64,000 nt of DNA. Origin: Clostridia bacterium (GTDB lineage Bacteria > Bacillota > Clostridia > Oscillospirales > CAG-272). Below the pieces are notes generated by a model. It was not told the origin of the DNA. It did no database searches and saw only the letters and a list, made by a program, of their open reading frames with translations. Position numbers and translations under genes: made by a program. The stretch lies in the NCBI GenBank assembly GCA_017482055.1, contig JAFUOH010000017.1, positions 12,067 through 76,066 on the forward strand, written 5' to 3'. Below, piece after piece: positions 1 through 64,000 of the stretch. The number at the start of each line of letters is the position of its first letter. Positions within the stretch are counted from its first letter, which is position 1.

Positions 1-428
1 TCACCCGCGGCGTTTCTGCGCAGATAATATGCAGTCTGCCGCTTTTGAATATCATTTGAGATTTCATTAAGCGTTTTCTTATCAAAGCCGCCGAATTTAA
101 GCGTTTCGGTGCGATGGGAGCGTCTATCCTCCGCACAAATCCCCGCTTGACTGTCGGAGCTGAAGTAGTAGGTCTCAAAGCCAAGTGTGCGGGATTTTCC
201 CTTATGCTTATACACGATTCCGTCAGCACGCACCGTAACCGTGGGCGAGCACATAACCTCATATACAATGACGCCGAACACCACAGGGTTGAACAGCGCA
301 ACCGCCATCGTAAAATTTCCTGTTGTCACTATTGAAAAAAAGCACAGAATAAACATGAAAAGCATAAAGCCCTTCACGGCACTTACAATATGCGCACCCA
401 AGGATTTTTTATAAATCTTGCTTTCCAA
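1..428 (-). CDS. Hypothetical membrane protein; the 3' end runs off the window
   Basis: Manual translation from TTG at 428 after a GGAGGTG RBS gives MESKIYKKSLGAHIVSAVKGFMLFMFILCFFSIVTTGNFTMAVALFNPVVFGVIVYEV..., open to the window edge, with two hydrophobic segments. Not in the ORF track. Confidence 0.7.
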   Translation of the reverse strand, partial: MESKIYKKSLGAHIVSAVKGFMLFMFILCFFSIVTTGNFTMAVALFNPVVFGVIVYEVMCSPTVTVRADGIVYKHKGKSRTLGFETYYFSSDSQAGICAEDRRSHRTETLKFGGFDKKTLNEISNDIQKRQTAYYLRRNAAG

Positions 429-552
429 AATCGGCACCTCCCGTAAATATGATCCTATACCGTTATTATACTATATATTCGCTCAAAAATCAAGTCGAAC
501 TTTGATATCACAGCGCTTTACTAAATTATTTGGTTAATTTTTTATGAATAAT

Positions 553-581
553 TTGAATTTCCGACTATTTTGTGATACAAT
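553..581 (+). promoter_or_regulatory. Sigma-A promoter for cdaA-cdaR
   Basis: TTGAAT-N17-TACAAT with a TG extension. Confidence 0.6.
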
Positions 582-653
582 ATATATAGGGGATGTGTGC
601 GCATTCGATTACGGCATTCCCGCAAGTTTCAACTGTGAAGGAATCGGGGCTTT

Positions 654-1535
654 ATGGAATATATCAGAACGTCTTTTTCGTATATGTGGAACATAATCTC
701 GGCAGGATCCTTTATCGATATCATTGATATTGCGATCGTGGCGTTTGTGTTTTATTATGTCTATAAATTCGTGCGTGAACGGCGCGCAGGCAAGCTGGCG
801 GTGGGTATACTTATCCTGCTGCTCGTACTGCTTCTCAGCGAGATACTCGAGATGCACGCCCTCGGATTCATATTGACAAACATCTTCCAGGTAGGAATAA
901 TCGCGCTTATCATCCTGTTCCAGCCCGAGCTTCGATCTGCACTTGAAAAGGTGGGCGCAGAGCCGCTTCGCGGACTCCGCAACATCAGCGAAAACAAGGC
1001 GGGAACAGATGTGCAGACCACCGCTATGATCGGCGAGATCACCCAGGCGGTCTGCGACATGTCGCTTGATAAGACAGGCGCACTGATCGTCATCGAGCGC
1101 AGCACAAAGCTCGGCGATATTATAAAAAGCGGAACAGTAGTCAACGCTAATGTTAACTCCTTCCTCATAAGAAACATATTTTTCAACAAAGCACCGCTCC
1201 ACGACGGCGCCATGATAATAAAGGACGGACGTATTTTCTCGGCAGGCTGTTTTCTGCCGCTGTCCACCAACGATGATATCATCAAGGATCTCGGAACACG
1301 TCATCGCGCCGCTATCGGAATGAGCGAAAACAGCGATGCGGTGATTATAGTCGTATCCGAGGAAACGGGCTCGATATCCATAGCGTTTGAAGGTCAATTG
1401 AAGCGCAATTACAGCTACAACACATTAAAAACAGAGCTTTGTCACCTGCTCCTCCCCGAGGATGAAACGGCAAAGCAGCAGAAAAAGGCAGTACTGCCTC
1501 TCTTCGGCAAGAAGGACGACAAGTCGGACAAATAA
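654..1535 (+). CDS. cdaA: Diadenylate cyclase CdaA (c-di-AMP synthase)
   Basis: Three N-terminal TM helices, FQPELR, and DAC motifs HDGA and RHRAA. Confidence 0.95.
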   Translation: MEYIRTSFSYMWNIISAGSFIDIIDIAIVAFVFYYVYKFVRERRAGKLAVGILILLLVLLLSEILEMHALGFILTNIFQVGIIALIILFQPELRSALEKVGAEPLRGLRNISENKAGTDVQTTAMIGEITQAVCDMSLDKTGALIVIERSTKLGDIIKSGTVVNANVNSFLIRNIFFNKAPLHDGAMIIKDGRIFSAGCFLPLSTNDDIIKDLGTRHRAAIGMSENSDAVIIVVSEETGSISIAFEGQLKRNYSYNTLKTELCHLLLPEDETAKQQKKAVLPLFGKKDDKSDK

Positions 1536-1558
1536 TCATACTGAAAGGGCATATCTCG

Positions 1559-2848
1559 ATGCGCAAAGAAACAAATAAAGCGCCCGCACAAAGCGAATAT
1601 GAGCAGCATGTTGCCGAATCGGGCGGCGATTATCAGGTCAGTACAAGTAAATATCAGAATGCGGTCGCAAAGGTACTGTGCGTTCTGGCGGCGATAATTC
1701 TGTGGTTCTATGTTGTCGGCACAAACACAGCTATCGAGGAAAAGGTGTTCTCGGGTGTACCGGTGGCGATCGAAAATCTTGAGGTCATCGAATCCGAGCT
1801 TGGAATGTCGGTCATCAGCGGTTACGATTACACCGTGGATCTCACCTTGCAGGGCGCAAAATCCGAGCTTGACCGACTCTCCGTCGAGGATATCACGGTG
1901 TACGTTGATGTTGGAAGCATCACGGCATCGGGTGAACAGGCACTTGAAGTCAAGACCTCGCTTCCGAGCGGTATATCCGTTGTAAAACAGTCAGCGAGCC
2001 TTATCAGGGTATATATCGACAAGAGCATTTCCATAAGCGTTCCGCTCCGAGTGGAGCCGCACTATTCCATCGAATCTGCGTATGAGCTCGGAATACCCGT
2101 ACCGAGCGTTGAAACTGTCAACGTAACAGGTCCCGCAGCAGAGCTCGACAAGGTAGCATACGCACTTTTGTCCCTTGATCTCGGACGTATAAACAAATCC
2201 ATAACGGCGACAGGCAAGCCCATCCTTGTTGACGAAACGGGTGCTGAGATAGAGAGCGCATATGTTAAGCTGCAGACAGGCGAAGTTTCGGTTCAGGTTC
2301 CGGTATACACCTACAAGGATGTTTATCTCGCCGCTGAATATAAGCATGGCTTCTATAATGCCTCAAACGTCGCTGTAAAATTCTCCCCCGAGTCTGTGCG
2401 TCTTAAAGGCGATCCCGACGTGCTTGCAGAAATAGACAGTGTCGCTATCCTTATTGACGAAAAGAAAGTGATCGACGACGGTGTGCTCAACGCCAATATT
2501 CCCGAGCTTGAAAACATCGAGAATGTCAGCGGTATCACAACCGTCAGTGTGTCCATCGTCCATAAGAACACAGACACCCGTACGATGACCGTTGACAATC
2601 TGGTGGTGCTGAATCCCGATGACCTCGACTACATGCTCGAATCCTCGACAGTGGACGTAACCTTCCGCGGCACCAAGCAGCGTTTATCGCTTCTTAACCA
2701 GAATAATGTCACCGCCACCCTTGATCTCGGTAACATAGTGGATGTCCCCGGACTTCAGATGGTACCGCTTACGATAACCATAACAAATGCGCTTTCAAGC
2801 AACGTATACGAGATCGGTACCTATGAGATGGGTGTTCTTATCGAGTAG
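1559..2848 (+). CDS. cdaR: CdaR (YbbR-domain) regulator of CdaA
   Basis: Single TM (AIILWFYV) followed by repeated beta-rich YbbR-like units (P..V.VTGP, PESVRLKG); directly downstream of cdaA. Confidence 0.85.
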   Translation: MRKETNKAPAQSEYEQHVAESGGDYQVSTSKYQNAVAKVLCVLAAIILWFYVVGTNTAIEEKVFSGVPVAIENLEVIESELGMSVISGYDYTVDLTLQGAKSELDRLSVEDITVYVDVGSITASGEQALEVKTSLPSGISVVKQSASLIRVYIDKSISISVPLRVEPHYSIESAYELGIPVPSVETVNVTGPAAELDKVAYALLSLDLGRINKSITATGKPILVDETGAEIESAYVKLQTGEVSVQVPVYTYKDVYLAAEYKHGFYNASNVAVKFSPESVRLKGDPDVLAEIDSVAILIDEKKVIDDGVLNANIPELENIENVSGITTVSVSIVHKNTDTRTMTVDNLVVLNPDDLDYMLESSTVDVTFRGTKQRLSLLNQNNVTATLDLGNIVDVPGLQMVPLTITITNALSSNVYEIGTYEMGVLIE

Positions 2849-2854
2849 CGCTTC

Positions 2855-2892
2855 AAACGGGCTGTAGTACATAGTGCAACAGCCCGTTTTTT
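2855..2892 (+). terminator. Intrinsic terminator after cdaR
   Basis: AAACGGGCTGT...ACAGCCCGTTTTTT. Confidence 0.75.
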
Positions 2893-2979
2893 GGGCGGAG
2901 GCTCCGCCGCATCATCCTGTTGAACGATCGAATGATAGGTTATCATCCAATTTGATATATCGAATATTTGGAGAACAAT

Positions 2980-4653
2980 ATGAAACAGCAGATCATTGTC
3001 AAAAACATAAAGCTCCCGCTTACCGCCTGCGTGGAGGAGGCGTATGCGGCGGCAAAACACAGGCTGGCGCTCACAGACAGCGAATATATTTCCGCCGCGC
3101 TCCATAAGCGCTCCATTGATGCACGCAGACGCAGTGATGTACCGATGTTTGTCTATTCAGTCACGGTCGAATGCGATATCGGCAGCAAAAAGGCGGCAAA
3201 GCTCACAAAAACCGCGGATACGGAAATAGTACATCGCGAGCCGTTAACACCCAAATACGGCACACGACCGCTCACATCTCGTCCGCTCGTAGTAGGCTTC
3301 GGACCCGCAGGTATGTTCGCGGCGCTCATGCTTGCCGAGCACGGCTACAGACCACTTGTCATTGAGCGCGGCGGCGATATAAAATCACGCAGTGCGGCAG
3401 TGAATGAGTTCATACGCACGGGACGGCTCAACACCTCCACCAACATCCAGTTCGGTGCGGGCGGCGCGGGAACCTTCTCCGACGGCAAGCTGGTCACTCG
3501 CATAAACGATCCGCGCTGTACCTATGTGCTGGAACGCTTTGTAGAGTTCGGCGCTCCGGAAGAAATACTGTGGCTGGCAAAGCCTCATGTGGGCACCGAT
3601 CGACTGCTGTCGGTGGTCGAAGGTATGGCAGAGCGCATCCGAGCGCTTGGCGGCGAGATCAGATTTGACACACAGCTCACCGATCTCACGCTTGAAAACG
3701 GACAAGTCACCTCAGCTGAGCTCACCTCGCACAATGTACGCGATCACACACAGTGCAGTGCGGTGATTCTCGCCGTGGGTCACAGTGCCCGTGACACTTA
3801 TGATATGTTAGCGGCTCGCGGATTTGTACTTATTCCCAAGCCCTTTTCCGTGGGTGTTCGCGCCGAGCACCTGCAGTGCGATATCGACGCGGCGTTATAC
3901 GGTGACGCGGCAGGTCTGACAGATAAAAACGGCAGGCGCATCCTTCCGCCCGGCGAATATTCGCTGTCGTGGCGTGAGCCTCAGAGCGGACTTCGCTCCG
4001 ACACCGCACGCGGCGTGTACAGCTTCTGTATGTGTCCCGGCGGCGAAGTCATGGCATCCGCAAGCGAGGAAGGCGGAGTTGTCACCAACGGCATGAGCCG
4101 TTACGCCCGTAACGGCGTGAATGCCAATGCCGCCATAGCAGTGTCTGTATTCCCCGAGGATGTGGGCGGCACATGGCAGGATGGCGTAGTTTTCCAGCGC
4201 AGACTTGAACGTGCGGCATATAATGCCGCCGACACGGGTGAGCATGACTACCGCGCTCCGGTGGAAACACTCGGCGATTTTCTTGACGGCAAGACCTCTC
4301 ATTTCACCGAGCCGAGCCGCGTCAAACCAACCTATCGTAACGGCGTTTACACCCTGTGTGACCTTTCGTCGATACTGCCGGGATTTGTCACTGATATGCT
4401 AAGAAAGGGCTTTGGTAATTTCGGAAGAAAAATCAAAGGCTTCGATGCCCGTGATACAGTGCTGACGGGCGTTGAGACCCGCACCTCGTCACCCGTGCGC
4501 ATCCCGCGCGGTGAGGAGCTGACCGCCTCTGCGGCGAACAATCTCTACCCCTGCGGTGAGGGTGCAGGCTACGCCGGCGGCATCACCAGTGCCGCAGTTG
4601 ACGGCATCAACACGGCAATGAGACTCATGAGTTTATGGGCACCGCTTGAATAA
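2980..4653 (+). CDS. Uncharacterised FAD-dependent oxidoreductase
   Basis: VVGFGPAG dinucleotide-binding motif, FGAGGAGTFSDGKL, FCMCPGG, ETRTSSPVRI, GEGAGYAGGITSAAVDG; ATG at 2980 after GGAG. Confidence 0.85.
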   Translation: MKQQIIVKNIKLPLTACVEEAYAAAKHRLALTDSEYISAALHKRSIDARRRSDVPMFVYSVTVECDIGSKKAAKLTKTADTEIVHREPLTPKYGTRPLTSRPLVVGFGPAGMFAALMLAEHGYRPLVIERGGDIKSRSAAVNEFIRTGRLNTSTNIQFGAGGAGTFSDGKLVTRINDPRCTYVLERFVEFGAPEEILWLAKPHVGTDRLLSVVEGMAERIRALGGEIRFDTQLTDLTLENGQVTSAELTSHNVRDHTQCSAVILAVGHSARDTYDMLAARGFVLIPKPFSVGVRAEHLQCDIDAALYGDAAGLTDKNGRRILPPGEYSLSWREPQSGLRSDTARGVYSFCMCPGGEVMASASEEGGVVTNGMSRYARNGVNANAAIAVSVFPEDVGGTWQDGVVFQRRLERAAYNAADTGEHDYRAPVETLGDFLDGKTSHFTEPSRVKPTYRNGVYTLCDLSSILPGFVTDMLRKGFGNFGRKIKGFDARDTVLTGVETRTSSPVRIPRGEELTASAANNLYPCGEGAGYAGGITSAAVDGINTAMRLMSLWAPLE

Positions 4654-4678
4654 ACATTGATGGAGGTATAAAAACGAT

Positions 4679-6520
4679 ATGCACAAAATAGAAAACCGTC
4701 TGCGCTTTACAGGCGAGGCGGAAGCAACAGTATATTTTTGCACTGACGGCACGGCGGCTATCACCTATACTTCCGACAGAGCACTTACATACCGTCTTGC
4801 CGATGCATGGAACAGTGAGATATCTGTCGGATGTGCCGAGCATGCAGAGCTTCCATTGCCGCAGAGCGGTAATTACAGATTGACATTTTCGGCGGATATG
4901 GGCGGTACCGCAGTGATCACGCTTCACTGCGAGGATAATGTGCTGCCCTACATTATGCCCGGTGTGGGCGTGCTGTGGGAACACGGCGGTATTTTCCCGA
5001 TGCTGCTCGACAGAGATCAGCCGCATACATTATGGCTTCTGTCGGCAGACGACGACAGTACCGACACTTCAGCGGTCATCAAGGGCATCGACTACGGCGA
5101 GGATGTCTCCATAACAGTGAAAGGCGAGCTCTTCACCGCCGATTGGTATCCAAAAATGACACGACCATGGTTCTGGCATTCGGCAGAACTGCCGAATGTT
5201 GCTTTGATGCGTATTGATCTGCCGCCATGCAAATCCGACGTACGTTTCACCGCCTACAATCGAGTCGTGACAGCGCTTGAGGAGCCAAAGCATAAATTCA
5301 CCTTCGGAGCGCTGATCCCACGAGTTACCGACGCCCAAGGCAATGCCATAGATGCACGGGTTGAGGTGTTTGTGGGAAACGAGCGTGTCGCGCTGTCCGA
5401 CCGATTTGCGCATGAGGACACGCCGATACATCTGCCTCTCGGGCGCTATAAACTGCGTGCGTCACACGGCATATTTTGGAGCGAAGCCGAGGTGACGGCA
5501 GATGTCACCTTGGATACTACCGAAGTCACATTTACCCTTAATGAAACGGTAAAGCTTCCAAATGGTTGGTTGCTCGGTGAGCTTCATACGCACTCATCTC
5601 TTGAAGATGCAACGCTGTTTCCGAAGCATGTCATGCGTGCGGCTCGTGCCTGCGGACGAAATTTCTGCTTTATGACCGATAAGGACGTAGGCTTACTTGA
5701 TAAATTCGGACTGCACGAATGCGACCTTGACGGAAACTTTCTTGCTTTTCCCGGGCAGGAGATCATGTGTCATGAGCTCCACACGAATGTACTGAACCCG
5801 TCCCACAGAATACACAATCCCGAAGCGGAGGATCTTGGCGCGGTTAACCGCGATATCGAAGTTAAAACAGAGAAATGGCTCTGCGAATACCGCAAGATGA
5901 AAAAAGAACGCCCCTGTCTTATCATGCACAACCACCCCGAACACCGCACCGAGGTAATGAAGCGCGGGAAACCCTACTTCCGCTCATGGTGGGTATCGGA
6001 TATGTTCGGCGATGACTATCATCTCGTGGAAAACTGCGGCTACACGGGCTGGTTTGACCGTCTGAACCGCGGACGCAGGATTTACGCCGCCTGGACCGGT
6101 GACGGACATGACTGTACGCTGATGTATCCGGGTAAGGAAGGTGTTTGCGTATATACAGGAGGCGAGCTTTCGGCGGAAGCGGTGATAAGCGCTCTTGAAT
6201 CGGGACGCTTCTTCTCCTGCCGCGCTCCCGGAGCGTTTATTGATATCAGCCGTGCCGAAGCTAATGGTATCAGAGTCATCGCCAAGTCGCCGATTGAAAT
6301 TGAATTTATTGAGATAATAGCCGACGGACAAGTGAGCACTGAGATACCCGGCAACAGAAAAAGAGAGATCGACATAATATGCGAACTCCCTGCGAATACA
6401 CATTGGTGCTTGGCACGCTTAAAGCTCTGCGGCGGCGATTGGAACGCGACACTGCACAGCTTCACCCCATTTATGGAAGCAGGCTTTGCGGCATTCACCA
6501 ATCCGCTGTTCCTTTGGTGA
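4679..6520 (+). CDS. PHP-domain (CehA/McbA-like) metallohydrolase with an uncharacterised N-terminal region
   Basis: GELHTHS, PGQE, NHP, GDGHD, SALESGRFF and C-terminal AFTNPLF; GGAGGT RBS. Confidence 0.7.
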   Translation: MHKIENRLRFTGEAEATVYFCTDGTAAITYTSDRALTYRLADAWNSEISVGCAEHAELPLPQSGNYRLTFSADMGGTAVITLHCEDNVLPYIMPGVGVLWEHGGIFPMLLDRDQPHTLWLLSADDDSTDTSAVIKGIDYGEDVSITVKGELFTADWYPKMTRPWFWHSAELPNVALMRIDLPPCKSDVRFTAYNRVVTALEEPKHKFTFGALIPRVTDAQGNAIDARVEVFVGNERVALSDRFAHEDTPIHLPLGRYKLRASHGIFWSEAEVTADVTLDTTEVTFTLNETVKLPNGWLLGELHTHSSLEDATLFPKHVMRAARACGRNFCFMTDKDVGLLDKFGLHECDLDGNFLAFPGQEIMCHELHTNVLNPSHRIHNPEAEDLGAVNRDIEVKTEKWLCEYRKMKKERPCLIMHNHPEHRTEVMKRGKPYFRSWWVSDMFGDDYHLVENCGYTGWFDRLNRGRRIYAAWTGDGHDCTLMYPGKEGVCVYTGGELSAEAVISALESGRFFSCRAPGAFIDISRAEANGIRVIAKSPIEIEFIEIIADGQVSTEIPGNRKREIDIICELPANTHWCLARLKLCGGDWNATLHSFTPFMEAGFAAFTNPLFLW

Positions 6521-6672
6521 AATAAAAGCGGGGAATTTTTTCTCAAACTGCGAATCACGGTAAAACTTCTGCCGTCCCCCGTGAAGATCGGCGAAACACC
6601 GCTTATTTATGCAGTGTATCGGAAGATACGGCAACTCTGTTTTACCGCATCACCCTGCAAAAGCATAATATC

Positions 6673-6719
6673 AAAAACCGCTCGAAAACCGAGGATTCGG
6701 GAGCATTCGAGCGGTTTTT
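6673..6719. terminator. 14-bp inverted repeat, probable bidirectional terminator
   Basis: AAAAACCGCTCGAA ... TTCGAGCGGTTTTT. Confidence 0.55.
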
Positions 6720-6801
6720 CGCTTTTTTGCGGACAAATTTCCGAAAAATTCGGGCTTAACATAAAAAAATCGCGGATATTTCAAGAATTTTGCAAAAACT
6801 A

Positions 6802-6830
6802 TTGACTTTTTATATCATCTCTGCTACAAT
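6802..6830 (+). promoter_or_regulatory. Sigma-A promoter for potABCD
   Basis: TTGACT-N17-TACAAT with an extended -10 TG. Confidence 0.75.
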
Positions 6831-7021
6831 ATTGCTGTCACCATTATTATCGTGTGACAAACGGAGTGTACACGCACCCAATCGTGTGTGCGCCTGCGAT
6901 TTGTTTTGCCATCTCTTTCCGGTCGTCCGATGCCGCATGTCGGAGTATTGGTTCGGGGTGTTTTTTTTCGTAAGGCGTGAAAAAATATATTCATCACAGA
7001 AGGAGCTATCGAAACAAGAAG

Positions 7022-8128
7022 ATGAACAAAAACAAAATCATTGAACTGAAAAACATCACAATGGAATACGACGGTGAACAGATACTGAAAGGTATCAACC
7101 TCGATATCCATGACAAGGAATTCGTCACTCTGCTGGGTCCCTCAGGCTGCGGCAAGACGACCACACTTCGTATCGTCGGAGGCTTCATAACGCCCGATTC
7201 GGGAGACGTGTTTTTCGGCGGCAAGCGCGTCAACGATGTACCGCCTTATAAACGCCCCGTCAATACGGTTTTTCAGAAATACGCTCTATTTCCCCATCTG
7301 AACGTTTACGAAAATGTCGCGTTCGGTCTGCGCCTCAAAAAAGTATCCGAGCCCGAAATATCCCGCCGTGTGGGCGAGATGCTGGAGCTTGTAGATCTTA
7401 AAGGCTACGACAAACGCGGTGTGAATCAGCTCTCGGGCGGTCAGCAGCAGCGTATTGCCATCGCTCGCGCGCTTATCAATAACCCCAAGGTGCTGCTCCT
7501 CGATGAGCCCCTCGGCGCGCTTGACTTAAAGCTGCGCAAGGAAATGCAGATCGAGCTTAAAAAGATACAGCAGCGCATGGAGATCACCTTTATTTATGTT
7601 ACACACGACCAGGAGGAGGCGCTTACCATGAGCGACACCGTGGTCGTTATGAAGGACGGTACCATCCAACAGATCGGTACGCCCCAGGATATCTACAACG
7701 AGCCCGTAAACTCCTTTGTCGCCGACTTTATCGGCGAGTCCAACATCCTTCCGGGCATTATGCACCGCGACCGACTGGTCGAATTCGCAGGAAACAACTT
7801 TGAATGCGTTGACGGCGGCTTTGACCCCATGGAACCCGTGGATGTTGTTATCCGTCCCGAAGATATTAAGCTCACCCCCGCATCGGACGATGCACTTAAC
7901 GGTGTCGTCGAAAACGTTACCTTCAAGGGCGTACACTACGAGATCATTGTAAAGGCGTATTCCGACACATGGATGATACACTCCACTAAAGCCCCGAATG
8001 TGGGCGAGGTGGTCGGTATCACGCTTACTCCCGAGGATATCCACATCATGAAGAAGAGCGAGGTCAAGAAGGTCAACTACTTCAAGTCCGATCTCACGGA
8101 GGGCAGCGACATTGAGCAAAAAATCTAA
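7022..8128 (+). CDS. potA: Spermidine/putrescine ABC transporter ATPase
   Basis: [53 protein letters not shown]. Confidence 0.95.
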
Positions 8129-9068
8129 ATACGCTGCTGTCCCATACCTTGTATGGATGGTAATATTTATCCTTGTGCCGCTCATTCTGATCGGTGTGTT
8201 CGCGTTCACCACTACCGTACAGGTGGACTCCGAGGGCAATGTGCTCACCACCGAGGAATACGACACATATGTGGCAGACCTTATCGCCGAGTACGATGAG
8301 ATCGGCGAGGATTACGACATAAACGAGCTGCTTGAAAACGATGATATCACCGAAAAAACCGTGTTCACGTTGGCTCACATTTTGGAGGTCAGCAAATATT
8401 CCTCCGTGCTCATCAATTCTGCGTGGCTTGCACTGATCGCCACCGCGATCTGTCTTGTCATCGCATATCCACTTGCCTATATGATCTCGCGCATGCGCGA
8501 ATCTCGTCAGAAGCTGGCGCTTATGCTCGTTATGCTTCCCATGTGGATGAACTTCCTGCTTCGCACCTACGCATGGATGACCCTGCTTGAAAAGAACGGA
8601 CTTATCAACAAGCTGTTCGGGCTCATCGGTCTCGGTCCCTTTGAAATGATCAACACCCAAGGGGCGGTAGTGCTCGGCATGATCTACAACTACCTGCCCT
8701 TTATGATCCTCCCGCTCTATTCCGTCATGACCAAGATCGACAGCCGCACTATTGAGGCTGCGCAGGACCTTGGCGCAAACGGCATTCAGGTGCTGGGACG
8801 CGTCATTATCCCGCTGTCCATGCCCGGCGTGGCAACGGGTATCACACAGGTATTCGTTCCGTCCATCTCCACCTTTATTATCTCCAGAATGCTGGGCGGC
8901 GGCACCAATATGCTTATCGGTGACCTTATCGACCTGCAGTTCCTGGGCAACGCCTACAACCCGAGCCTGGGTGCGGCGATATCGCTCGTGCTGATGGTAT
9001 TCATCATCCTCTGCATGTCGATCACCAATCAGCTCGACAATGAGGACATGGAAGGGGTGCTGATGTGA
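8112..9068 (+). CDS. potB: Spermidine/putrescine ABC permease
   Basis: [37 protein letters not shown] loop. Confidence 0.92.
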
Positions 9069-9865
9069 GAAAGATTACTTCGAAGCTGTATATCGCACTG
9101 GTATTCCTATTCCTCTACGCGCCTATCTTCGTGCTCATCGCATACTCCTTCAACGAGTCGAAGAGCCGTACCGTATGGACAGGCTTCACCTTTGACTGGT
9201 ATGTTAAGCTGTTCAATAATGAGGTCATCTTAAAGAGCCTCGCCAACACCCTTATCATCGCGCTTATCGCAGCGGTAGTCTCCACTATTCTCGGAACTCT
9301 CGCGGCTATCGGTATCTACAACATGAAAAAGTGGCTGCGCACCGCAATAGTCAACATTACTTATATTCCGATCATGAATTCCGAGATGGTTACGGGTGTT
9401 TCGCTGATGCTGCTTTTCGTGGCGCTGAACATCGACCTCGGCTATTTCACCCTGATCCTGGCACACATCACCTTCTGCGTGCCGTATGTTATCCTAAATG
9501 TGCTTCCGAAGCTGCGTCAGATGAACCACAATCTTTATGATGCGGCTCTGGACCTTGGCTGTAATCCCATACAGGCATTCAGACATGTTATCGTGCCCGA
9601 GATCATGCCGGGTATCGTAACAGGCTTTCTGATGTCGCTGACCTATTCCATCGACGATTTCATCATAAGCTACTTCACAACAGGTGCAAACTCTCAGACC
9701 CTGCCCATCACCATCTACTCGATGACTCGCCGCAAGGTATCCCCCGAGGTTAACGCACTGTCTGCTATCATCTTCGTTGTAGTGCTGCTCATACTGCTTA
9801 TTATGAACTTCAAGGACATCCGTGACTCTGCGCCTAAGAAGCGCAGAAAAGGAGGTGCGGCATGA
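9065..9865 (+). CDS. potC: Spermidine/putrescine ABC permease
   Basis: FLYAPI..SFN, AHITFCVPYV, DAALDLG, SIDDFIISYF. Confidence 0.92.
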   Translation: MRKITSKLYIALVFLFLYAPIFVLIAYSFNESKSRTVWTGFTFDWYVKLFNNEVILKSLANTLIIALIAAVVSTILGTLAAIGIYNMKKWLRTAIVNITYIPIMNSEMVTGVSLMLLFVALNIDLGYFTLILAHITFCVPYVILNVLPKLRQMNHNLYDAALDLGCNPIQAFRHVIVPEIMPGIVTGFLMSLTYSIDDFIISYFTTGANSQTLPITIYSMTRRKVSPEVNALSAIIFVVVLLILLIMNFKDIRDSAPKKRRKGGAA

Positions 9866-11094
9866 AAAAGCTCAGTCTCTTTTTAGCCGCCGCACTCCTG
9901 ACGGCTGCAGTTTCCCCTATAGGAGTCAGCGCATCCGACACGGAGGAGCTCACCTATTCAGACAGTGTCGATTGGGATAAGTTCCGCGGTCAGAACATTA
10001 CGATAAATGTCTACAACTGGGGCGAATACATCTCCGTGGACGACGGCACCGAAGGCGCATTCGACACCAATCGAGCATTCGAGGAGCTGACGGGTATTGA
10101 CGTCAACTATACCAACTTCGCCTCCAACGAAGAGCTGTATGCGAAGCTAAAAAACGGAGGCTCGTCCTACGACATCATCATCCCCTCCGACTACATGATC
10201 GCGAGAATGATAAACGAGAACATGCTTGAGAAGCTGGATTATTCAAACATCCCCAACTTCGAGCTACTTATCTCCGACGACTTTAAGGGAATGGACTACG
10301 ACCCGAACGACGAATATTCGGTACCCTACATGTGGGGTATGGTGGGTCTTATTTACAACACTACGCTGGTCGATCCGGAGGACGATGTTTACAGCTGGAA
10401 TATCCTGTGGAACGAAAAGTACGCAGGCGACATTCTAATGTTCTCCAACTCCCGTGATGCGTTCATGATCGCCGAAAAGTATCTCGGCTACTCCATGAAC
10501 ACCACCGACGAGCAGGAGCTACGTCATGCGGCGAGCGCTCTCACAGATCAAAAGCTGCTCGTACAGGCGTATGTTATGGATGAGATCTTTGATAAGATGA
10601 TCGGCGGCGAGGCGGCGCTTGCGCCTTACTACGCGGGTGACGCGCTAACCATGATCGCCGACAATCCCGAGCTTGCATACGCAGTTCCGAGGGAGGGCAC
10701 CAATCTGTTCGTGGATGCCATGTGTATCCCCAAAGGCGCTAAAAACAAGGAGGCTGCGGAGTTGTACATCAACTTCATGTGCGAGACCCTTGTGGCGCTT
10801 CGCAACTGCGAGTACATCGGTTATTCCACCCCGCAGAAATACGTGCTCGATTATCTTGATCCCGAGCTTGCAAACGATCCCATCGCTTATCCCGATGAAG
10901 CAACGCTTGCAAACACCGAAGCTTTCATCGCACTGCCGAACGCGACCACTCAGCTTATTGACGAGCTGTGGACATCCATCCTTACCGCGTCTGAAGCGGA
11001 GCCGTGGACTATCCCCGTCTTTCTGCTCGCCTGCCTCGGTTTATCCATCGGCATAAACGTTTACAGGCAAGTAAAAAAGAAACGCAATGTGTGA
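9862..11094 (+). CDS. potD: Spermidine/putrescine-binding protein with a C-terminal TM anchor
   Basis: VYNWGEYI, SNEELYAKL, YDIIIPSDYMI, YSVPYMWG, PREGTNLFVD. Confidence 0.92.
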   Translation: MKKLSLFLAAALLTAAVSPIGVSASDTEELTYSDSVDWDKFRGQNITINVYNWGEYISVDDGTEGAFDTNRAFEELTGIDVNYTNFASNEELYAKLKNGGSSYDIIIPSDYMIARMINENMLEKLDYSNIPNFELLISDDFKGMDYDPNDEYSVPYMWGMVGLIYNTTLVDPEDDVYSWNILWNEKYAGDILMFSNSRDAFMIAEKYLGYSMNTTDEQELRHAASALTDQKLLVQAYVMDEIFDKMIGGEAALAPYYAGDALTMIADNPELAYAVPREGTNLFVDAMCIPKGAKNKEAAELYINFMCETLVALRNCEYIGYSTPQKYVLDYLDPELANDPIAYPDEATLANTEAFIALPNATTQLIDELWTSILTASEAEPWTIPVFLLACLGLSIGINVYRQVKKKRNV

Positions 11095-11117
11095 ATAAAC
11101 GCTGATTAATAGCCATA

Positions 11118-11192
11118 GTAGGGACCGGCGTCCCGACGGTCTGTCAGGTGCGATAACCGCACCCGATACGAACTGTCGGGACGCCGGTCCCT
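11118..11192. repeat. GTAG-type REP/REPIN-like palindromic element
   Basis: Begins GTAG; perfect 18-bp inverted repeat AGGGACCGGCGTCCCGAC (11120-11137 / 11175-11192) enclosing a GGTGCG/CGCACC hairpin. Confidence 0.7.
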
Positions 11193-11354
11193 CCATAATC
11201 GGCACATTGCCTCATTGATTTCGCCGCAAATCGGGAAATTATTGTCTTATTATATAAGTTTTATAGCTTATTTTGCATTGAATTATATTACCGCATATAT
11301 TATAATAATTTAAGCGGATATTTTAAACACATTTTTGAAAGGAGCAATATATAC

Positions 11355-12587
11355 ATGGAAAAAGTCAGAGTTGGCTGGGTAGGTCTCGGAGCCAGGGGCC
11401 TCGGGCTTTTAAAAATGGTGCTCAATAATATGCCCGATGTGGACATTGTGGGAGTCTGCGACCTTTATGAGGACAGAACCGAGTGTGGACGTGCGGCAGT
11501 TGAAGAACAGCGTGGTTATTCGCCGGTCACGACAGACGATTACCGCAGACTGCTTGAACGAGACGATATTGACGCCATCATCACCCCGTCGGCATGGGAG
11601 GCGCACACGGACATCTGTATTGACTCCATGCTTGCAGGCAAGCGTGTTGCTGTGGAGGTTGGTGGTGCTTACTCCATCGAGCAGTGCTGGGAGCTGGTAC
11701 GCACCTACGAACGCACGGGCGTTCACTGCATGATGCTTGAAAACTGCTGCTACGGCAAGGAGGAAATGACCATTCTCAATATGGTCAAGAAGGGGCTTTT
11801 CGGCGAGCTCGTCCACTGCGAGGGCGGCTACCGTCATGACCTTCGCGACGAGATCGCACTCGGTAACATCAACCGCCACTACAGACTCCGTAACTACAAG
11901 AACCGCAACGGTGAGCTTTACCCCACCCACGAGCTCGGTCCTCTCGCCAAGTATCTTAACATCAATCGCGGCAACCGCATGACCATGCTCACCTCCATGT
12001 CCTCCAAAGCTGTAGGCGTACATGACTGGATAATGCGCAACAAGGGCGAGAATTTCGAAAATGCCGACCATCGCTTCACTCAGGGCGACGTCGTCACCAC
12101 CTCCATCAAGTGCGCGCATGGCGAGACCATCGTGCTTACCCACGATACCACGCTGCCCCGCGGTTACTCACGCGGCAATGTTGTCCAGGGGACACGCGGA
12201 ATATGGAGCGAGGACAGGCACGGCATACTCCTTGACGGTATGGGCGAGGGCAATTCCTGGGCGCACAAATTCACACCCATAGAGGAGTTTTACGGCGAGC
12301 ATATGCATCCGCTGTGGAAGAACTATGAGGTAGTCGGCGGACACGGAGGCATGGACTATCTTGTCATGCGCGCGTTCATCGAATCGGTGAAGAACGACAC
12401 CGAGCCTCCGATCGACGTATACGACACCGCGGCTTGGATGAGCATCACAGTACTCTCGGAAAACTCCATCGCCTGCGGTTCCATGCCCGTAGCGATCCCC
12501 GATTTCACCAACGGCAAGTGGACGCATAGGAAACCTCATGTACGCTCAAGATACTGCCTTGACGAGGTATGCGAGGATCTGTTCTGA
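11355..12587 (+). CDS. Gfo/Idh/MocA-fold NAD+-dependent glycosidase, GH109 (alpha-N-acetylgalactosaminidase-like)
   Basis: GLGARG, MMLENCCY, YPTHELGP and GGHGGMD motifs. Confidence 0.85.
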   Translation: MEKVRVGWVGLGARGLGLLKMVLNNMPDVDIVGVCDLYEDRTECGRAAVEEQRGYSPVTTDDYRRLLERDDIDAIITPSAWEAHTDICIDSMLAGKRVAVEVGGAYSIEQCWELVRTYERTGVHCMMLENCCYGKEEMTILNMVKKGLFGELVHCEGGYRHDLRDEIALGNINRHYRLRNYKNRNGELYPTHELGPLAKYLNINRGNRMTMLTSMSSKAVGVHDWIMRNKGENFENADHRFTQGDVVTTSIKCAHGETIVLTHDTTLPRGYSRGNVVQGTRGIWSEDRHGILLDGMGEGNSWAHKFTPIEEFYGEHMHPLWKNYEVVGGHGGMDYLVMRAFIESVKNDTEPPIDVYDTAAWMSITVLSENSIACGSMPVAIPDFTNGKWTHRKPHVRSRYCLDEVCEDLF

Positions 12588-12601
12588 TATCTCAAGCATA
12601 A

Positions 12602-12629
12602 CAAAAGGGACTGTCTGCAGTCCCTTTTG
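12602..12629. terminator. Bidirectional terminator between the convergent GH109 and trkA genes
   Basis: CAAAAGGGACTG-TCTG-CAGTCCCTTTTG. Confidence 0.85.
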
Positions 12630-12634
12630 CATTC

Positions 12635-13297
12635 TTATTTCGTGATCTTGTCGATCGCCTTATTCTCTCCGAGAAGCGCTACGGTCTCATTACCGATGAA
12701 CGGCTTTGACGGGTCAGGGGAGATGTTCATGCTGCCCGACTCGAGGTCGCTTACCGCGAGAACGGTTACACCGTATCTGCGGCGCACATCAAGCTCGATC
12801 AGAGTCTTACCCACCCAACGCTCGGGTACAGCTACCTCTACGATGGAATGGCTTTCGGAAAATTCGATGTATTCCAGCACATTGTTGCGGTCAAGGATGT
12901 TGACCAGCTTTTCACCCATATCACGTTCGGGGAAAACCACCATGTCCGCGCCAATCTTTTCAAGTACACGACCATGCTGTTCACTGCCCGCACGCGCTAC
13001 CACCTGCTTAACGCCAAGTTCTTTTAAAAGAATGGTCGTCAGAATACTGTCATTGATGTTCTCGGCGGTCGCGACCACCGCGCAGTCATAGTCCTCGACT
13101 CCCGCGGCATGAAGCACCGCCTCATTTGTGGGATCTCCCACCACTGCATTGGTGACAGTATCACTCATTACATTCACAATATCATCGTCAATATCAATGA
13201 CAAGCACCTGATGATCGGTCTTAGCAAGGTTTACGGCGAGTGTCTGTCCGAAACGACCGAGCCCAATAATACAAAAGCTGCGTTTTCTGTTTTTCAT
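12635..13297 (-). CDS. trkA: TrkA/KtrA-family K+ uptake regulatory (RCK) subunit
   Basis: IIGLGRFG, LEKIGADMVVFPERDMG, C-terminal RCK_C domain. Confidence 0.9.
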   Translation of the reverse strand: MKNRKRSFCIIGLGRFGQTLAVNLAKTDHQVLVIDIDDDIVNVMSDTVTNAVVGDPTNEAVLHAAGVEDYDCAVVATAENINDSILTTILLKELGVKQVVARAGSEQHGRVLEKIGADMVVFPERDMGEKLVNILDRNNVLEYIEFSESHSIVEVAVPERWVGKTLIELDVRRRYGVTVLAVSDLESGSMNISPDPSKPFIGNETVALLGENKAIDKITK

Positions 13298-13319
13298 ACC
13301 TGTTTCCTTTCTCGGAGGG

Positions 13320-14729
13320 TCATCCGATCATCATATTTAATTCCGGATAGCTGATACAGCTGTTTTTCTGCGCACTGCGGAGCATTATCGAGTAGGTAAT
13401 GGTCAGAATACCCACTCGTCCGAAGAACATCAGCGTAATTATGGCGAAATGTGCCGCCGCCGAAAGTGTAGGCGTCAGCGACAGCGACAGTCCAACCGTC
13501 GCGATGCCCGAAAACGCCTCGTACAGCGCATCTATCACACCAACGCCCGTATTTGTCAGCGTAATTATAAGTGTCGCTGCGAATACGGCTAAAAGATCAA
13601 TGCCAATAACGGTCAGCGCGCGGCTGATAGTCTCATGGGTTATCTTGCGCTTCATCACCACAAGTTCACGGTCGCCGCGAGAGAATGCAAGCACCGCAAG
13701 AAGCAGTACACCGAATGTCCCGACCTTAATACCGCCTGCGGTTGAACCGCTTGCACCGCCCACAAACATAAGCAGCATTGATATGAGCTTCGATGATTCG
13801 GTCATAGCAGCGTTGTTTATCATATCAACGCCTGCGGTACGGGTAGTGACAGCTTGGAACAAGCACTGAAATACCTTATCACCCACCGACATATTTCCGA
13901 TGGTTGCGGGATTATTCCACTCGCACAGCATAAGAAGCAGGGTGCCGCCGACGATCAGTCCCGCGGTAATGGCAAGCACAAATTTCGAGTATACCGAAAA
14001 TTGCTTGCGCTCCTTTATAAAGTTTACAAGATCATCCCACACAATAAAACCGATACCGCCGATTATGATAAGCAGCATCACTGTGATGCCGATAATATAA
14101 TTGTCCGAAAGACTCGTAAGACTTGAAAAATTTCCGCCGTAGCCGTTTGTGCCGTCAAGAACGTCAAAGCCGGCGTTGCAGAAAAATGAGATCGCATGGA
14201 ATATACCGTAATATATCCCCTTTGCCCATCCAAACAGGGGCACGAACTGCGTTGCAAGTATTACCGCGCCGACGCCCTCGACAGCGAAGGTGCCGATAAC
14301 TATCCTGCGTACAAGCTGTACAGTGCCACCAACACCCGTAAGTCCCAGAGACTGTGCCACAAGCAGGCGTTCTCTTGGCGTGATATGCCGCTTTATAAAT
14401 ATTGACATCATTACAGCCATTGTCATAAAACCGAGACCGCCGATCTGTATAAGGCAGATTATCACTATCTGTCCGAAAAGGCTCCAGTGTGTGCCCGTGT
14501 CCTCAACGATAAGTCCCGTTACGCATGTGGCACTCGTGGCAGTAAAAAGCGCGTTTTTAGGTGAGGTGAAGCTGCCGTCCGCCGACGATATTGGCAGAGT
14601 AAGCAGCAATGTTCCGATAAGTATGAGCGCGATAAAGCCGAAAAGGATAACCTGTGTCGGAGAGAGTCTGCGCTTGATATTCAGCTTTTTCTTAACGCGC
14701 CGAAGATGATTTCTTGATGCGTTTTTCAT
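13320..14729 (-). CDS. trkH: TrkH/KtrB-family K+ uptake permease
   Basis: Pore loops ATSATCVTGL, FCNAGF, TRTAG and ATVGLS; GGASGSTAGGIKV. Confidence 0.92.
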   Translation of the reverse strand: MKNASRNHLRRVKKKLNIKRRLSPTQVILFGFIALILIGTLLLTLPISSADGSFTSPKNALFTATSATCVTGLIVEDTGTHWSLFGQIVIICLIQIGGLGFMTMAVMMSIFIKRHITPRERLLVAQSLGLTGVGGTVQLVRRIVIGTFAVEGVGAVILATQFVPLFGWAKGIYYGIFHAISFFCNAGFDVLDGTNGYGGNFSSLTSLSDNYIIGITVMLLIIIGGIGFIVWDDLVNFIKERKQFSVYSKFVLAITAGLIVGGTLLLMLCEWNNPATIGNMSVGDKVFQCLFQAVTTRTAGVDMINNAAMTESSKLISMLLMFVGGASGSTAGGIKVGTFGVLLLAVLAFSRGDRELVVMKRKITHETISRALTVIGIDLLAVFAATLIITLTNTGVGVIDALYEAFSGIATVGLSLSLTPTLSAAAHFAIITLMFFGRVGILTITYSIMLRSAQKNSCISYPELNMMIG

Positions 14730-14768
14730 TACATCATTCCTTTACGGTGTTTTTGTCTATGCGGTCGT

Positions 14769-15722
14769 TTATCCGACAAGCGATCTTCTATAGCGCAGAC
14801 GCATGCCGTGATCGGTCATTTCACGAACACCGTCCGGCTTAAAGCCCTGTGCTTTTGCGATGCCGCAAAGCTCATCATCCGCGGCAGGTATCCAAACCAC
14901 GGCATAGCTGCAGCCTATTGACTTTAAAAAGTCCACAGCGCAGTCGGTCATATGCGTACCGATACCGCATCTTCTGTGGCTCGGAAGCACCGTCAGAGCT
15001 TTGATGTCGCCTCCGTCATAGCCCTCTTCATGTCCGCCCGCGCGCGACAGGAGCCGTATCTCACACACGCCGATAGGACGTATGCCGTCATACGCTATCA
15101 GCACGTGATGTCCCGCTTTTTCGATAGTTGTGCGGAGCAAATGCTCGGTGGTACGCATGCTGAAGTCCTGCTCCAATTTTATGATCTCATCGGTATCCTC
15201 ATCTCCCGTACTCACAAATTCGGGGCGGTAGATCTCACATATATCGGCAACATCTATATACTGCGCACGTCTTATGGAGATATCCTTACCCATTCCGCCG
15301 CACAGCTCGTGCGGAAGCGAGATCACCGACAGCTTCGCCTGTATCAGAGGGAATGTAAGCTCGGTGGGCACCGTATCAAACAGCCGCACCTCTCCTATCT
15401 CGGACTCGGGCAGATCACCGAACGAGGCGATCTCCGCAACAAACAGCACGCCGTAAAGCATACTGCCGTTATCATTCACGGAATACGCACATACAGGCAC
15501 GATACGGTATTGCGTAGCGCCCGTTTCCTCGTAAAGCTCCCGCTTCGCACAGTCAAGCACCGACTCGCTTCCCTCCCTGTGACCGCCGGGCATCTCCCAG
15601 GTATTAAAGCCCCGTCTGCGCACAAACACAAGCTTATTTTTATGCCGTGCGGCAACAAGGGATATGGTTATCTTTTCATCCACCGCCTTGTGAAGCGGCA
15701 TGGTTTTTACAATAAGGCTCAT
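14769..15722 (-). CDS. NUDIX hydrolase-GNAT acetyltransferase fusion
   Basis: Complete Nudix box GGHREGSESVLDCAKRELYEETG at the N-terminus; GNAT motif A VLPSHRRCGIG at the C-terminus. Confidence 0.8.
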   Translation of the reverse strand: MSLIVKTMPLHKAVDEKITISLVAARHKNKLVFVRRRGFNTWEMPGGHREGSESVLDCAKRELYEETGATQYRIVPVCAYSVNDNGSMLYGVLFVAEIASFGDLPESEIGEVRLFDTVPTELTFPLIQAKLSVISLPHELCGGMGKDISIRRAQYIDVADICEIYRPEFVSTGDEDTDEIIKLEQDFSMRTTEHLLRTTIEKAGHHVLIAYDGIRPIGVCEIRLLSRAGGHEEGYDGGDIKALTVLPSHRRCGIGTHMTDCAVDFLKSIGCSYAVVWIPAADDELCGIAKAQGFKPDGVREMTDHGMRLRYRRSLVG

Positions 15723-16216
15723 GGATTAAGTTCCTTTCGGTAATAGAGAACAGGGATGTTATCATCGGGCTCCCACGTCACATACTCGGTAAAGCCCCAA
15801 TGAAAATATATGGAAATATTGCGCACCTTGTCGGCTTCAACACCTATTGTCAACGCGGACAGGCGCAGTGTGCGTGCATGCGCCTCGATACGATGCACCA
15901 GCTTTGAAATGTGGCCGTCTCCGCGGTATTCGCGGTCGATGCGCAGTGCATTTATATTGCCGACGCTTATACTGTCTGCAAGTGTGAGTCTGCCGCCGAC
16001 GGCACCGCATTCGGGAGAAATCAAAAGTGTGCCCTGTCCTACAGGCTCACCGTCCGCAGTAACAACAAATGTAACAGCGCGTCCGGTCCTGTTGTAATTT
16101 ATGTATTCCTCGCGCCAGCGTACCCAGCGCTCGTCACCCTCGTTTGCGGCAATATCCTTTTCCCAGATACGCTCAAGCTCTGCGGGAGTTGCTTTGTGAT
16201 AAGAAAATTCGGGCAT
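15719..16216 (-). CDS. GNAT-family N-acetyltransferase
   Basis: NALRIDREYRGDGHISKL, TIGVE, IYFHWGF; ATG at 16216 after AAGGAG. Confidence 0.8.
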   Translation of the reverse strand: MPEFSYHKATPAELERIWEKDIAANEGDERWVRWREEYINYNRTGRAVTFVVTADGEPVGQGTLLISPECGAVGGRLTLADSISVGNINALRIDREYRGDGHISKLVHRIEAHARTLRLSALTIGVEADKVRNISIYFHWGFTEYVTWEPDDNIPVLYYRKELNP

Positions 16217-16582
16217 ATGCTCTCCTTTGACAAGATTGTTAAAAAACCTTCGAAACAATGGCATATACGAATAGCCACATTATATTATACCGCAAAAGAA
16301 CGGTACTGTCAAGGTACACGGCAACATTTTAAGGCATAGTGATGTTAGATCCGCTTGAATTTGTCAGGATACGGTTATAAAGGGGAAATCCGGCGGATGT
16401 TTTATGCTCCAAAGCCACATGCTGTAAAATTTGTACAATCAACTGAGAAAAAAACTTAAATAAATTTTCAAAAATGTTCTTTTATTTTAGTTGATTATAT
16501 GATATAATATAATAAGTGCTTTAAAATGCACGAAAAATGTCAAACCATGAAGCCGCGGCTTCAAAAACACGCAAACATAAAT

Positions 16583-17266
16583 ATGCTTGAAACATTAAGA
16601 AACCTGAAAAACCTCATAGTTGTCTGCGGACACTTCGGTGCGGGTAAAACAAACTTCGCGGTCAATCTGGCACGAGAAAAGGCGGAGGCGGGCAACAAGG
16701 TCACGCTTATCGACCTCGACATCGTCAATCCGTATTTTCGCGCGGCGGATAATGTCGCTGAGCTTACGACGCTGGGTGTCAAATGCGTTGTTCCGGATTT
16801 TGCCAACACCAACGTGGACATTCCCTCTCTGCCGCCCACAGTCATGGGTGCGCTTGAAGCATATGAGCGCGAGCCCGATAGAGTGACCATCCTCGACGTC
16901 GGCGGAGACAACGGTGCGGTAGCACTCGGTATGTACAAACGATTTTTTAAGGAAAACGGATACGATCTTTTGTATGTGATCAACATGTACCGCCCGCTTA
17001 CCGAGGATATTGAGGGCGCGGAAATGATCCTGCGCGAGATCGAATGGTCGGGGCGTATACACGCCACGGGTATCGTCAACAACTCAAATCTCGGTGTCGA
17101 GACCGCCGCCGCCGATATCACCGACACGGATTCGTGGGCGCGTGAGTTTGCAAAAAAATGCGGACTCCCCCTTGTCTGCACCTGCGCCGATGTATCGCTT
17201 GCAGGTAAGCTCGACAGCATCCCCGATGTGTTTTACATCAAAAACGCCACAAAGCAGATATTCTAA
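16583..17266 (+). CDS. P-loop (MinD/CobQ-like) ATP-binding protein heading the vor operon; start may be 16526
   Basis: GHFGAGKT, DLDIVNPYFR, LDVGGD, VNNSNLG. Confidence 0.8.
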   Translation: MLETLRNLKNLIVVCGHFGAGKTNFAVNLAREKAEAGNKVTLIDLDIVNPYFRAADNVAELTTLGVKCVVPDFANTNVDIPSLPPTVMGALEAYEREPDRVTILDVGGDNGAVALGMYKRFFKENGYDLLYVINMYRPLTEDIEGAEMILREIEWSGRIHATGIVNNSNLGVETAAADITDTDSWAREFAKKCGLPLVCTCADVSLAGKLDSIPDVFYIKNATKQIF

Positions 17267-17298
17267 TAAGAAACAATAAACCAAACGGAGGAAATACC

Positions 17299-17511
17299 AT
17301 GAACAAAGTGACATTCAACGAAGATCTTTGCAAGGGCTGCGGACTCTGCGTTCTCGCATGTCCGAAGAAGATCATTTCGCTTGCAGGCGATAAGCTCAAT
17401 AAAAAGGGCTATCATCCCGCAGGTGTTACCGATCAGGAAAAGTGCATCGCATGCGCGATGTGCGCAACTATGTGTCCCGATGTAGTTATCAAAGTCGAAA
17501 AAGACGTATAA
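17299..17511 (+). CDS. 2x[4Fe-4S] ferredoxin-like delta subunit of 2-oxoacid:ferredoxin oxidoreductase
   Basis: CKGCGLCVLACP and CIACAMCATMCP. Confidence 0.92.
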   Translation: MNKVTFNEDLCKGCGLCVLACPKKIISLAGDKLNKKGYHPAGVTDQEKCIACAMCATMCPDVVIKVEKDV

Positions 17512-17527
17512 GTTAAGGAGAATACAA

Positions 17528-18589
17528 ATGGCTAAGAAAGTACTTATGAAAGGTAACGAAGCTATCGCGGAAGCGGCTATCAAGTCGGGATGTCTGCATT
17601 TCTTCGGTTACCCCATCACTCCCCAGACGGAAATTTCCGAATACATGGCAAAGCGCATGCCTAAGGTTGGCGGTCTCTGCCTCCAGGCGGAATCAGAGGT
17701 CTCCGCTATCAACATGATAATGGGTGCGGCAGCTTCGGGCTCCCGCTGTCTTACCTCCTCGTCCTCTCCCGGAATCTCATTAAAGAGCGAGGGCATTTCC
17801 TACCTCGTCGGCTGCGACCTTCCCTGCGTTATCGTAAACGTACAGCGCGGCGGTCCCGGCCTTGGCGGTATCCAGCCCTCTCAGCAGGACTACTATCAGG
17901 CGACCAAGGCTAACGGTCATGGCGACGAGCACATTCTCGTACTCGCTCCCTCCTCGGTACAGGAGATGGCACAGCTCACAAGCGAAGCCTTCGACCTCGC
18001 CGACATCTACAGAATGCCCGCAATGATCCTCGCAGACGGTGCGCTGGGTCAGATGATGGAACCCGTTGACTTCGAGCTCGGCACTAAGCGTGAGATCCCC
18101 GAAAAGACCTGGGCGTGCAACGGTACCGAGGGTAAGCGCAAGAAGAATATTATCAATTCCCTTCTCATCGATCCGGACGAGCTCGAAACCTCGGTGGTCA
18201 ACCGCTTCAAGCGCTACGATGAGATCGCAGAAAAGGAAGTCAAGTACGAGGAATACAAGTGCGATGACGCAGATATCGTTATCGTTGCATACGGTATCAC
18301 CTCTCGTATCTGCAAGACCGCTATCGCTGCGGCTCGCGCCAAGGGTATCAAGGTCGGTCTGTTCCGTCCAATCACTCTTTGGCCATATCCCAAAAAGCAG
18401 CTCGGTGCACTGGCGGACAAGGCTAAGCACTTCCTCGTATGCGAGCTCAATATGGGTCAGATGGTAGACGATGTAAAGGTCGCTACCGAATGTAAGAAGC
18501 CCGTTTCCTTCTTCGGACGCACGGGCGGCGTTATTCCTTCCCCCGACGAGGTTCTCGCGCAGATCGAGAAGCTCGCCGCTGCACTGTAA
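17528..18589 (+). CDS. vorB: 2-oxoacid:ferredoxin oxidoreductase alpha-type subunit (VorB-like)
   Basis: MKGNEAIA, FGYPITPQ, QAESE, TSSSSPG, RGGPGLGGIQP. Confidence 0.88.
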   Translation: MAKKVLMKGNEAIAEAAIKSGCLHFFGYPITPQTEISEYMAKRMPKVGGLCLQAESEVSAINMIMGAAASGSRCLTSSSSPGISLKSEGISYLVGCDLPCVIVNVQRGGPGLGGIQPSQQDYYQATKANGHGDEHILVLAPSSVQEMAQLTSEAFDLADIYRMPAMILADGALGQMMEPVDFELGTKREIPEKTWACNGTEGKRKKNIINSLLIDPDELETSVVNRFKRYDEIAEKEVKYEEYKCDDADIVIVAYGITSRICKTAIAAARAKGIKVGLFRPITLWPYPKKQLGALADKAKHFLVCELNMGQMVDDVKVATECKKPVSFFGRTGGVIPSPDEVLAQIEKLAAAL

Positions 18590-18607
18590 GATCGGAGGTT
18601 CACACAA

Positions 18608-19384
18608 ATGGTAGTTTTTGATAAACCAAAATCCCTCTCGCCCGTGCCATTCCACTACTGCCCGGGCTGTACACATGGCATCGTACACAGACTGGTTGCC
18701 GAGGTTCTCGACGAGCTTGACCTCTGCGGTAAGGCTGTCGGTATCGCACCTGTCGGCTGCTCCGTATTCGCATACAATTATTTCGAGTGCGACATGATCG
18801 AAGCCGCACACGGACGTGCTCCCGCCGTTGCGACGGGCGTTAAGCGTACCCACCCCGACAACATTGTTTTTACATATCAGGGCGACGGCGACCTCGCCGC
18901 TATCGGTACCGCTGAGACTGTTCATGTCGGCGCACGCGGTGAGAATATCACCATCATCTTTATCAACAACTGTATCTATGGTATGACAGGCGGTCAGATG
19001 GCGCCTACCACCATGCCGGGGCAGGTCACCACCACATCCCCCTACGGACGCGACCGCCGTATTCAGGGTTCGCCCATCCGTGTCTGCGAAATGCTCTCCA
19101 CGCTCGACGGCGTTGCATATGCAGAGCGTGTTGCTGTGAACACTGTTCCCAACATCAAGAAGGCAAAAGCAGCTATCAAGAAGGCATTCCAAAACCAGGT
19201 AGACAAGAAAGGTCTCTCTATCGTCGAGGTTCTCTCCACCTGTCCCACCAACTGGGGCATGACTCCCGAGCAGGCGCTTGAATGGGTCAAGACCGATATG
19301 ATCCCCTTCTATCCGCTGGGCGTTTACAAGGATGCTGATGTTAAAGATCTTAACCCCACTTCCACTAAGGAGGTAACCGAATAA
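18608..19384 (+). CDS. 2-oxoacid:ferredoxin oxidoreductase beta (TPP-binding) subunit
   Basis: HYCPGCTHG, PVGC, HGRA, YQGDGD, NNCIYGMTGGQ, STCPT. Confidence 0.92.
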   Translation: MVVFDKPKSLSPVPFHYCPGCTHGIVHRLVAEVLDELDLCGKAVGIAPVGCSVFAYNYFECDMIEAAHGRAPAVATGVKRTHPDNIVFTYQGDGDLAAIGTAETVHVGARGENITIIFINNCIYGMTGGQMAPTTMPGQVTTTSPYGRDRRIQGSPIRVCEMLSTLDGVAYAERVAVNTVPNIKKAKAAIKKAFQNQVDKKGLSIVEVLSTCPTNWGMTPEQALEWVKTDMIPFYPLGVYKDADVKDLNPTSTKEVTE

Positions 19385-19920
19385 TGACTACAAATATTCT
19401 GCTTGCGGGCTTCGGCGGACAGGGCATCCTTTTCGCAGGCAAGGCTATCGCAAAAATGGCAATGGATTCCGAGCTTCAGGTATCCTGGCTCCCTTCCTAC
19501 GGTCCCGAAATGCGCGGCGGTGCGGCTAACTGCTCAGTTATCGTATCGGACGAGGAGATCGGTTCTCCCCTGGTTGTAACTCCCGACCTGCTCATCGCGC
19601 TGAATCTCCCTTCCTTTGAGAAGTTTGAACCGAATGTAAAAGCAGGCGGCAAGCTGGTCTACGACTCTTCCCTTATCGACAAAACTTCAAGCAGATCCGA
19701 TATTGAGGTCTACGGCATCCCCGCAACTGCTATGGCATCCGATGCGGGACTTACCGGTATGGCAAATGTTATCGTACTCGGCTATCTTCTGAAGATTACA
19801 GGTCTTTTTGAGTACGACGCGTTCCTTGAACATATGGTAGCGGGCATTCCCGCTGCTAAGGCAGCGCTTATCGAAAAGAATAAGAAAGCGCTTGAGATGG
19901 GCTACAATTACGCGAAATAA
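19384..19920 (+). CDS. 2-oxoacid:ferredoxin oxidoreductase gamma subunit
   Basis: [19 protein letters not shown]. Confidence 0.92.
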
Positions 19921-19933
19921 GCGATGTATTGAC

Positions 19934-20062
19934 AAAGATGCTGTCGCATTTAGCACATGTTCTGCATAAACATTCACAAAACATTGGGGCGACCACCGGT
20001 CGCCCCAACAAGTTTATTGTGAGTATTTATGTGATACATGCACTAAAAGCGACAGCATCTTT
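19934..20062. repeat. ~125-bp long-palindromic MITE/REPIN-like element, copy 1
   Basis: Imperfect palindrome over its whole length with core GGGGCGACC-ACC-GGTCGCCCC; homologous to 50221-50341. Confidence 0.8.
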
Positions 20063-20087
20063 TGCTTTTAATATAGTTAATTACCGC

Positions 20088-22370
20088 TTATCTCCGATAC
20101 CACCATGCTACGATAATACCCACAATCAGTACAAGCGCGCATACACCAAGCATGATCCAGGTTGAAGCCGTGTTTGCAGGCAGCCCTTGTGTCTGCCCCG
20201 ACATGTTGCCGAGATCTGGCACCTGCATATTGTTTTGCACTTCACCACGCCCGTTAAATCCGCCCTGATTTTCACTCTGTGACATGTCTCCGCGCTGAGG
20301 GAAGGTATTCTGCCTATCACTCTGTGCGGTATCCGTCGAATCGGTATTATCGCTCACCTCGGCTGTATCTGCCGGCACCACTGTTTCGTTAGGGATCATT
20401 GCCGCGGGATCGAAATTTTCGGGTATTCCCGACGGAATCGAACCACCTTCGGGCATTCCCGGGGGCACATTGCCGCCTTGCATATTATCACCCTGCATAC
20501 CGCCAAAGCCCATGTCACCGCTCGGCATACCTCTGCCGTCAGTCTGAGTGTCGGCGGTTGGTATAAAGGAGGTCTGTGTAGTACCCGCACCACTCTCCGC
20601 GGTATCGGGCATACTGCTTTCACCGCCGCGATTCGGACGCGTCATACCGCCGTTGGAATTTCCGCGGTCCTCACCGAACATATTTCCGCCTCTGCCGCCG
20701 CCAATGCCATTATTCATGGTGCCCATGTCGGATATATTCAATCCGGTCGTATCAACAAGAGTGCTGCTGTCTGCAGATTGCCCCTCGGAGGTAGAAGGAA
20801 TGGAACCGTCAAGCTGTCCCGAAACACTCTCGGCACGCTTCAGGCAAAATTCCTTTATCGCCGCCGCGCCCGTTTCAAACTCCTCAAAAGTGCAGAATTT
20901 TGACGGATCCTTTTCTACATAAGGCTTGATAAGCTCATATGTCTCGTCAATTACGCTTTCAAGATAGCCGTTTTCAAAGAATTGATTAATGAATTCTTCA
21001 AAATACGTGTGATACAGCTCGGTGTAAGCCTCATCATTAAATATCCACGCCACCATCGGACGGTCGGACATATCTCCGGACACGGGAGAATCAATGGGAT
21101 CATTCACCGCGCTCGATGCGTTACTGCCCTGAAATGTGCCATAGGCAAGGTTATAGTCCCAAGGCAGCATTGACATTTTGCCATCCTCTTCATATAGGTA
21201 ATAGTTGTGGATCATTGTTCCCGTGTAGCTGTCACCATTGACCACGAAATTGTGTACTACAAAGTAGCGAATGACATTTTCGACATCCACGGCGCTCTCG
21301 ATATTTTCGCCTTCGGAAAGAATCTTAAGCGAATTTATAAGCCGCGCGGCATCTGCTTCGGTGTAATCGGTCTTGGCGCTGCTGAAAATGTTTGAGTAGC
21401 TGTCGGGATCGTCGTCGATATACTGAAGCTTAACGTCACTGCTGCCCATTCCGCCGCCGAATCCCCCCATTCCGCCACGGTTGCCGCCCATATTGCCGAT
21501 AAATTCCTCAATCTCAGCCATATCGACAGACGATGGGTCAAAATTCTCGGGCATAGCGAAGCCGCCCTCGGTATTATTACCGTCGCCGGGCATCGCTGCA
21601 GACGGGTCAAAGTCATCCGGCATAGTGAAGCCGCCACGTGATGGTACGGTGATCTCCTCAGCAGTATCTCCCGTCTCATTTCCATTAAAATCGAACTCAA
21701 AATCGCTCATGGAAAAGTCTCTGCCGTTGCCACGACCGCCTCCGAAGGACATACTGTCGGGCTTATACAGCTCTCCATGGTCACTGCCGTAGTTGCGCTG
21801 AAGGAAGGAATCCTCCACAGCTTCGACTGCGAGATACAATCCCCAATCCTCGCCGTTTACCGTAATGTAAGCAAAGCTGCACAGCGGAGCCGCCGCACCG
21901 AACTCGTACATCATACGGTATACGAGGTAATCCTTCATAAAGGTGTTGTCCTGTATTATGTTATTAAGGCTCAGCTTGTCAAGCCCGTGATAGCTTTTGG
22001 TGCTGTCATACTGATCAAACTCGATCTTGAAGCTGTATCGGTCGCTGTTCATACTCGATACATTTGAAAGCGAGGTGTTGCCCTTAGCGCGTATACCGAT
22101 ATTTTTATACACTTCTCCGTCGATCACCGCGCTGCACACGGAATATTCCTCATTCTCGCAGGTCTCGATAAAGCTGTCCCAATCATCCATTACGATGTCT
22201 ATGGTGTGTACGCGTGATGCGTCAAACAGCCTGTTCTCATAGCCGATCACACGAGCCGCCGCTTCAATACCGAGTGCCGCACCGTTCATGAACAGCACTG
22301 TCACGATAAGTGTCAGCGCTATAGCAGCGAAGCAGAGCTTATCTATATGCTTATGTGTTGACATTGGCAC
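20088..22370 (-). CDS. CotH-family atypical kinase; extracellular, with N- and C-terminal hydrophobic anchors
   Basis: GIRAKGNTS, SFKIEFD, KLSLNN, GLYLAVE, LYKP, DSY..HNYYLY, PWDYNLAYG; Gly/Met-rich low-complexity inserts; C-terminal TM followed by RR. Confidence 0.88.
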   Translation of the reverse strand: MPMSTHKHIDKLCFAAIALTLIVTVLFMNGAALGIEAAARVIGYENRLFDASRVHTIDIVMDDWDSFIETCENEEYSVCSAVIDGEVYKNIGIRAKGNTSLSNVSSMNSDRYSFKIEFDQYDSTKSYHGLDKLSLNNIIQDNTFMKDYLVYRMMYEFGAAAPLCSFAYITVNGEDWGLYLAVEAVEDSFLQRNYGSDHGELYKPDSMSFGGGRGNGRDFSMSDFEFDFNGNETGDTAEEITVPSRGGFTMPDDFDPSAAMPGDGNNTEGGFAMPENFDPSSVDMAEIEEFIGNMGGNRGGMGGFGGGMGSSDVKLQYIDDDPDSYSNIFSSAKTDYTEADAARLINSLKILSEGENIESAVDVENVIRYFVVHNFVVNGDSYTGTMIHNYYLYEEDGKMSMLPWDYNLAYGTFQGSNASSAVNDPIDSPVSGDMSDRPMVAWIFNDEAYTELYHTYFEEFINQFFENGYLESVIDETYELIKPYVEKDPSKFCTFEEFETGAAAIKEFCLKRAESVSGQLDGSIPSTSEGQSADSSTLVDTTGLNISDMGTMNNGIGGGRGGNMFGEDRGNSNGGMTRPNRGGESSMPDTAESGAGTTQTSFIPTADTQTDGRGMPSGDMGFGGMQGDNMQGGNVPPGMPEGGSIPSGIPENFDPAAMIPNETVVPADTAEVSDNTDSTDTAQSDRQNTFPQRGDMSQSENQGGFNGRGEVQNNMQVPDLGNMSGQTQGLPANTASTWIMLGVCALVLIVGIIVAWWYRR

Positions 22371-22374
22371 AACC

Positions 22375-23046
22375 TCAGTTCATGTAGTCGCCGTTGTAGC
22401 TGACAAGTACCGCGCTCTCAACGCCTTTCATCTCGGCAAGCTCATTTATAAAGTCGGTGTTGTCATCCTTCAGACGAATCTCCATATTAAGCTCAATCAT
22501 GCCCTTCTGTGCGCTCTTGGTCTTTGTAACGGCGCGCAGTGTGTTCTTGATAAGATATTCCTTAGCCGCAGTCTCGCTTGCGTGGTCGGCACAGCGAATG
22601 ACTACGATGTAGGGATTTACATGGGACTTTTTATTAACAAATACAAGCAGGATAACGCCGATGACCACACTGCCGATCACTGCAAGCGGTATCATACCTG
22701 CCGCCAGTACAATTCCCGCTGCAATGGACCAGAACAGGAACGCAATATCAAGCGGTTCCTTTATAGCGGTACGGAAACGCACGATGGACAGCGCACCGAC
22801 CATACCCAGAGAAAGCACTACATTGCTGGTAACCGCCAAAATAACGACCGTGGTGATCATGGTAAGCGCCACTAAAGTAACTCCGAAGCTCGACGAGTAC
22901 ATAACACCGGTGTATGTCTTTTTGTATACAAGGAAAATAAACAGTCCGATGCCAAATGCCAACACAATGGCAAGCAGCATATCAAGCAAGGTAACACTTG
23001 AGATGTTCTCAAGGAAGGATGATTTGAAAATATCGTTAAAATTCAT
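22375..23046 (-). CDS. DUF4956-family membrane protein
   Basis: SNVVLSLGMVGALSIVRFRTAIKEPLD; several TM helices plus a small C-terminal alpha/beta domain. Confidence 0.88.
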   Translation of the reverse strand: MNFNDIFKSSFLENISSVTLLDMLLAIVLAFGIGLFIFLVYKKTYTGVMYSSSFGVTLVALTMITTVVILAVTSNVVLSLGMVGALSIVRFRTAIKEPLDIAFLFWSIAAGIVLAAGMIPLAVIGSVVIGVILLVFVNKKSHVNPYIVVIRCADHASETAAKEYLIKNTLRAVTKTKSAQKGMIELNMEIRLKDDNTDFINELAEMKGVESAVLVSYNGDYMN

Positions 23047-23069
23047 TGTTTTGCTCCTTTATATAAATA

Positions 23070-23741
23070 TTAATCGTATTCACGGCATGCGGCATATTTT
23101 GAAAACGCGCCCGCACGGCGATCTTCAAGCCCCACCGCATCTCTTATGATCGACGGGAGGTATTCGTCCCATTTTACCTCTAAGATGATGGGCGAGCCCT
23201 TCACAGGGACTGTCGGCAGATCGGGGGCAAGCAAATCTACAGATGATAGTCCGGTTCTGATATCATAATCGAGAGTCACGCGGACATTTCCGGGGGCATA
23301 TACAAACGGCTCTCGTGTGTAGTCCACGATCGTTCGCGCACGGAGTCCCTGAGTCCGCATTTTTGCATACAGCTCCCGCACCAACGGATGACTGTGTGAA
23401 TACATAAAGTCTATGTCTCCCGCAGCGATCATGCGCGCTTCATCGGCACTTATCTGCGCGGACTGCTTGTTGCCAAGACCATTCTGCTTGCTCTTTTTTT
23501 CAAGATGTATCAAAGACGTGTCATCATTGTAATACCGAATGCGGAATTTTTCGCGGCTGTTGACGCCGTCAAGCTTTTCCCTGAGCGCACGGTCGGTAGG
23601 CGTATCAAAATACAGACTGCGTATCTTATATTTTCCGTCTATGGCGTGTGGGTCAAGTTGTCCCACAGCACGCATCCGCGAACGTATCGTGAGCATATCC
23701 GCAAAGCTTATCTCATGCTTGTGCTCATGGCGAAAATCCAA
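23070..23741 (-). CDS. VTC (polyphosphate polymerase-like, CYTH/TTM) domain protein
   Basis: RHEHK (ExK), SLYFD, KFRIRYY, LEKK, YTREP, RVTLD, ILEVK, FSKY; TTG start after AAGGAG. Confidence 0.88.
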   Translation of the reverse strand: MDFRHEHKHEISFADMLTIRSRMRAVGQLDPHAIDGKYKIRSLYFDTPTDRALREKLDGVNSREKFRIRYYNDDTSLIHLEKKSKQNGLGNKQSAQISADEARMIAAGDIDFMYSHSHPLVRELYAKMRTQGLRARTIVDYTREPFVYAPGNVRVTLDYDIRTGLSSVDLLAPDLPTVPVKGSPIILEVKWDEYLPSIIRDAVGLEDRRAGAFSKYAACREYD

Positions 23742-23800
23742 CTTCTACTTACTCCTTTCATAATTTTTTACGAGCGCTTTACGCTCGCATCACATGCGAT

Positions 23801-23834
23801 ATTGTACCATTTGTTACTGAAAAGGCGCTGAAAA
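23801..23834 (-). promoter_or_regulatory. Promoter of the VTC operon with an OmpR-type direct repeat
   Basis: Minus strand reads TTTTCAG-cgcc-TTTTCAG-N10-TACAAT. Confidence 0.75.
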
Positions 23835-23884
23835 ACCTCCCGAAATATTGTAAAGAAACTGTTAATGCAAAAAACTTCACAGTT

Positions 23885-23918
23885 TTTTCAGCCTGTTTTC
23901 AGAAATACATTGTACAAT
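23885..23918 (+). promoter_or_regulatory. Promoter of the two-component operon with the same direct repeat
   Basis: TTTTCAG-cctg-TTTTCAG-N10-TACAAT. Confidence 0.75.
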
Positions 23919-23958
23919 ATAAGTGTAACACATATTGATATTTTAAGAAGGTATATAT

Positions 23959-24636
23959 ATGCGCATACTTATCATTGAGGACGAAAAACTGCTGGCTGAA
24001 TCGCTTAAAACGCTGCTTGAATCCAAAGGCTTTGAGGTTGAACTCGCGCTTGACGGCGAGATGGGAAAGGAATACGCCGAGCTTGGCATATACGATCTTT
24101 TGATACTTGATGTCATGATGCCGAAGCTCGACGGATATCAGGTAGCTCGTCAAGTAAGAGCAGAACGTATAACCACGCCCATACTTATGCTCACTGCGAA
24201 ATCAGATGTAGAGGATAAGATCATGGGACTCAACGCGGGCGCGGACTACTATCTCACCAAGCCTTTTGATTCCCGCGAGCTGCTTGCCTGCATAAACGCT
24301 CTCCTGCGCCGTCAAGGCGATCAGATAAATGAGCTGTGTCTTGGCAACACTACTCTCGATCTTGACACCTGCACTCTGATATGCGGCGCAAAAAACGTGC
24401 GGCTGTCTGCAAAGGAGTTTGACATGATGCGATTTTTGCTTGGCGCAAAAAAGCGCATAGTTTCAAAGGAGACGATCCTCGCAAGGGTATGGGGTTACGA
24501 TTCAAATGCGGTAGAAAATCATGTGGAGGTCTACATTGGCTTTCTTCGCAAAAAGCTGCAGAGCATAGGCTCAAACATAACCATTGAAGCCATAAGACGG
24601 CTCGGTTATCATCTTGAGGTGAAGGACGAATGTTAA
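23959..24636 (+). CDS. OmpR/PhoB-family response regulator
   Basis: IEDE, LILDVMMP, LTAK, KPF, winged-helix C-terminus (VEVYIGFLRKKL, RRLGY). Confidence 0.95.
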   Translation: MRILIIEDEKLLAESLKTLLESKGFEVELALDGEMGKEYAELGIYDLLILDVMMPKLDGYQVARQVRAERITTPILMLTAKSDVEDKIMGLNAGADYYLTKPFDSRELLACINALLRRQGDQINELCLGNTTLDLDTCTLICGAKNVRLSAKEFDMMRFLLGAKKRIVSKETILARVWGYDSNAVENHVEVYIGFLRKKLQSIGSNITIEAIRRLGYHLEVKDEC

Positions 24637-25847
24637 AAAAGCTGCGTTTCAGGTTCATATGTATTACGATGACCATAGTCACCGTAATGCTTGCTGTCAT
24701 ACTCGGTATGATAGTGGGTTTCACCAAAAATAATTTAAGGGAACAGAGCATCAGCATGATGCAGGCGGTATCAAACTCCCCCATGAGGCCGATTATGGCA
24801 GACAAAGGACGTGATCGTGCGCCCTTTGTAAATCTTCCATACTTTACGGTGGAAAAACTGCCAAACGGGGAGTTGATGGCAAGCGGAAGCGATGAATATC
24901 ATGATCTTACAGACAATGAATATCTCACTGAGCTTATGAGCACCGTCAGTGCCTCGGACGAGCAGATCGGGACCATAAAAAAATATGCGCTGCGCTACAG
25001 CAAGGTCTCTAACCCAATCTCCGAGCGAGTAGTATTTACCGATATATCAAGCGAGCTCGCGGCAGTAAGCTCACTGACGCGTACCTGTGTTTTCATAGGC
25101 ATCTTGGCGTTTGCCGTGTTCCTTCTACTCACACTGCTGCTTGTCAGATGGGTGACCCGTCCCGTTGAGACTGCATGGAAGCAGCAGCGGCAGTTTGTGG
25201 CGGATGCTTCACATGAGTTGAAAACGCCGTTGACGGTTATCATGACAAATGCAGAGCTGCTTTCCGAGAACAGCTCAAGTGAAGCCGTGCGCACACGCTC
25301 CGCTTACAGTATTCTTGAAATGTCAAAGCGCATGCGAGGACTGACGGAAGAGCTGTTGGAGCTTGCAAGAATCGACAATGGCACAGCAAAAATGGTATTT
25401 GAGTCGGTAAACCTGTCGGACATTGTCGAAAATGCCATTCTGCCGTTTGAAGCCATGTTTTTTGAACGATCGCTGACCCTTGACACAGCCATAGAAAAGG
25501 ATATATATGTAAACGGCAGCGGCTCACATCTGCGGCAGGTCATCGACATTCTGCTCGATAACGCTCAAAAATATGCCCACTCCGGCGGTAAAGTAAAAGT
25601 GATACTGTCACGTTCGGGACATTTCGCCTGTACGCTCAGCGTATCAAACACCGGTGACGAGATACCAAAGGATGAGCTCCGTGATATATTCAAGCGCTTC
25701 TACCGCGCCGACAAATCCCGCACCGACGGTCACAGCTACGGTCTCGGTCTATCCATCGCAGAAGGCATCGTTCGCGAGCACAGAGGAAAGATCTGGGTGG
25801 AAAGCCGCGATGGGATAAACAAGTTTTCGGTTTATCTTCCTCTATAA
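24630..25847 (+). CDS. Membrane sensor histidine kinase
   Basis: Two TM helices, H-box DASHELKTPL, ILLDNA, FKRFYR, GLGLSI. Confidence 0.95.
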   Translation: MLKKLRFRFICITMTIVTVMLAVILGMIVGFTKNNLREQSISMMQAVSNSPMRPIMADKGRDRAPFVNLPYFTVEKLPNGELMASGSDEYHDLTDNEYLTELMSTVSASDEQIGTIKKYALRYSKVSNPISERVVFTDISSELAAVSSLTRTCVFIGILAFAVFLLLTLLLVRWVTRPVETAWKQQRQFVADASHELKTPLTVIMTNAELLSENSSSEAVRTRSAYSILEMSKRMRGLTEELLELARIDNGTAKMVFESVNLSDIVENAILPFEAMFFERSLTLDTAIEKDIYVNGSGSHLRQVIDILLDNAQKYAHSGGKVKVILSRSGHFACTLSVSNTGDEIPKDELRDIFKRFYRADKSRTDGHSYGLGLSIAEGIVREHRGKIWVESRDGINKFSVYLPL

Positions 25848-25892
25848 ACAAAACGAGACCGCCCATACCGATCGGTACGGACGGTCTTACTT

Positions 25893-26087
25893 TTAGTGGC
25901 AGGTGCCGTTTTCGCAGCCGGACTTCTTAACGAAGGATTCGCAGTCAACGCACTGGCAAACGGTAGGGTTTGCTTCATGGGTGGCAATGCGTACCTTATT
26001 GAGCGTGCAGTAATTTTCGTTGCCGCAGTGATACTCGCACTGCTTTACGGAACATTCGATGGAGGGATTGGGAGACTTGTTTTCCAT
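25893..26087 (-). CDS. Small Cys-rich DUF1540-like protein
   Basis: IECSVKQCEYH...YC...VDCESF pattern; AGGATGG upstream. Confidence 0.75.
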   Translation of the reverse strand: MENKSPNPSIECSVKQCEYHCGNENYCTLNKVRIATHEANPTVCQCVDCESFVKKSGCENGTCH

Positions 26088-26174
26088 TATAAAATACCAT
26101 CCTAACTTGATAATATGGAGGTCGGTGTCATAACCGACTTCGATATTATTCTGTACCGCTTCAAAGTCGTTTAA

Positions 26175-27080
26175 TCAGGTATTTTTTGACAATTTCGAGA
26201 GTATGCACCGTTCTCTTAAAAGAGCCGCCACACCGTCAAGGGCGCTTCGACAGATACCAAGCGGCTCGGTAATGATCTGCGGCATCATTTCCGCATCTAA
26301 GCCTGACATGGCAAGCCGTGCGTGTAATTCTTCCGATATAACGTCACAATCATCCTCATGCTCACAAGATACATGTACCGTCTCGGGATCAATGACTGCA
26401 CATAAATTCGAAAGAAGCGATATAAGCGACTCGCGGGAATCTGCTGCCCGCGCGAAATCGCCCGCCTTGCCGTGAGCACCGCTGTACAGTCTGCCGCTAA
26501 ACGTAACGGCACCGTCAACGCTTCCATCGGAGCCAAGGCGTACCAACAGCGCCACACCGCTCGTATCGAGTCTTGCGGAATTAGCGGCGGCATATGCACG
26601 GCTTTCTTCAATGATCAGCTCGGGAGCGTGCCCGAGCGCCTCCGTAAAACCTTTTGCATATTCGGCAGCATCATTGCCCGCCGTCACGCATCCGATCCCA
26701 AGCAGCTCACCACCGAAGGCTTCAATAAAATGAGCGAATCCCGATAGTGCCAGTGATGTGATCTCTGTCTCTTCGGTCTCGTATTCGCTTCGTATATTCA
26801 GCGCAAGATCACATACACGCACGCGGCGCTTGACCCCGGTCAGATCATACAACAGCATACCGCAGTTATCAGTAAGCGAGCATATACCGCTTTTACGTCC
26901 CACCGAGCCGCGGGACTGCTTGTGCTCGGTAAGTATGCCGCAGGAGCAAAGCAGCTCCACTGCCTTGCCTACCGTCACCTGACTGAAGCCCGTCATACTC
27001 GAAAGCTGTGCACGGCTTATCTCTCCACACCGCGCCACTGTTTCAAACACCGCCATTACACTGCTTTGCTCGTTTTGCAT
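26175..27080 (-). CDS. ROK-family-like transcriptional regulator (HTH plus degenerate ROK domain)
   Basis: ISRAQLSSMTGFSQVTV HTH, VGRK, GRLYSGAHGKAGDF, IDPETV; ATG at 27080 after GAGGAG. Confidence 0.7.
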   Translation of the reverse strand: MQNEQSSVMAVFETVARCGEISRAQLSSMTGFSQVTVGKAVELLCSCGILTEHKQSRGSVGRKSGICSLTDNCGMLLYDLTGVKRRVRVCDLALNIRSEYETEETEITSLALSGFAHFIEAFGGELLGIGCVTAGNDAAEYAKGFTEALGHAPELIIEESRAYAAANSARLDTSGVALLVRLGSDGSVDGAVTFSGRLYSGAHGKAGDFARAADSRESLISLLSNLCAVIDPETVHVSCEHEDDCDVISEELHARLAMSGLDAEMMPQIITEPLGICRSALDGVAALLRERCILSKLSKNT

Positions 27081-27333
27081 GATGCTCCTCCCGACAAAGA
27101 AAAATTTTGATATTAAAATTATACATGAATTTTCGATTTTTGTCAATATCCCTGTCGAATGAAGGCTTGTGCAGCCGATTTATGTGTTTCAATTTGGGTT
27201 TGGCTATAAATTATTTACAATCCGTCAATAGTCAGTATCAAATTTGATGGTAAAATATTTAACTGATAAAGTGTTCAGCATAGTGTGTGCCGAAATGACA
27301 TAAAACGACATTACGAAAGGAAATTGCTTCATA

Positions 27334-28347
27334 ATGAATTCAAGTACACGCCGCGCGCGTATAATTTCTACGGGCTCATATATCCCGGAGCGGGTGCTTT
27401 CAAATGACGATCTTTCACGTATGGTGGAAACAGACGACGAATGGATCCGCGAGCGCACAGGTATCGGTGAACGCCGTATAAACACCTCAATGAAGAATCA
27501 TGAGATGGCTGTGATCGCCGCAAAACGAGCTTTGGAAGCAAGCGGGCTTTCCCCTCTCGATATTGATCTTGTGATCGCTTCAACCGTTACCAATGATAAC
27601 TACACCCCCGCTCTTGCCTGCCATGTACAGGCGGGTGTCGGCGCCAAAAACGCCTTCGCTTTTGATATAAACGCCGGCTGTTCGGGCTTTGTATATGCTC
27701 TTGACACCGCATCGGCGTTCATCTCGGCGAGCCGTCCCGGAACAAGACAGGTGAACAATGTGCTCATCGTTTGCTCCGAAGTATTGTCGCGAATTACAGA
27801 TTATACCGATCGAACCTCCTGTGTATTGTTCGGTGATGGTGCAGGTGCGGCGGTTGTATGCGCCGACAGTGAACACGGACTTCTTTCATCTTATATTAAG
27901 ACCGACGGCACAGGCGCCGACAGCATCACGGCTCCCGCATTGACTTCCGTTATAGCGAATGATGACGGTACCATCGAAAACAACCCCGACAAAATCACCG
28001 AGGGTCTGAAAATGAACGGCAGAAAGGTTTTCACATTCGCTGTCAAAGCAATTCCCGAAGCGCTCTCAGAAGCACTCAAGGCAGCAGATGTTACTGCAGA
28101 TGAGCTTAAATACGTAATAATGCACCAGGCAAATATACGAATAATCAATTCCGCGGTCGAGCGCCTCGGTATTGATCCCGAAAAAGCCCCCGTCAATATT
28201 GAGCGATACGGAAACACCTCAAGCGCCAGCGTTCCGATACTCCTTGATGAGCTCAATCGCGCAGGAAAATTACAGCGCGGTGACAAGCTCGCCATTGAGG
28301 GCTTCGGTTCGGGACTGACCTACGGTGCCGCAATAATCGAGTGGTAA
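27334..28347 (+). CDS. fabH: Beta-ketoacyl-ACP synthase III
   Basis: WIRERTGI, AGCSGF, FGDGAGA, HQANIRII, YGNTSSAS. Confidence 0.95.
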   Translation: MNSSTRRARIISTGSYIPERVLSNDDLSRMVETDDEWIRERTGIGERRINTSMKNHEMAVIAAKRALEASGLSPLDIDLVIASTVTNDNYTPALACHVQAGVGAKNAFAFDINAGCSGFVYALDTASAFISASRPGTRQVNNVLIVCSEVLSRITDYTDRTSCVLFGDGAGAAVVCADSEHGLLSSYIKTDGTGADSITAPALTSVIANDDGTIENNPDKITEGLKMNGRKVFTFAVKAIPEALSEALKAADVTADELKYVIMHQANIRIINSAVERLGIDPEKAPVNIERYGNTSSASVPILLDELNRAGKLQRGDKLAIEGFGSGLTYGAAIIEW

Positions 28348-28361
28348 CAAGGAGATAAAAA

Positions 28362-29108
28362 ATGTCAAATAAAACTGTAATCGTCACCGGTGCCGCAAAG
28401 GGCATCGGTCTGGCGATAGCCTGCGGTTTTGCCGCAAGGGGCTATAATATAGCCCTGAATTATCGTTCCGATAACGGCACACAGTGTGCTGCGCTTGAAG
28501 CCTGCCGCGCTGCCGCCAAGGACGGTGCCGAGGTTGAGCTGTTCCGCGCCGACGTGTCAAAAGCGGATGAGTGCAAAGCCATGGTCGAAGCTGTAATTGC
28601 ACGCTTCGGAGGTATATGGGCACTTGTCAACAATGCGGGCATCACCCGCGACGGTCTGCTCATGCGCATGAGCGAAGAACAGTTTGACGAGGTCATTGCA
28701 TGTAACTTAAAATCTGTCTATAATATGTCAAAGGCGGTCACGCCCGTTATGACAAAGGCGCGCGCAGGACGCATCATCAGTATCACAAGCGTGGTAGGTA
28801 TCTACGGCAACGCAGGTCAGACCAACTATGCCGCATCCAAGGCAGCGATCATCGGATTCACGAAATCTCTTGCCAAGGAGATCGGCAGCCGCGGCATCAC
28901 CGTCAACTGTATTGCTCCCGGCTTTATCGAGACCGACATGACCGATGCGCTGGGTGAAGATGCAAAAAAGGCACTGTACGACCGCATCGCTCTTCGCCGT
29001 ATAGGCAAGCCCGAGGATATTGCAAACGCCGCGGCATTCCTTGCAAGCGAGGATGCCTCCTACATCACTGCGCAGACCCTCTCGGTCGACGGCGCGATAA
29101 GTCTTTAA
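28362..29108 (+). CDS. fabG: 3-oxoacyl-ACP reductase
   Basis: TGAAKGIG, NNAGITRD, NYAASK, APGFIETDMT. Confidence 0.95.
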   Translation: MSNKTVIVTGAAKGIGLAIACGFAARGYNIALNYRSDNGTQCAALEACRAAAKDGAEVELFRADVSKADECKAMVEAVIARFGGIWALVNNAGITRDGLLMRMSEEQFDEVIACNLKSVYNMSKAVTPVMTKARAGRIISITSVVGIYGNAGQTNYAASKAAIIGFTKSLAKEIGSRGITVNCIAPGFIETDMTDALGEDAKKALYDRIALRRIGKPEDIANAAAFLASEDASYITAQTLSVDGAISL

Positions 29109-29175
29109 TAATATAGCGTATTATTGGGTCGAGCATCGCTCGTCCGAATATCATAAAACGAAAGGATACAAACCA

Positions 29176-30411
29176 ATGCGAGTTGTTATTACAGGTATGG
29201 GTGCCATCACCCCCGCGGGAAAGACTCCCGACGAGCTTTTTGAGCGCGCACTTTCGGGCGTGACCACTGTTTCCGAGATCACAGCCTTTGATACATCCGA
29301 TTATAAATGCCACTTTGCCTGCGAGGTGAAGGATTTCGATCCCACCTCTTATGGTATTGATGCCAAGGCAGCACGCCGCATGGATCGCTATTGTCAGTTT
29401 GCAATGGCAGCCGCCACCGACGCATATGACATATCGGGACTCGAACGCGATAAGCTTGACATCACACGCTGCGGTGTCATTTTCGGAAGCGGTATCGGAG
29501 GACTCGGCACCCTTGAAGAAGAGCATACCAAGCTGATGGAAAAAGGCCCCGGCAGAGTTTCCCCCGTATTCATCCCCATGATGATTTCAAACATTGCCTG
29601 CGGAAATATTGCGATGAAATATGGCTTCAAGGGCACCTGCTACGCTACAGTTACTGCGTGCGCGTCCAGTGCAACCGCTATAGGCGAGGCATTCCGTCAC
29701 ATCAAGGACGGATACGCCGATGTAGTCATCGCGGGCGGCTCTGAGGCAACAATAACCAAGCTGGCAGTTGCAGGTTTTTCCAACATGACCGCACTCACTC
29801 ACGGCGAGACTCCCGACACCTGCTCCCTGCCCTTCGATAAGAGAAGAAGCGGCTTTACAATGGGCGAAGGCGGCGCGGCACTGGTGCTTGAAGCTTATGA
29901 TCACGCAGTCGCTCGCGGTGCGAAGATCTACGGTGAGATCATCGGATACGGTACCACAAGCGACGCATATCATATCACCGCCCCCGATCCCGAAGCATCG
30001 GGCGCGACCCTCGCAATGAGCGGGGCTATCAAAGAGGGCGGCATCACTCCCGAAATGGTAGATTACATCAACGCGCACGGTACAGGTACGGCACACAACG
30101 ACTCCTCCGAGACTCTTGCTGTCAAGAAAACTCTGGGTGAAGCGGCATACAAGGTCGCAATTTCCTCCACCAAGGGTGTTACAGGCCACCTTTTAGGTGC
30201 GGCAGGTGCAACCGAGGCGATCATCACAGCCATGGCGCTTGATCGCGGCATAATACCGCCTACAGCCAACCTGCGCGAGCCCGATCCTGAGCTTGATCTT
30301 GACTATACTCCCCTTGAACCGAAAAAGCGCAACATCAAATACGCGCTGTCCAACTCCCTCGGATTTGGCGGCACAAATGTCTCACTGCTCTTTAAGAAAT
30401 TCGAGGCGTAA
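29176..30411 (+). CDS. fabF: Beta-ketoacyl-ACP synthase II
   Basis: TACASS, HGTGT, GHLLGAAG, SNSLGFGG. Confidence 0.95.
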   Translation: MRVVITGMGAITPAGKTPDELFERALSGVTTVSEITAFDTSDYKCHFACEVKDFDPTSYGIDAKAARRMDRYCQFAMAAATDAYDISGLERDKLDITRCGVIFGSGIGGLGTLEEEHTKLMEKGPGRVSPVFIPMMISNIACGNIAMKYGFKGTCYATVTACASSATAIGEAFRHIKDGYADVVIAGGSEATITKLAVAGFSNMTALTHGETPDTCSLPFDKRRSGFTMGEGGAALVLEAYDHAVARGAKIYGEIIGYGTTSDAYHITAPDPEASGATLAMSGAIKEGGITPEMVDYINAHGTGTAHNDSSETLAVKKTLGEAAYKVAISSTKGVTGHLLGAAGATEAIITAMALDRGIIPPTANLREPDPELDLDYTPLEPKKRNIKYALSNSLGFGGTNVSLLFKKFEA

Positions 30412-30427
30412 GAAAGGAAAGCAAGCC

Positions 30428-30910
30428 ATGTTTAACAATGTAAACGAAATAGAAGCACTTATCTGCCGCCTTATGGATAAGCTTGATGCAAGCAAGACCG
30501 ACAGCCTGGAGCTTGAGGTTGCAGATGTTAAAATAAAGCTTGGCAAGCACACTCCGCCCCCCTGTGAGCCACATCACGGCGCGCCCTCACCACAGCCCGC
30601 TATGATGCCTGCGGTGCCTGTAAGCGCTCCCGCTGCTCCGCAGATCGCCCCGGAAGCGGCTTCTGCGTCTGCGCCTGCCGCAACGGTCAACGCGCCGTTG
30701 CTCGGTGTAGCTTATGCCGCATCCTCTCCGGAAGCCGAGCCCTTTATTAAAGTGGGCGATAAGGTTAAAAAGGGAGATATCATCTGCATAATCGAAGCCA
30801 TGAAGGTCATGAACGAGATCGAATCCGATAAGGACGGCGAGGTCACCGAAATACTGTTCGAAAACGGAAAAATGGTTGAATTCGGTCAGCCGTTGATTTC
30901 CGTAAAGTGA
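30428..30910 (+). CDS. accB: Acetyl-CoA carboxylase biotin carboxyl carrier protein
   Basis: EAMKVMNEI biotinylation motif and Ala/Pro linker; ATG at 30428. Confidence 0.93.
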   Translation: MFNNVNEIEALICRLMDKLDASKTDSLELEVADVKIKLGKHTPPPCEPHHGAPSPQPAMMPAVPVSAPAAPQIAPEAASASAPAATVNAPLLGVAYAASSPEAEPFIKVGDKVKKGDIICIIEAMKVMNEIESDKDGEVTEILFENGKMVEFGQPLISVK

Positions 30911-30917
30911 GGCTGTA

Positions 30918-31343
30918 ATGATACTTGATAAAGACGGGATCAAAGCTATCCTTCCCCACCGCGAGCCGTTTTTGCTCATCGACGAGGTAACCGAGCTTAT
31001 TGACGGCAAGTCCGCCACTGCAAAATGGACTCTCACGGGCAACGAATATTTCTTTAAAGGTCACTTCCCGGACACGCCCGTACTTCCGGGCGTACTGATG
31101 CTTGAATCCATCGCACAGTGCGGCGCAGTCGTAATACTGGGACTTCCCGAAAACCGCGGCAAGATTGCATTCTTCGCCGGGGCGGACAATGTAAAATTCA
31201 AGCGCAAGGTAGTTCCCGGCGACACGTTGGAGCTTCACTGTGAGCTGATAAAATCCCGCTTCGGCATGGCGATCGCTCAGGGTACCGCCACGGTAAACGG
31301 CGAGCTTGCATGCTCGGCGGAAATAAAGTGCATGGTTCAGTGA
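30918..31343 (+). CDS. fabZ: 3-hydroxyacyl-ACP dehydratase
   Basis: LPHREPFLLID, FFKGHFP, PGVLMLE. Confidence 0.95.
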   Translation: MILDKDGIKAILPHREPFLLIDEVTELIDGKSATAKWTLTGNEYFFKGHFPDTPVLPGVLMLESIAQCGAVVILGLPENRGKIAFFAGADNVKFKRKVVPGDTLELHCELIKSRFGMAIAQGTATVNGELACSAEIKCMVQ

Positions 31344-31353
31344 GGGAACTGAT

Positions 31354-32712
31354 ATGTTCAGAAAAATATTGATCGCCAACCGCGGTGAGATCGCTGTCCG
31401 CGTGATACGCGCCTGCCGTGACATGGGCATTATCAGTGTTGCAGTCTATTCCGAGGCTGACCGCGAGTCACTGCATACGCTTATCGCGGACGAAGCCGTC
31501 TGCATCGGTGGGGCATATTCACGTGACAGCTATCTAAACATGAACGCTATCATCACCGCCGCCAAGCTGACAGGCTCGGAGGCTATACACCCCGGATACG
31601 GATTCCTGTCCGAAAACAGCCGTTTCGCACGGCTCTGCGAGGAAAACGGTATTGAGTTCATCGGTCCCTCGGCTCACTCCATCGAGCTTGTGGGCGACAA
31701 AGCAGAGGCTCGCCGTACCGTTGCGGCGGCAGGAGTGCCGATAGTCCCCGGAAGCAAGGGCATCGTCACCGATATCACAGCCGCCGAGGAGATCGCCGAA
31801 AAAATCGGTTATCCCGTAATGATCAAAGCCGCAAACGGCGGCGGAGGTAAGGGTATCCGCATGGTAAGCGATAAAACCGAGCTCTCACGCGCTTTTGATG
31901 CGGCAAGGAGCGAAGCCGCCGCCAATTTCGGCGACGACGGCGTTTACATCGAAAAATTCATCCGCGACCCGCATCACATTGAGTTCCAAATACTTGCAGA
32001 CAAGCACGGTAACGCCATTCATTTAATGGAACGTGACTGTTCAATGCAGCGCCGTCACCAAAAGGTGCTTGAGGAGACCCCCTCGGCATTTGTGACACCC
32101 GAGCTGAGGGAACGCATGGGCAAGGCATCCGTTGCAGCCGCGCTCGCCGCAGGCTACCATGGTGCCGGCACCGTGGAGTATCTTGTTGATGCCGACCGCA
32201 ACTTCTATTTTATGGAGATGAATGCCCGCATACAGGTGGAGCATCCCGTGACCGAGGTACTGACAGGCGTTGACCTTGTACGTGCGCAAATAGACATCGC
32301 GGCAGGTAAAAAGCTGAAATTCGAGCAGCCCGATATAGTTCCCCGCGGTCACGTTATCGAGTGCCGCATCAACGCAGAGGATCCCGCGCGCGGATTCGCG
32401 CCCTGTCCCGGCAAGATAACCAGCCTGAATGTTCCCGGTGGACTTGGAGTGCGTGTGGATACTGCAGTATACCAGGGGTACACAGTACCGCCGTATTATG
32501 ATTCCATGATTGCCAAGCTCATCGTAAACGGCAGTCACCGCGAGGAAGCGATAACGCGCATGCGTCGAGCGCTTGCCGAGTTTATCATCGACGGCATCGG
32601 GTCTAATATTGATTTTCAGTTGGCTCTGACCGACTGCAAAGAATTCCGTTTGGGGAATTACACCAATTCATTTCTTGACGATACTGACATTACCAAGCTT
32701 ACTCACGAATGA
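31354..32712 (+). CDS. accC: Biotin carboxylase
   Basis: IANRGEIA, HPGYGFLSEN, GGGGKG, MNARIQVEHPVTE, RINAEDP. Confidence 0.95.
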   Translation: MFRKILIANRGEIAVRVIRACRDMGIISVAVYSEADRESLHTLIADEAVCIGGAYSRDSYLNMNAIITAAKLTGSEAIHPGYGFLSENSRFARLCEENGIEFIGPSAHSIELVGDKAEARRTVAAAGVPIVPGSKGIVTDITAAEEIAEKIGYPVMIKAANGGGGKGIRMVSDKTELSRAFDAARSEAAANFGDDGVYIEKFIRDPHHIEFQILADKHGNAIHLMERDCSMQRRHQKVLEETPSAFVTPELRERMGKASVAAALAAGYHGAGTVEYLVDADRNFYFMEMNARIQVEHPVTEVLTGVDLVRAQIDIAAGKKLKFEQPDIVPRGHVIECRINAEDPARGFAPCPGKITSLNVPGGLGVRVDTAVYQGYTVPPYYDSMIAKLIVNGSHREEAITRMRRALAEFIIDGIGSNIDFQLALTDCKEFRLGNYTNSFLDDTDITKLTHE

Positions 32713-32723
32713 GGTGAAACACA

Positions 32724-33614
32724 TTGAGCGAACTGTTTAAGGACTTATTTAAAAAAGCACAATACATCACGATCCCAGATTCCATCAAAAACCTCCCCGA
32801 CTCAAAAAAGAAGTCGAAGGAGGAGGTGTCAAGCGAACCAAAGATCGTCTGCACCAAGTGCAAAAAAGAGGTAGCGCCCGATAAATACGCGGTGGCGCTC
32901 AGAGTCTGTCCGCACTGCGGAGCTCATGCAAGGCTGAACGCTCGTGATCGAATCGCCATGACCGTAGATGAGGGCAGCTTCGAAGAGCTCTTCTCCGAGA
33001 TCACCTCCGCCAATCCCCTTGAGTTTGAAGGATACACCGAAAAGGTAGAAAAGCTGCGGTCGCAGACTCGCCTCAACGAGGCTGTGGTCACAGGGCGTGC
33101 CAGGATACACGGTGAGGCGTGTATGCTCGCTGTAATGGACTCTACCTTTATGATGGCATCCATGGGCAGTGCGGTGGGCGAGAAGCTCACACGACTGTTT
33201 GAGGCGGCTACGGTGGAACGGCTTCCTGTAGTGATCTTCACCGCTTCGGGAGGTGCGAGAATGCATGAGGGCACGCTTTCACTTATGCAGATGGCAAAGG
33301 TCAGCGCCGCCGTTGGACTCCACAGCGACGCGGGGTTGCTTTACATCACAGTCCTCTGCGACCCCACCACCGGCGGAGTTGTAGCGAGCTTCGCAATGCT
33401 CGGCGATGTTATTCTCTCCGAGCCGAAAGCCCTCATAGGCTTTGCGGGACGACGCGTTATCGAGGGCACTATAGGCAAAAAGCTGCCCGAGGATTTCCAA
33501 AGCGCGGAATTTCAGCTTGAGCACGGTTTTGTGGATGCGATAGTTCCACGTGCTGAGCTTCCCGAGAAGATAGCGCTTATAATTGGTTTATCGAAAGGCG
33601 GTGAGGCACGATGA
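32724..33614 (+). CDS. accD: Acetyl-CoA carboxyltransferase beta subunit
   Basis: Zn finger CTKC/CPHC, SGGARMHEG, PTTGGV. Confidence 0.93.
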   Translation: MSELFKDLFKKAQYITIPDSIKNLPDSKKKSKEEVSSEPKIVCTKCKKEVAPDKYAVALRVCPHCGAHARLNARDRIAMTVDEGSFEELFSEITSANPLEFEGYTEKVEKLRSQTRLNEAVVTGRARIHGEACMLAVMDSTFMMASMGSAVGEKLTRLFEAATVERLPVVIFTASGGARMHEGTLSLMQMAKVSAAVGLHSDAGLLYITVLCDPTTGGVVASFAMLGDVILSEPKALIGFAGRRVIEGTIGKKLPEDFQSAEFQLEHGFVDAIVPRAELPEKIALIIGLSKGGEAR

Positions 33615-34429
33615 GTGAAAAGCAAACTGTTGATGCGCTGACCAAATTCACCCTGTCGCGCCACAAAGATCGCCCGGGGGTACGCGATTATGTCTCCCAC
33701 ATCTTCACAGATGTGCTGGAGCTTCACGGTGACCGTTCCTTCGGTGACGATCCCGCCATGTATACCGCCATAGCCAGACTTGAAGGCATTCCTGTGACAG
33801 TTATCGGTCATGTCAAGGGGCACACAGTACAAGCTAATATCGCTTCAAACTTCGGAATGGCACATCCCGAGGGATATCGCAAGGCAATGCGCCAGATGAA
33901 GCAGGCGGAAAAGTTCGGACGTCCGATAATCACCTTTGTAGACACCCCCGGCGCGGACTGCGGCGTAGGTGCGGAGGAGCGCGGACAAGGTCTTGCAATC
34001 GCCGAAAATCTTCGTGACATGATGGGGCTGAGGGTGCCGATAATCAGCACTGTGATCGGTGAGGGCGGCTCAGGCGGCGCGCTGGGTATCGCCTGTGCGA
34101 ATCGCGTTCTGATGCTTGAAAATGCGACCTACTCGGTCATATCTCCCAGAGGCTTTGCCAGCATACTGTGGAAGGATCCCACCCGCGAAAAAGAAGCAGC
34201 GCAGACACTGCGCATGACAGCGGATGATCTTTTGGCTCTCGGAATCATAGATGAGGTCATTCCCGAGCCCGAGGGCGGTGCACATCTCGACCATATTGCC
34301 GCCGCAGATGTGTTAAAAGTAAATATTTTGAAAAATTTATCAGACCTACTTGAAAAAGACAAAGAAATGATATATAATGAGAGATACGAGAAGTTCCGAA
34401 AGATGGGACAGTACAAGATCATCGAGTAA
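33611..34429 (+). CDS. accA: Acetyl-CoA carboxyltransferase alpha subunit
   Basis: LHGDR, PEGYRKA, DTPGA, GEGGSGGAL. Confidence 0.93.
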   Translation: MSEKQTVDALTKFTLSRHKDRPGVRDYVSHIFTDVLELHGDRSFGDDPAMYTAIARLEGIPVTVIGHVKGHTVQANIASNFGMAHPEGYRKAMRQMKQAEKFGRPIITFVDTPGADCGVGAEERGQGLAIAENLRDMMGLRVPIISTVIGEGGSGGALGIACANRVLMLENATYSVISPRGFASILWKDPTREKEAAQTLRMTADDLLALGIIDEVIPEPEGGAHLDHIAAADVLKVNILKNLSDLLEKDKEMIYNERYEKFRKMGQYKIIE

Positions 34430-34505
34430 GAGGACTCTGCGAACAAATCCGCGCGGCAAAAATACCCGTCGGATAAAAAATATTATTTAATGGAGGAATA
34501 TACCC

Positions 34506-34730
34506 ATGTTTGAAAAAATCGTAAATATCGTTGTTGACCAGCTCGGTTGTGACGAAGCGCTCGTCACCGAGGACGCAAGCATTCTTGACGATCTCGGCGC
34601 GGACTCTCTGGACGTTGTTGAGATGCTGATGGCTATCGAAGAAAACTTCGGCGTATCGGTACCCGACGAGGAGATCCCGAATCTTAAGACCGTTCGCGAT
34701 ATCATGAATTATATCGAAGCTAATATGTAA
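34506..34730 (+). CDS. acpP: Acyl carrier protein
   Basis: DLGADSLDVVE. Confidence 0.95.
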   Translation: MFEKIVNIVVDQLGCDEALVTEDASILDDLGADSLDVVEMLMAIEENFGVSVPDEEIPNLKTVRDIMNYIEANM

Positions 34731-34748
34731 TTATTTACACAAACAATA

Positions 34749-34824
34749 TGTGGCTGCCAACGGCAGCCACAATTTTTTATGCAACAAAAAATCTCCCCGA
34801 ATCAAACGATTCGGGGAGATTTTG
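34749..34824. terminator. Two back-to-back terminators (acpP and the convergent SLH gene)
   Basis: TGTGGCTGCC-AAC-GGCAGCCACA plus T-tract; AAAATCTCCCCGAATC-AAAC-GATTCGGGGAGATTTT. Confidence 0.8.
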
Positions 34825-34825
34825 C

Positions 34826-37798
34826 TTATTTCTCAAGGTTTGAGTAGTTCATGAGGATCTGTGCAAACTGTGCACGGTCAACATTACCCTTAGGCATGAG
34901 CTTACCGGTGGTGTTGTCACCGTTAAGGATACCGTTTTCGTTGCACCAGCTGAGAGCTTCAACTGCCCAGTAGGAGATCTCGCTCATGTCATTGAACTTA
35001 CTGAGGTTAGCGCTGATGATGCCCTTGTAGCCGCCGCCATTGTACTGTACATAGCGATAGAAGATCGCCGCGAACTGTTCACGGGTGAGCGAAGAATTGG
35101 GCTCAAACGCGCCGGTAGTTGCGATATCATTGAGGATACCGTTAGCTGCTGCCCAACGGATAGCCTCGGTGTACCACTCGCCTGCGGGAACATCAGTATA
35201 AGGGATAGTCGCGTCGCTGAGAGGCTTGCCTGCGAGTCTCCAGAGAACGGTAACGATCATACCGCGGCTGGTTTCGGTACCGGGCTCAAAGGTAGTTGTA
35301 CTTGTACCGTTCATAAGACCGTTGGAGATCACATAGTCAACTGCTGCATGATACCAGCTGTTTGCGCTTACGTCAACATCGGTAAAGGGCTTAGCCGCAC
35401 AAACATGGGCACCGGGAGTGGTATTAGCCTTGAAGGCAGCACTTACAGTGACCTTTTCGGCGGGCATTGTGAAGGAGTAGGTGCCGTTAGAATTCTTGGT
35501 AACGGAAACGGCAGTCTTGCTTGTACCCTTGGTTACAGTAACGCTGTTTACATCATAGTTCTTTGCGGGAGTTACGGTAAGGGTGATCTTTTCACCGCTT
35601 GCAGACTTAGCCGCAGACGCCGCAACAGTACCGTTCTTTATAGCGCTGTCGATGGTAATGTCGTAGGTGGTCTTGGTAACCTTCTTGAAGGTTGCGTTAA
35701 CTGTTACTCTGGTAGAGGGCATGGTGAAGGTGTAAGAGCCGTCCTTATTTTCGGTAACGGTGACCTTCACGCTGTTAGAGTCTCTTGTAACGGTAACGGT
35801 GTCTACCTCGTAGCCATCTGCGGGCTCAACAAAGATATCGACCTTATCGCCGCTGTCAGCCTTGGTATCGGAGGTCTCAACAGTACCGTTCTTGATGCTG
35901 CTGTTCACCGAAACCTTATAAGCACCGGTGGAGCTGCCCTTCCTTACGAAGGTAACTTCAACGTCAACGTCGTAAGAAGGCATGGTGAAGTAATAATAGG
36001 TCTCTCCGTCGTCGTCCTCGTCCTCGGTTACCTTGACGGTAGTGGTGGACTTGCTTGTTCTGGTAACGGTTACATCGTCAACCACATAACCGCTGTCGGG
36101 ATCGGGGTAAATGGTTATCGTCCTACCCTTGGTGGAGGTAGAACGGGAGATGTCAACAGTACCGTAGTCCTCGTCGTAGTCAAGGTTGATGTCGTACTTG
36201 GTAGAGGAAGAAGAACTTCCGCCCCTTACAAAATCGACGTAAATATATACGCTGTCGCCGGGCATATAGAAGTAAATGTAATCGTCATCGGCATCACCGT
36301 AGATCGTAACATCGTCACCGGTCTTATCCTCGGTGATCTCGATGTCGTCTACCTTGTAGCCGTCATCGGGATACAGGTAAACCTTGACCTTGTCGCCCTT
36401 TTCAGCCTTGGAAGCCGCGGAAATGGAGCCGTAGTCCTCGTCACATCCGAGCTCGATAGCGTAGGATTTGCCGGAGGAGGAGGTGCCTTCTTCATCGAAT
36501 TCGATGTCAACATAGACCTTTTCATCGGGCATCTTGAAATACCAGTAACCGTCGCTGTCTTCCTTAGCCGATGTAACCTTGTCGCCGTCGAAATCTCTTA
36601 CAACAACAGTGTCGACCTCATAATCATCCTCGGGATAGATATAGAACTTTACCTCGGTGTCTTCGGCTGCCTTGGAAGGACCGGTAACGGTGCCATAATC
36701 GTCGTCGAAGGAATAATCAATAGAGTACTTGGTGGCGGTAGAGGTATCCTCGCCGTCGAAGTCAACGTAAACCTCAACATCATCTGCGGGCATCGTGAAA
36801 TAGTAGTATTTCGTACTCTCATCAACTTCAACAGAATCACCGTCACTGTCCTCAACGGTTATATCAATGGTGTAGTTGTCATCGTTGGGCTCAACGTAGA
36901 TCCTTACCTTGTCGCCCTTTTCGGCGGAGGTGTAGTTAAGGCGTGCAAAACCATAGTCAGCCTCGTAATCGAGAGAAACACTATACTCCTTACCCGAAGA
37001 AGAACCGTCGTCATCGAAGGTTACCTCGATGGTAACGTCATCATCCGGCATGTCGAAGTAGTAGTACTTGTAGCCACTTTCATCATAGTCCCAATCATAG
37101 CTAATCTCGTCATCATCACTGTTAAGGACCTCGATATCATCGACCTCATGACCCGAATAGGTTACGATACGGAACCAAACCTCTTCGTCCTCTTCGGCAG
37201 AAGACTGAGATATGTACACGGCACCACAATCCTCGTCATACTTTGTATCAATGGAATAGCCATCCGCGGAGGAACTGGACGTAGACGCCTTTACATCCAT
37301 GCAATCGTCGTATACATCAATATACTCACCATATCTTCCATAATAGATCTCATAATCGTCCTGTGCGAGTTCAGCATAACCGCTGCTCTTGAGTGCTTCA
37401 AGCTCAAACGCAAGAATCGTGGTACCATTCTGAATTTCTTCAACATCATCGCAAGAAAGCTCCAGAAGACCGTCATCCGCCTTGGAATCGTCGAGTTCGA
37501 AGCCGTACTCGGTTTCTGCCGAATCCGGTACATATGCAAAACGGTTGTCATTAAATGTAATCTCGTCATAGAAGCTGTAAAAATCGAATTCATCAATAGA
37601 TGTGCCATCGGGATATTCACCGAATACTGTAAGACGAACCGTTACGGTATCGCCCTTTGCTATCTTGGTCTCATCGACCGTAAGCAGAAGTAAAAAGCTG
37701 TAGTCCTCGTAATCGTAATCCGCAGCAAATGCGGGAACTGCCATGGATACCACCATGGAAAGAACTAAAAATAAGGATAGTATGATTTTTTTCATCAC
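34826..37798 (-). CDS. Large SLH-anchored surface protein: signal peptide, cohesin-like domain, 7 beta-rich (InlB-B/Flg_new-like) repeats, 3 SLH domains
   Basis: Signal peptide ending AFA; seven ~85-aa units ending YFxMPxxxVxVxxxF; SLH motifs FTDV..WY, FEPGTETSRG, LTREQ, VDRAQ. Confidence 0.85.
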   Translation of the reverse strand: MMKKIILSLFLVLSMVVSMAVPAFAADYDYEDYSFLLLLTVDETKIAKGDTVTVRLTVFGEYPDGTSIDEFDFYSFYDEITFNDNRFAYVPDSAETEYGFELDDSKADDGLLELSCDDVEEIQNGTTILAFELEALKSSGYAELAQDDYEIYYGRYGEYIDVYDDCMDVKASTSSSSADGYSIDTKYDEDCGAVYISQSSAEEDEEVWFRIVTYSGHEVDDIEVLNSDDDEISYDWDYDESGYKYYYFDMPDDDVTIEVTFDDDGSSSGKEYSVSLDYEADYGFARLNYTSAEKGDKVRIYVEPNDDNYTIDITVEDSDGDSVEVDESTKYYYFTMPADDVEVYVDFDGEDTSTATKYSIDYSFDDDYGTVTGPSKAAEDTEVKFYIYPEDDYEVDTVVVRDFDGDKVTSAKEDSDGYWYFKMPDEKVYVDIEFDEEGTSSSGKSYAIELGCDEDYGSISAASKAEKGDKVKVYLYPDDGYKVDDIEITEDKTGDDVTIYGDADDDYIYFYMPGDSVYIYVDFVRGGSSSSSTKYDINLDYDEDYGTVDISRSTSTKGRTITIYPDPDSGYVVDDVTVTRTSKSTTTVKVTEDEDDDGETYYYFTMPSYDVDVEVTFVRKGSSTGAYKVSVNSSIKNGTVETSDTKADSGDKVDIFVEPADGYEVDTVTVTRDSNSVKVTVTENKDGSYTFTMPSTRVTVNATFKKVTKTTYDITIDSAIKNGTVAASAAKSASGEKITLTVTPAKNYDVNSVTVTKGTSKTAVSVTKNSNGTYSFTMPAEKVTVSAAFKANTTPGAHVCAAKPFTDVDVSANSWYHAAVDYVISNGLMNGTSTTTFEPGTETSRGMIVTVLWRLAGKPLSDATIPYTDVPAGEWYTEAIRWAAANGILNDIATTGAFEPNSSLTREQFAAIFYRYVQYNGGGYKGIISANLSKFNDMSEISYWAVEALSWCNENGILNGDNTTGKLMPKGNVDRAQFAQILMNYSNLEK

Positions 37799-38046
37799 GT
37801 TAAATTCCTTTCTGTATCCTTATGATTTTTTATAATGATTCCATTATCATTATCCGTATCAACATTATACACTGTTATGCAGAAAAAGTCAATAGAAATA
37901 TTTCTCTATAGATGTAAAAATTTTCGTAACAGAATATAGCTTTTGTTAAATTTACACACAATTGCTTTATGAGACAAACTACCAAAGCACCCCTCCCTGC
38001 ATATGTAAATAACGCAAGGAGGGGTGTTACTGCTTTAAAGCCGCAA

Positions 38047-39588
38047 TTATTTGTCCTCGTTTTCGCTGATGGCGATCTTCTTCTGCACGGTAACTTCCTT
38101 ATCATAACAGGAGAATATCTCATCAACATCAACATTCTTGGGCTTGGGTGTCACAAGGCTGACGATCGGCACCGCAATAAGTCCCAGCACCATAGCGACA
38201 GCACCTGCATTGATGGGCGATGCGATAAAGCCGATGAACATATTCGATACGGTAAGTCCCACACCGATTGCGAAGCTGACCCATACCGATGCGGTAGTAA
38301 TACGCTTCGAATACAGACCGTACATGAACGGTGCCAGGAATGCGCCCGCCAGTGCGCCCCACGAAATACCCATAAGCTGTGCGATAAACGTGCTTGCGGA
38401 CTGATACTGGAAGATGGCAATGACCGCAGACAGCACGATAAACACCGCGATAAAGATACGGATCGAAAGAAGCTGCTTCTTTTCATCCATTTTCTTTGAG
38501 ATGTTGCCTTTAATAAGGTCAAGTGTGATGGTAGAGCTGGAGGTCAGCACCAGACTTGACAGCGTGGACATGGATGCAGAAAGCACAAGCACTATAACGA
38601 TACCGATAAGTATATCGGACAAAGTTGACAGCATATTCGGGATAACCGAGTCGTATATTGGCGCACCCGCAGCATTGGTGTCGATGCCGAACAGTCTGCC
38701 GAAGCCGCCGAGGAAGTAACAGCCGCCCGATACGACCACAGCGAAAATGGTGGATATGATAGTACCCTTACTGATCGCCTTTTCGGATTTAATGGCGTAG
38801 AACTTCTGCACCATCTGAGGAAGTCCCCATGTACCGAGGGAGGTAAGTATAACAACACCTAAGAGATTAAGCGGGTCGGGTCCGAACATCGAAGCAAATG
38901 CACCCTGCATACCTTCGGGGACGGAGGGGTCGGTTACATTCGAGAGTTTGATGACCGCTTCGGTAAAACCGCCCTGCCCTGCAAGCACGGAGCCGATAAC
39001 GGCAATAATGCCGACCAGCATGATAATACCCTGGATAAAGTCATTGACCGCAGTTGCCATATATCCGCCGAGGATAACATACGCGCCTGTCAGCACCGCC
39101 ATAACAATAACGCAGATCTCATAAGGGATGTCGAATGCCATACCAAAAAGTCTCGACAGACCGTTATAAACGGATGCGGTATAAGGAATGAGGAAGATAA
39201 AAGTAATAAGCGCTGCCGCCAGCTTTAAGCCCTTAGAGCCGAAGCGCCTCTCAAAATACTCGGGCATGGTCTTGGCACCGAGATGATGAGTCATTACGCG
39301 GGTACGACGTCCGAGGACTACCCATGCAAGCAGACTTCCGATAATGGCGTTGCCGATACCGATCCACGTAGCAGCCATGCCGTATTTCCAGCCGAACTGA
39401 CCTGCATAACCGACGAATACCACTGCCGAGAAGTAGGATGTACCGTACGCGAACGCGGTGAGCCAGGGGCCGACCTCACGTCCGCCGAGAACAAAGCCGT
39501 TGACATCTGTTGCCTTTTTGCGGCAGTATACGCCGACAGCGACGGTGATCGCGAAGAAGATTACGATCATTAAGATTTTTGCAAACAT
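38047..39588 (-). CDS. Sodium:solute symporter (SSS/PutP-like)
   Basis: FVLGGR, AFAYGTSYFSA, GGYMATAVNDFIQG, WGLPQMVQKF, SASMSTLSS; true start MFAK at 39588 after AAGGAG. Confidence 0.9.
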   Translation of the reverse strand: MFAKILMIVIFFAITVAVGVYCRKKATDVNGFVLGGREVGPWLTAFAYGTSYFSAVVFVGYAGQFGWKYGMAATWIGIGNAIIGSLLAWVVLGRRTRVMTHHLGAKTMPEYFERRFGSKGLKLAAALITFIFLIPYTASVYNGLSRLFGMAFDIPYEICVIVMAVLTGAYVILGGYMATAVNDFIQGIIMLVGIIAVIGSVLAGQGGFTEAVIKLSNVTDPSVPEGMQGAFASMFGPDPLNLLGVVILTSLGTWGLPQMVQKFYAIKSEKAISKGTIISTIFAVVVSGGCYFLGGFGRLFGIDTNAAGAPIYDSVIPNMLSTLSDILIGIVIVLVLSASMSTLSSLVLTSSSTITLDLIKGNISKKMDEKKQLLSIRIFIAVFIVLSAVIAIFQYQSASTFIAQLMGISWGALAGAFLAPFMYGLYSKRITTASVWVSFAIGVGLTVSNMFIGFIASPINAGAVAMVLGLIAVPIVSLVTPKPKNVDVDEIFSCYDKEVTVQKKIAISENEDK

Positions 39589-39625
39589 AGAAAATGCTCC
39601 TTTCGTTTGTCGGAAGGAGCATTCA

Positions 39626-39908
39626 AAAATAAAACGCCCTTCCGCAGTTTTACTGCAGAGGACGAGATCTCCCGTGTTACCACCTCTGTTCGTCCCTGCC
39701 TCACAGCAGGAACCTTTGCAAGTACAGGCATTGCCGATACTTGCCGCATATAACGGTGCACACCGTCGCCGCCTACTGTTTTTTCGGGGCGCAGCTCTCG
39801 GAAAGTAATATTCGATATCCGTCAGACCGCGCCTCTCAGCATCCGGCAGCTCTCTGTGGTCTCGTAATACCGTCACGGCAGAGCCGTTTCCCGGTCACAG
39901 CTTTTGCA
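39626..39908 (-). promoter_or_regulatory. T-box riboswitch (transcriptional); candidate specifier Tyr
   Basis: Minus strand: stem I base GCUGUGACCGGGAAA/UUUCCGAGAGC, AGAGAG and GCUGAGA boxes, T-box AACAGAGGUGGUAACACGG, terminator CGUCCUCUGCAGU-AAA-ACUGCGGAAGGGCG-UUUUAUUUUU. Confidence 0.88.
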
Positions 39909-39934
39909 TAACGCATAATTCAACACGTTAATTG

Positions 39935-39963
39935 ATTATACCACGGATTTTCTCGTTTGTCAA
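39935..39963 (-). promoter_or_regulatory. Consensus sigma-A promoter for the T-box/symporter transcript
   Basis: TTGACA-N17-TATAAT with a TG extension. Confidence 0.88.
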
Positions 39964-40159
39964 TAGCTGTCGAAAATTTTCTGAAAGCGCACAGCCTTGA
40001 TATACACATAAGTTGATAGCAGCTATTTGCACAAAATACGCATACTTTTTTCGTTCAAACGTCCCAAAAGCAACAATCAATTGTATATTTCATATTGACA
40101 TATGCATTTTGATTTGATATAATATGACGTGAAAATTATTTATTTGGGAGGATCACCCT

Positions 40160-42160
40160 ATGGCATACCCCAAACTCAAGCGTATACTGTCCGTAACGCT
40201 GTCCATTTTGATGCTGCTGCCCATACTTATTATAGCACCGACAAATACTGTCAGCGCAGCCCCATCAGCGATCGCCGCTTCGATGTCGAGCCTTGCGGAA
40301 GCATCCAAAATCTTAACTGTTTATAATACAGCCTATGTTACCGGCGGCTTGGAGCACAGCTTTGGAGAAAACGTCGGCGTTTATGCCTTCGACGAAAAGG
40401 AAGGTGCGCTTTCACTCAAAAAAGCATCCTCCGATTACATGGGCGGCTATTACCGTTTTCACATAATGTCGAAAAACGCCCCCATCACAAATCAAACGTG
40501 GATGGTAGTAAGCTATAAGACCAACGCCACCGAAAAGGCGACTATGACCTTTAAAAGCAATGGTAAAGACACCGCGGTGGTGACGCTTGCCTCCGATATT
40601 TCGGTCTCGAACGGCAAATATGTGCGCACAACGCCTGTAAATCTTAACGGTAAAGGCGTCAGCGACCTCTTTACCCGATTGAAAAACGGCACGCACAGCG
40701 CGCTTGCCGTTACACTCTCCGAGGATACCCCGGACAGCGTTTATTTTTATATTAATGAGATCTGCTTCTTCGGATCAAAGGCAGCCGCCGAGGACTATGT
40801 AAAGAGCGGCAAGCTTCCCGATGACACTAATGAATTTGACAGCACTCATAGACCGGGCAAGTACACCGAAGGGTTATATAATGATGGCAATGTTACCATC
40901 GGTACAAGCGTTTATCTGCCCGAGGATTACTCTCCCGAAAAAGAATATTCGCTGATTATAACCTTCCACGACCAGGGCGGCGGCGTCAATAAGACCGTTG
41001 CCAACAATGCAAAAGAGCTTTACGGCGATAATTACATCGTATTCGCTCCCATCTGCCCCACAGGCTCCAAATGGACAGTAGACAAGCTTAAAAACGGAAC
41101 GTATGTCTACGACAGCAACGATCCCTCAAAGGTAATGACGGCTACCATAAGCTATGTTAAGGATGTGCTGCTTGAGACCTATAATATTGACAGATCGCGT
41201 ATCTACGCGGTGGGTCAATCCCTCGGCGGAGGCGGCGTTTGGGATTTCATTACACGAGCCCCCGAGCTTGTCGCCGCGGCATTTCCCGTAGCAGGCTATT
41301 GTGATCCATCCCAGGCGGTAAACATTTCCGATGATGTGGCTATATGGCTTGTTCATTCGAAGCAGGACAAATCCATAAGCGTTTCCGCCGCCCACGCCAT
41401 GGCAGCGACACTCATGAACCTTGGAAAGACCAACTTCAATTACACCGAGTACGATCTCTCCGATCCCGCACAGAAGGAGCTTTTCGAGGAATCCTGGGAA
41501 AGAAGCGCGAACTGGGAGCATTGGGCATGGGTTCCCGCCTTCAAGGATACGGAGATGCTCGACTGGCTGTTCTCCACGGAAAAACCATCAAAAACAATAA
41601 ACAGGATCTCCAGATTCACCGACGTCAAGTCCTCGGATACTTACTACAAGGCGGTCAACTATGTGGCAGACGCGGGACTGTTCAAGGGCATTACAGACAC
41701 CACCTTTGAGCCCGAGACCGCCATGACCCGCGCAATGTTCGTGACCGTCCTCGGCAGACTTTCGGGCGTTGACGTCAGCAAGTACACTACCGTATCCTTT
41801 AAAGATGTGGTGGAAGGCTCATGGTACGCGCCCTACGTTGAATGGGCGGCTGCAAACGGCATCGTCAGCGGTATCGGCGACGGTAAATACGGCGTAAATG
41901 ACATCATCACAATAGAGCAGGCATGCACCATCCTGGCAAGATACGCCGAGAACAAAGCAGCGCCCCATAACACCGGACTCACCTTCTCCGCCTACAGCGA
42001 TGCTCACACTGTAAGCGACTGGGCAAAGGACGGCATGCAGTGGGCAATGTCCAACAGCATCTATATGGGTCAAGGCTCGGAGCTGACCCCCCAAAGTGAC
42101 GCCTCCCGCGGACTCATCGCCACCATATTCTATTGCTATTCTCTGATTTTCGGAAAATAA
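40160..42160 (+). CDS. Secreted SLH-anchored alpha/beta-hydrolase (esterase/peptidase-like) with an uncharacterised N-terminal domain
   Basis: Signal peptide; YLPEDY, IDRSRIYAVGQSLGG (GxSxG), HSKQD, EHWAW; three SLH repeats (FEPETAMTRAMF). Confidence 0.82.
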   Translation: MAYPKLKRILSVTLSILMLLPILIIAPTNTVSAAPSAIAASMSSLAEASKILTVYNTAYVTGGLEHSFGENVGVYAFDEKEGALSLKKASSDYMGGYYRFHIMSKNAPITNQTWMVVSYKTNATEKATMTFKSNGKDTAVVTLASDISVSNGKYVRTTPVNLNGKGVSDLFTRLKNGTHSALAVTLSEDTPDSVYFYINEICFFGSKAAAEDYVKSGKLPDDTNEFDSTHRPGKYTEGLYNDGNVTIGTSVYLPEDYSPEKEYSLIITFHDQGGGVNKTVANNAKELYGDNYIVFAPICPTGSKWTVDKLKNGTYVYDSNDPSKVMTATISYVKDVLLETYNIDRSRIYAVGQSLGGGGVWDFITRAPELVAAAFPVAGYCDPSQAVNISDDVAIWLVHSKQDKSISVSAAHAMAATLMNLGKTNFNYTEYDLSDPAQKELFEESWERSANWEHWAWVPAFKDTEMLDWLFSTEKPSKTINRISRFTDVKSSDTYYKAVNYVADAGLFKGITDTTFEPETAMTRAMFVTVLGRLSGVDVSKYTTVSFKDVVEGSWYAPYVEWAAANGIVSGIGDGKYGVNDIITIEQACTILARYAENKAAPHNTGLTFSAYSDAHTVSDWAKDGMQWAMSNSIYMGQGSELTPQSDASRGLIATIFYCYSLIFGK

Positions 42161-42171
42161 TCCCGCAATAT

Positions 42172-42198
42172 AAAACGGCTGCCGTCGGCAGCCGTTTT
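42172..42198. terminator. Bidirectional terminator
   Basis: AAAACGGCTGCC-GTC-GGCAGCCGTTTT. Confidence 0.85.
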
Positions 42199-42223
42199 TG
42201 TGTATGTTTTAAGCCGGAATTTC

Positions 42224-42796
42224 TTATTCCTCCGGTTTTGTTTCCAGCGCGATCTCATAGTCGCCGAGATGCTTTACCTTAAAGCCGTTCGCCTTGTATT
42301 CCTCATAGTCGAAGGCTTCAAGCTCGTCGATAGCAAGCTTGTGGAACTCGTAGAAGTTGTGCCACCACTCGTAGCCGCTGCCGAGCTCTGCGTTAAGATA
42401 CGCGTCGGCAATGTCGCAGCCCATCTTGGGCGCTACATAGAACGCACCCATAGCAAGCACATTTACGCCGTTGCCGGTGATAGCGCGAAGTGCTGCGGGA
42501 ACACTCTCGACAACGCCTGCATGAACGTGGGGACACTTGGATGCTGCGATATGTATACCCATACCGGTGCCGCAGAACAGGAGCGCACGCTCAAATTCGC
42601 CCTCGGAGATCATCGAGCCGACTCTGAGTCCCACGCGGTGGAACATAAGATCGGTATCGTTGTCCTCGGGGGAACGCACACCAACATCGGTGACCTCCCA
42701 ACCCTTTGCCTTTAAGTGCTCAACTACCGCTTCTTTAAGCGGGAAGCCCGCGAAGTCCGCACCGACCAAAATTTGCTTGTTTTTTACGGTTTTCAT
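42224..42796 (-). CDS. RpiB/LacAB-family sugar isomerase (atypical)
   Basis: GADFAGFPLK, FCGTGMG, ASKCP, VNVLAMG. Confidence 0.82.
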   Translation of the reverse strand: MKTVKNKQILVGADFAGFPLKEAVVEHLKAKGWEVTDVGVRSPEDNDTDLMFHRVGLRVGSMISEGEFERALLFCGTGMGIHIAASKCPHVHAGVVESVPAALRAITGNGVNVLAMGAFYVAPKMGCDIADAYLNAELGSGYEWWHNFYEFHKLAIDELEAFDYEEYKANGFKVKHLGDYEIALETKPEE

Positions 42797-43019
42797 AGGT
42801 TATATCCTCCGTGAAATTATTATTTATTTACATTGTATCACAAAGTTACACAAAAATCAAGTACAGCGGAAAAATTCATACAAAAAAAGCCGTGCCATTT
42901 TCGTTACAGAAACTTTTTTCACATATGGCATGCATTTGTTTAAAATAATACTTGCAATGACCGGTATTTTGTGATATAATATAATGAATAATTATGTTTT
43001 CTCGAAAGGAAGAACGAAT

Positions 43020-43580
43020 ATGATCCCTCAGGTTGAACAGATCGCCGCGCGAGTGCGTGAACTGCGCGATATTCTTGACATTGACGCGAACGTGATCGCC
43101 GAAAAGATCGGCGTTTCCCGCGAGACCTACGACGAATACGAAAACGCCAAGACCGACATCCCTGTCGGCAAGCTTTATCTTATCGCTTCCGAAATGGGTG
43201 TTGATCCCACCGTGCTGCTGCTCGGTGACGAGCCGCGTATGGTTGACTATACTCTTATACGCCAGGGCAACGGACTTGAAGTGGAACGCTATGCAGGCTA
43301 CAAATTTACTTCCCTCGCATATAATTATATAGACCGCGAAATGGAGCCTATGATCGTTACCCTCGACCCTACCGACGAGCATCATGAGCCTGTGACTCAT
43401 GCAGGACAGGAATTCAACATGGTACTTGAAGGAACCGTAGCCGTCACCCTCGGCGAGCATGAATATATTCTGCGTGCGGGAGATTCCATCTACTTCAATC
43501 CCGCTATCCCACACAGTCAGCGTGCTATCGGCACAGTAGCAAAATTCCTCACCGTTATCAACGAAAATATGAAACACTGA
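43020..43580 (+). CDS. XRE-family HTH plus cupin transcriptional regulator
   Basis: IAARVRELR..IAEKIGVS..YE HTH; HAGQEF..LEG and GDSIYFN..PH cupin motifs. Confidence 0.9.
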   Translation: MIPQVEQIAARVRELRDILDIDANVIAEKIGVSRETYDEYENAKTDIPVGKLYLIASEMGVDPTVLLLGDEPRMVDYTLIRQGNGLEVERYAGYKFTSLAYNYIDREMEPMIVTLDPTDEHHEPVTHAGQEFNMVLEGTVAVTLGEHEYILRAGDSIYFNPAIPHSQRAIGTVAKFLTVINENMKH

Positions 43581-43598
43581 TTTTAAGGAAGTCGAAAA

Positions 43599-45284
43599 AT
43601 GAACTTTTTATCAAAATTTCTGCCTCGCATAGACTTTGAGTCCTACGAGGATTTTAAGGAAAATTATAAATTCAACATACCCGAAAATTTTAATTTCGGC
43701 TATGATATCATCGACGAGTATGCACGTCTTGAGCCGTCGAAGCCCGCGCTTATCTGGCTCAACGATGACGGTGACGAAAAGCATTTCACCTTCGGTGATG
43801 TCAAGGAGCAGTCTGACCGCATCGCGAATGTACTTACATCCCTCGGTATCAAAAAAGGCGACCGCGTGATGCTTATTTTAAAGCAGCGCCCCGAGGTTTG
43901 GTTTACCCTCGTGGCACTGTGCAAAATGGGTGCCACCTCCATCCCCGCATCCTTCCAGCTTACCGAAAAGGATATCATCTACCGTTGTGACGCTGCCGAG
44001 GTGCGCATGATAATCGCCGCTGAGGATGATGAGATCATAAAGCACATACGAAACTCCCGCGAAAAGTGCGGCACTCTCCGCCATGTGGGACTTGTGGGAG
44101 ACGGTATCGCAGAGCGTTACGGTGATGAATTTCTCGATATGAGAAAAATCACCGGCGAGGCATCCGACAAATGGGTACGTCCCACGGGCGCCAATGCCAC
44201 CGAAAACATGGACACCATGCTCATGTACTTCACCTCGGGTACCACGGGCATGCCCAAGATGATCACCCACAACTTCCTCTACCCCATCGGTCACATCACC
44301 ACCGCCCACTACTGGCAGAAGGTCGAGGATGAGGGCAGACATCTCACCGTTTCCGACTCCGGATGGGCAAAATTTGCTTGGGGCAAGATATACGGTCAGT
44401 GGATCTGCGGTGCAGTAAACGTTGCATACGACACCGATAAGTTCGTACCCGCAAAGCTGCTTGCGGCGATCGACCACTTAAAGCTCACAACCTTCTGTGC
44501 ACCGCCCACTATTTACCGCTTCCTTATAAAAGAAGATCTGTCGGGCTGTGACTGGTCCACACTCCACCACTGCGGCACCGCCGGTGAACCGCTTAACCCC
44601 GAGGTAGTCAAGCGATTTAAGGAAGCTACCGGACATACCATCTACGAGGGATTCGGTCAGACCGAATCCACGGTACTGCTCGCCAATTTCGGCTGGGATG
44701 AGATCAAGGTCGGCTCCACCGGCAAGCCATCGCCCATCTACGATATCGACATTGTTGACGAGAACGGAAACCACTGCGAGGACGGTATTGTTGGCTCCAT
44801 CGTCATAAAGAACGCGGGAGAGCATCCCACGGGTCTGTTTATGGAATACTATCACGCGCCCGATGCTATGGAACGCTCCTGGAAGGACGGCGTTTACAAC
44901 ACAGGTGACATGGCATGGCGCGACTCCGACGGCTACTACTGGTTCGAGGGCAGAAACGACGATGTTATCAAGTGCTCGGGCTACCGGATCGGTCCGTTTG
45001 AAGTCGAAAGCGCACTGCTCACCCATCCGTCGGTGCTGGAATGCGCGGTCACCGCAGTTCCCGACCCTGTGCGCGGTCAGGTCGTAAAGGCGACTGTCGT
45101 GCTTGCGAAGGGCTGGAAAGACAAAGCGGGTGACGATTTAAAGAAAGAGCTTCAGAATCATGTCAAGGTCACCACTGCGCCCTATAAATATCCGCGCGTT
45201 GTGGAGTTCGTTGACGAGCTTCCAAAGACCACCAGCGGCAAAATACGTCGTGTGGAAATCCGTCAAAACGACGCGAATAAGTAA
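43599..45284 (+). CDS. AMP-forming acyl-CoA synthetase (short/medium chain)
   Basis: YFTSGTTGMPK, EGFGQTE, YNTGD, GRNDDVIK, LPKTTSGKI. Confidence 0.92.
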   Translation: MNFLSKFLPRIDFESYEDFKENYKFNIPENFNFGYDIIDEYARLEPSKPALIWLNDDGDEKHFTFGDVKEQSDRIANVLTSLGIKKGDRVMLILKQRPEVWFTLVALCKMGATSIPASFQLTEKDIIYRCDAAEVRMIIAAEDDEIIKHIRNSREKCGTLRHVGLVGDGIAERYGDEFLDMRKITGEASDKWVRPTGANATENMDTMLMYFTSGTTGMPKMITHNFLYPIGHITTAHYWQKVEDEGRHLTVSDSGWAKFAWGKIYGQWICGAVNVAYDTDKFVPAKLLAAIDHLKLTTFCAPPTIYRFLIKEDLSGCDWSTLHHCGTAGEPLNPEVVKRFKEATGHTIYEGFGQTESTVLLANFGWDEIKVGSTGKPSPIYDIDIVDENGNHCEDGIVGSIVIKNAGEHPTGLFMEYYHAPDAMERSWKDGVYNTGDMAWRDSDGYYWFEGRNDDVIKCSGYRIGPFEVESALLTHPSVLECAVTAVPDPVRGQVVKATVVLAKGWKDKAGDDLKKELQNHVKVTTAPYKYPRVVEFVDELPKTTSGKIRRVEIRQNDANK

Positions 45285-45302
45285 AACCAAGAGGACAAAA
45301 CA

Positions 45303-46187
45303 ATGGAATTTGCAAAAAACGCCGCGCCGATACTGATTGTGCTCGGTCAGTCCAACGCTCACGCGCACGCCACACATCTTCCCGAGGACGAAATAATCAC
45401 AACACCGCTTAAAAACGTTCACGGGCTCACCCGAGAATACAATCAGGCATACGGGCTTGACGATGTCACATGGACAGGATTTACAACAGGTGGTATGAAT
45501 CTCGGTGAGACTCAGGATGACACATGCTGTCTTGCAAATGTGTTCGCAAAAAAATGGCAGGATGCCATTGACGACGGACATGATCTGCCCGATCTTTACG
45601 TGATACAGATATCCATAGGCGCACAGGGTATTGCACAGTTCGAAACAAACGGGTGGAACATGTGGTGCCCCTTCCGCGAGCTTAAATTAAAGCCGGGAAA
45701 GCTCGGCGAATGTGATATTTCTTTGTATCCGCTCACCACGGAGATACTTTCACTTGCGGTGATGAATCTTACGATGCAGGGTAAAAAGCCGCAGGTCATC
45801 GGACTCCATTGGAATCAGTGGGAAACCGAATGCCACACAGGCTCCAAGGCGCTCAACGAGGCAAAGGCGAACTACGAAAATCTTTTCTGGGGACTCTTTA
45901 CTGCTCTCGGAAGTGACAAGACGGGGCGCGGCATACCGTTTTATCTCTACCGTGCGCTGTCCGAAAACTATGAGCCGAGCCGCGTGGAAAGACTTAACGG
46001 TATTTTTGACGGCTTCAGAGAAAGCTTTGCCGACTGCCGTATCATCGACCTTAAAGAGACCGAGCTTTACACAGATGAGCCGAAGCTGCATGGTATCTTT
46101 TTGCCCGATGGCGTACACTATACGCCCGAAGCACATCGGGCATTTGCAGACCGTCAGTGGCAGGATGTTTTTGCAGTGAACGAATAA
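45303..46187 (+). CDS. SGNH hydrolase (sialate/carbohydrate O-acetylesterase-like)
   Basis: LGQSNA (block I), HWNQWE, DGVHY (DxxH). Confidence 0.75.
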   Translation: MEFAKNAAPILIVLGQSNAHAHATHLPEDEIITTPLKNVHGLTREYNQAYGLDDVTWTGFTTGGMNLGETQDDTCCLANVFAKKWQDAIDDGHDLPDLYVIQISIGAQGIAQFETNGWNMWCPFRELKLKPGKLGECDISLYPLTTEILSLAVMNLTMQGKKPQVIGLHWNQWETECHTGSKALNEAKANYENLFWGLFTALGSDKTGRGIPFYLYRALSENYEPSRVERLNGIFDGFRESFADCRIIDLKETELYTDEPKLHGIFLPDGVHYTPEAHRAFADRQWQDVFAVNE

Positions 46188-46269
46188 GCAAAGCCGACTG
46201 CGGCGATAATGGATTTATAAAACGATAAAAAGCAATCGAAGGGGGTCATGACCCGGAAGGTCAGCCAAT

Positions 46270-47448
46270 ATGGGAATAGATACTAAAATGACCCGTGCCT
46301 GGGCGGAGATCGATCTTGCCGCAATACGGCAGAATTTCAATGCCGCCAAAGCACACGCCGCCATGTACGGCGCACAGGTGATCGCCGTCGTGAAGGCGGA
46401 CGCATACGGTCACGGTGCAAAGAAAGTCGCCGCAGAGCTTGAAGCTCGGTGCGGCGCACAGTATTTTGCCGTCGCCACGCTTTCCGAAGCGCTGGAGCTC
46501 ATAGATTCTGGCATAAAGTCGCATATTTTGCTGCTCAGTGAGGTACATCCGTCGCTTTACGATGAGCTTGTCCGCCATGAGAGCATTATTCCGAGCGTTT
46601 TCAATATCGAAAGCGCAAAAGCACTCTCCGAAGCCGCAAAAAAGCGCAGCACTGCAGTGGGCTGCTTCCTTATTCTCGACACAGGAATGTCGCGCATCGG
46701 TATCGAGTGTACCTCACCCGAAAAAATGCGCGCGGGTGTAGATCAGGCGGAGGTGATCGCGTCACTTGATAATTTGGAGATCATGGGAATATTCAGCCAT
46801 TACGCCTGCGCGGACGAGGCAGACAAATCCTCGGCACTCCTGCAGACAGAGCGCTTTAATGAATTTATTTCTCGTCTTGCAGAGCGCGGTATCGAGCCGA
46901 CTTTCAAGAGCATGTGCAACAGCGCGGCGCTGACCGAAGCAGCGTTCACCGACAAATACGATCTTGTACGTGAGGGTATATGTCTGTACGGGCTCAATCC
47001 CTCAGATGAGACCGCGCGCGTCCTTAACCTAAAGCCTGCCATGGCACTTCGTGCACGCGTTACCGCCGTGAAAACAGTGGAAGCCGGTGTAGGCATCAGC
47101 TACGGTCACACATTCGTGACTGACCGCGAAACTCGTGTTGCCACCATCTCAGTGGGCTACGCGGACGGTTACCCTCGCCTGCTGTCAAATAAGGCGAGCG
47201 TGATCATTGATGACCGTCCCGCCCCGATACTTGGAAGAGTTTGCATGGATCAGCTCATGGTAGATGTAACAGATATCCCCTCAGCCAAAGCTGATTCCAT
47301 CGCCACCCTTCTGGGTGCCGACGAACGCGTCCGCGCCGACAAGCTCGCCGCCATGATAGGCACCATTCCCTACGAGCTCATCTGCGGCATCTCCGTCCGC
47401 ATTCCGAGAATCTACACCAACGCTTACGATAACATCAATTCGGATTAA
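46270..47448 (+). CDS. alr: Alanine racemase
   Basis: AVVKADAYGHG, DTGMSRIG, GYADG, GRVCMDQ, IPYEL. Confidence 0.95.
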   Translation: MGIDTKMTRAWAEIDLAAIRQNFNAAKAHAAMYGAQVIAVVKADAYGHGAKKVAAELEARCGAQYFAVATLSEALELIDSGIKSHILLLSEVHPSLYDELVRHESIIPSVFNIESAKALSEAAKKRSTAVGCFLILDTGMSRIGIECTSPEKMRAGVDQAEVIASLDNLEIMGIFSHYACADEADKSSALLQTERFNEFISRLAERGIEPTFKSMCNSAALTEAAFTDKYDLVREGICLYGLNPSDETARVLNLKPAMALRARVTAVKTVEAGVGISYGHTFVTDRETRVATISVGYADGYPRLLSNKASVIIDDRPAPILGRVCMDQLMVDVTDIPSAKADSIATLLGADERVRADKLAAMIGTIPYELICGISVRIPRIYTNAYDNINSD

Positions 47449-47693
47449 GCCGATTCGGGCGAGAGTGTCCGGGGAGAGGTGCAGCGGCACCTGAGTGCAG
47501 CCCCATCCCCTGACCGCAGCGCCCTTACTTCTCGGGGAATCAATCATTCTAACAAAGCAATAGATTTTTCAGAAAAATTCAAATTTTTTCTCAAAACCTA
47601 TTGCATTTTAAAAAAAAATATGTTATACTATGGTGTATGATATTTGCGGCATGGCAAAATCCATGCAAATAATGACAAATGAGGTGTAAAAAC

Positions 47694-47897
47694 ATGAAGG
47701 AAGGAATCCATCCCGAATACAAGGAAGTTACAATTAAGTGCGCTTGCGGCGAAACCGTTGTAACCCGTTCTACCAAAGGTGACATGAAGGTTGAAATTTG
47801 CTCTAAGTGCCATCCCTTCTACACCGGCAAGCAGAAGCTCGTCGATGCAGGCGGTCGTGTAGATAAGTTCAAGAAGCGTCTTGAACAGGCTAAATAA
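47694..47897 (+). CDS. rpmE: 50S ribosomal protein L31 (Zn-binding type)
   Basis: [23 protein letters not shown]. Confidence 0.96.
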
Positions 47898-48035
47898 TTA
47901 TTTTGCCTATCGGGGGTTTGAAGCGTCTTTTTTGAGGCTTCAAACCCTTTTTCTATCTGTTTGTGGGTGTGGATTGTTAGTTTATAGAAGAACACGCCAT
48001 CCCCGCCCAAGACACAATAATGCGGAGGTACACCT

Positions 48036-49331
48036 ATGGAAGATTTTGAAAGAGCCGTGCTGGTTGCGGTGAATACAGATAAAATGAAGGATGGCGAGTG
48101 CGAGACCTCGCTTGCGGAGCTGGAACGGCTGCTCGATACCGCGGGCGGAAGCGTGTTTGCAAAGCTCGTACAGTCGCTGGATGCGCCTAACCATCGTACG
48201 TGTATCGGAAGCGGTAAGCTTGAGGAGCTTTCCGATCTGTGTAAGAATAATGGTATAAAACTGGTTATTTTCGACCTTGAGCTTTCGCCGATGCAGATAC
48301 GCAACATCGAGGACGGTATCGACTGCGATGTGCGCGTGCTCGACCGCTCCATGCTGATTCTTGATATATTCGCTCTTCATGCGTCCTCCCGCGAGGGTAA
48401 ATTGCAGGTAGAGCTGGCTCAGCTCAAATATACCGCTCCCCGACTTGCGGGTAAGGGTATCGAGCTTTCCCGACTCGGCGGCGGAATCGGTACACGCGGT
48501 CCCGGTGAGTCGAAGCTCGAAACCGACCGCCGTCACTTGAAGCGCCGCGAGGAGCAGCTGCTTGCCGAGCTTGAAGACCTGGACCGCGGTCGTGCCACAC
48601 AGAGAAAAGCCCGTGAGCGCTCGGGCATTACAAAAGTTTCTATCGTGGGTTACACAAACGCGGGCAAATCTACGCTGTTAAACCGTCTCACGGACGCGGG
48701 GATACTCGCCGAAGACAAGCTGTTTGCCACCCTCGACCCAACCACACGTAAGTTTACACTTCCCTGCGGAGTCGAGATACTGCTCACCGACACCGTCGGT
48801 TTTATCCGCAACCTTCCACACCATCTTATCAAAGCGTTCAAATCCACCCTTGATGAAGCTGTATATTCGGACATCATCCTCATCCTCATAGATGCCTCAG
48901 ATCCCGAAGCCATGAATCAGCTTGCGGTTACCGAAGGACTGCTTTCCGAGCTCGGCGCATCGGGCAAGCCTACGCTTTATGTCTACAATAAATGCGACCG
49001 CGCGGAATTGGGCTTCGGTCACCTTGCCATCGACCCAAGTAAAAATTCCGTAGCGGTGTCCGCGCTGACAGGTGAAGGACTTGATGAGCTTATTTCCAAG
49101 CTTGAAGTCATGGTGCAGGACGGTAAGAGCGACGAGACTTTCATTATTCCCAATTCCGATGCAGGAATCGTCAACCGTCTTTATGCCTCGGCTGAGATAA
49201 TTGACATCGACTACGGAAGCGAGGCGGTCACCGTACGCGCAACCGTGGACGCAAAAACCAAGGGACAGTACGACCGTTACCGCGTGAAAAAAGAGGGAGA
49301 GCAAAATGGCGAAGAAGACGAAGAATATTGA
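48036..49331 (+). CDS. hflX: Ribosome-splitting GTPase HflX
   Basis: GIGTRGPGESKLE, VGYTNAGKS, LFATLDPT, DTVGF, NKCD. Confidence 0.95.
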   Translation: MEDFERAVLVAVNTDKMKDGECETSLAELERLLDTAGGSVFAKLVQSLDAPNHRTCIGSGKLEELSDLCKNNGIKLVIFDLELSPMQIRNIEDGIDCDVRVLDRSMLILDIFALHASSREGKLQVELAQLKYTAPRLAGKGIELSRLGGGIGTRGPGESKLETDRRHLKRREEQLLAELEDLDRGRATQRKARERSGITKVSIVGYTNAGKSTLLNRLTDAGILAEDKLFATLDPTTRKFTLPCGVEILLTDTVGFIRNLPHHLIKAFKSTLDEAVYSDIILILIDASDPEAMNQLAVTEGLLSELGASGKPTLYVYNKCDRAELGFGHLAIDPSKNSVAVSALTGEGLDELISKLEVMVQDGKSDETFIIPNSDAGIVNRLYASAEIIDIDYGSEAVTVRATVDAKTKGQYDRYRVKKEGEQNGEEDEEY

Positions 49332-49971
49332 TATCCCTGCTCCGTCAGCTCCGAAAACGCACACCACCTTGGAGCGTGAAGCCTACGCCGAGTTCACAGA
49401 AAAAAAGTCGGTGTTCATCGGCTACGCTACCCCCGTTAAATGCGAGGAGGACGCGCTGGAGTTTATTAAAAAGATACGCCACAAGCACGGCGATGCCACC
49501 CACAATTGCTATGCCTATGAGTTAAACGGCGGCGGTATCGCCCGTTATTCCGACGACGGCGAGCCCCAGGGCACTGCGGGCGTGCCAATACTTGACGTTA
49601 TCAAAAAAAGCGGCGCCACCGACTGCTGTGTGGTGGTAACCCGCTACTTCGGCGGTATTCTGCTCGGTGCCGGCGGACTTGTGCGCGCATATGCAAACGG
49701 AGCAAAAATAGCCCTCGAAGCGGCGCACATCGTCACATACGAGAGCTATACGGAATTTCGCTTAGTCTGCGACTACGGCGCATACCAGAAGTTAAACTAT
49801 GAATTTCCGAAATACGGTATCATCGTGGATGCCAGCGACTTCGGCGGCAGTGTTACCCTGAAGCTCGCCGTCAAAGCAGCGTTGTTCGCTGACTTTGAAA
49901 AGAAGCTCGCCGAAATGTTCGCGGGTAAGGTATGTACAGAAGTGCTCGGGGAGCGGTTTGATTTCAGATGA
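49306..49971 (+). CDS. yigZ: YigZ/IMPACT family protein
   Basis: KKSVFIG, ATHNCYAY, SDDGEPQGTAG, TRYFGGILLGAGGLVRAY. Confidence 0.92.
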   Translation: MAKKTKNIDIPAPSAPKTHTTLEREAYAEFTEKKSVFIGYATPVKCEEDALEFIKKIRHKHGDATHNCYAYELNGGGIARYSDDGEPQGTAGVPILDVIKKSGATDCCVVVTRYFGGILLGAGGLVRAYANGAKIALEAAHIVTYESYTEFRLVCDYGAYQKLNYEFPKYGIIVDASDFGGSVTLKLAVKAALFADFEKKLAEMFAGKVCTEVLGERFDFR

Positions 49972-49987
49972 GGGATAAAGAGTAAAC

Positions 49988-50020
49988 GGAGTACCCACAT
50001 TTTTCAGGGTACTCCTTCTT
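49988..50020 (+). terminator. Terminator after yigZ
   Basis: GGAGTACCC...GGGTACTCC-TTCTT. Confidence 0.65.
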
Positions 50021-50030
50021 ATTGCCGCAA

Positions 50031-50186
50031 TACTATAAATTTCGTCATCCGGCATATCGTCAACAACAGCATCAACAATCTCACAGTAAACCGCCCATTG
50101 AATCCATCATAAAAATCGTGGAGTTCTGCGGAGTTTCCGCAGATTATCTTCTCGGTCTCACCGACAATCCAAGGCAGAATTATTAG
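50031..50186 (+). pseudogene. Decayed XRE-family HTH regulator fragment
   Basis: One frame gives KPPIESIIKIVEFCGVSADYLLGLTDNPRQNY*, a typical XRE C-terminus; the upstream part appears spread across frames (SGISS, NNSINNL); no start codon or RBS. Confidence 0.6.
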
Positions 50187-50220
50187 ACCAGCTTCCCTTC
50201 CTCGTTATTTTTAAAAAAAT

Positions 50221-50341
50221 GTGCTGTTGTATTTAGCGTATGTTCTGCATAAACATTCACAAACGTAGGGGCGACCATTGGTCGCCCCTACAAGTTTATA
50301 GTGCTTATTTATGCGGTATATGCGCTAAGTTGCAACAGCAC
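50221..50341. repeat. ~125-bp long-palindromic MITE/REPIN-like element, copy 2
   Basis: Core GTAGGGGCGACC-ATT-GGTCGCCCCTAC; shares TGTTCTGCATAAACATTCACAAA and its arms with 19934-20062. Confidence 0.8.
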
Positions 50342-50349
50342 CTTTAATA

Positions 50350-52131
50350 TCAGCCAAGTCTTGCCTTGAGAGCGTTAAGCTCATCGTAAAGCTCAGCGGG
50401 AACGCGGTCGCCGATCTGCTTGTAGAACTCGTCGATGCCTGCGATCTCTTCCTTCCAGAGATCAGCGTCAACGTCGAGCAGTCCGCGAACGGTCTCAACG
50501 TCGATGTCAAGACCCTCGATGTTAATGTCCTCAGCCTTCGGAACGTAACCGATGGGAGTCTCAACTGCATCAACTGCACCTGCACAGCGTGCAAGGATCC
50601 ACATTACAACACGCATGTTGTCGCCGAAGCCGGGCCAAATGAAGTGACCTTCGTCGTCGGTTCTGAACCAGTTTACATTGAAGATCATGGGAGGATTGGA
50701 GATCTTCTTGCCCATTGCGAGCCAGTGTGCCCAGTAGTCACCCATATCGTAGCCGGTAAAGGGACGCATTGCCATGGGGTCACGTCTTACAACGCCGACT
50801 GCACCGGTAGCCGCTGCGGTGGTTTCGGAAGCCATGATGGAGCCTACGAACACGCCGTGCTGCCAGCTTCTTGCCTGGTATACCAGAGGAGCGGTCTTGG
50901 CGCGTCTGCCGCCGAAGATAATAGCGGAGATCGGTACGCCTGCCGGATCGTTGAACTTGTCGGAGAGGCAGGGGCAGTTAGCCGCAGATGCGGTGAAGCG
51001 GGAGTTGGGATGTGCGCCGCAGGTGGACTTGTCGTTCTTGTCGTACTTGGTGCAGTCCCACTTGTTGCCCTTCCAGTCGATAGCGTTTGTGGGAGGATTC
51101 TTGTCGAGACCTTCCCACCAAACGGTGTTGTTGTCAAGGTTGTGAACAACATTTGTGAAGATAGTATCGCGCTTGGTAGTTGCAAGTGCGTTGGGGTTGG
51201 ACTTGTCGTTGGTACCGGGAGCAACGCCGAAGAAGCCGTTCTCGGGGTTAACTGCCCAAAGTCTGCCGTCATCGCCTACACGGAGCCATGCGATATCGTC
51301 GCCGACACACCAAGCCTTGTAGCCCTTGTTCTTGTAGATCGCGGGGGGAATAAGCATCGCGAGGTTGGTCTTGCCGCATGCGGACGGGAATGCGCCGGTA
51401 ACGTACTTGACCTCACCGTCGGGACCTTCGATGCCGAGGATGAGCATGTGCTCAGCCATCCAGCCCTCTTTGCGTCCGAGGTAGGAAGCGATACGCAGCG
51501 CGAAGCACTTCTTGCCGAGCAGTACGTTTCCGCCGTAACCGGAGTTAACAGACCAGATGGTATTGTCCTCGGGGAAGTGGACGATGTAGCGGTTCTCTTC
51601 ATCGAGATCAGCCTTTGCATGGAGACCCTTAATAAAGCCTGCATCGTCGCCGAGAGCTTCAAGCACGGATACGCCAACACGGGTCATGATAGCCATGTTG
51701 AGTACTACGTAGATAGAGTCGGTAAGCTCAATGCCGTACTTTGCGAACGGAGAGCCTACAGCGGACATGGAGTAGGGGATAACGTACATGGTTCTGCCCT
51801 TCATAGATCCGGTGTAGAGCTTGGTGAGCTTTGCGTAGCATTCCTTGGGATCCATCCAGTTGTTGATGTTACCCGCATCCTCCTTTTTGGAGGTACAGAT
51901 GAAGGTTCTGCCTTCAACGCGTGCAACGTCGTTTACAGCAGTTCTGTGCAGGTAGCAGTTGGGAAGAAGCTCCTGATTCAGCTTGATGATCTCGCCGGTG
52001 GAGCAAGCCTCGTCGCGAAGCGCCTGAAGCTGTTCCTCGCTGCCGTCGATCCAGACGATCTTGTCGGGCTTCGTCATAGCAGCCATCTCGTCGATCCACT
52101 CTGTAACAAACTTGTTGGTAGTAAGTGCCAT
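50350..52131 (-). CDS. pckG: Phosphoenolpyruvate carboxykinase (GTP)
   Basis: DVARVE, SGYGGN, GKKCFALR, AFPSACGKTN, VGDDIAW, NPENGFFG, HPNSRF. Confidence 0.95.
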   Translation of the reverse strand: MALTTNKFVTEWIDEMAAMTKPDKIVWIDGSEEQLQALRDEACSTGEIIKLNQELLPNCYLHRTAVNDVARVEGRTFICTSKKEDAGNINNWMDPKECYAKLTKLYTGSMKGRTMYVIPYSMSAVGSPFAKYGIELTDSIYVVLNMAIMTRVGVSVLEALGDDAGFIKGLHAKADLDEENRYIVHFPEDNTIWSVNSGYGGNVLLGKKCFALRIASYLGRKEGWMAEHMLILGIEGPDGEVKYVTGAFPSACGKTNLAMLIPPAIYKNKGYKAWCVGDDIAWLRVGDDGRLWAVNPENGFFGVAPGTNDKSNPNALATTKRDTIFTNVVHNLDNNTVWWEGLDKNPPTNAIDWKGNKWDCTKYDKNDKSTCGAHPNSRFTASAANCPCLSDKFNDPAGVPISAIIFGGRRAKTAPLVYQARSWQHGVFVGSIMASETTAAATGAVGVVRRDPMAMRPFTGYDMGDYWAHWLAMGKKISNPPMIFNVNWFRTDDEGHFIWPGFGDNMRVVMWILARCAGAVDAVETPIGYVPKAEDINIEGLDIDVETVRGLLDVDADLWKEEIAGIDEFYKQIGDRVPAELYDELNALKARLG

Positions 52132-52282
52132 TTTGGTTCTCCTATCTATAAATTATTAATATTTACAAAATACAATTCGCGGCGGTTTACCATTTCCCGC
52201 CATTATATATTATACCTTATACTTTTGCAAATTGCAAGCGTTTTTTGAGAATTCGTGCGCTTTTTACACATTGTTAATAAAA

Positions 52283-53158
52283 TCACTTATTTTCATAAAG
52301 CGCATCCGCAAGTCTCGCGAAATCCTCAAGGGTCAGCCGCTCGCCGCGTATGGACGGTTCCAGTCCCGCCGACGCGATAGCATTTGCGATACCATCTTTG
52401 CCGAGAGGCGAAAATTCGGTGCCGAGCGAGTTTGCAAGGGTCTTGCGGCGCTGTGCAAAGGCTCCGCGGATGGTTTTAAACAAAGTCTCCTCGCTTTTGA
52501 CGGTCACGGGCGGCTCCTTGTGAAGGGTAATGCGTATAACGGCGGAATCCACCTTAGGTGCGGGCAAAAAACATCCTGCGGGCACGGTGAACAGCCGCTC
52601 CACCTTGCCGTAATAGGACAGCGCGGCGGTAATGGCTCCGTATTCGGAGTCCCCCGCAGGCGCGCAGAGTCGCTGTGCGACCTCCTTTTGTATCATGACC
52701 GTGATAGTTTCAAAAGAAAGGCGAGATTCTACCAATTTCATTAAAATCGGCGTCGTAATGTAATACGGCAGGTTTGCCGCCACAGACATCCGCATGCCCT
52801 TCGATACAAATTCTCGCTCCGTCAGCTCAGAAAGGTCGGTTTTCATTATGTCCCCGTTGATAACGGAGGTATTGGGACAATCAGCGAGCGTTTCCTCAAG
52901 TATCGGCATTAATGCAGTGTCGATCTCCAGCGCCACAACCTTGTCGGCGCGTGCGGAAAGCTCGCGGGTCAGCGTACCGATACCTGGTCCGATCTCAAGT
53001 ATACCGAGCGGTGCCTCATCGACACGTATACACGCTGCATCGGCAATACGCTCGGGCACATTTGGATTTATAAGGAAATTCTGACCGAATTTTTTTTGAA
53101 AGGACACACCGTGGCGCCCCATTATCTCGCGAATCGTGGAAAGATCTGTAAGTCTCAT
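52283..53158 (-). CDS. rsmA: 16S rRNA adenine dimethyltransferase
   Basis: KKFGQNFL, LEIGPGIG, ANLPYYIT, FAQRRKTL. Confidence 0.95.
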   Translation of the reverse strand: MRLTDLSTIREIMGRHGVSFQKKFGQNFLINPNVPERIADAACIRVDEAPLGILEIGPGIGTLTRELSARADKVVALEIDTALMPILEETLADCPNTSVINGDIMKTDLSELTEREFVSKGMRMSVAANLPYYITTPILMKLVESRLSFETITVMIQKEVAQRLCAPAGDSEYGAITAALSYYGKVERLFTVPAGCFLPAPKVDSAVIRITLHKEPPVTVKSEETLFKTIRGAFAQRRKTLANSLGTEFSPLGKDGIANAIASAGLEPSIRGERLTLEDFARLADALYENK

Positions 53159-53200
53159 AACGGCTCCAATAAAAAATTTTAACTTTTTCCCTATCGGCTC

Positions 53201-53229
53201 TTGACAAACGCCGCCAAATCGGGTATAAT
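53201..53229 (+). promoter_or_regulatory. Consensus sigma-A promoter for the tRNA locus
   Basis: TTGACA-N17-TATAAT; faces a minus-strand TTGCAA-N17-TACAAT (53245-53273) that would drive rsmA. Confidence 0.85.
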
Positions 53230-53288
53230 ATTATCGTTGCCTATATTGTATCATATTTTTTCCGATATTGCAACAGTAAATTTAATGT

Positions 53289-53326
53289 GCTGGAATGGCG
53301 CAGTGGTAGCGCAATTGATTCGTAAT
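53289..53326 (+). pseudogene. 5' half of an interrupted tRNA-Thr(CGT)
   Basis: GCTGGAA-TG-GCGC-AGTGGTA-GCGC-A-ATTGA-TTCGTAA-T: acceptor 5' strand, intact D-arm, anticodon stem 5' strand and loop, then unrelated sequence. Confidence 0.85.
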
Positions 53327-53357
53327 TGTATTACGGATTTTAACAACTAAATAGTAC

Positions 53358-53433
53358 GCTGGTATGGCTCAGTCGGTAGAGCAGCTGATTCGTAATCAGC
53401 AGGTCATCGGTTCGAATCCGATTACCAGCTCCA
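53358..53433 (+). tRNA. tRNA-Thr(CGT), complete with encoded CCA
   Basis: 76-nt cloverleaf; anticodon arm GCTGA-TTCGTAA-TCAGC, T-arm ATCGG-TTCGAAT-CCGAT, acceptor GCTGGTA/TACCAGC-TCCA. Confidence 0.96.
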
Positions 53434-53445
53434 AACCCTTATTTT

Positions 53446-53493
53446 AAGCCACTTTTTGCGGTTTTTACAACTGCAGAAAGGGGCTTGTTTTTT
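53446..53493 (+). terminator. Terminator after tRNA-Thr
   Basis: AAGCCACTTTTTGCGGTT/AACTGCAGAAAGGGGCTT stem followed by GTTTTTT. Confidence 0.75.
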
Positions 53494-53682
53494 ATGTAAT
53501 CAATAGGTCTATAATTTTTCGATTTTCAGCAAAACGTGGAAAAAATATTTTGGGCTGTTTTTTTCGTGATTAGCTGACCATAATTCTGTCCCCATATTAT
53601 ACTTAAAGTAAACTAAATAAAAAACTAGTATAATATGAGTTCTGCAGAAATCGTGTAATCAATGGCGCATATCAAAAATAAT

Positions 53683-53735
53683 CGGTAATTAATTACCGCT
53701 AAACACTTGACGAAATGAAAAAAATATGTTACAAT
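53683..53735 (+). promoter_or_regulatory. Integrase promoter with an upstream perfect 16-bp palindrome (candidate operator)
   Basis: CGGTAATTAATTACCG (53683-53698), then TTGACG-N17-TACAAT with TG (53707-53735). Confidence 0.7.
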
Positions 53736-53813
53736 TCAAGTGCAAGCAAAAAATAATCTCTGCGCAGAGGTGATGCTGATTATAGATATTTTGATAAAGG
53801 AGATTAACTTATT

Positions 53814-54779
53814 ATGAAAAGAAAAATTAAAGACATAGAAGAATGTGGCGTTTCTATCGATAACGCTTTTGACTGTTTTATTACTACCAAGAAGTCGGAG
53901 GGTCGCAGAGATGCTACCATTCGTTCCTATAAAAGCTCTATCAAGGATTTTATGCAGTTCTGTGAGGAAAAAGGCTATACAGACATTTCGGAAATAAACA
54001 AAGACCTTGTTGAAAAGTACAAGATTCATCTTTTGGAAAAGGATATATCCGCAGAAACCCGAAACACATATTTAAGGACACTAAAGGCTTTCACCTCATA
54101 TTTATTTGAAGAAGAAAACCTTACTCCATTTAAGATTAAACTGTTCCAAGCACCAGTAAAGCACGAAGTTTCGGTTTATTCGGATGAAGAGATTAAGAAA
54201 CTCTTGAACTGCCGATACAAAACTTCCAAATCATTCAGCGAAGTAAGGGACTATTATTCAATGATTACGCTCTTACTCACTGGTATAAGGCGTAGCACAC
54301 TTGTTAATATGTTAATTGAAGATGTAAGGTTTGATACAGATATTTTGATTCTCCGACACATCAAACGAAATAATGTATTCGTGATTCAGCAAATCCCACT
54401 CAACCCCGATTTGAAAGTTGCTTTGAAAAAATACTTGAAGCGTACTCGTCTTGTAGAACAGGGTGTGAAATACCTTTTCCCCAATGTTGAGGGCAAGATG
54501 CTTCACCCAGACACAGTTTCAAAAAACATGTATACCATTTGTGAGGCGGCGGGAGTTAAACCTAGAGCGTGTCACGAATACAGACGAACATTCGCAACAA
54601 AGTCATATAAAACCCTCGAAGATACCGAGAAAACAAGAAAGCTTATGGTAATTAGCGACCCTCGTGTATTGAATCGTTATATAAATGAAGATATGGGTAT
54701 GCTGAAAGAAAGTGCCGAACAGCTCAATTTTGTCACGCAGATTTTAGCACCTCGCCCATTAGTCAGCAGTATAAGCTAA
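53814..54779 (+). CDS. Tyrosine recombinase/integrase
   Basis: SAM-like N-terminal domain (ATIRSY, ETRNTYLRTLKAF), TGIR, YLFP, HEYRR (HxxR), C-terminal NRY. Confidence 0.9.
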   Translation: MKRKIKDIEECGVSIDNAFDCFITTKKSEGRRDATIRSYKSSIKDFMQFCEEKGYTDISEINKDLVEKYKIHLLEKDISAETRNTYLRTLKAFTSYLFEEENLTPFKIKLFQAPVKHEVSVYSDEEIKKLLNCRYKTSKSFSEVRDYYSMITLLLTGIRRSTLVNMLIEDVRFDTDILILRHIKRNNVFVIQQIPLNPDLKVALKKYLKRTRLVEQGVKYLFPNVEGKMLHPDTVSKNMYTICEAAGVKPRACHEYRRTFATKSYKTLEDTEKTRKLMVISDPRVLNRYINEDMGMLKESAEQLNFVTQILAPRPLVSSIS

Positions 54780-54791
54780 GGAGATGAAACA

Positions 54792-55163
54792 ATGGACAAA
54801 AACAAAATGCAAGAGAACAGAGAGCGTTTGAACGCTCTTTGTTCCCCGAAAACAGCCGAGCAATTCAGAGAGAAGAACACAAGTCTTGTGTATTCTCAAT
54901 CCGCAACCTGTCGGGATAGCGTTTATAACGCTGCAGATAAAGACTTTTTAGAGTATCGAAAAAAAGAGCTCGGTATTACTAACAGTGATATACTTATGGC
55001 ATTCTACAATCTTCTGGGGCGTGTTATTACAGATGCAACTCTTCGCAGAAAGATGTCTGGAAAATCGGACTTCACAGCGAGTGAAATTCTGGCACTGGCG
55101 TTGATTTTAGAAATGTCGCCCGATGAGGTATTACACTGTTTCCACCTTTTTCCCAAGATGTAA
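54792..55163 (+). CDS. Cro/XRE-like HTH protein (possible repressor or directionality factor)
   Basis: KELGIT..ATLRRKMSGKSDFTASEI..ILEMSPDE; AAGGAG RBS; starts 13 bp after the integrase gene. Confidence 0.7.
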   Translation: MDKNKMQENRERLNALCSPKTAEQFREKNTSLVYSQSATCRDSVYNAADKDFLEYRKKELGITNSDILMAFYNLLGRVITDATLRRKMSGKSDFTASEILALALILEMSPDEVLHCFHLFPKM

Positions 55164-55164
55164 C

Positions 55165-55198
55165 GCAAAGAGCATCGGCGATCGCCGGTGCTCTTTGC
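55165..55198. terminator. Near-perfect palindrome between convergent genes
   Basis: GCAAAGAGCATCGGCGATCGCCGGTGCTCTTTGC. Confidence 0.7.
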
Positions 55199-55257
55199 TG
55201 TCTTACAAAACAAATACCACGGTGTATTCTTGAAATTTAGAGAATATCATCAAGCTC

Positions 55258-55785
55258 TCAGGTTATAGTCCACACAGATTTTCTGACCAGTCGGGTACTA
55301 ATCAAGCAGCCGTATGTGGTAAAAATGAAGATATTCAGCTTGCGAAGCCTCAACACCTCATTGATTAAGACCTCGCGCCCATATAACTCGGAAAGGTATT
55401 CTCGAAGGGAATCATCCGAATCAATACCCTCGACCAGCTCCCATTTCGGGAGCTGGTTACTAATAATGTCTTCTGCTGCCTTTACATCTTGGCTACACTC
55501 GCATTCCATAAGGGCGCAGAATGCTTTTTCCTGATTGTCGGTCAGGCTGTTAATTGCCTTAGCCAGCTCATTCAGGCGCAGCACTTCCAGATAGCTGCTT
55601 ACTGTACCTCGGAAGAATACTGTACTCGCCTCCCTATCCGTAAGGAGGTAGTCAACTGGAGCAGTTCGCATATTCAGTATGTCAAGCATACTCGGCAGCC
55701 TTCTCTCTCCGAAAGGTAGGATAATCCACTTACCTATGTTGCGACCGCTTGTTACAGAAGTCGTTAAAATCAGCTTCATACTCAT
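55258..55785 (-). CDS. ArdA-like antirestriction protein (divergent)
   Basis: GKWIILP, LNELAKAI..FCALME, DSDDSL and C-terminal FTTYGCL resemble the ArdA pattern; adjacent to ardC. Confidence 0.55.
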   Translation of the reverse strand: MSMKLILTTSVTSGRNIGKWIILPFGERRLPSMLDILNMRTAPVDYLLTDREASTVFFRGTVSSYLEVLRLNELAKAINSLTDNQEKAFCALMECECSQDVKAAEDIISNQLPKWELVEGIDSDDSLREYLSELYGREVLINEVLRLRKLNIFIFTTYGCLISTRLVRKSVWTIT

Positions 55786-55797
55786 AATGCGCTCCTT

Positions 55798-56691
55798 TCA
55801 TTCTGTTACTTTGCGCCCTAAAATGTAGTCAACAGCTTTGCTTGCCGCACTTGCCGCCGTCACTATCATTCGGACATCATCTTTAAGAGCCTTAAGCCAG
55901 CCACGCATATAAGCTATGCTGTTGTCTGCCACATCGGTGCTGTCAATGCCAAGCTCTGCGAAAAGGAAATTTTGCCCCATATCCGCTATGAGTTCTTCAC
56001 GGCTGTAACTCTCGTCACCGAAATGAGCGGTCTGTTTTATTCGGTTCAATCGGTGCTTAGCTCCTGTGCTGTGAACGCTCTCGTGTGCGGCGGTGGCAAA
56101 GAACCTTGCATACGTTGGGAACAGCTCTCGCCTCGGCAGACTTATGAGGTCTAAAGTGGGCGAGTAGTATGCTGCTTGTCCATCGTTGTACTCGAGGGTC
56201 AAGCCTTCCTCGCGCTCGATGTAGTCCATCAGGATTTGCTCGGCAGCCTCGATGGGGGTATGCTCAAAGGTCTGCTCGTCTTCGAGTGGCGGCAGATTCT
56301 CGACATCAAGACTGTCGTAGACGTTGTAGTATCGCAGAAAGGGTATGTCTACCTCCTTCTGCTCTACCTGACCGTCCTTGCCGACAACGTCCTTGACTCC
56401 CTTCTTGAACGAGAAGAAAACGACGATTTGAGCCTTGCTGCCCTTTTTGAGCCTGATTTCTGGATTTTGCTTCTGCAGGTCGCATAGCTGATTCCACGTC
56501 AGGTAAGAATGACCGAACTCCAATAAGTAGATATTTATCCCCCTATACGGAATTCGGGTCTTGTAGTTTCGAGGGGTCTGACTTGCGACCCAAGGTTTGT
56601 GCCACGGAAGCTCAGTACCGCTTGCGATTGCCTCCTCAATGCGCTGAACGATTCTGTCCGTCACGATTTCGTAAACTCTGTTTGATGCCAT
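55798..56691 (-). CDS. ardC: ArdC-family ssDNA-binding antirestriction protein with a zincin-like domain
   Basis: YEIVTDRI, LPWHKPW, YRGIN, YLTWNQ, AYYSP, HESVHSTG..RLNR, YSREELIA. Confidence 0.9.
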   Translation of the reverse strand: MASNRVYEIVTDRIVQRIEEAIASGTELPWHKPWVASQTPRNYKTRIPYRGINIYLLEFGHSYLTWNQLCDLQKQNPEIRLKKGSKAQIVVFFSFKKGVKDVVGKDGQVEQKEVDIPFLRYYNVYDSLDVENLPPLEDEQTFEHTPIEAAEQILMDYIEREEGLTLEYNDGQAAYYSPTLDLISLPRRELFPTYARFFATAAHESVHSTGAKHRLNRIKQTAHFGDESYSREELIADMGQNFLFAELGIDSTDVADNSIAYMRGWLKALKDDVRMIVTAASAASKAVDYILGRKVTE

Positions 56692-56821
56692 TGCATTTTT
56701 CCTCCTTGCTCTTTGAGCTTCATTATCCTTTTTGTGATACTATACGATAAGCGACAGCATACAGAAATATCTAAAAAATCGGGCGTATATGCAAAAAAAG
56801 ACGAGCGCAAGGCTCGTCGTA

Positions 56822-57880
56822 TCAAAAGGGGTTGTTGACTGCTATGTGACACAGCATTTCGTTCCAGTCCTTAACATAACCGTTTTCAGCACTGTATGTG
56901 GTAAGAATAGGCTTGTGGTCAATAATATCTCGCTGCATATTGTAGCGTATATACTTGTCGGTGGCATTTATGCCGACATAATCATTATCCAGGCATAAGT
57001 GTATATGCTCAATCTCCTTGTGCTCATATAGTACCTTATCCAGAAAGACAGTTCCGACTCCGTTTAAGGTGATGAAGCAGCTGTGCTCTGGTGAGCGTTC
57101 GACTTCCCTGCGCTTAACAAGAGTAAGAAAGCTCATAAGGTCAACACAGCTCTCGAAAACGTAAACGTCGGAGTAAGAGCCGCCAGCTGACTTTGGAGCA
57201 TAGAAAAAGGCTGTGTGCAGCTCTTTGACAAGGTTTTGCTTAAAAGGCTTCAAAGGGTTCGTGCCTTTCTTCGTAATAGCAATTACATCATCACCACGGT
57301 AGGTCAGGAAACAAAGATTGTTCTTACCATCGAGAGCTATAAGGCGGCGTTTGATGAAGTTTGAAACTATATCCCTGTCTATGTGTCTTGTATTGCAGAG
57401 GTAAGCATATACACGTTTCAACGCAAGAGCCTTAATATCTGGAATTGTTGAAACAAGAGAATCCGATGTAAGAATATGATTCAAGTCTACGCCGTTGTCG
57501 TTAATAACTATAACGAGAGCTTTGTACTTTTCCTCTATGTATTGCTCCATATCATATTTACTGACCTTGTAAACAAAGTAATTGCAGACATAAAAGGCTT
57601 GTCCGAATGAAAGATTGTAATAAGCCATAAGAGCGTTGAGAGGATTGAAAGTCTCTCCCGTGTAGTGATTGTAAATCATATCGTCGTATACTACGCAGTG
57701 CTTGTTATCTGCAAGGAGGAATTGTCTGTTCTCATAGACTATTTTGCTTTCATCCCACCATATAAGCAGTTGTATCAGATTTGCGGTATTTGCTTTATCT
57801 ACCATCATAGGGGTTATGTGCTTATGCTTGAAGCGGTTATCCAGTACTAGACGTTTAATTTTGTTTAGTGGCTTACTCAT
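56822..57880 (-). CDS. DUF3991/Toprim primase-like protein
   Basis: YAYLCNTRHID, YVFESCVDLMSF, LCLDNDYVG, KDWNE. Confidence 0.78.
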   Translation of the reverse strand: MSKPLNKIKRLVLDNRFKHKHITPMMVDKANTANLIQLLIWWDESKIVYENRQFLLADNKHCVVYDDMIYNHYTGETFNPLNALMAYYNLSFGQAFYVCNYFVYKVSKYDMEQYIEEKYKALVIVINDNGVDLNHILTSDSLVSTIPDIKALALKRVYAYLCNTRHIDRDIVSNFIKRRLIALDGKNNLCFLTYRGDDVIAITKKGTNPLKPFKQNLVKELHTAFFYAPKSAGGSYSDVYVFESCVDLMSFLTLVKRREVERSPEHSCFITLNGVGTVFLDKVLYEHKEIEHIHLCLDNDYVGINATDKYIRYNMQRDIIDHKPILTTYSAENGYVKDWNEMLCHIAVNNPF

Positions 57881-58149
57881 TGTTGTAAGTCTCCTTTCGT
57901 TTTATTTTTTTTAGTTCGAAGCTAAACAATCGGTACGATTGCTGCCGTCAGCGTAAGCTGATGTGATGTATTCACACACAGCTGAATATACCTATAATTG
58001 CTCGTTAATAAGGTACGCTTTTGGGGGTGCAAAAAATAATTTATTCTTGCTCTATACCCATATCAAAACTGTTCGATCGCCCGGGTGGGCGATTCGAACA
58101 GAATAGCCAGACGGAGACCGCCTGGCTGAAATAATGTATGGAAAAAGAT

Positions 58150-58443
58150 TTAGGCTTCGCTGTTTGCTTCCACTTCTTCTTCATAGGCTTCGATTGCTTC
58201 AACGAGAATCTTTGCCTGCAAAGCGGATGACAGCTTCACCAAGGGGAAGTACGCTTGTTTATGTGTCTTGGTAGACGTGTACTCGGTACAAGGATAAAAG
58301 AGCTTGTAGCTCTTTGCCTTTTCTGCATAGACCAACTTGCAGTTGTTGATTTCTATTTCATCATTGATACAAATGGTCATCGTGGCTACCAAGGACTTGA
58401 TGTTAACGTGTTTAAGATTTTTTACTTCAATGTAGTATTTCAT
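58150..58443 (-). CDS. SpoVG-like nucleic-acid-binding protein
   Basis: VATMTICINDEIEINNCKLV...FYP...YFPLV...LQAKILVEAIEAY follows the SpoVG beta-beta-beta-helix pattern; AAGGAG RBS. Confidence 0.6.
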   Translation of the reverse strand: MKYYIEVKNLKHVNIKSLVATMTICINDEIEINNCKLVYAEKAKSYKLFYPCTEYTSTKTHKQAYFPLVKLSSALQAKILVEAIEAYEEEVEANSEA

Positions 58444-58663
58444 TTTGAAACGCTCCTTTTCATTTATTTTTTTATACTATATCTTACTGTCGGGAATCCC
58501 GAATAATAAATAAAAAGTGTCGAACCCCGACGGCAAATGTGTTTGAGCAAAGAAGATGCACCCTTGCGGGTGCGTGTTCCGACCATTTTGTTTCTTACCA
58601 GTTAATTTCTTGCCCTTGTATTTGTTTGGATGGAGGATAATGAATGGCTCTACAGAGCCAAAC

Positions 58664-58798
58664 TCATATCGGAGGATTTTCCATATCCCCATATTCCTGC
58701 TCCATCAGCTCGACCCATTCGTTAAATGACTTCTCTAAGTATTCCTCGTCGAAGATTTCTTCTAACGCTTTGAGGTCTTCGGCACTCAATGTGAACAT
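58664..58798 (-). CDS. Unannotated 44-aa highly acidic protein
   Basis: GGAGGT RBS 7 nt before ATG; MFTLSAEDLKALEEIFDEEYLEKSFNEWVELMEQEYGDMENPPI*. Confidence 0.65.
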   Translation of the reverse strand: MFTLSAEDLKALEEIFDEEYLEKSFNEWVELMEQEYGDMENPPI

Positions 58799-58870
58799 CT
58801 CTATTACCTCCGATACGTCGTTATACTATATAGTAGTATTTTCTTCCGAGAAAAACCAATAAAAAGTGTC

Positions 58871-59239
58871 TTACCCCTCGTTTTTTATCTTTTGAAGCCA
58901 GAAAAGGTCAAAAGAGGACGTAAAACACAGCATAGCAAGCGGTTGGGTATCATCCTTACCGATTGCCTTGGCATACAGAGTCATCAGCTGGTAATAGACC
59001 TCCTGGTAATAAAGCAGCCTTGGGGAACAGTTCTCGAGAATGAAGATAGCCGACATCTTGCGGTGAACGTCCTCGGCTGTCTTTAAGAGCTTGTCTGCGT
59101 TCTGCTGGCAATAGCTTGGGTCGATACACTCTACGATAAAATCTGCTACCTCGTTAAGGTAATCTATATCTACCTCTGTTGGGCTGTAATGTGTTTCAAA
59201 ATATCTGTCGATTCGGTCTGCTTCTCTTTTAGTTAGCAT
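58871..59239 (-). CDS. Hypothetical protein (122 aa)
   Basis: AAGGAG RBS; same orientation as its neighbours; no recognised motif. Confidence 0.65.
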   Translation of the reverse strand: MLTKREADRIDRYFETHYSPTEVDIDYLNEVADFIVECIDPSYCQQNADKLLKTAEDVHRKMSAIFILENCSPRLLYYQEVYYQLMTLYAKAIGKDDTQPLAMLCFTSSFDLFWLQKIKNEG

Positions 59240-59341
59240 AGTAATTCTCCTTTCGTGAAAAATGGTGCTGCACCCGAGTACATCAAGCGCAGCACTTTGA
59301 AGTATGGGAAGCTGTATGTCCTTTTACAGCTCGTACACGCC

Positions 59342-60589
59342 CTAAATGACCTGCACTCTGTATGGCGGCATAAGACCTCTACCGTCAGCTCCCACAAGGA
59401 AGGGGAGCGCAACGCTACTTTTCTTCAATATGTTATATACTGCGTTCTGGTCTGCATTGATTTTGATTCCGTTCTCGCTCATATACATACCTCGGTGTAT
59501 TCGCTTACCCGAGAACTCGTGCCTTGCACCAGTGACGTGCTCGGGCAAGGGGTCGTTATCCAGAACACTGGCAAGGCTGGTGTAACACTCGTCCACAAGA
59601 ATCAGCTCTATACCGTGCTTCTTGCACTTACCTTCAAGAGCTGTCTTGAACCTGGCGAACGGAAAGAGGAAAAAGAGCTGATTGTTCATACCGAGGGAAT
59701 GATTCTCCCCCGAACCGTTGCCCTGGAAGTGTGTACCCCATCCGAGACAGAGCTTACCGATGCCGTGTTCAAGGCAATACCCGATGATATACGCGCTGCT
59801 CTTGCCAGCGAAATCGTTCACCCTATTGTACGTCCTGATTTTCAAGCGGTCGATTCGCTTGGTACGGTTTTTATGGCTGGCACGTCGCAGAACGGATAGA
59901 TACTTGCAATATCCTTGAAGAATGGACTTCAATCCCTTACCGTCAACTATGAAAGTCTCGCCCGTCAAGCTGTCGGCGCAGGTGGCGAAATTCACCATAC
60001 CAAGGTCGATGCCGAGCGCACGTGAGCGGTCAAGCTCTGCGTGGTGTACCGCTTCAACTGGATAGGTAATGATAAGCTCCCAATGGGTCATTTTGTGAAG
60101 CGGACGGACGGTTACCGTCTTAATGTCCTTATCCCTGTAACACTCTGGGATTTTGAGGAATATTTGTGGGGTCAGCCTTGTTGCTGGCAGCATTACGTAT
60201 CCGTCCTCGATGAAGGGCTGCTTTATCTCGATGGCTCTCGGCTCGTCGCGGAGCTTTGGGGGATAGAACTTGTCCAGATTCTTCTCTGTTATCGTTCTGT
60301 CCGACTTATTGAGAACGTACATATCCGTCGAGATATACTTCTTGAAATCCGCGATAGCCGAGCAGATGATGGCATAGTAGAACCCTGTTATATTCCTGTA
60401 TTCCTCGGAGTCCTTGATTAGCTGCTTGAGATTTTTGTAATCCAAAACCTCGCCCTTGTGCTCGTAGGTATCGATTATCTCCTGCATAGCTCGGTTGTAT
60501 AGCTGTCTGCTCATTACCGCGAGCTGCCCCAGATGCTCGGCTTGCTCCCTGGTCAGTGTGCTGAGATTGATTTTTGAACTGCCGTACAT
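59342..60589 (-). CDS. tnpB: TnpB-family RNA-guided endonuclease (rearranged RuvC-II, no Zn finger); no tnpA nearby
   Basis: SRQLYN, LGIDLG (RuvC-I), VDECYTS (displaced Glu), FSGKRIHRGMY, INADQN (RuvC-III); ATG at 60589 after AAGGAG. Confidence 0.88.
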   Translation of the reverse strand: MYGSSKINLSTLTREQAEHLGQLAVMSRQLYNRAMQEIIDTYEHKGEVLDYKNLKQLIKDSEEYRNITGFYYAIICSAIADFKKYISTDMYVLNKSDRTITEKNLDKFYPPKLRDEPRAIEIKQPFIEDGYVMLPATRLTPQIFLKIPECYRDKDIKTVTVRPLHKMTHWELIITYPVEAVHHAELDRSRALGIDLGMVNFATCADSLTGETFIVDGKGLKSILQGYCKYLSVLRRASHKNRTKRIDRLKIRTYNRVNDFAGKSSAYIIGYCLEHGIGKLCLGWGTHFQGNGSGENHSLGMNNQLFFLFPFARFKTALEGKCKKHGIELILVDECYTSLASVLDNDPLPEHVTGARHEFSGKRIHRGMYMSENGIKINADQNAVYNILKKSSVALPFLVGADGRGLMPPYRVQVI

Positions 60590-60661
60590 AGAAATGCTCC
60601 TTTCCTTTTTTATAATACTATAATTAATAATGTAGAAACATTCACAAAAACGGTCGAGGAC

Positions 60662-60690
60662 TTGATTTTTGTGTTGGTATGTGTTATAAT
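60662..60690 (+). promoter_or_regulatory. Sigma-A promoter for the lipoprotein gene
   Basis: TTGATT-N17-TATAAT with TG. Confidence 0.7.
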
Positions 60691-60740
60691 ATGTAAGAAA
60701 TACTATGATAGCTGTCATTTACAGACTGGAGATATATATA

Positions 60741-62459
60741 ATGAAGAAATTTGCTGCTATACTTGCCCTGCTCTTGCTCCTTTGCCTTGCGGCTTGTGAT
60801 GAAACAAATAACGCCGACGTTACAACAAACGCCGACGATACTGTTATTACCGATATTATTACTACTGCCCCCGAGACCGATGGTACAACTGCGCCCGAGA
60901 CTACCTCTGCGCCTGAAACCACAGTAGCTCCCGAGACTACCACTGCTCCCGAGACTACCACTGCTCCCGAGACTACTGCTACTCCTGAGACTACTGCTAC
61001 TCCTGAGACTACTGCTACTCCTGAGACTACTGTAGCACCCGAGACTACCGCTGCTCCCGAGACTACTGCCGAGCCCGAAGTGACCGAGCCGCCTCACGTT
61101 CACGAATACACCGATACCGTAACCGCGCCCACTTGCACAGAGGATGGATATACCAAGCACACCTGTGACATATGCGGTCACAGCTATACCGACAGCGAGA
61201 CCAAGGCGACAGGTCACACTTACACCCAAACCGTAATTCCTCCTACCTGCGACGAAAACGGCTATACTGTTCATACCTGTGCGTGTGGACACAGCTACAA
61301 GGACAACAAGGTGCAGAATCTTACACATCAGCACGTCGAGACCGTTGTTGAACCCACCACCGAAGCAGAGGGATATACTCTGCACACCTGCTCTCTCTGC
61401 GGCTACTCCTTCAAGGACAATTTCACAGAGAAGCTGCACGCTCATAAATATACCGATAAGGTAGTAAAGGCGACCTGCGAAAAGGGTGGCTATACTACCC
61501 ATACCTGCGCGTGCGGATATTCCTACACAGACAGCGAAACCAAAGCAACTGGTCACAAGTATACATCCAAGGTAACTGCGCCCACTTGCACCAAAGACGG
61601 ATATACCACCCATACCTGCACCTGCGGTCATTCCTACACCGACAGTGTGACTAAGGCTACTGGGCACAAGTATACCGACAAGGTAGTAAAGGCTACCTGC
61701 ACAAGCGAAGGCTATACTCTCCATACCTGCCAGTGTGGACACAGCTATACCGACAGCAAGACCAATGCTACTGGACATAGCTATACCTCCAATGTAATTG
61801 CGCCCACAACCACAGCTGAGGGGTATACTATCCACACCTGCCATTGCGGTGACAGTTACAAGGATAACTATGTGCCGAAGCTTCCAACTACGCCTGGACC
61901 TGGTGAGTGGACTAATACTGGTGGTGAAAACGATGGCACCTGGGATGGTCAGTCTGGTCAGAATGCTGGTCAGCTTCCAAGTGGTGAGTTCGTCGAAAAC
62001 AACACGCATAAGCGTCCCGCTTCTTTGAAGGATGGCGGAACTTGGGAAGAGTTCGATAGATATATCTACGAGACCTATAATTTGCGTTACTTCAATAATG
62101 GTATTGGCAAAACCATTGAAGGAATGCAGGGTACTGGTCAGAATGCTATTGCAACTCGTGACATTGAAGCTAACTCTATTCGCATTTATCAGTGGAGAAA
62201 GAGCTATGCGTCTGATGTCTCTACCAACAAAATGCTGAACGTTGTGCTCGAGACTTTCCTATTCATGACTGGAGATAAGGACGTCGCATATGCTCTCTTC
62301 TCGTGGAAGGATGCTGCTGAAATCAACAATGGAGCAGACTCTAATGACTTCGGTTTTAGAGATGTTAGACAAACATCTAATGGTTGGGTCATTGAAATGA
62401 ATGGTATTCAAATCGAAGTTGAATTCGGTAATGGGGAAACTATTTACTATTTCAACTAA
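60741..62459 (+). CDS. Surface lipoprotein: PET-rich stalk, 7 His/Cys repeats and an unknown C-terminal domain
   Basis: Lipobox LAAC; about 10 contiguous (A/T)PETTx hexapeptides; seven ~37-aa HxYxxxVxxxTCxxxGYTxHTCxCGxSY units. Confidence 0.85.
   Translation: MKKFAAILALLLLLCLAACDETNNADVTTNADDTVITDIITTAPETDGTTAPETTSAPETTVAPETTTAPETTTAPETTATPETTATPETTATPETTVAPETTAAPETTAEPEVTEPPHVHEYTDTVTAPTCTEDGYTKHTCDICGHSYTDSETKATGHTYTQTVIPPTCDENGYTVHTCACGHSYKDNKVQNLTHQHVETVVEPTTEAEGYTLHTCSLCGYSFKDNFTEKLHAHKYTDKVVKATCEKGGYTTHTCACGYSYTDSETKATGHKYTSKVTAPTCTKDGYTTHTCTCGHSYTDSVTKATGHKYTDKVVKATCTSEGYTLHTCQCGHSYTDSKTNATGHSYTSNVIAPTTTAEGYTIHTCHCGDSYKDNYVPKLPTTPGPGEWTNTGGENDGTWDGQSGQNAGQLPSGEFVENNTHKRPASLKDGGTWEEFDRYIYETYNLRYFNNGIGKTIEGMQGTGQNAIATRDIEANSIRIYQWRKSYASDVSTNKMLNVVLETFLFMTGDKDVAYALFSWKDAAEINNGADSNDFGFRDVRQTSNGWVIEMNGIQIEVEFGNGETIYYFN
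60891..61070 (+). repeat. 18-bp coding tandem repeat (~10 copies)
   Basis: (G/A)CTCC(C/T)GAGACTAC(C/T)NNN units. Confidence 0.9.
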
Positions 62460-62699
62460 TGTTCACAACAAATCGTAAACAATTACACTAAAGAAAATAC
62501 AGTTCGATTGGCAGAATCGAACGGGAATAACAAAAGATAGGAATTACAAAATGCAGCTGAGTTGCCTCATATTCTTAGTTGCAACTAAGGATCCGGCGTT
62601 TTTTGCGGTCAATCTTTAGTACCCTTGGCACATAACCTACTCCTTATGCTTCCTTCTGTTACCGATACAAAAGTGTAGAGCAGCAGAGGTTGCTCTTTA

Positions 62700-62815
62700 T
62701 AGAAGAATACCCCTCAGTCGATGTTGACTGAGGGGTATCTTGTTAGGGAAGACTTAACATCCGTTTTCCGACCAGAGCGTTTCCTGCCACGTTTTTTGCG
62801 CCCTTTTCGGGCGAT
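62700..62815 (-). ncRNA. Candidate ~110-nt small RNA
   Basis: Upstream TGaTAGAAT/TATAGT -10-like elements, a 5' hairpin CGCCC-GAAAA-GGGCG, and a strong 3' hairpin ATACCCCTCAGTC/GACTGAGGGGTAT followed by UCUUCU; no ORF. Confidence 0.4.
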
Positions 62816-62865
62816 TACTATATTCTATCAAAACGCCCTTCGGGATATTCCGTCAAGGTGTTCGA

Positions 62866-63816
62866 CTAAAGCAGATTTGCTGGGTCTACGTTCGAGAAGA
62901 TGTATCTCGACGTGTCGTACCACTTGAATGTGACTGCTCTGCGCACATCGTCTTCGGTCAGGTACTCTGGGTACTGAGCCATAGCTTTGCACACCTTGTT
63001 CTCGAAGTCTGGGTTCGCAGAGTAATGCGAGTGGATTGTGAAGATGGCTTCTGCGTTGTTTTGCAGAGTGTCCTCGATTACGCGCTTGGCTTCTATAAGG
63101 TTGTTCACAAAATACTCGGTTCGCCAGGTTCTTGCAAAATAAACATCAACCAGTGCTATCAGTCGTTCGCTGCCGTACTCGTTTCGCCTGAGAACCACGT
63201 TATTGAGATATATGTTTTTCTGCGAAACGGTGAACAGGTCTGGCTCTTTCGTAAGCTCCAGCTTATTGCCGCCAGCATAGGTACGGCTTGAATCTCTGCG
63301 CTTCTCCATTCGTTTCAGCTGGTATGTCAGTCCGTCGGTGCTGAATCCTCTGGCAAGAAAGGTTTCGTATAGTTTATTGAGCTGCCTTATGTGCGGCTCT
63401 CCTGTCGGCATATAGTATTGAAGCGAACCTCTTTCCATATCCTTGCGCATTGCCTTGGCTGGGTTCTCCTTTGCATAGTAGCCTTGGCTGAGATAGTTTT
63501 CAAACACCAATGCCGACAGCTTGATACGGATTGCGTTTATCTCATTCGGGCAGGTAATGCCGAAATAGTTGAGGGTACATAGGGTCACTTCAAGAATATT
63601 GTTAGCCGTGATGCGACGTTTGCGGAAGATTCTGGCTTCGATTAGGTCTTCCACCAGAATGGTGTTTGTATGGGTGTCGCTCTTATTATTGTTGAGCAGA
63701 CGGCACATCTGGCTCTGCGCCACACAGCCGCCAACTCGGACTACGCACCATAACAAGTCTTCATACTTATGAAGGAAGTAGTCTTGTATGACCTTTTCCT
63801 TTTCGCTCAGCATCAT
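62866..63816 (-). CDS. Hypothetical protein (316 aa), possible N-terminal winged helix
   Basis: GGGGTG RBS; directly downstream of the partial CDS at the window end; no recognised family. Confidence 0.7.
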   Translation of the reverse strand: MMLSEKEKVIQDYFLHKYEDLLWCVVRVGGCVAQSQMCRLLNNNKSDTHTNTILVEDLIEARIFRKRRITANNILEVTLCTLNYFGITCPNEINAIRIKLSALVFENYLSQGYYAKENPAKAMRKDMERGSLQYYMPTGEPHIRQLNKLYETFLARGFSTDGLTYQLKRMEKRRDSSRTYAGGNKLELTKEPDLFTVSQKNIYLNNVVLRRNEYGSERLIALVDVYFARTWRTEYFVNNLIEAKRVIEDTLQNNAEAIFTIHSHYSANPDFENKVCKAMAQYPEYLTEDDVRRAVTFKWYDTSRYIFSNVDPANLL

Positions 63817-63831
63817 AGCGCATCACCCCTT

Positions 63832-64000
63832 TTATTGACGGACAAATTCAAGGTGAGTGCCAAGAATTTCGGCAGCCGCCTCTTTAGCTTCGATTTGGTC
63901 TGTTCCGTAGTGGCTGTTGATGATTTCCACGCAAATCAGCTCTCCGCTCTCGGCGCGGTAAGCTCCGTCTGGCAAGCTGATTTCTCCGCGCTCCAATTTG
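63832..64000 (-). CDS. C-terminus of a putative PD-(D/E)xK-fold (replication-relaxation-like) protein, partial
   Basis: Manual translation: KLERGEISLPDGAYRAESGELICVEIINSHYGTDQIEAKEAAAEILGTHLEFVRQ* (PDG..VE..Y..K pattern). Confidence 0.5.
   Translation of the reverse strand, partial: KLERGEISLPDGAYRAESGELICVEIINSHYGTDQIEAKEAAAEILGTHLEFVRQ

Follow-up and report, generated by a model that had tools for sequence, protein, structure and literature searches.

In the eukaryotic VTC complex, the Vtc1-type subunit has three helices. Bacillus CotH, at about 360 aa, belongs to the spore coat and is produced in the mother cell, which has ATP available. We know of no MgtC protein that pairs with a tunnel enzyme. 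The yeast VTC complex is described as coupling polyphosphate synthesis to translocation (PMC4641920), and B. subtilis CotH is reported to have been inactivated by mutating D228 and D251 (10.1101/469122). The three gene families considered here have been published together, with cotH, a "poly-phosphate polymerase," and DUF4956 as accessory genes in the pel loci of Gram-positive bacteria (Whitfield et al., bioRxiv 10.1101/768473), and in Streptococcus intermedius this set corresponds to SIR_1592-1594 (mBio 2025, PMC12345266). These papers predict that CotH is secreted and has catalytic residues, that the polymerase has a Vtc4-like tunnel, and that the TM protein resembles MgtC and carries an ACT domain; in them, the set lies downstream of pelDEADAFG and is said not to have been found outside pel loci. 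For S. intermedius, no aggregation defect is reported upon deletion of the VTC homologue, and deletions of the DUF4956 and CotH homologues are reported to shift Pel level and aggregation in opposite directions; the same authors describe MgtC proteins as regulators of F-ATPase and PhoR (PMC12345266).

The gene set is therefore already in print beside pel loci, and here it is found standing without pel. The original prediction, made from the DNA alone, held that the neighborhood had no functional description. This was nearly right, as the searched literature yielded no biochemical data on bacterial VTC-domain proteins, but the genes are in print beside pel loci, and phenotypes are reported for the deletion of two of them (PMC12345266). 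The explanation we prefer, tentatively and at a little under an even chance, is that a VTC-DUF4956 core would make polyphosphate and pass it outward, with CotH or the unrelated protein Cthe_2159 as its surface user, and with the two-component system controlling the operon.

Gene Organization and Genomic Context

The window (the entire 64-kb stretch of DNA that was analyzed) comes from a gut-type Clostridia genome. All five predicted genes are present where they had been placed, as open reading frames with Pfam matches, along with the following features:

19982..20010, no strand assigned: bidirectional terminator-like hairpin 3' of CotH, closing the operon (13 and 11 pairs on the two strands)
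20088..22370, minus strand: CotH-family kinase, exported and membrane-tethered, 760 aa (Pfam PF08757, E 6.9e-65, in two stretches)
22375..23046, minus strand: DUF4956 membrane protein, 223 aa (Pfam PF16316, E 1.9e-11)
23070..23741, minus strand: VTC-domain protein, first gene of the operon, 223 aa, TTG start (Pfam PF09359, E 2.3e-36)
23742..23958, no strand assigned: divergent promoter region between VTC and the response regulator, read directly
23817..23832, plus strand: direct repeat CTGAA-N6-CTGAA with an 11-bp period, candidate response-regulator box
23887..23902, minus strand: second copy of CTGAA-N6-CTGAA, inverted (TTCAG-N6-TTCAG on the plus strand)
23959..24636, plus strand: OmpR/PhoB-type response regulator, 225 aa (Pfam Response_reg, 3.1e-29; Trans_reg_C, 2.3e-18)
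24630..25847, plus strand: sensor histidine kinase, 405 aa (Pfam HisKA and HATPase_c)
25856..25887, minus strand as reported: terminator-like hairpin just 3' of the kinase gene (14 pairs)

The VTC, DUF4956, and CotH genes, in that order, form a terminator-bounded operon (20088-23741, minus strand), from which the regulator and histidine kinase genes (23959-25847) diverge. The intergenic gaps of 23 bp and 4 bp, with a hairpin after CotH, agree with the tight three-gene operon originally described. The module is flanked in the window by genes for 2-oxoacid:ferredoxin oxidoreductase and fatty-acid synthesis.

In the 20 kb to the left and to the right of the module, the window has no polysaccharide genes, PelG was not found in the window's genome (54% complete), and 46/51 VTC-DUF4956-CotH triads sampled from the host's class have no adjacent PelG. 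These observations count against the module being an exopolysaccharide or cell-wall-polymer accessory, in which CotH or Cthe_2159 acts on a glycan and not on proteins. Such a role appears improbable, although PelG does adjoin 5/51 sampled triads, Pfam lists Cthe_2159 (PF14262) among carbohydrate-binding domain proteins, and a triad on the Pseudobutyrivibrio xylanivorans plasmid pNP95 sits inside a cluster of glycosyltransferase, acyltransferase, and pyruvyl-transferase genes. It is also favored by the pel-locus literature, which has the triad directly adjoining the pel operons of streptococci, clostridia, and bifidobacteria, and by the altered Pel levels reported on deleting the CotH and DUF4956 homologues (PMC12345266). 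The glycan explanation overlaps with the preferred one; what sets it apart is the acceptor.

VTC and DUF4956 Behave as a Genetic Unit

Among about 200 genomes sampled from the host's class, VTC is present in 101/200 and DUF4956 in 97/201, and all 97 of the latter also have VTC. DUF4956 lies within 1 kb of 114/130 VTC matches in this class sample (downstream and on the same strand in 113 of the 114), and VTC is ahead of DUF4956 in 79/80 of the closest loci. Within a set of 14 control genomes, both families were detected in the identical three. These counts support VTC and DUF4956 as a near-obligate pair and one genetic unit, and the measured co-occurrence bears out the earlier impression that this neighborhood is recurrent; the set of VTC, DUF4956, and an exported protein is very common in the sampled class genomes. 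PPK1 is found in 52/200 sampled genomes, 34 of which are also VTC-positive, and has no match in 67/101 VTC-positive genomes, so that, of the two polymerase candidates searched for, VTC is often the only one found.

The VTC-Domain Protein

The VTC protein is a tunnel domain alone (223 aa), with neither an SPX domain nor a fused TM domain. The Pfam VTC model scores it at 126 bits, Pfam CYTH gives no match at E 0.01 or better, and a profile built from 18 orthologues matches Vtc4 chains (E 1e-10). Residues K200, R264, R266, K281, E426, and K428 of Vtc4 are all conserved in the profile alignment, where K8 maps to K200, R67 to R264, R69 to R266, K83 to K281, and E188 to E426. The charged motifs that had been noted in this enzyme are invariant in 18/18 sequences (R4, E6, K8, R67, R69, E81, K83, K85, E188, K190, and S214-K215-Y216), and the last of these matches the catalytic K458 of Vtc4 by spacing. 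At positions aligned to the acidic patch of hydrolytic TTMs, R4 and K190 are basic, as in Vtc4. The invariant E6 belongs to this same patch and is replaced by Thr (T198) in Vtc4, and therefore leaves room for hydrolase or other chemistry.

For the AF2 model of the protein (pLDDT 92.4), the best 11 listed Foldseek matches are all Vtc4, Vtc3, or Vtc2 chains (E about 1e-11 to 1e-9, TMq 0.57-0.75), and hydrolases and cyclases rank below the Vtc chains among the matches listed, at E 2e-8 or worse. From its sequence and model, we regard the protein as a candidate polyphosphate polymerase, predicted to be a cytoplasmic Vtc4-like triphosphate-tunnel enzyme, and polymerase activity is probable.

Alternatively, VTC could be a triphosphatase or cyclase-like TTM that powers transport by DUF4956 or makes a small phosphorylated product, in which case the name "polyphosphate polymerase domain" would be mere annotation transfer. 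TTM enzymes with a near-identical tunnel center differ widely in activity, and AtTTM3 is described as sharing the Vtc4 arrangement and hydrolyzing only tripolyphosphate (PMC4641920); the invariant E6 of the ExExK-type motif, absent from Vtc4, and the missing SPX and TM domains point in the same direction. Other chemistry is nevertheless quite unlikely given the strength of the Pfam VTC match and the lack of a CYTH match at the threshold used, the exclusively Vtc identity of the best 11 listed structural neighbors, and the two basic residues at patch-aligned positions. The spacing-based counterpart of K215, the catalytic K458, is moreover a residue of little importance in the hydrolase.

The DUF4956 Membrane Protein

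As originally predicted, DUF4956 is a multi-TM protein: its AF2 model (pLDDT 72.9) has five membrane helices and a C-terminal ACT-like (MgtC C-terminal-like) domain. An alignment of 18 sequences has a mean column identity of 61%, with R90, F91, and R92 invariant, and the conserved segment SIVRFRTAIKEPLD, which contains the basic RFR..K, is predicted to lie at the cytoplasmic face. The nearest structure to the C-terminal domain is the MgtC C-terminal domain, 2lqj (Foldseek E 1.5e-3; VIA Z 10.1, rmsd 2.9, 83 aligned). Structural comparison of the TM part returned nothing informative, and no likeness of DUF4956 to a Vtc1-type channel was detectable. DUF4956 is thus a candidate membrane partner or conduit for VTC, and export of polyphosphate through it is possible, if somewhat doubtful.

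The resemblance to MgtC suits a different explanation, in which VTC makes polyphosphate that stays inside the cell (or consumes NTP). DUF4956 would act like MgtC, as a regulator or an anchor: it would sense a metabolite through its ACT domain and adjust VTC, the F-ATPase, or the PhoR-like kinase nearby. The exported protein would then merely share the regulation of the pair, within a phosphate or envelope response, and would receive nothing from it. Salmonella MgtC is reported to act on ATP synthase and PhoR, as cited in the S. intermedius study, whose authors propose a polymer that stays in the cytoplasm (PMC12345266). The likeness itself is weak: the NCBIfam MgtC/SapB model gives DUF4956 28 bits against a cut-off of 214, and Pfam MgtC matches 5/18 members with a best E of 0.00099. 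Such scores are far under the family cut-offs, and the DUF4956 protein is therefore not a member of MgtC/SapB. We consider this cytoplasmic role rather unlikely, in view also of the third gene.

An Interchangeable Third Gene

The third gene of the 114 VTC-DUF4956 pairs is CotH in 51, Cthe_2159 in 35, both in none, and neither in 28, and Cthe_2159 stands in CotH's place in 18/80 of the closest loci. The window's genome carries one pair of each type, with Cthe_2159 on contig C18. On a tree of 95 close pairs, at least eight switches between CotH and Cthe_2159 are required (16-18 in the five listed of 200 shuffles). In eight loci with partner-less pairs, the 10 downstream ORFs that were scanned belong to unrelated Pfam families or to none. 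An N-terminal hydrophobic segment is present in 53/55 complete CotH genes and 14/14 complete Cthe_2159 genes, and a C-terminal TM helix with a basic tail in 37/55 and 10/14, respectively; these features support the third gene, when present, as encoding an extracytoplasmic, membrane-tethered protein.

The alternation with Cthe_2159, the partner switching, and the 28/114 partner-less pairs together indicate that the VTC-DUF4956 core is self-sufficient and that CotH is one of its interchangeable accessories. These counts speak against the narrow idea that a polyP-driven CotH kinase is the point of the module. Pairs lacking an exported neighbor also fit a purely cytoplasmic role, which however leaves unexplained why the third gene product is extracytoplasmic and tethered, in two unrelated folds with a shared anchor design, and why partners have been swapped repeatedly beside a constant pair.

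The CotH of the window has an N-terminal hydrophobic segment, a CotH domain split by a Gly/Asp-rich, low-complexity insertion of roughly 100 aa, a long disordered tail, and a C-terminal TM helix followed by RR. All 17 "split"-type CotH genes in the class sample are <800 bp from a VTC or DUF4956 match. The protein had been called doubly anchored, and both hydrophobic segments (residues 12-30 and 732-750, with RR after the second) are indeed found in 16/17 orthologues. The first is followed by A-A-A-R and could, judging from the sequence, be a cleaved signal peptide, in which case CotH would be anchored at its C-terminus only, as a type I membrane protein. The predicted catalytic core is intact (D380-S381-Y382, H388-N389, and W404-D405): D380, N389, and D405 are invariant in 17/17 orthologues and align to B. 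cereus CotH (5jd9, E 1e-13), and both catalytic aspartates are kept, aligning to the D228 and D251 positions of Bacillus CotH. CotH thus looks catalytically active from its residues, and polyphosphate is an unlikely phosphoryl donor for it.

The Two-Component System and the Promoter Repeat

The response regulator falls below the cut-off of every NCBIfam equivalog, and its nine close orthologues (327-386 bits) are all beside a VTC operon. The histidine kinase has two hydrophobic segments around an extracytoplasmic loop of ~115 aa, as read from its sequence, followed by HisKA and HATPase_c. Its sensor part (aa 1-178) finds 24 ORFs among 96 related loci (9 of them at E 1e-30 to 1e-40), all of which are kinases adjacent to VTC operons. 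A two-component pair occurs ≤3 kb upstream of VTC in 34/66 loci with enough upstream sequence, and none is near either of the closest two CotH relatives found in the class sample. These findings support a two-component system belonging to a lineage that travels with the module. The term "dedicated," used at first, is apt for this one VTC-adjacent lineage (24/24 sensor matches) but too strong for the module at large, as such a pair is absent near about half of the loci. The same distribution cuts both ways for the cytoplasmic explanation, which gains from a PhoR/PhoB-like pair adjoining the module in about half of loci and loses from its absence in the other half.

The 64-kb window contains just two CTGAA-N6-CTGAA repeats, both inside the 23742-23958 promoter region, a region with no Rfam match. 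The 7-mer CTGAAAA recurs in 9/9 orthologous divergent intergenic regions, and across 93 related loci, 24/34 occurrences of CTGAA-N6-CTGAA are ≤300 bp upstream of VTC, a density of 0.79 per kb there vs. 0.0076 per kb elsewhere (~100-fold). We infer that the response regulator probably binds this repeat.

Proposed Mechanism

In the preferred explanation, the cytoplasmic Vtc4-like VTC protein would polymerize polyphosphate from a nucleoside triphosphate, acting at the membrane together with DUF4956. The latter would fill the role of the unrelated eukaryotic Vtc1-type TM channel, and the polymer would be passed to the outer face of the membrane. There, the third gene product would serve as a swappable "user" of the polymer held at the surface: CotH may bind the polymer or take phosphoryl groups from it, thereby modifying surface proteins or glycans, and in other copies of the module the beta-helix protein Cthe_2159 would be the user instead. 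The histidine kinase, sensing an extracytoplasmic signal, and the OmpR-type regulator would activate the operon and their own genes via the CTGAA-N6-CTGAA boxes. Counting against this proposal, the sole DUF4956 relatives with a described role are the MgtC proteins, which the S. intermedius authors describe as regulators rather than channels (PMC12345266). The S. intermedius deletions, with no reported aggregation defect for VTC and opposite effects for DUF4956 and CotH, are also unlike a simple linear pathway. Of the original interpretation, what stands is the VTC-DUF4956 unit, the Vtc4-like VTC, the tethered extracytoplasmic third gene, and the two-component lineage with the conserved promoter repeat; the counts speak against its narrow, CotH-centered form.

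Comparison With Known Systems

The catalytic tunnel domain is common to bacterial VTC and the eukaryotic VTC complex (yeast Vtc4/Vtc3/Vtc1; PDB 3g3q, 3g3r, 7ytj, 8i6v). Vtc4 is the best listed match in both sequence profile and structure, with K200, R264, R266, K281, and E426 kept, and the shared logic would be a cytoplasmic polymerase at a membrane partner, as we infer for the bacterial side. The bacterial protein differs from Vtc4 in having E6 in place of T198 and in lacking the SPX and fused TM domains. Its membrane partner is a separate DUF4956 gene with five helices and an ACT-like domain, not a Vtc1-type subunit, and the module also includes an exported third gene and a two-component system. 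PPK1, whose product (polyphosphate from NTP) is presumed to be that of VTC as well, has an unrelated fold.

DUF4956 is built like the MgtC/SapB family, with several TM helices preceding an ACT-like domain on the cytoplasmic side. The window's CotH shares the Pfam CotH domain, a direct match, and both aspartates with the Bacillus spore-coat Ser/Thr kinase (PDB 5jd9, 5jda), but is exported and membrane-tethered, is 760 aa long and split by a low-complexity stretch, and shares an operon with VTC and DUF4956. Cthe_2159 (PF14262), encoded outside the window, often matches CotH in its N- and C-terminal anchors and in a Gly/Met/Phe-rich tail, on a beta-helix fold unrelated to kinases.

In the pel-locus sets, the same three families are likewise contiguous. 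The window module is set apart from these by its order (VTC-DUF4956-CotH), by its attached two-component system, by a CotH that carries an internal insertion and a C-terminal TM anchor in place of an FN3 domain, and by the absence of any nearby pel gene; 46/51 sampled triads are likewise without adjacent PelG.

Gene Organization and Genomic Context

The gene set claimed in the original prediction is present in full, with VTC, DUF4956, and CotH genes forming an operon that is divergent from an OmpR-type response regulator and histidine kinase pair.

Features of the module (positions in the window)
23741-23070, minus strand: VTC-domain protein, 223 aa (PF09359, E 2.3e-36), first transcribed
23046-22375, minus strand: DUF4956 protein, 223 aa (PF16316, E 1.9e-11), second transcribed
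22370-20088, minus strand: CotH protein, 760 aa (PF08757, E 6.9e-65), third transcribed
19982-20010: bidirectional hairpin closing the VTC-DUF4956-CotH operon
23959-24636, plus strand: OmpR-type response regulator, 217 bp from the VTC start
24630-25847, plus strand: histidine kinase, 7-bp overlap with the response regulator gene
25856-25887: hairpin after the histidine kinase gene

The genes of the operon are separated by 23 bp (VTC/DUF4956) and 4 bp (DUF4956/CotH), and the module is flanked by housekeeping functions: 2-oxoacid:ferredoxin oxidoreductase subunits on the left and, on the right, an uncharacterized ORF and then genes for fatty-acid synthesis and acetyl-CoA carboxylase (27334-34429, plus strand; FabH, FabG, FabF, biotin carrier, biotin carboxylase, and carboxyltransferase subunits), which appear unrelated to the module. 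The uncharacterized ORF, which adjoins the kinase gene (26175-27146, minus strand; 323 aa), has a perfect match to a sigma-70-like promoter at 27146-27118; it was considered as a sixth member of the module and ruled out, with no Pfam match and no relatives in 116 related loci. An Rfam scan of 19800-27400 found no riboswitch, returning two chance-level matches only, both outside the promoter region. The window lies on contig C12; the assembly totals 1.56 Mb and is 54% complete.

Farther to the right, the window encodes two large surface proteins with SLH domains, accompanied in one by InlB B-repeat-like domains (34826-37798, minus strand) and in the other by an esterase domain (40160-42160, plus strand). 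Because of these, the host probably attaches proteins to a secondary cell-wall polymer; this polymer is also a possible acceptor for surface chemistry.

The VTC Protein

The VTC protein matches the Pfam VTC model at 126 bits (cut-off 23) over profile positions 1-230 of 235, and in an alignment of 18 orthologues the residues R4, E6, K8, Y44-F45-D46, K65, R67, R69, E81, K83, and K85 are invariant, as are K92, R143, R154, T156, D158, E188, K190, and S214-K215-Y216. A profile search was needed because a search of PDB sequences with the single sequence gave a chance match only; the 18-orthologue profile matches Vtc4 chains at E 1e-10, and in this alignment, along which the Vtc4 residue numbers were derived by counting, K8, R67, R69, K83, E188, and K190 correspond to K200, R264, R266, K281, E426, and K428, respectively. 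By spacing only, K215 would fit Vtc4 K458; the remaining tunnel residues (K200, R264, R266, K281, and E426) are said to have been found important by Hothorn in 2009. In the available text of Martinez et al. (2015; PMC4641920), K458 is termed the catalytic lysine of Vtc4, and the hydrolytic tunnel enzymes are described as having an acidic patch of four glutamates where Vtc4 has basic residues instead. Three of these four positions could be mapped by alignment: R4 and K190 are basic as in Vtc4, whereas E6 is acidic, compared with T198 of Vtc4.

The AF2 model of the protein (pLDDT 92.4) has a closed beta-tunnel fold, for which the best 11 PDB matches listed by Foldseek consist entirely of Vtc4, Vtc3, and Vtc2 entries (E 1.3e-11 to 1.2e-9; TMq 0.57-0.75), with other TTMs (hydrolases, cyclases) at E 2e-8 or worse. 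Its 223 residues comprise the VTC domain only, and both the SPX domain and the Vtc1-type transmembrane domain are absent. A literature search, in which most matches were judged without full text, found no assay of a bacterial VTC-domain protein.

The DUF4956 Protein

Mean column identity across 18 DUF4956 sequences is 61%, and one segment is nearly invariant (T-S-N-V-V-L-S-L-G-M-V-G-A-L-S-I-V-R-F-R-T-A-I-K-E-P-L-D). The structural model (pLDDT 72.9) has five long helices (residues 20-44, 52-71, 76-94, 98-115, and 119-137) followed by a beta-alpha-beta-beta-alpha-beta C-terminal domain. By our reading of the positive-inside rule, K42/K43, R90/R92/K96, and K139/K140 are predicted to lie on the cytoplasmic face, and the ACT-like domain would thus be inside.

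The C-terminal domain is nearest to that of MgtC (Foldseek E 1.5e-3; VIA Z 10.1, rmsd 2.9, 83 aligned residues), tied with ACT domains. At the family level, the protein scores 28 bits against the MgtC/SapB model PRK09977 of NCBIfam (cut-off 214), and the Pfam MgtC model matches five of the 18 members (best E 0.00099), the protein from the window not being among them. Fold searches with the model yielded partners for the C-terminal domain and none for the transmembrane part, a result uninformative as to the fold of the latter, and a search of the ESM Atlas returned nothing beyond DUF4956 clusters. A complex prediction with VTC, for which both proteins were entered as 18-row alignments (score 0.00, mark 0.32), speaks neither for nor against binding.

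The CotH Protein

The CotH protein scores 220 bits against the Pfam CotH model and aligns to Bacillus cereus CotH (5jd9) at E 1e-13. The kinase core, which the original prediction described as intact-looking, holds up under comparison: none of the 17 orthologues deviates at D380, N389, or D405, and D380 and D405, the putative catalytic and metal-binding aspartates, match those of N-F-D and P-W-D in 5jd9, where the spacing is 23 residues. In the available text on Bacillus subtilis CotH (10.1101/469122), mutation of D228 or D251 inactivates the protein; judging from the alignment and the same 23-residue spacing, with the numbering deduced, D380 and D405 would be these two positions.

After profile position 110, the CotH domain is broken by a poorly conserved Gly/Asp-rich insertion of ∼100 aa (termed here the split architecture), and the domain is followed by a disordered tail of ∼200 aa. 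Repeated motifs resembling G-G-F-x-M-P-(D/E)-x-F-D-P-S, along with R-G-G-M-G-G-F-G-G-G runs, occur at residues ∼205-315 and ∼560-730. An N-terminal hydrophobic segment (residues 12-30), which may be a cleaved signal peptide, and a C-terminal helix (732-750) followed by RR are both present in 16 of 17 orthologues. A sortase-type signal was considered for the L-P-A-N-T-A preceding this helix and ruled out, since the motif does not recur in the orthologue tails compared.

Coupling of VTC and DUF4956 and Exchange of the Third Gene

Gene co-occurrence was assessed in an evenly drawn sample of 200-201 genomes of the class, with the same sample searched for each family. VTC is present in 101 of 200 genomes and DUF4956 in 97 of 201, all 97 of which are also VTC-positive; in the four genomes with VTC only, the VTC matches are partial. 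DUF4956 lies within 1 kb of 114 of the 130 VTC matches, in 113 cases downstream and on the same strand, and reciprocally 115 of 123 DUF4956 matches lie within 1 kb of VTC. A scan with the DUF4956 alignment, taking one genome per species, gave at least 590 relatives, and the best 80 of these loci (75-85% identity) belong to Oscillospiraceae, Lachnospiraceae, Ruminococcus, Butyrivibrio, and other gut or rumen Clostridia. VTC precedes DUF4956 in 79 of these best 80, and the exceptional locus itself begins 243 bp before DUF4956.

CotH occurs in 78 of 200 class genomes; the 150 matches listed (19 more are unlisted) collapse to 133 genes, and 55 of these are no more than 5 kb from VTC or DUF4956. 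The split architecture follows the pair closely: among the matches listed, 17 of 17 such CotH genes have VTC or DUF4956 less than 800 bp away. The genome studied here has a second VTC-DUF4956 pair (locus L007, 8292-14614, equivalent to contig C18:106291-112613), whose proteins are 27% and 25% identical to those of the window and which is followed first by a Cthe_2159 protein (PF14262, E 1.5e-94), whose signal is lipoprotein-like and whose C-terminus is rich in Gly and Phe, and next by a DUF5722 protein of 820 aa. Because this pair precedes a Cthe_2159 gene, that family was also searched in the class sample, and it was found in 69 of 200 genomes.

Among the matches listed, CotH lies within 5 kb of 51 of the 114 pairs and Cthe_2159 within 5 kb of 35; no pair has both, and 28 pairs have neither. 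This count used the 65 of 150 listed CotH matches that share a contig with VTC or DUF4956 (the same 51 is obtained with all 150) and the 79 main Cthe_2159 matches, leaving aside weaker fragments of the same frames. The 28 partnerless pairs are an upper bound, as several lie at contig ends, including one (L114) with a CotH fragment there. Of the three genes, VTC and DUF4956 form the constant pair, and CotH is swappable. In the best 80 of at least 590 loci, the gene after DUF4956 is CotH in 61 and Cthe_2159 in 18, and the locus is cut off in one. Ten ORFs downstream of partnerless pairs, from eight loci, encode regulators, UppS, ABC components, or a phosphotransferase, or have no Pfam match; since these are unrelated, the pair can evidently stand alone. 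In three genomes of one genus (L121, L122, and L123), an undecaprenyl-diphosphate synthase gene directly follows a partnerless pair.

On a quick maximum-likelihood tree of concatenated VTC and DUF4956 (95 loci), at least eight switches of partner type are needed, compared with 16-18 in the five shuffles listed, of 200 run. The two partner families share their outline. Of the complete genes, 53 of 55 for CotH and 14 of 14 for Cthe_2159 encode a hydrophobic segment at the N-terminus, and 37 of 55 and 10 of 14, respectively, encode a C-terminal transmembrane helix that has Gly at its middle and a K/R tail; a Gly/Met/Phe-rich stretch is frequent in both families. Runs of this kind, like those of the CotH protein in the window, also end the otherwise unrelated Cthe_2159 partners. 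The data show a two-gene core that is conserved and a third gene, for a surface-tethered protein, that can be swapped.

PPK1 is present in 34 of the 101 VTC-positive genomes and was not found in the other 67, so that VTC neither simply backs up PPK1 nor is incompatible with it. A tblastn search of plasmids with VTC returned four records, each belonging to a Gram-positive lineage (Bacillota or Actinomycetota). In Pseudobutyrivibrio xylanivorans, plasmid pNP95 (L104, 5224-8363) carries the same three families in the order CotH-VTC-DUF4956, within an exopolysaccharide cluster that comprises GT2, GT4, and GT61 glycosyltransferases, acyltransferases, and pyruvyl transferases.

A Rosetta-stone search for joined domains gave 14 longer database proteins, including VTC with DUF4956 (P0001 and P0005, one member each) and VTC with CotH (P0002, P0003, P0011, P0012, and P0013). 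These are probably deletions or assembly and gene-calling artifacts and not true fusions, because in the five compared (P0001, P0002, P0003, P0005, and P0012) the VTC part ends before the C-terminal S-K-Y and the partner domain lacks its N-terminal part. As P0002 represents 39 member sequences, one or more of the VTC/partner junctions may be real in a population.

The Two-Component System and a Promoter Repeat

The regulatory pair belongs to the general OmpR/HisKA class only and falls short of the PhoR/PhoB equivalog level: the best model for the kinase is PnpS (163 bits, cut-off 400), and the response regulator scores 172 bits against PhoB (cut-off 296). Among 16 other triads with split-type CotH, a regulator-kinase pair lies within ∼2 kb in 10, in upstream, downstream, or divergent positions. 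Of the best 80 of at least 590 loci, 66 have at least 2.3 kb of sequence upstream of VTC, and 34 of these 66 have a two-component pair within 3 kb upstream (22 co-directional with VTC and 12 divergent), comprising 29 of 49 CotH loci and 5 of 17 Cthe_2159 loci. The sensor part of the kinase (aa 1-178) matches 24 ORFs in related loci, nine of them at E 1e-30 to 1e-40; all 24 are VTC-adjacent kinases, while other kinases in the same loci are unmatched.

Nine orthologous divergent intergenic regions have in common GCTGAA-N5-GCTGAAAA and its inverse. Searched on either strand, CTGAA-N6-CTGAA has two copies in the 64-kb window (23817 and 23887), both in the promoter region and in opposite orientation. 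Of its 34 occurrences across 93 related loci (1.35 Mb), 24 are within 300 bp upstream of VTC, distributed over 18 of the 93 loci. Regulators of the OmpR/PhoB type usually bind an 11-bp direct repeat, and we infer that the response regulator binds the CTGAA-N6-CTGAA repeats. In one related locus (L029, 7267-8310), ∼1 kb is inserted between the regulator and VTC genes, with the conserved repeat on both sides of the insert.

The description of this two-component system as dedicated thus stands for a cognate kinase lineage, all of whose sensor matches are VTC-adjacent, but not for the module at large: no two-component pair is found near L020 and L015, the two nearest CotH relatives in the class sample, which makes the link a feature of one lineage and not a general rule.

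Relation to pel Loci

The gene set itself is already in print. In the available text of Whitfield et al. (10.1101/768473), cotH, a poly-phosphate polymerase, DUF4956, and DUF4832 are described as accessory genes contiguous with pel operons, and the three-gene set is also among the genes listed, in the part of the record available, for NELoc-2 of Clostridium perfringens. The accessible portion of a study of S. intermedius (PMC12345266) predicts the same three folds, reports that deletion of the DUF4956 or CotH homologue alters Pel level and aggregation and that the VTC deletion strain still aggregates, and states twice that the three-gene arrangement is not found outside pel loci.

The class sample contradicts this last statement, and the comparative counts correct it. 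PelG (PF16933) is above cut-off in 7 of 200 class genomes and, with CotH counted among the matches listed, lies beside 5 of 51 CotH triads, a sixth pel locus being split over contigs. In the genome studied here, as far as its 54% completeness extends, PelG has no match, and none of the 20 flanking ORFs scanned around the module (9862-42160) is a pel-type or polysaccharide gene.

Proposed Function and Comparison With Known Systems

The original prediction of a polyphosphate-linked extracellular phosphorylation module is partly supported, and is best recast as a VTC-DUF4956 core with an interchangeable surface partner, under a cognate two-component system. The simplest mechanism to account for a Vtc4-like enzyme, an obligate membrane partner with a basic segment, and an extracytoplasmic third protein of two folds would be polyphosphate synthesis at the membrane and delivery to the outer face for the tethered protein. 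The VTC enzyme would synthesize the polymer at the membrane; DUF4956, as obligate membrane partner with its conserved basic segment at the inner face, would deliver it to the outer face; and the tethered protein, of either fold, would bind or use it there.

This mechanism has weak points: E6 is invariant at a position that is Thr in Vtc4, the resemblance of DUF4956 to MgtC suggests regulators and not channels, certain pairs lack an exported partner, and the S. intermedius deletion phenotypes are non-linear. In its fullest form the proposal is unlikely: about half of the sampled gut and rumen Clostridia and, judging from the control genomes, Bacteroides thetaiotaomicron, Corynebacterium glutamicum, and Methanosarcina acetivorans would carry a PPK-independent, yeast-like polyphosphate synthase, with its own membrane partner extruding the polymer to the cell surface and a swappable tethered kinase or beta-helix binder there, for which polyphosphate would serve as a surface polyanion or take the part of ATP outside the cell.

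Such a system, if real, would let bacteria both make and export polyphosphate and would supply the energy for phosphorylation beyond the cytoplasm; export by the pair would address the puzzle of which phosphoryl donor serves an exported CotH where ATP is scarce. The system is small, at two or three genes of ∼220 to 760 codons. Polyphosphate in bacteria is attributed almost wholly to PPK1 and PPK2. The module is a concrete candidate for a second bacterial route, since VTC occurs in 101 of 200 genomes, 67 of them with no PPK1 match, alongside a dedicated membrane partner and usually a surface protein. According to the available text of a 2026 preprint (PMC13484657), extracellular polyphosphate of the Bacillus cereus group persists in a mutant without both PPKs, and its authors attribute it to an uncharacterized pathway in a group that has no VTC4 homologue; the lineages considered here are others.

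What is new is a candidate bacterial variant of the VTC polymerase-translocase idea. Unlike the Pel accessory set, in which cotH, the poly-phosphate polymerase gene, and DUF4956 lie beside pelDEADAFG, the set in the window is not contiguous with a pel operon. The likeness of DUF4956 to MgtC/SapB is confined to the C-terminal fold and is below the family cut-off. In contrast to eukaryotic VTC, the neighboring membrane protein is DUF4956 and not a member of the Vtc1-type family.

What the first reader, a model, noticed from the sequence alone, without database searches (positions are those of the whole stretch)
53289..53530. A tRNA inside a tRNA: tRNA-Thr split at the anticodon by a ~174-bp cassette carrying only a replacement tRNA-Thr(CGT) and terminator
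Seen: behind a consensus promoter lies an intact tRNA 5' half ending ATTGA-TTCGTAAT (53289-53326). Its expected continuation, GTAATCAAT-AGGTC, appears at 53496-53509 (TCAAT pairs with ATTGA; AGGTC is the variable loop), followed by a possibly decayed TTCGATT/TTCAGC (T-loop/acceptor-like, to 53530). Between the two GTAAT copies (53322-26 and 53496-500) is a complete tRNA with the same anticodon but a different body: D-stem GCTC/GAGC vs GCGC/GCGC, anticodon stem GCTGA/TCAGC vs ATTGA/TCAAT. It has its own terminator. Established: tRNA-targeting tyrosine integrases often cross over in the anticodon loop and usually rebuild the gene from an attP-borne fragment. Inference: here the gene was not rebuilt and function is supplied by a whole foreign isoacceptor placed under the host promoter. 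This could be a repair or replacement cassette, which might also resist re-integration or make the host depend on the insert.
Basis: partly seen in the sequence, partly recalled or inferred. Interest (0 to 1): 0.85.

Follow-up and report, generated by a model that had tools for sequence, protein, structure and literature searches.

The report
Mobile element splits tRNA, brings replacement
A 12.9-kb mobile element has cut the host's only threonine tRNA(CGU) gene in two at the anticodon loop and carries a complete spare copy just inside its left end, behind the host's promoter; phages are known to do this, but this element has no recognisable phage genes.

Summary
The 38-nt 5' half (53289-53326) is identical to the 5' half of the intact tRNA-Thr(CGT) found at this position in 9 island-free relatives. 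Its true 3' half is intact 12,868 bp downstream, outside the window, after a 12-bp direct repeat. What splits the gene is therefore a whole island (Xer-like integrase, ArdC, Toprim, TnpB), not a 174-bp cassette.

The junctions do not rebuild the gene. A complete, foreign tRNA-Thr(CGT) lies 31 bp inside attL, behind the host's consensus promoter, and has its own terminator.

Five other loci with 73-82% identical integrases have the same layout, in at least four host contexts. Each carries a different tRNA body.

It is an inverted copy of the integrase half-site at the element's right end.

The closest known system is tRNA-dependent lysogeny of actinophages (2024). What differs here:
- no phage genes were found;
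- the spare tRNA lies within the attachment region;
- a conserved outward promoter would drive the tRNA in the excised circle;
- 5' halves can stack;
- the tRNA bodies match host alleles.

Expression and excision have not been shown.

The parts
53201..53229 (+). Host promoter of the native tRNA-Thr(CGT) gene (TTGACA-17-TATAAT). After integration it faces the element's tRNA.
   Evidence: Scores 12/12 in the scan. Conserved upstream of the intact tRNA in relatives.
53289..53326 (+). Displaced 5' half of the host tRNA-Thr(CGT); the left (host) side of attL.
   Evidence: Identical to the 5' half of the intact tRNA in L004, L005, L007, L009-L012, L014 and L016. Rfam tRNA model 17.8 bits.
53315..53326 (+). 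12-bp common core TTGATTCGTAAT (anticodon loop plus part of the 5' stem strand). It is repeated at L001 13750-13761, window-equivalent 66183-66194.
   Evidence: The two copies are 12,868 bp apart.
53327..53357 (+). Element-borne 31-nt spacer. Bases 53330-53339 pair with core bases 53317-53326 to form a hairpin. A conserved ACAACTAAAT block lies just before the tRNA.
   Evidence: Present as 30-31 nt in all 6 loci. 56 of 60 cells are paired, against 28-42% when the partner is slid. The hairpin is in the MFE fold.
53358..53433 (+). Complete element-borne tRNA-Thr(CGT), the replacement gene.
   Evidence: ARAGORN; Rfam 74.5 bits; 0 stem mismatches. The best match among 400 other genomes of the order is 95%.
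53434..53495 (+). Conserved 62-nt trailer with an intrinsic terminator (stem 53452-53480, then a T run).
   Evidence: It is 81-97% identical among the elements, more than the tRNA itself.
53496..53509 (+). S2: GTAA(T) followed by TCAATAGGTC. It is element-borne, matches the host 3' half for 14 nt, and is an inverted copy of the left half-site at the element's right end.
   Evidence: Conserved in all 6 loci.
53655..53663 (+). A further GTAATCAAT copy in the left arm.
   Evidence: It is at the same place in G050. A third copy lies about 127 bp before the right core in G000, G048 and L037.
53707..53735 (+). Promoter-like site upstream of the integrase gene.
   Evidence: 10/12 with TG.
53814..54779 (+). 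Xer-like tyrosine integrase (321 aa) with no arm-binding domain.
   Evidence: PF00589 1.3e-16 plus SAM-like N-terminal domains. XerA, XerC and XerD models match below their cut-offs. PDB 4a8e, XerC-like, 1e-09.
54792..55163 (+). 123-aa ORF with a weak HTH match, always next to the integrase gene. A regulator or excision factor is a guess.
   Evidence: 88-89% identical in G048, G050 and L037. Weak HTH_26 and repressor-family hits.
55798..56691 (-). ArdC-N plus zincin peptidase protein (cargo).
   Evidence: 49% identical homologue in the L037 island.
56822..57880 (-). DUF3991/Toprim primase-like protein (cargo).
   Evidence: 45% identical homologue in the L037 island.
59342..60718 (-). TnpB-family RNA-guided endonuclease gene (cargo).
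   Evidence: 56% identical homologue in the L037 island.
53327..64000 (.). Body of the island. It runs on past the window's end to window-equivalent 66182 (L001 13749). The last ~165 bp form a conserved right arm with an outward promoter at L001 13592-13620.

Best explanation
An integrative element of 12,868 bp entered the host's single tRNA-Thr(CGU) gene next to rsmA. It carries a Xer-like tyrosine integrase, a small HTH protein and cargo genes (ArdC-like, Toprim, TnpB-family and others).

The crossover lay within an 11-12 bp core (TGATTCGTAAT), which is the anticodon loop plus part of the 5' stem strand. The element brings no matching tRNA half to either junction, so the host gene stays split. 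The 5' half sits at attL and the 3' half at attR.

Function is supplied by a complete tRNA-Thr(CGU) gene that the element carries 31 bp inside attL.

Inferred steps:
- After integration, this gene is transcribed from the host tRNA promoter as a read-through precursor (5' fragment, hairpin spacer, tRNA, terminator), and RNase P trims it.
- In the excised circle, a conserved outward promoter in the right arm would read across attP into the same tRNA.
- A whole tRNA is carried because a crossover in the anticodon loop would otherwise join halves whose acceptor and anticodon stems do not match in most hosts. With a whole tRNA, only the invariant loop needs to be shared.

The 14-nt GTAATCAATAGGTC after the terminator is part of the element. 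It is a copy of the integrase half-site, either still used or left from a once-contiguous attP. It is not the host's 3' half.
For: Shown:
- The true 3' half and a 12-bp direct repeat lie 12,868 bp downstream.
- 17 of 19 relatives' loci hold one intact tRNA-Thr(CGT) directly behind the same promoter with no upstream fragment. Nine of them have the identical 38-nt 5' half.
- ARAGORN finds only the element's tRNA in L001. Joining the halves in silico restores a tRNA in 4 of 4 complete islands.
- Integrases 73-82% identical occur in 5 other loci (L024, L025, L026, L036, L037). All 5 have the order promoter, 5' half, 30-31 nt spacer, whole tRNA-Thr(CGT), 62-nt trailer, S2, integrase.
- L036 and L037 carry the identical spacer, tRNA and trailer behind different host 5' halves and different upstream genes (MnmA and peptidase M19). 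This is the evidence that the element moves.
- The upstream gene is rsmA in 3 loci, and ThiF, MnmA and M19 in one locus each.
- tRNA-Thr(CGT) is single-copy in the genus. 23 of 32 genomes have exactly one intact anticodon arm and 9 have none detected. In G000 and G047 that one is the element's.
- ACG makes up 12.1 codons per 1000, about 20% of Thr codons.
- A hybrid of host 5' half and element 3' half would have at least one non-pair in 5 of 6 host-element pairs. All 6 element tRNAs have none.
- No + strand promoter scoring 9/12 or better lies between the host promoter and the tRNA.
- The core-spacer hairpin is paired in 56 of 60 cells, and 7 of 7 one-sided changes keep the pair through G-U or G-C.
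- The outward promoter is conserved in 4 of 4 right ends.
- Contigs of another sample (X2) tile L001 944-14100 with 0 differences in 6 of 7 pieces. Three further studies hold diverged copies.
Against: - There is no RNA evidence. Transcription from the host promoter, processing, and use of the outward promoter are all inferred.
- No empty-site or circle junction for this island was among the joints listed.
- None of the listed contig pieces bridges L001 893-943, the attL spacer. For G000 itself the junction therefore rests on the MAG contig and on the parallel architecture elsewhere.
- The MAG is 54% complete. Other Thr tRNAs that could read ACG were not assessed, and it is not known whether the CGU isoacceptor is essential.
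- The hairpin's 5' side never varies, so no two-sided covariation is possible, and the shuffle control is uninformative.
- The right flank of the crossover in attP has no recognisable half-site (4-7 of 20 matches), which is odd for a simple tyrosine recombinase.
- In G050 the outer 5' half and the attR 3' half do not pair in the anticodon stem (2 non-pairs), and its integrase gene is frameshifted.
Confidence: 0.85

Rival explanations
1. A cassette of about 174 bp (tRNA plus terminator) was inserted into the host tRNA at GTAAT, and 53496-53530 is the host's decayed 3' half.
For: GTAAT occurs on both sides of the cassette, and the 14 nt at 53496-53509 equal the start of a Thr(CGT) 3' half.
Against: - The host's 3' half is intact 12.9 kb away and rejoins perfectly with the 5' half.
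- The 53496 segment travels with the element into hosts whose tRNAs have other anticodon stems.
- Nothing tRNA-like is detected at 53510-53530.
Confidence: 0.02
2. Evolutionary sub-model, compatible with the best explanation. The element's attP was once a contiguous palindrome (left half-site GACCTGTTGA, overlap TTCGTAA, right half-site TCAAYAGGTC). The unit of spacer, tRNA and trailer was later placed inside it, for instance by integration at a secondary site beside a tRNA gene followed by aberrant excision. S2 is the orphaned right half.
For: - The reverse complement of the right-end arm and the S2 right side agree at 10 of the first 11 positions in G000, G048 and G050.
- S2 is preceded by GTAA, the last four bases of the overlap.
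- The actual right flank of the crossover has no half-site (4-7 of 20 matches).
- The best spacer-to-native-leader alignments reach 18 of 22.
Against: - No relative without the cassette has been seen.
- Similarity between spacer and native leaders is not above shuffled controls for most elements (8 to 116 of 200 shuffles reach the observed value).
- In L037 the right-end arm differs (GCAGTTGA) and matches S2 less well (10 of 20).
- The context of the integrase relatives at 51-65% identity could not be fetched.
Confidence: 0.35
3. S2 and the other GTAATCAAY copies are working accessory binding sites for the integrase. They help assemble the recombination complex and make up for the missing right half-site. 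They are not relics.
For: - GTAATCAAY recurs at fixed places: after the terminator in 6 of 6 loci, about 160 bp further on in G000 and G050, and about 127 bp before the right core in G000, G048 and L037.
- The genome-wide density of the looser pattern is 0.07 per kb.
Against: - The integrase has no arm-binding domain.
- The sites are not present in every element at every position.
- There are no binding data.
Confidence: 0.45
4. An old local duplication of the tRNA gene followed by decay of one copy, or an assembly chimera.
For: - Two tRNA-like 5' parts lie 69 bp apart.
- The MAG contains duplicated stretches.
- Listed contigs break at the tRNA.
Against: - Relatives have one gene and no fragment.
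- The fragment matches the native allele, while the whole tRNA is foreign (best 95% in another family).
- Six assemblies from different sources show the same architecture.
- An X6 contig carries a G049-type 5' half, spacer and tRNA junction (table 5c).
Confidence: 0.02

Closest known systems
tRNA-dependent lysogeny of actinobacteriophages (Fionnbharth, LeBron, Gaia and others; Guerrero-Bustamante and Hatfull, mBio 2024, PMC10865867; I read the abstract and sections 5, 6, 10 and 11)
   Same: - A tyrosine integrase targets a tRNA gene.
- The common core is short (8-17 bp there, 12 bp here), so the tRNA is not rebuilt.
[quoted passage not shown]
- The host tRNA is single-copy.
   Different: - The known cases are temperate phages with lambda-like, arm-binding integrases. 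Their tRNA lies elsewhere in the genome and has its own demonstrated promoter.
- Here no phage genes were found in the proteins scanned and the integrase is Xer-like with no arm domain.
- The tRNA lies 31 bp from the crossover, so it takes over the host promoter.
- A conserved outward promoter would serve it in the circle.
- The tRNA body differs between close relatives of the element.
- Whether the tRNA is required has not been tested here.
Lj965 prophage of Lactobacillus johnsonii (known to me only from its mention in the Discussion of PMC10865867)
   Same: A Firmicutes element that is said not to rebuild the tRNA at its junction and to encode a cognate tRNA.
   Different: It is a prophage. 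I did not see the original papers, so its layout cannot be compared.
Classical tRNA- and tmRNA-targeting genomic islands (Islander database, PMC4383910; search listing and start of the abstract only)
   Same: - Tyrosine integrase.
- A tRNA gene as target.
- A displaced fragment and a direct repeat mark the island's ends.
- The integrase gene lies next to attL.
   Different: In classical islands, sequence inside the island restores the split gene. Here neither junction gives a tRNA, and the displaced pieces are both halves of the gene.

Membership tests
tRNA-dependent lysogeny / tRNA-dependent integration (functional class) | A tyrosine integrase whose attB overlaps a host tRNA gene | tested here: met
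   PF00589 integrase lies 380 bp from the split tRNA. The empty site in relatives is an intact tRNA-Thr(CGT).
tRNA-dependent lysogeny / tRNA-dependent integration (functional class) | A short common core, so that no functional tRNA is rebuilt at attL or attR | tested here: met
   The core is 12 bp. ARAGORN finds no tRNA at either junction of L001, only the element's own.
tRNA-dependent lysogeny / tRNA-dependent integration (functional class) | [quoted passage not shown] | tested here: met
   tRNA-Thr(CGT) at 53358-53433. The same holds in all 5 related loci.
tRNA-dependent lysogeny / tRNA-dependent integration (functional class) | The disrupted host tRNA is the only gene of its kind and is needed, so the element's tRNA is required for viable integration | tested here: inconclusive
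   It is single-copy in 23 of 23 genus genomes where it was detected (32 searched). ACG is a used codon. Essentiality and requirement need an experiment.
tRNA-dependent lysogeny / tRNA-dependent integration (functional class) | The element is a temperate phage | tested here: not met
   - Pfam was run on 16 island ORFs and PHROGs on 9. Among PHROGs families, only integrase and a repressor-like family have a named function.
- The cargo includes ArdC, Toprim and TnpB; the small G048 version carries Rep_OBD plus a helicase.
- The integrase has no match in 50,697 phage records at E<=1e-20 or in viral contigs.
Classical tRNA-restoring genomic island | Island-borne sequence regenerates the target tRNA at one junction | tested here: not met
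   After the core, attL continues with the spacer. The arm at attR has no acceptor or D arm. There is no ARAGORN call at either junction.
Tyrosine recombinase (Pfam Phage_integrase, Xer-like) | Catalytic domain plus an N-terminal SAM-like core-binding domain | tested here: met
   PF00589 1.3e-16 covering positions 6-170 of 172, plus PF13102, PF02899 and PF13495. The catalytic residues were not checked one by one.
XerC/XerD/XerA chromosome-dimer resolvases | Score above the NCBIfam equivalog cut-off | tested here: not met
   Best hit is XerA_Arch at 101.8 bits against a cut-off of 220; XerC scores 84.7 against 335.

The most novel reading that the evidence does not exclude
The tRNA is not just cargo. 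It is built into the attachment site of a small family of non-phage elements. It sits between the crossover overlap and the orphaned right half-site. On integration its promoter changes from the element's outward promoter to the host's tRNA promoter. Its body is renewed from, or exchanged with, host alleles; two element tRNAs are identical to native alleles of other species of the genus. This lets one Xer-like integrase use the invariant anticodon loop across hosts whose tRNA stems have diverged. Stacked 5' halves then record successive integrations.
Probability: 0.3. Interest if true: 0.7.

Novelty: new variant of a known kind. Interest (0 to 1): 0.55.

Why it matters
Compensating for a destroyed target tRNA with an element-borne copy has been demonstrated only for actinobacteriophages (2024). 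A full-text search for 'tRNA-dependent lysogeny' returned 23 papers, 20 listed. By their titles and abstracts these concern phages and prophages. A second search for non-phage cases found none.

This locus and its five relatives suggest that small non-phage integrative elements of animal-gut Clostridia use the same solution, with a Xer-like integrase and a more compact design. That design offers a testable reason for carrying a whole tRNA: hybrids made at the anticodon loop would be mismatched in 5 of the 6 host-element pairs examined.

It also matters in practice. Island finders that look for a restored tRNA plus one displaced 3' fragment would misplace the ends of such elements. tRNA annotation would also report the foreign gene as the host's own.

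Tried and rejected
- The 174-bp cassette as an insertion in the host gene is rejected.
- A decayed T arm and acceptor strand at 53510-53530: there is no tRNA-like score and it is not conserved.
- A promoter inside the spacer: none scores 9/12 or better. A weak one cannot be excluded.
- Spacer derived from a native leader: average similarity is not above shuffles, so this is kept only as a weak lead.
- More family members:
  - 0 of 400 other genomes of the order at E<=1e-40;
  - only G047 besides G000 among 32 genomes of the genus;
  - nothing in viral contigs by protein or by a core-spacer DNA pattern;
  - nothing in phage or plasmid records at E<=1e-20.
  - The protein database holds 34 clusters at E<=1e-40 with 51-98% identity, but their contigs could not be fetched.
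- Evidence of excision or circles in public runs: no joint listed is the expected attB or attP junction. The joints at 986->13762 (side 24) and 13237->1280 (depth 3) are not those junctions and were not followed up.
- Parts of L001 without listed contig cover (893-943) prove nothing.
- An identical native source for G000's element tRNA was not found among 400 genomes of the order; the best is 95%.
- Site-specific recombination at the core as the way elements pick up host tRNA halves: I went through the possible pairings by reasoning, with no tool. None puts a host 5' half behind the spacer or a host 3' half before the element's trailer. The exchange remains unexplained.
- Supplementary files of PMC10865867 (att-site figures S1 and S2) were not seen and may bear on the comparison of arm sites.
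Full report
**What is in the sequence**

ARAGORN finds one tRNA in the window, tRNA-Thr(CGT) at 53358-53433 (Rfam 74.5 bits). Sixty-nine bases upstream of its start, directly behind a 12/12 consensus promoter (53201-53229), lies a 38-nt piece at 53289-53326. It reads as acceptor strand, D arm, anticodon-stem strand and anticodon loop of another tRNA-Thr(CGT), and it ends at TTCGTAAT. After the complete tRNA come a terminator hairpin and a T run, then GTAATCAATAGGTC at 53496-53509.

**Where the other half is**

The window is G000:C12:12067-76066, from a MAG that is 54% complete. A motif search of the whole assembly and a reading of the contig beyond the window (L001) show the true continuation:
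- TTGATTCGTAAT, followed by the anticodon-stem strand, the variable loop, a good T arm, TTCCAGC and CCA.
- It lies at L001 13750-13798, which is window-equivalent 66183-66231.

The 12-bp TTGATTCGTAAT is a direct repeat of 53315-53326, and the two copies are 12,868 bp apart. Joining the halves in silico gives a 75-nt tRNA-Thr(CGT) that ARAGORN accepts and that has no stem mismatch.

**Empty sites in relatives**

A search of 40 relatives with the rsmA-promoter-fragment stretch returned 19 loci from the same genus.
- ARAGORN finds one intact tRNA-Thr(CGT) in 17 of them. The other two loci are cut by contig ends.
- In nine loci the 5' half is identical to the 38-nt fragment.
- Their 3' half differs from G000's far-end half at one base (AGGCC against AGGTC).
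- None has an upstream fragment, and the promoter and leader abut the gene.

The host gene was therefore split by everything between the repeats, not by about 174 bp.

**The island**

It contains:
- a 321-aa tyrosine recombinase with SAM-like N-terminal domains and no arm-binding domain. It resembles Xer proteins but scores below their cut-offs;
- a 123-aa ORF with a weak HTH match;
- an ArdC-N/zincin protein;
- a DUF3991-Toprim protein;
- a TnpB-family protein;
- several ORFs with no family match.

No phage structural or lysis family was hit.

**A family with the same layout**

Close integrase relatives (73-82% identity) were found in three genome records (one of them is also G047 of the genus) and in two metagenome contigs.

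All five show the same order: a promoter, a 5' half of a tRNA-Thr(CGT) ending in the core, a 30-31 nt spacer, a complete tRNA-Thr(CGT), a 62-nt trailer with terminator, the S2 motif, about 300 bp of conserved sequence, and then the integrase gene.

Far ends with the conserved arm, the core and a host 3' half were found for G048 (5.7 kb), G050 (6.5 kb) and L037 (11.2 kb).

L036 and L037 carry the identical spacer, tRNA and trailer behind different host 5' halves and different neighbouring genes. This is the comparative evidence that the unit, tRNA included, moves.

The gene upstream of the target is rsmA in three loci and ThiF, MnmA and peptidase M19 in the other three.

Cargo differs between elements. 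G048 has a Rep_OBD-helicase protein. G000 and L037 share eight or more genes, with the middle block inverted. The shared module is the att region with its tRNA, the integrase gene and the 123-aa ORF.

**Why a whole tRNA**

The target is single-copy in the genus. Of 32 genomes, 23 have exactly one intact anticodon arm and none has two. In G000 and G047 that one arm belongs to the element. ACG accounts for 12.1 codons per 1000 in long ORFs.

A crossover in the anticodon loop separates the two strands of both the acceptor stem and the anticodon stem. A hybrid of host 5' half and element 3' half would have at least one non-pair in 5 of 6 host-element pairs (2, 2, 2, 3, 1 and 0). Every element tRNA is perfectly paired. 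From this I infer that carrying the whole gene lets the integrase use the only invariant stretch, the loop, across hosts whose stems differ.

**Expression (inferred)**

No + strand promoter scoring 9/12 or better lies between the host promoter and the element's tRNA, so read-through from the host promoter is the simplest source.

The core and the first part of the spacer form a 10-bp hairpin in the minimum-energy fold.
- Across six spacer units, 56 of 60 cells are paired, against 28-42% when the partner is slid.
- The seven one-sided changes all keep the pair through G-U or G-C, and they fall only where the fixed 5' base is U or G.
- This hints at an RNA-level constraint. It is not proof, because the 5' side cannot vary.

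The last ~165 bp of the island are conserved in 4 of 4 right ends. They hold an outward-facing promoter (TTGAAT-17-TATAAT with TG, L001 13592-13620) about 130 bp before the core. In the excised circle it would point across attP into the spacer and tRNA.

**What 53496-53509 is**

It is conserved in all six loci, whatever the host's anticodon stem, so it belongs to the element.
- Its right part (TCAAYAGGTCT) is the inverted repeat of the arm just left of the core at the right end (GACCTGTTGA), agreeing at 10 of the first 11 positions in three elements.
- It is preceded by GTAA, the end of the loop.
- The real right flank of the crossover, the start of the spacer, has no such half-site (4-7 of 20 matches).
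- Two more GTAATCAAY copies sit at fixed places in the arms.

Two readings, which do not exclude each other, remain: a working accessory integrase site, or the orphaned right half of a once-contiguous palindromic attP into which the tRNA unit was placed.

**Other dynamics**

- In L026/L033 two 5' halves, each with its own spacer, precede the whole tRNA. This is expected if an element entered the tRNA of a resident element, so the design does not block re-integration.
- In G014 the gene next to rsmA is followed by about 110 bp of element-type trailer and then host flank, which looks like a remnant.
- Trailers are more alike (81-97%) than the tRNAs (76-92%).
- Two element tRNAs equal native alleles of other species of the genus.
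- G000's element tRNA is at best 95% identical to any tRNA in 400 other genomes of the order.

I could not derive this exchange from recombination at the core. Gene conversion is a guess.

**Independent support and limits**

- Contigs of another sample of the same study (X2) tile L001 944-14100, six of seven listed pieces without a difference.
- Runs from three other studies hold diverged copies.
- An X6 contig carries a G049-type 5' half, spacer and tRNA junction.
- No listed piece bridges L001 893-943.
- No attB or attP joint for this island was listed.
- There are no RNA data.

**What is known**

The functional scheme is tRNA-dependent lysogeny: a short core, no rebuilding of the tRNA, and an element-borne tRNA of the same isotype. 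It was shown experimentally for mycobacteriophages, with a pointer to the Lactobacillus prophage Lj965 (PMC10865867; abstract and sections 5, 6, 10 and 11 read).

In those phages the integrases are lambda-like with arm sites, and the tRNA lies elsewhere under its own promoter.

The 20 papers listed of the 23 that use the term concern phages or prophages, judged from their titles and abstracts (passages of PMC12429752 read). A search aimed at non-phage cases gave nothing relevant.

I therefore rate this a new variant of a known kind, of moderate interest.

Noticed in passing
L026 2413-2624 = L033 about 1030-1280; L033 7550-8511: The G050 locus has two stacked 5' halves with spacers before the whole tRNA, and its integrase gene is frameshifted near residue 222. 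The outer 5' half and the attR 3' half do not pair in the anticodon stem (2 non-pairs). An ORF with an Arm-DNA-bind_4 domain lies just right of attR, which may be a second, classical island at the same tRNA.
   Followed up: partly
L003 2266-2380 (G014): In the closest relative, the intact tRNA next to rsmA is followed by about 110 bp homologous to the element's trailer and the sequence beyond S2, but without S2 itself. Host flank follows. This looks like a remnant of an element that had joined its 3' part to the host gene.
   Followed up: partly
L001 13762-13770 and rc(L032) about 6928-6936 (attR of G000 and G048): Both split hosts read AGGTC in the variable loop, where 9 of 9 island-free relatives with the same 5' half read AGGCC. 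S2 also reads AGGTC. This could be natural variation, target preference or conversion; it was not resolved.
   Followed up: no
window 55798-63816 compared with L037 about 11700-20480: The cargo block shared by the G000 and L037 islands (ArdC, Toprim, TnpB and others) is inverted relative to the integrase gene. The TnpB-family gene is conserved at 56% identity, so it is resident cargo and not a recent IS hit.
   Followed up: no
L001 1280 and 13237 (run X2): A low-depth (3) contig joins L001 13237 back to 1280 with one extra letter. This could be a circular or tandem variant lacking the att-tRNA region, or it could be an artefact.
   Followed up: no
G000 contigs C8:42154-42619 and C22:3360-3825; C14/C21; C17/C20: The MAG holds the same five-tRNA cluster on two contigs, and other pairs of contigs share identical stretches. 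This indicates redundancy or strain mixing in the bin.
   Followed up: no
window 53684-53699 and L001 13660-13675: Near-identical palindromes CGGTAATTAATTACCG and CGGTTATTAATTACCG sit in the left and right arms of the element. They may be a binding site for the HTH protein or a host factor.
   Followed up: no
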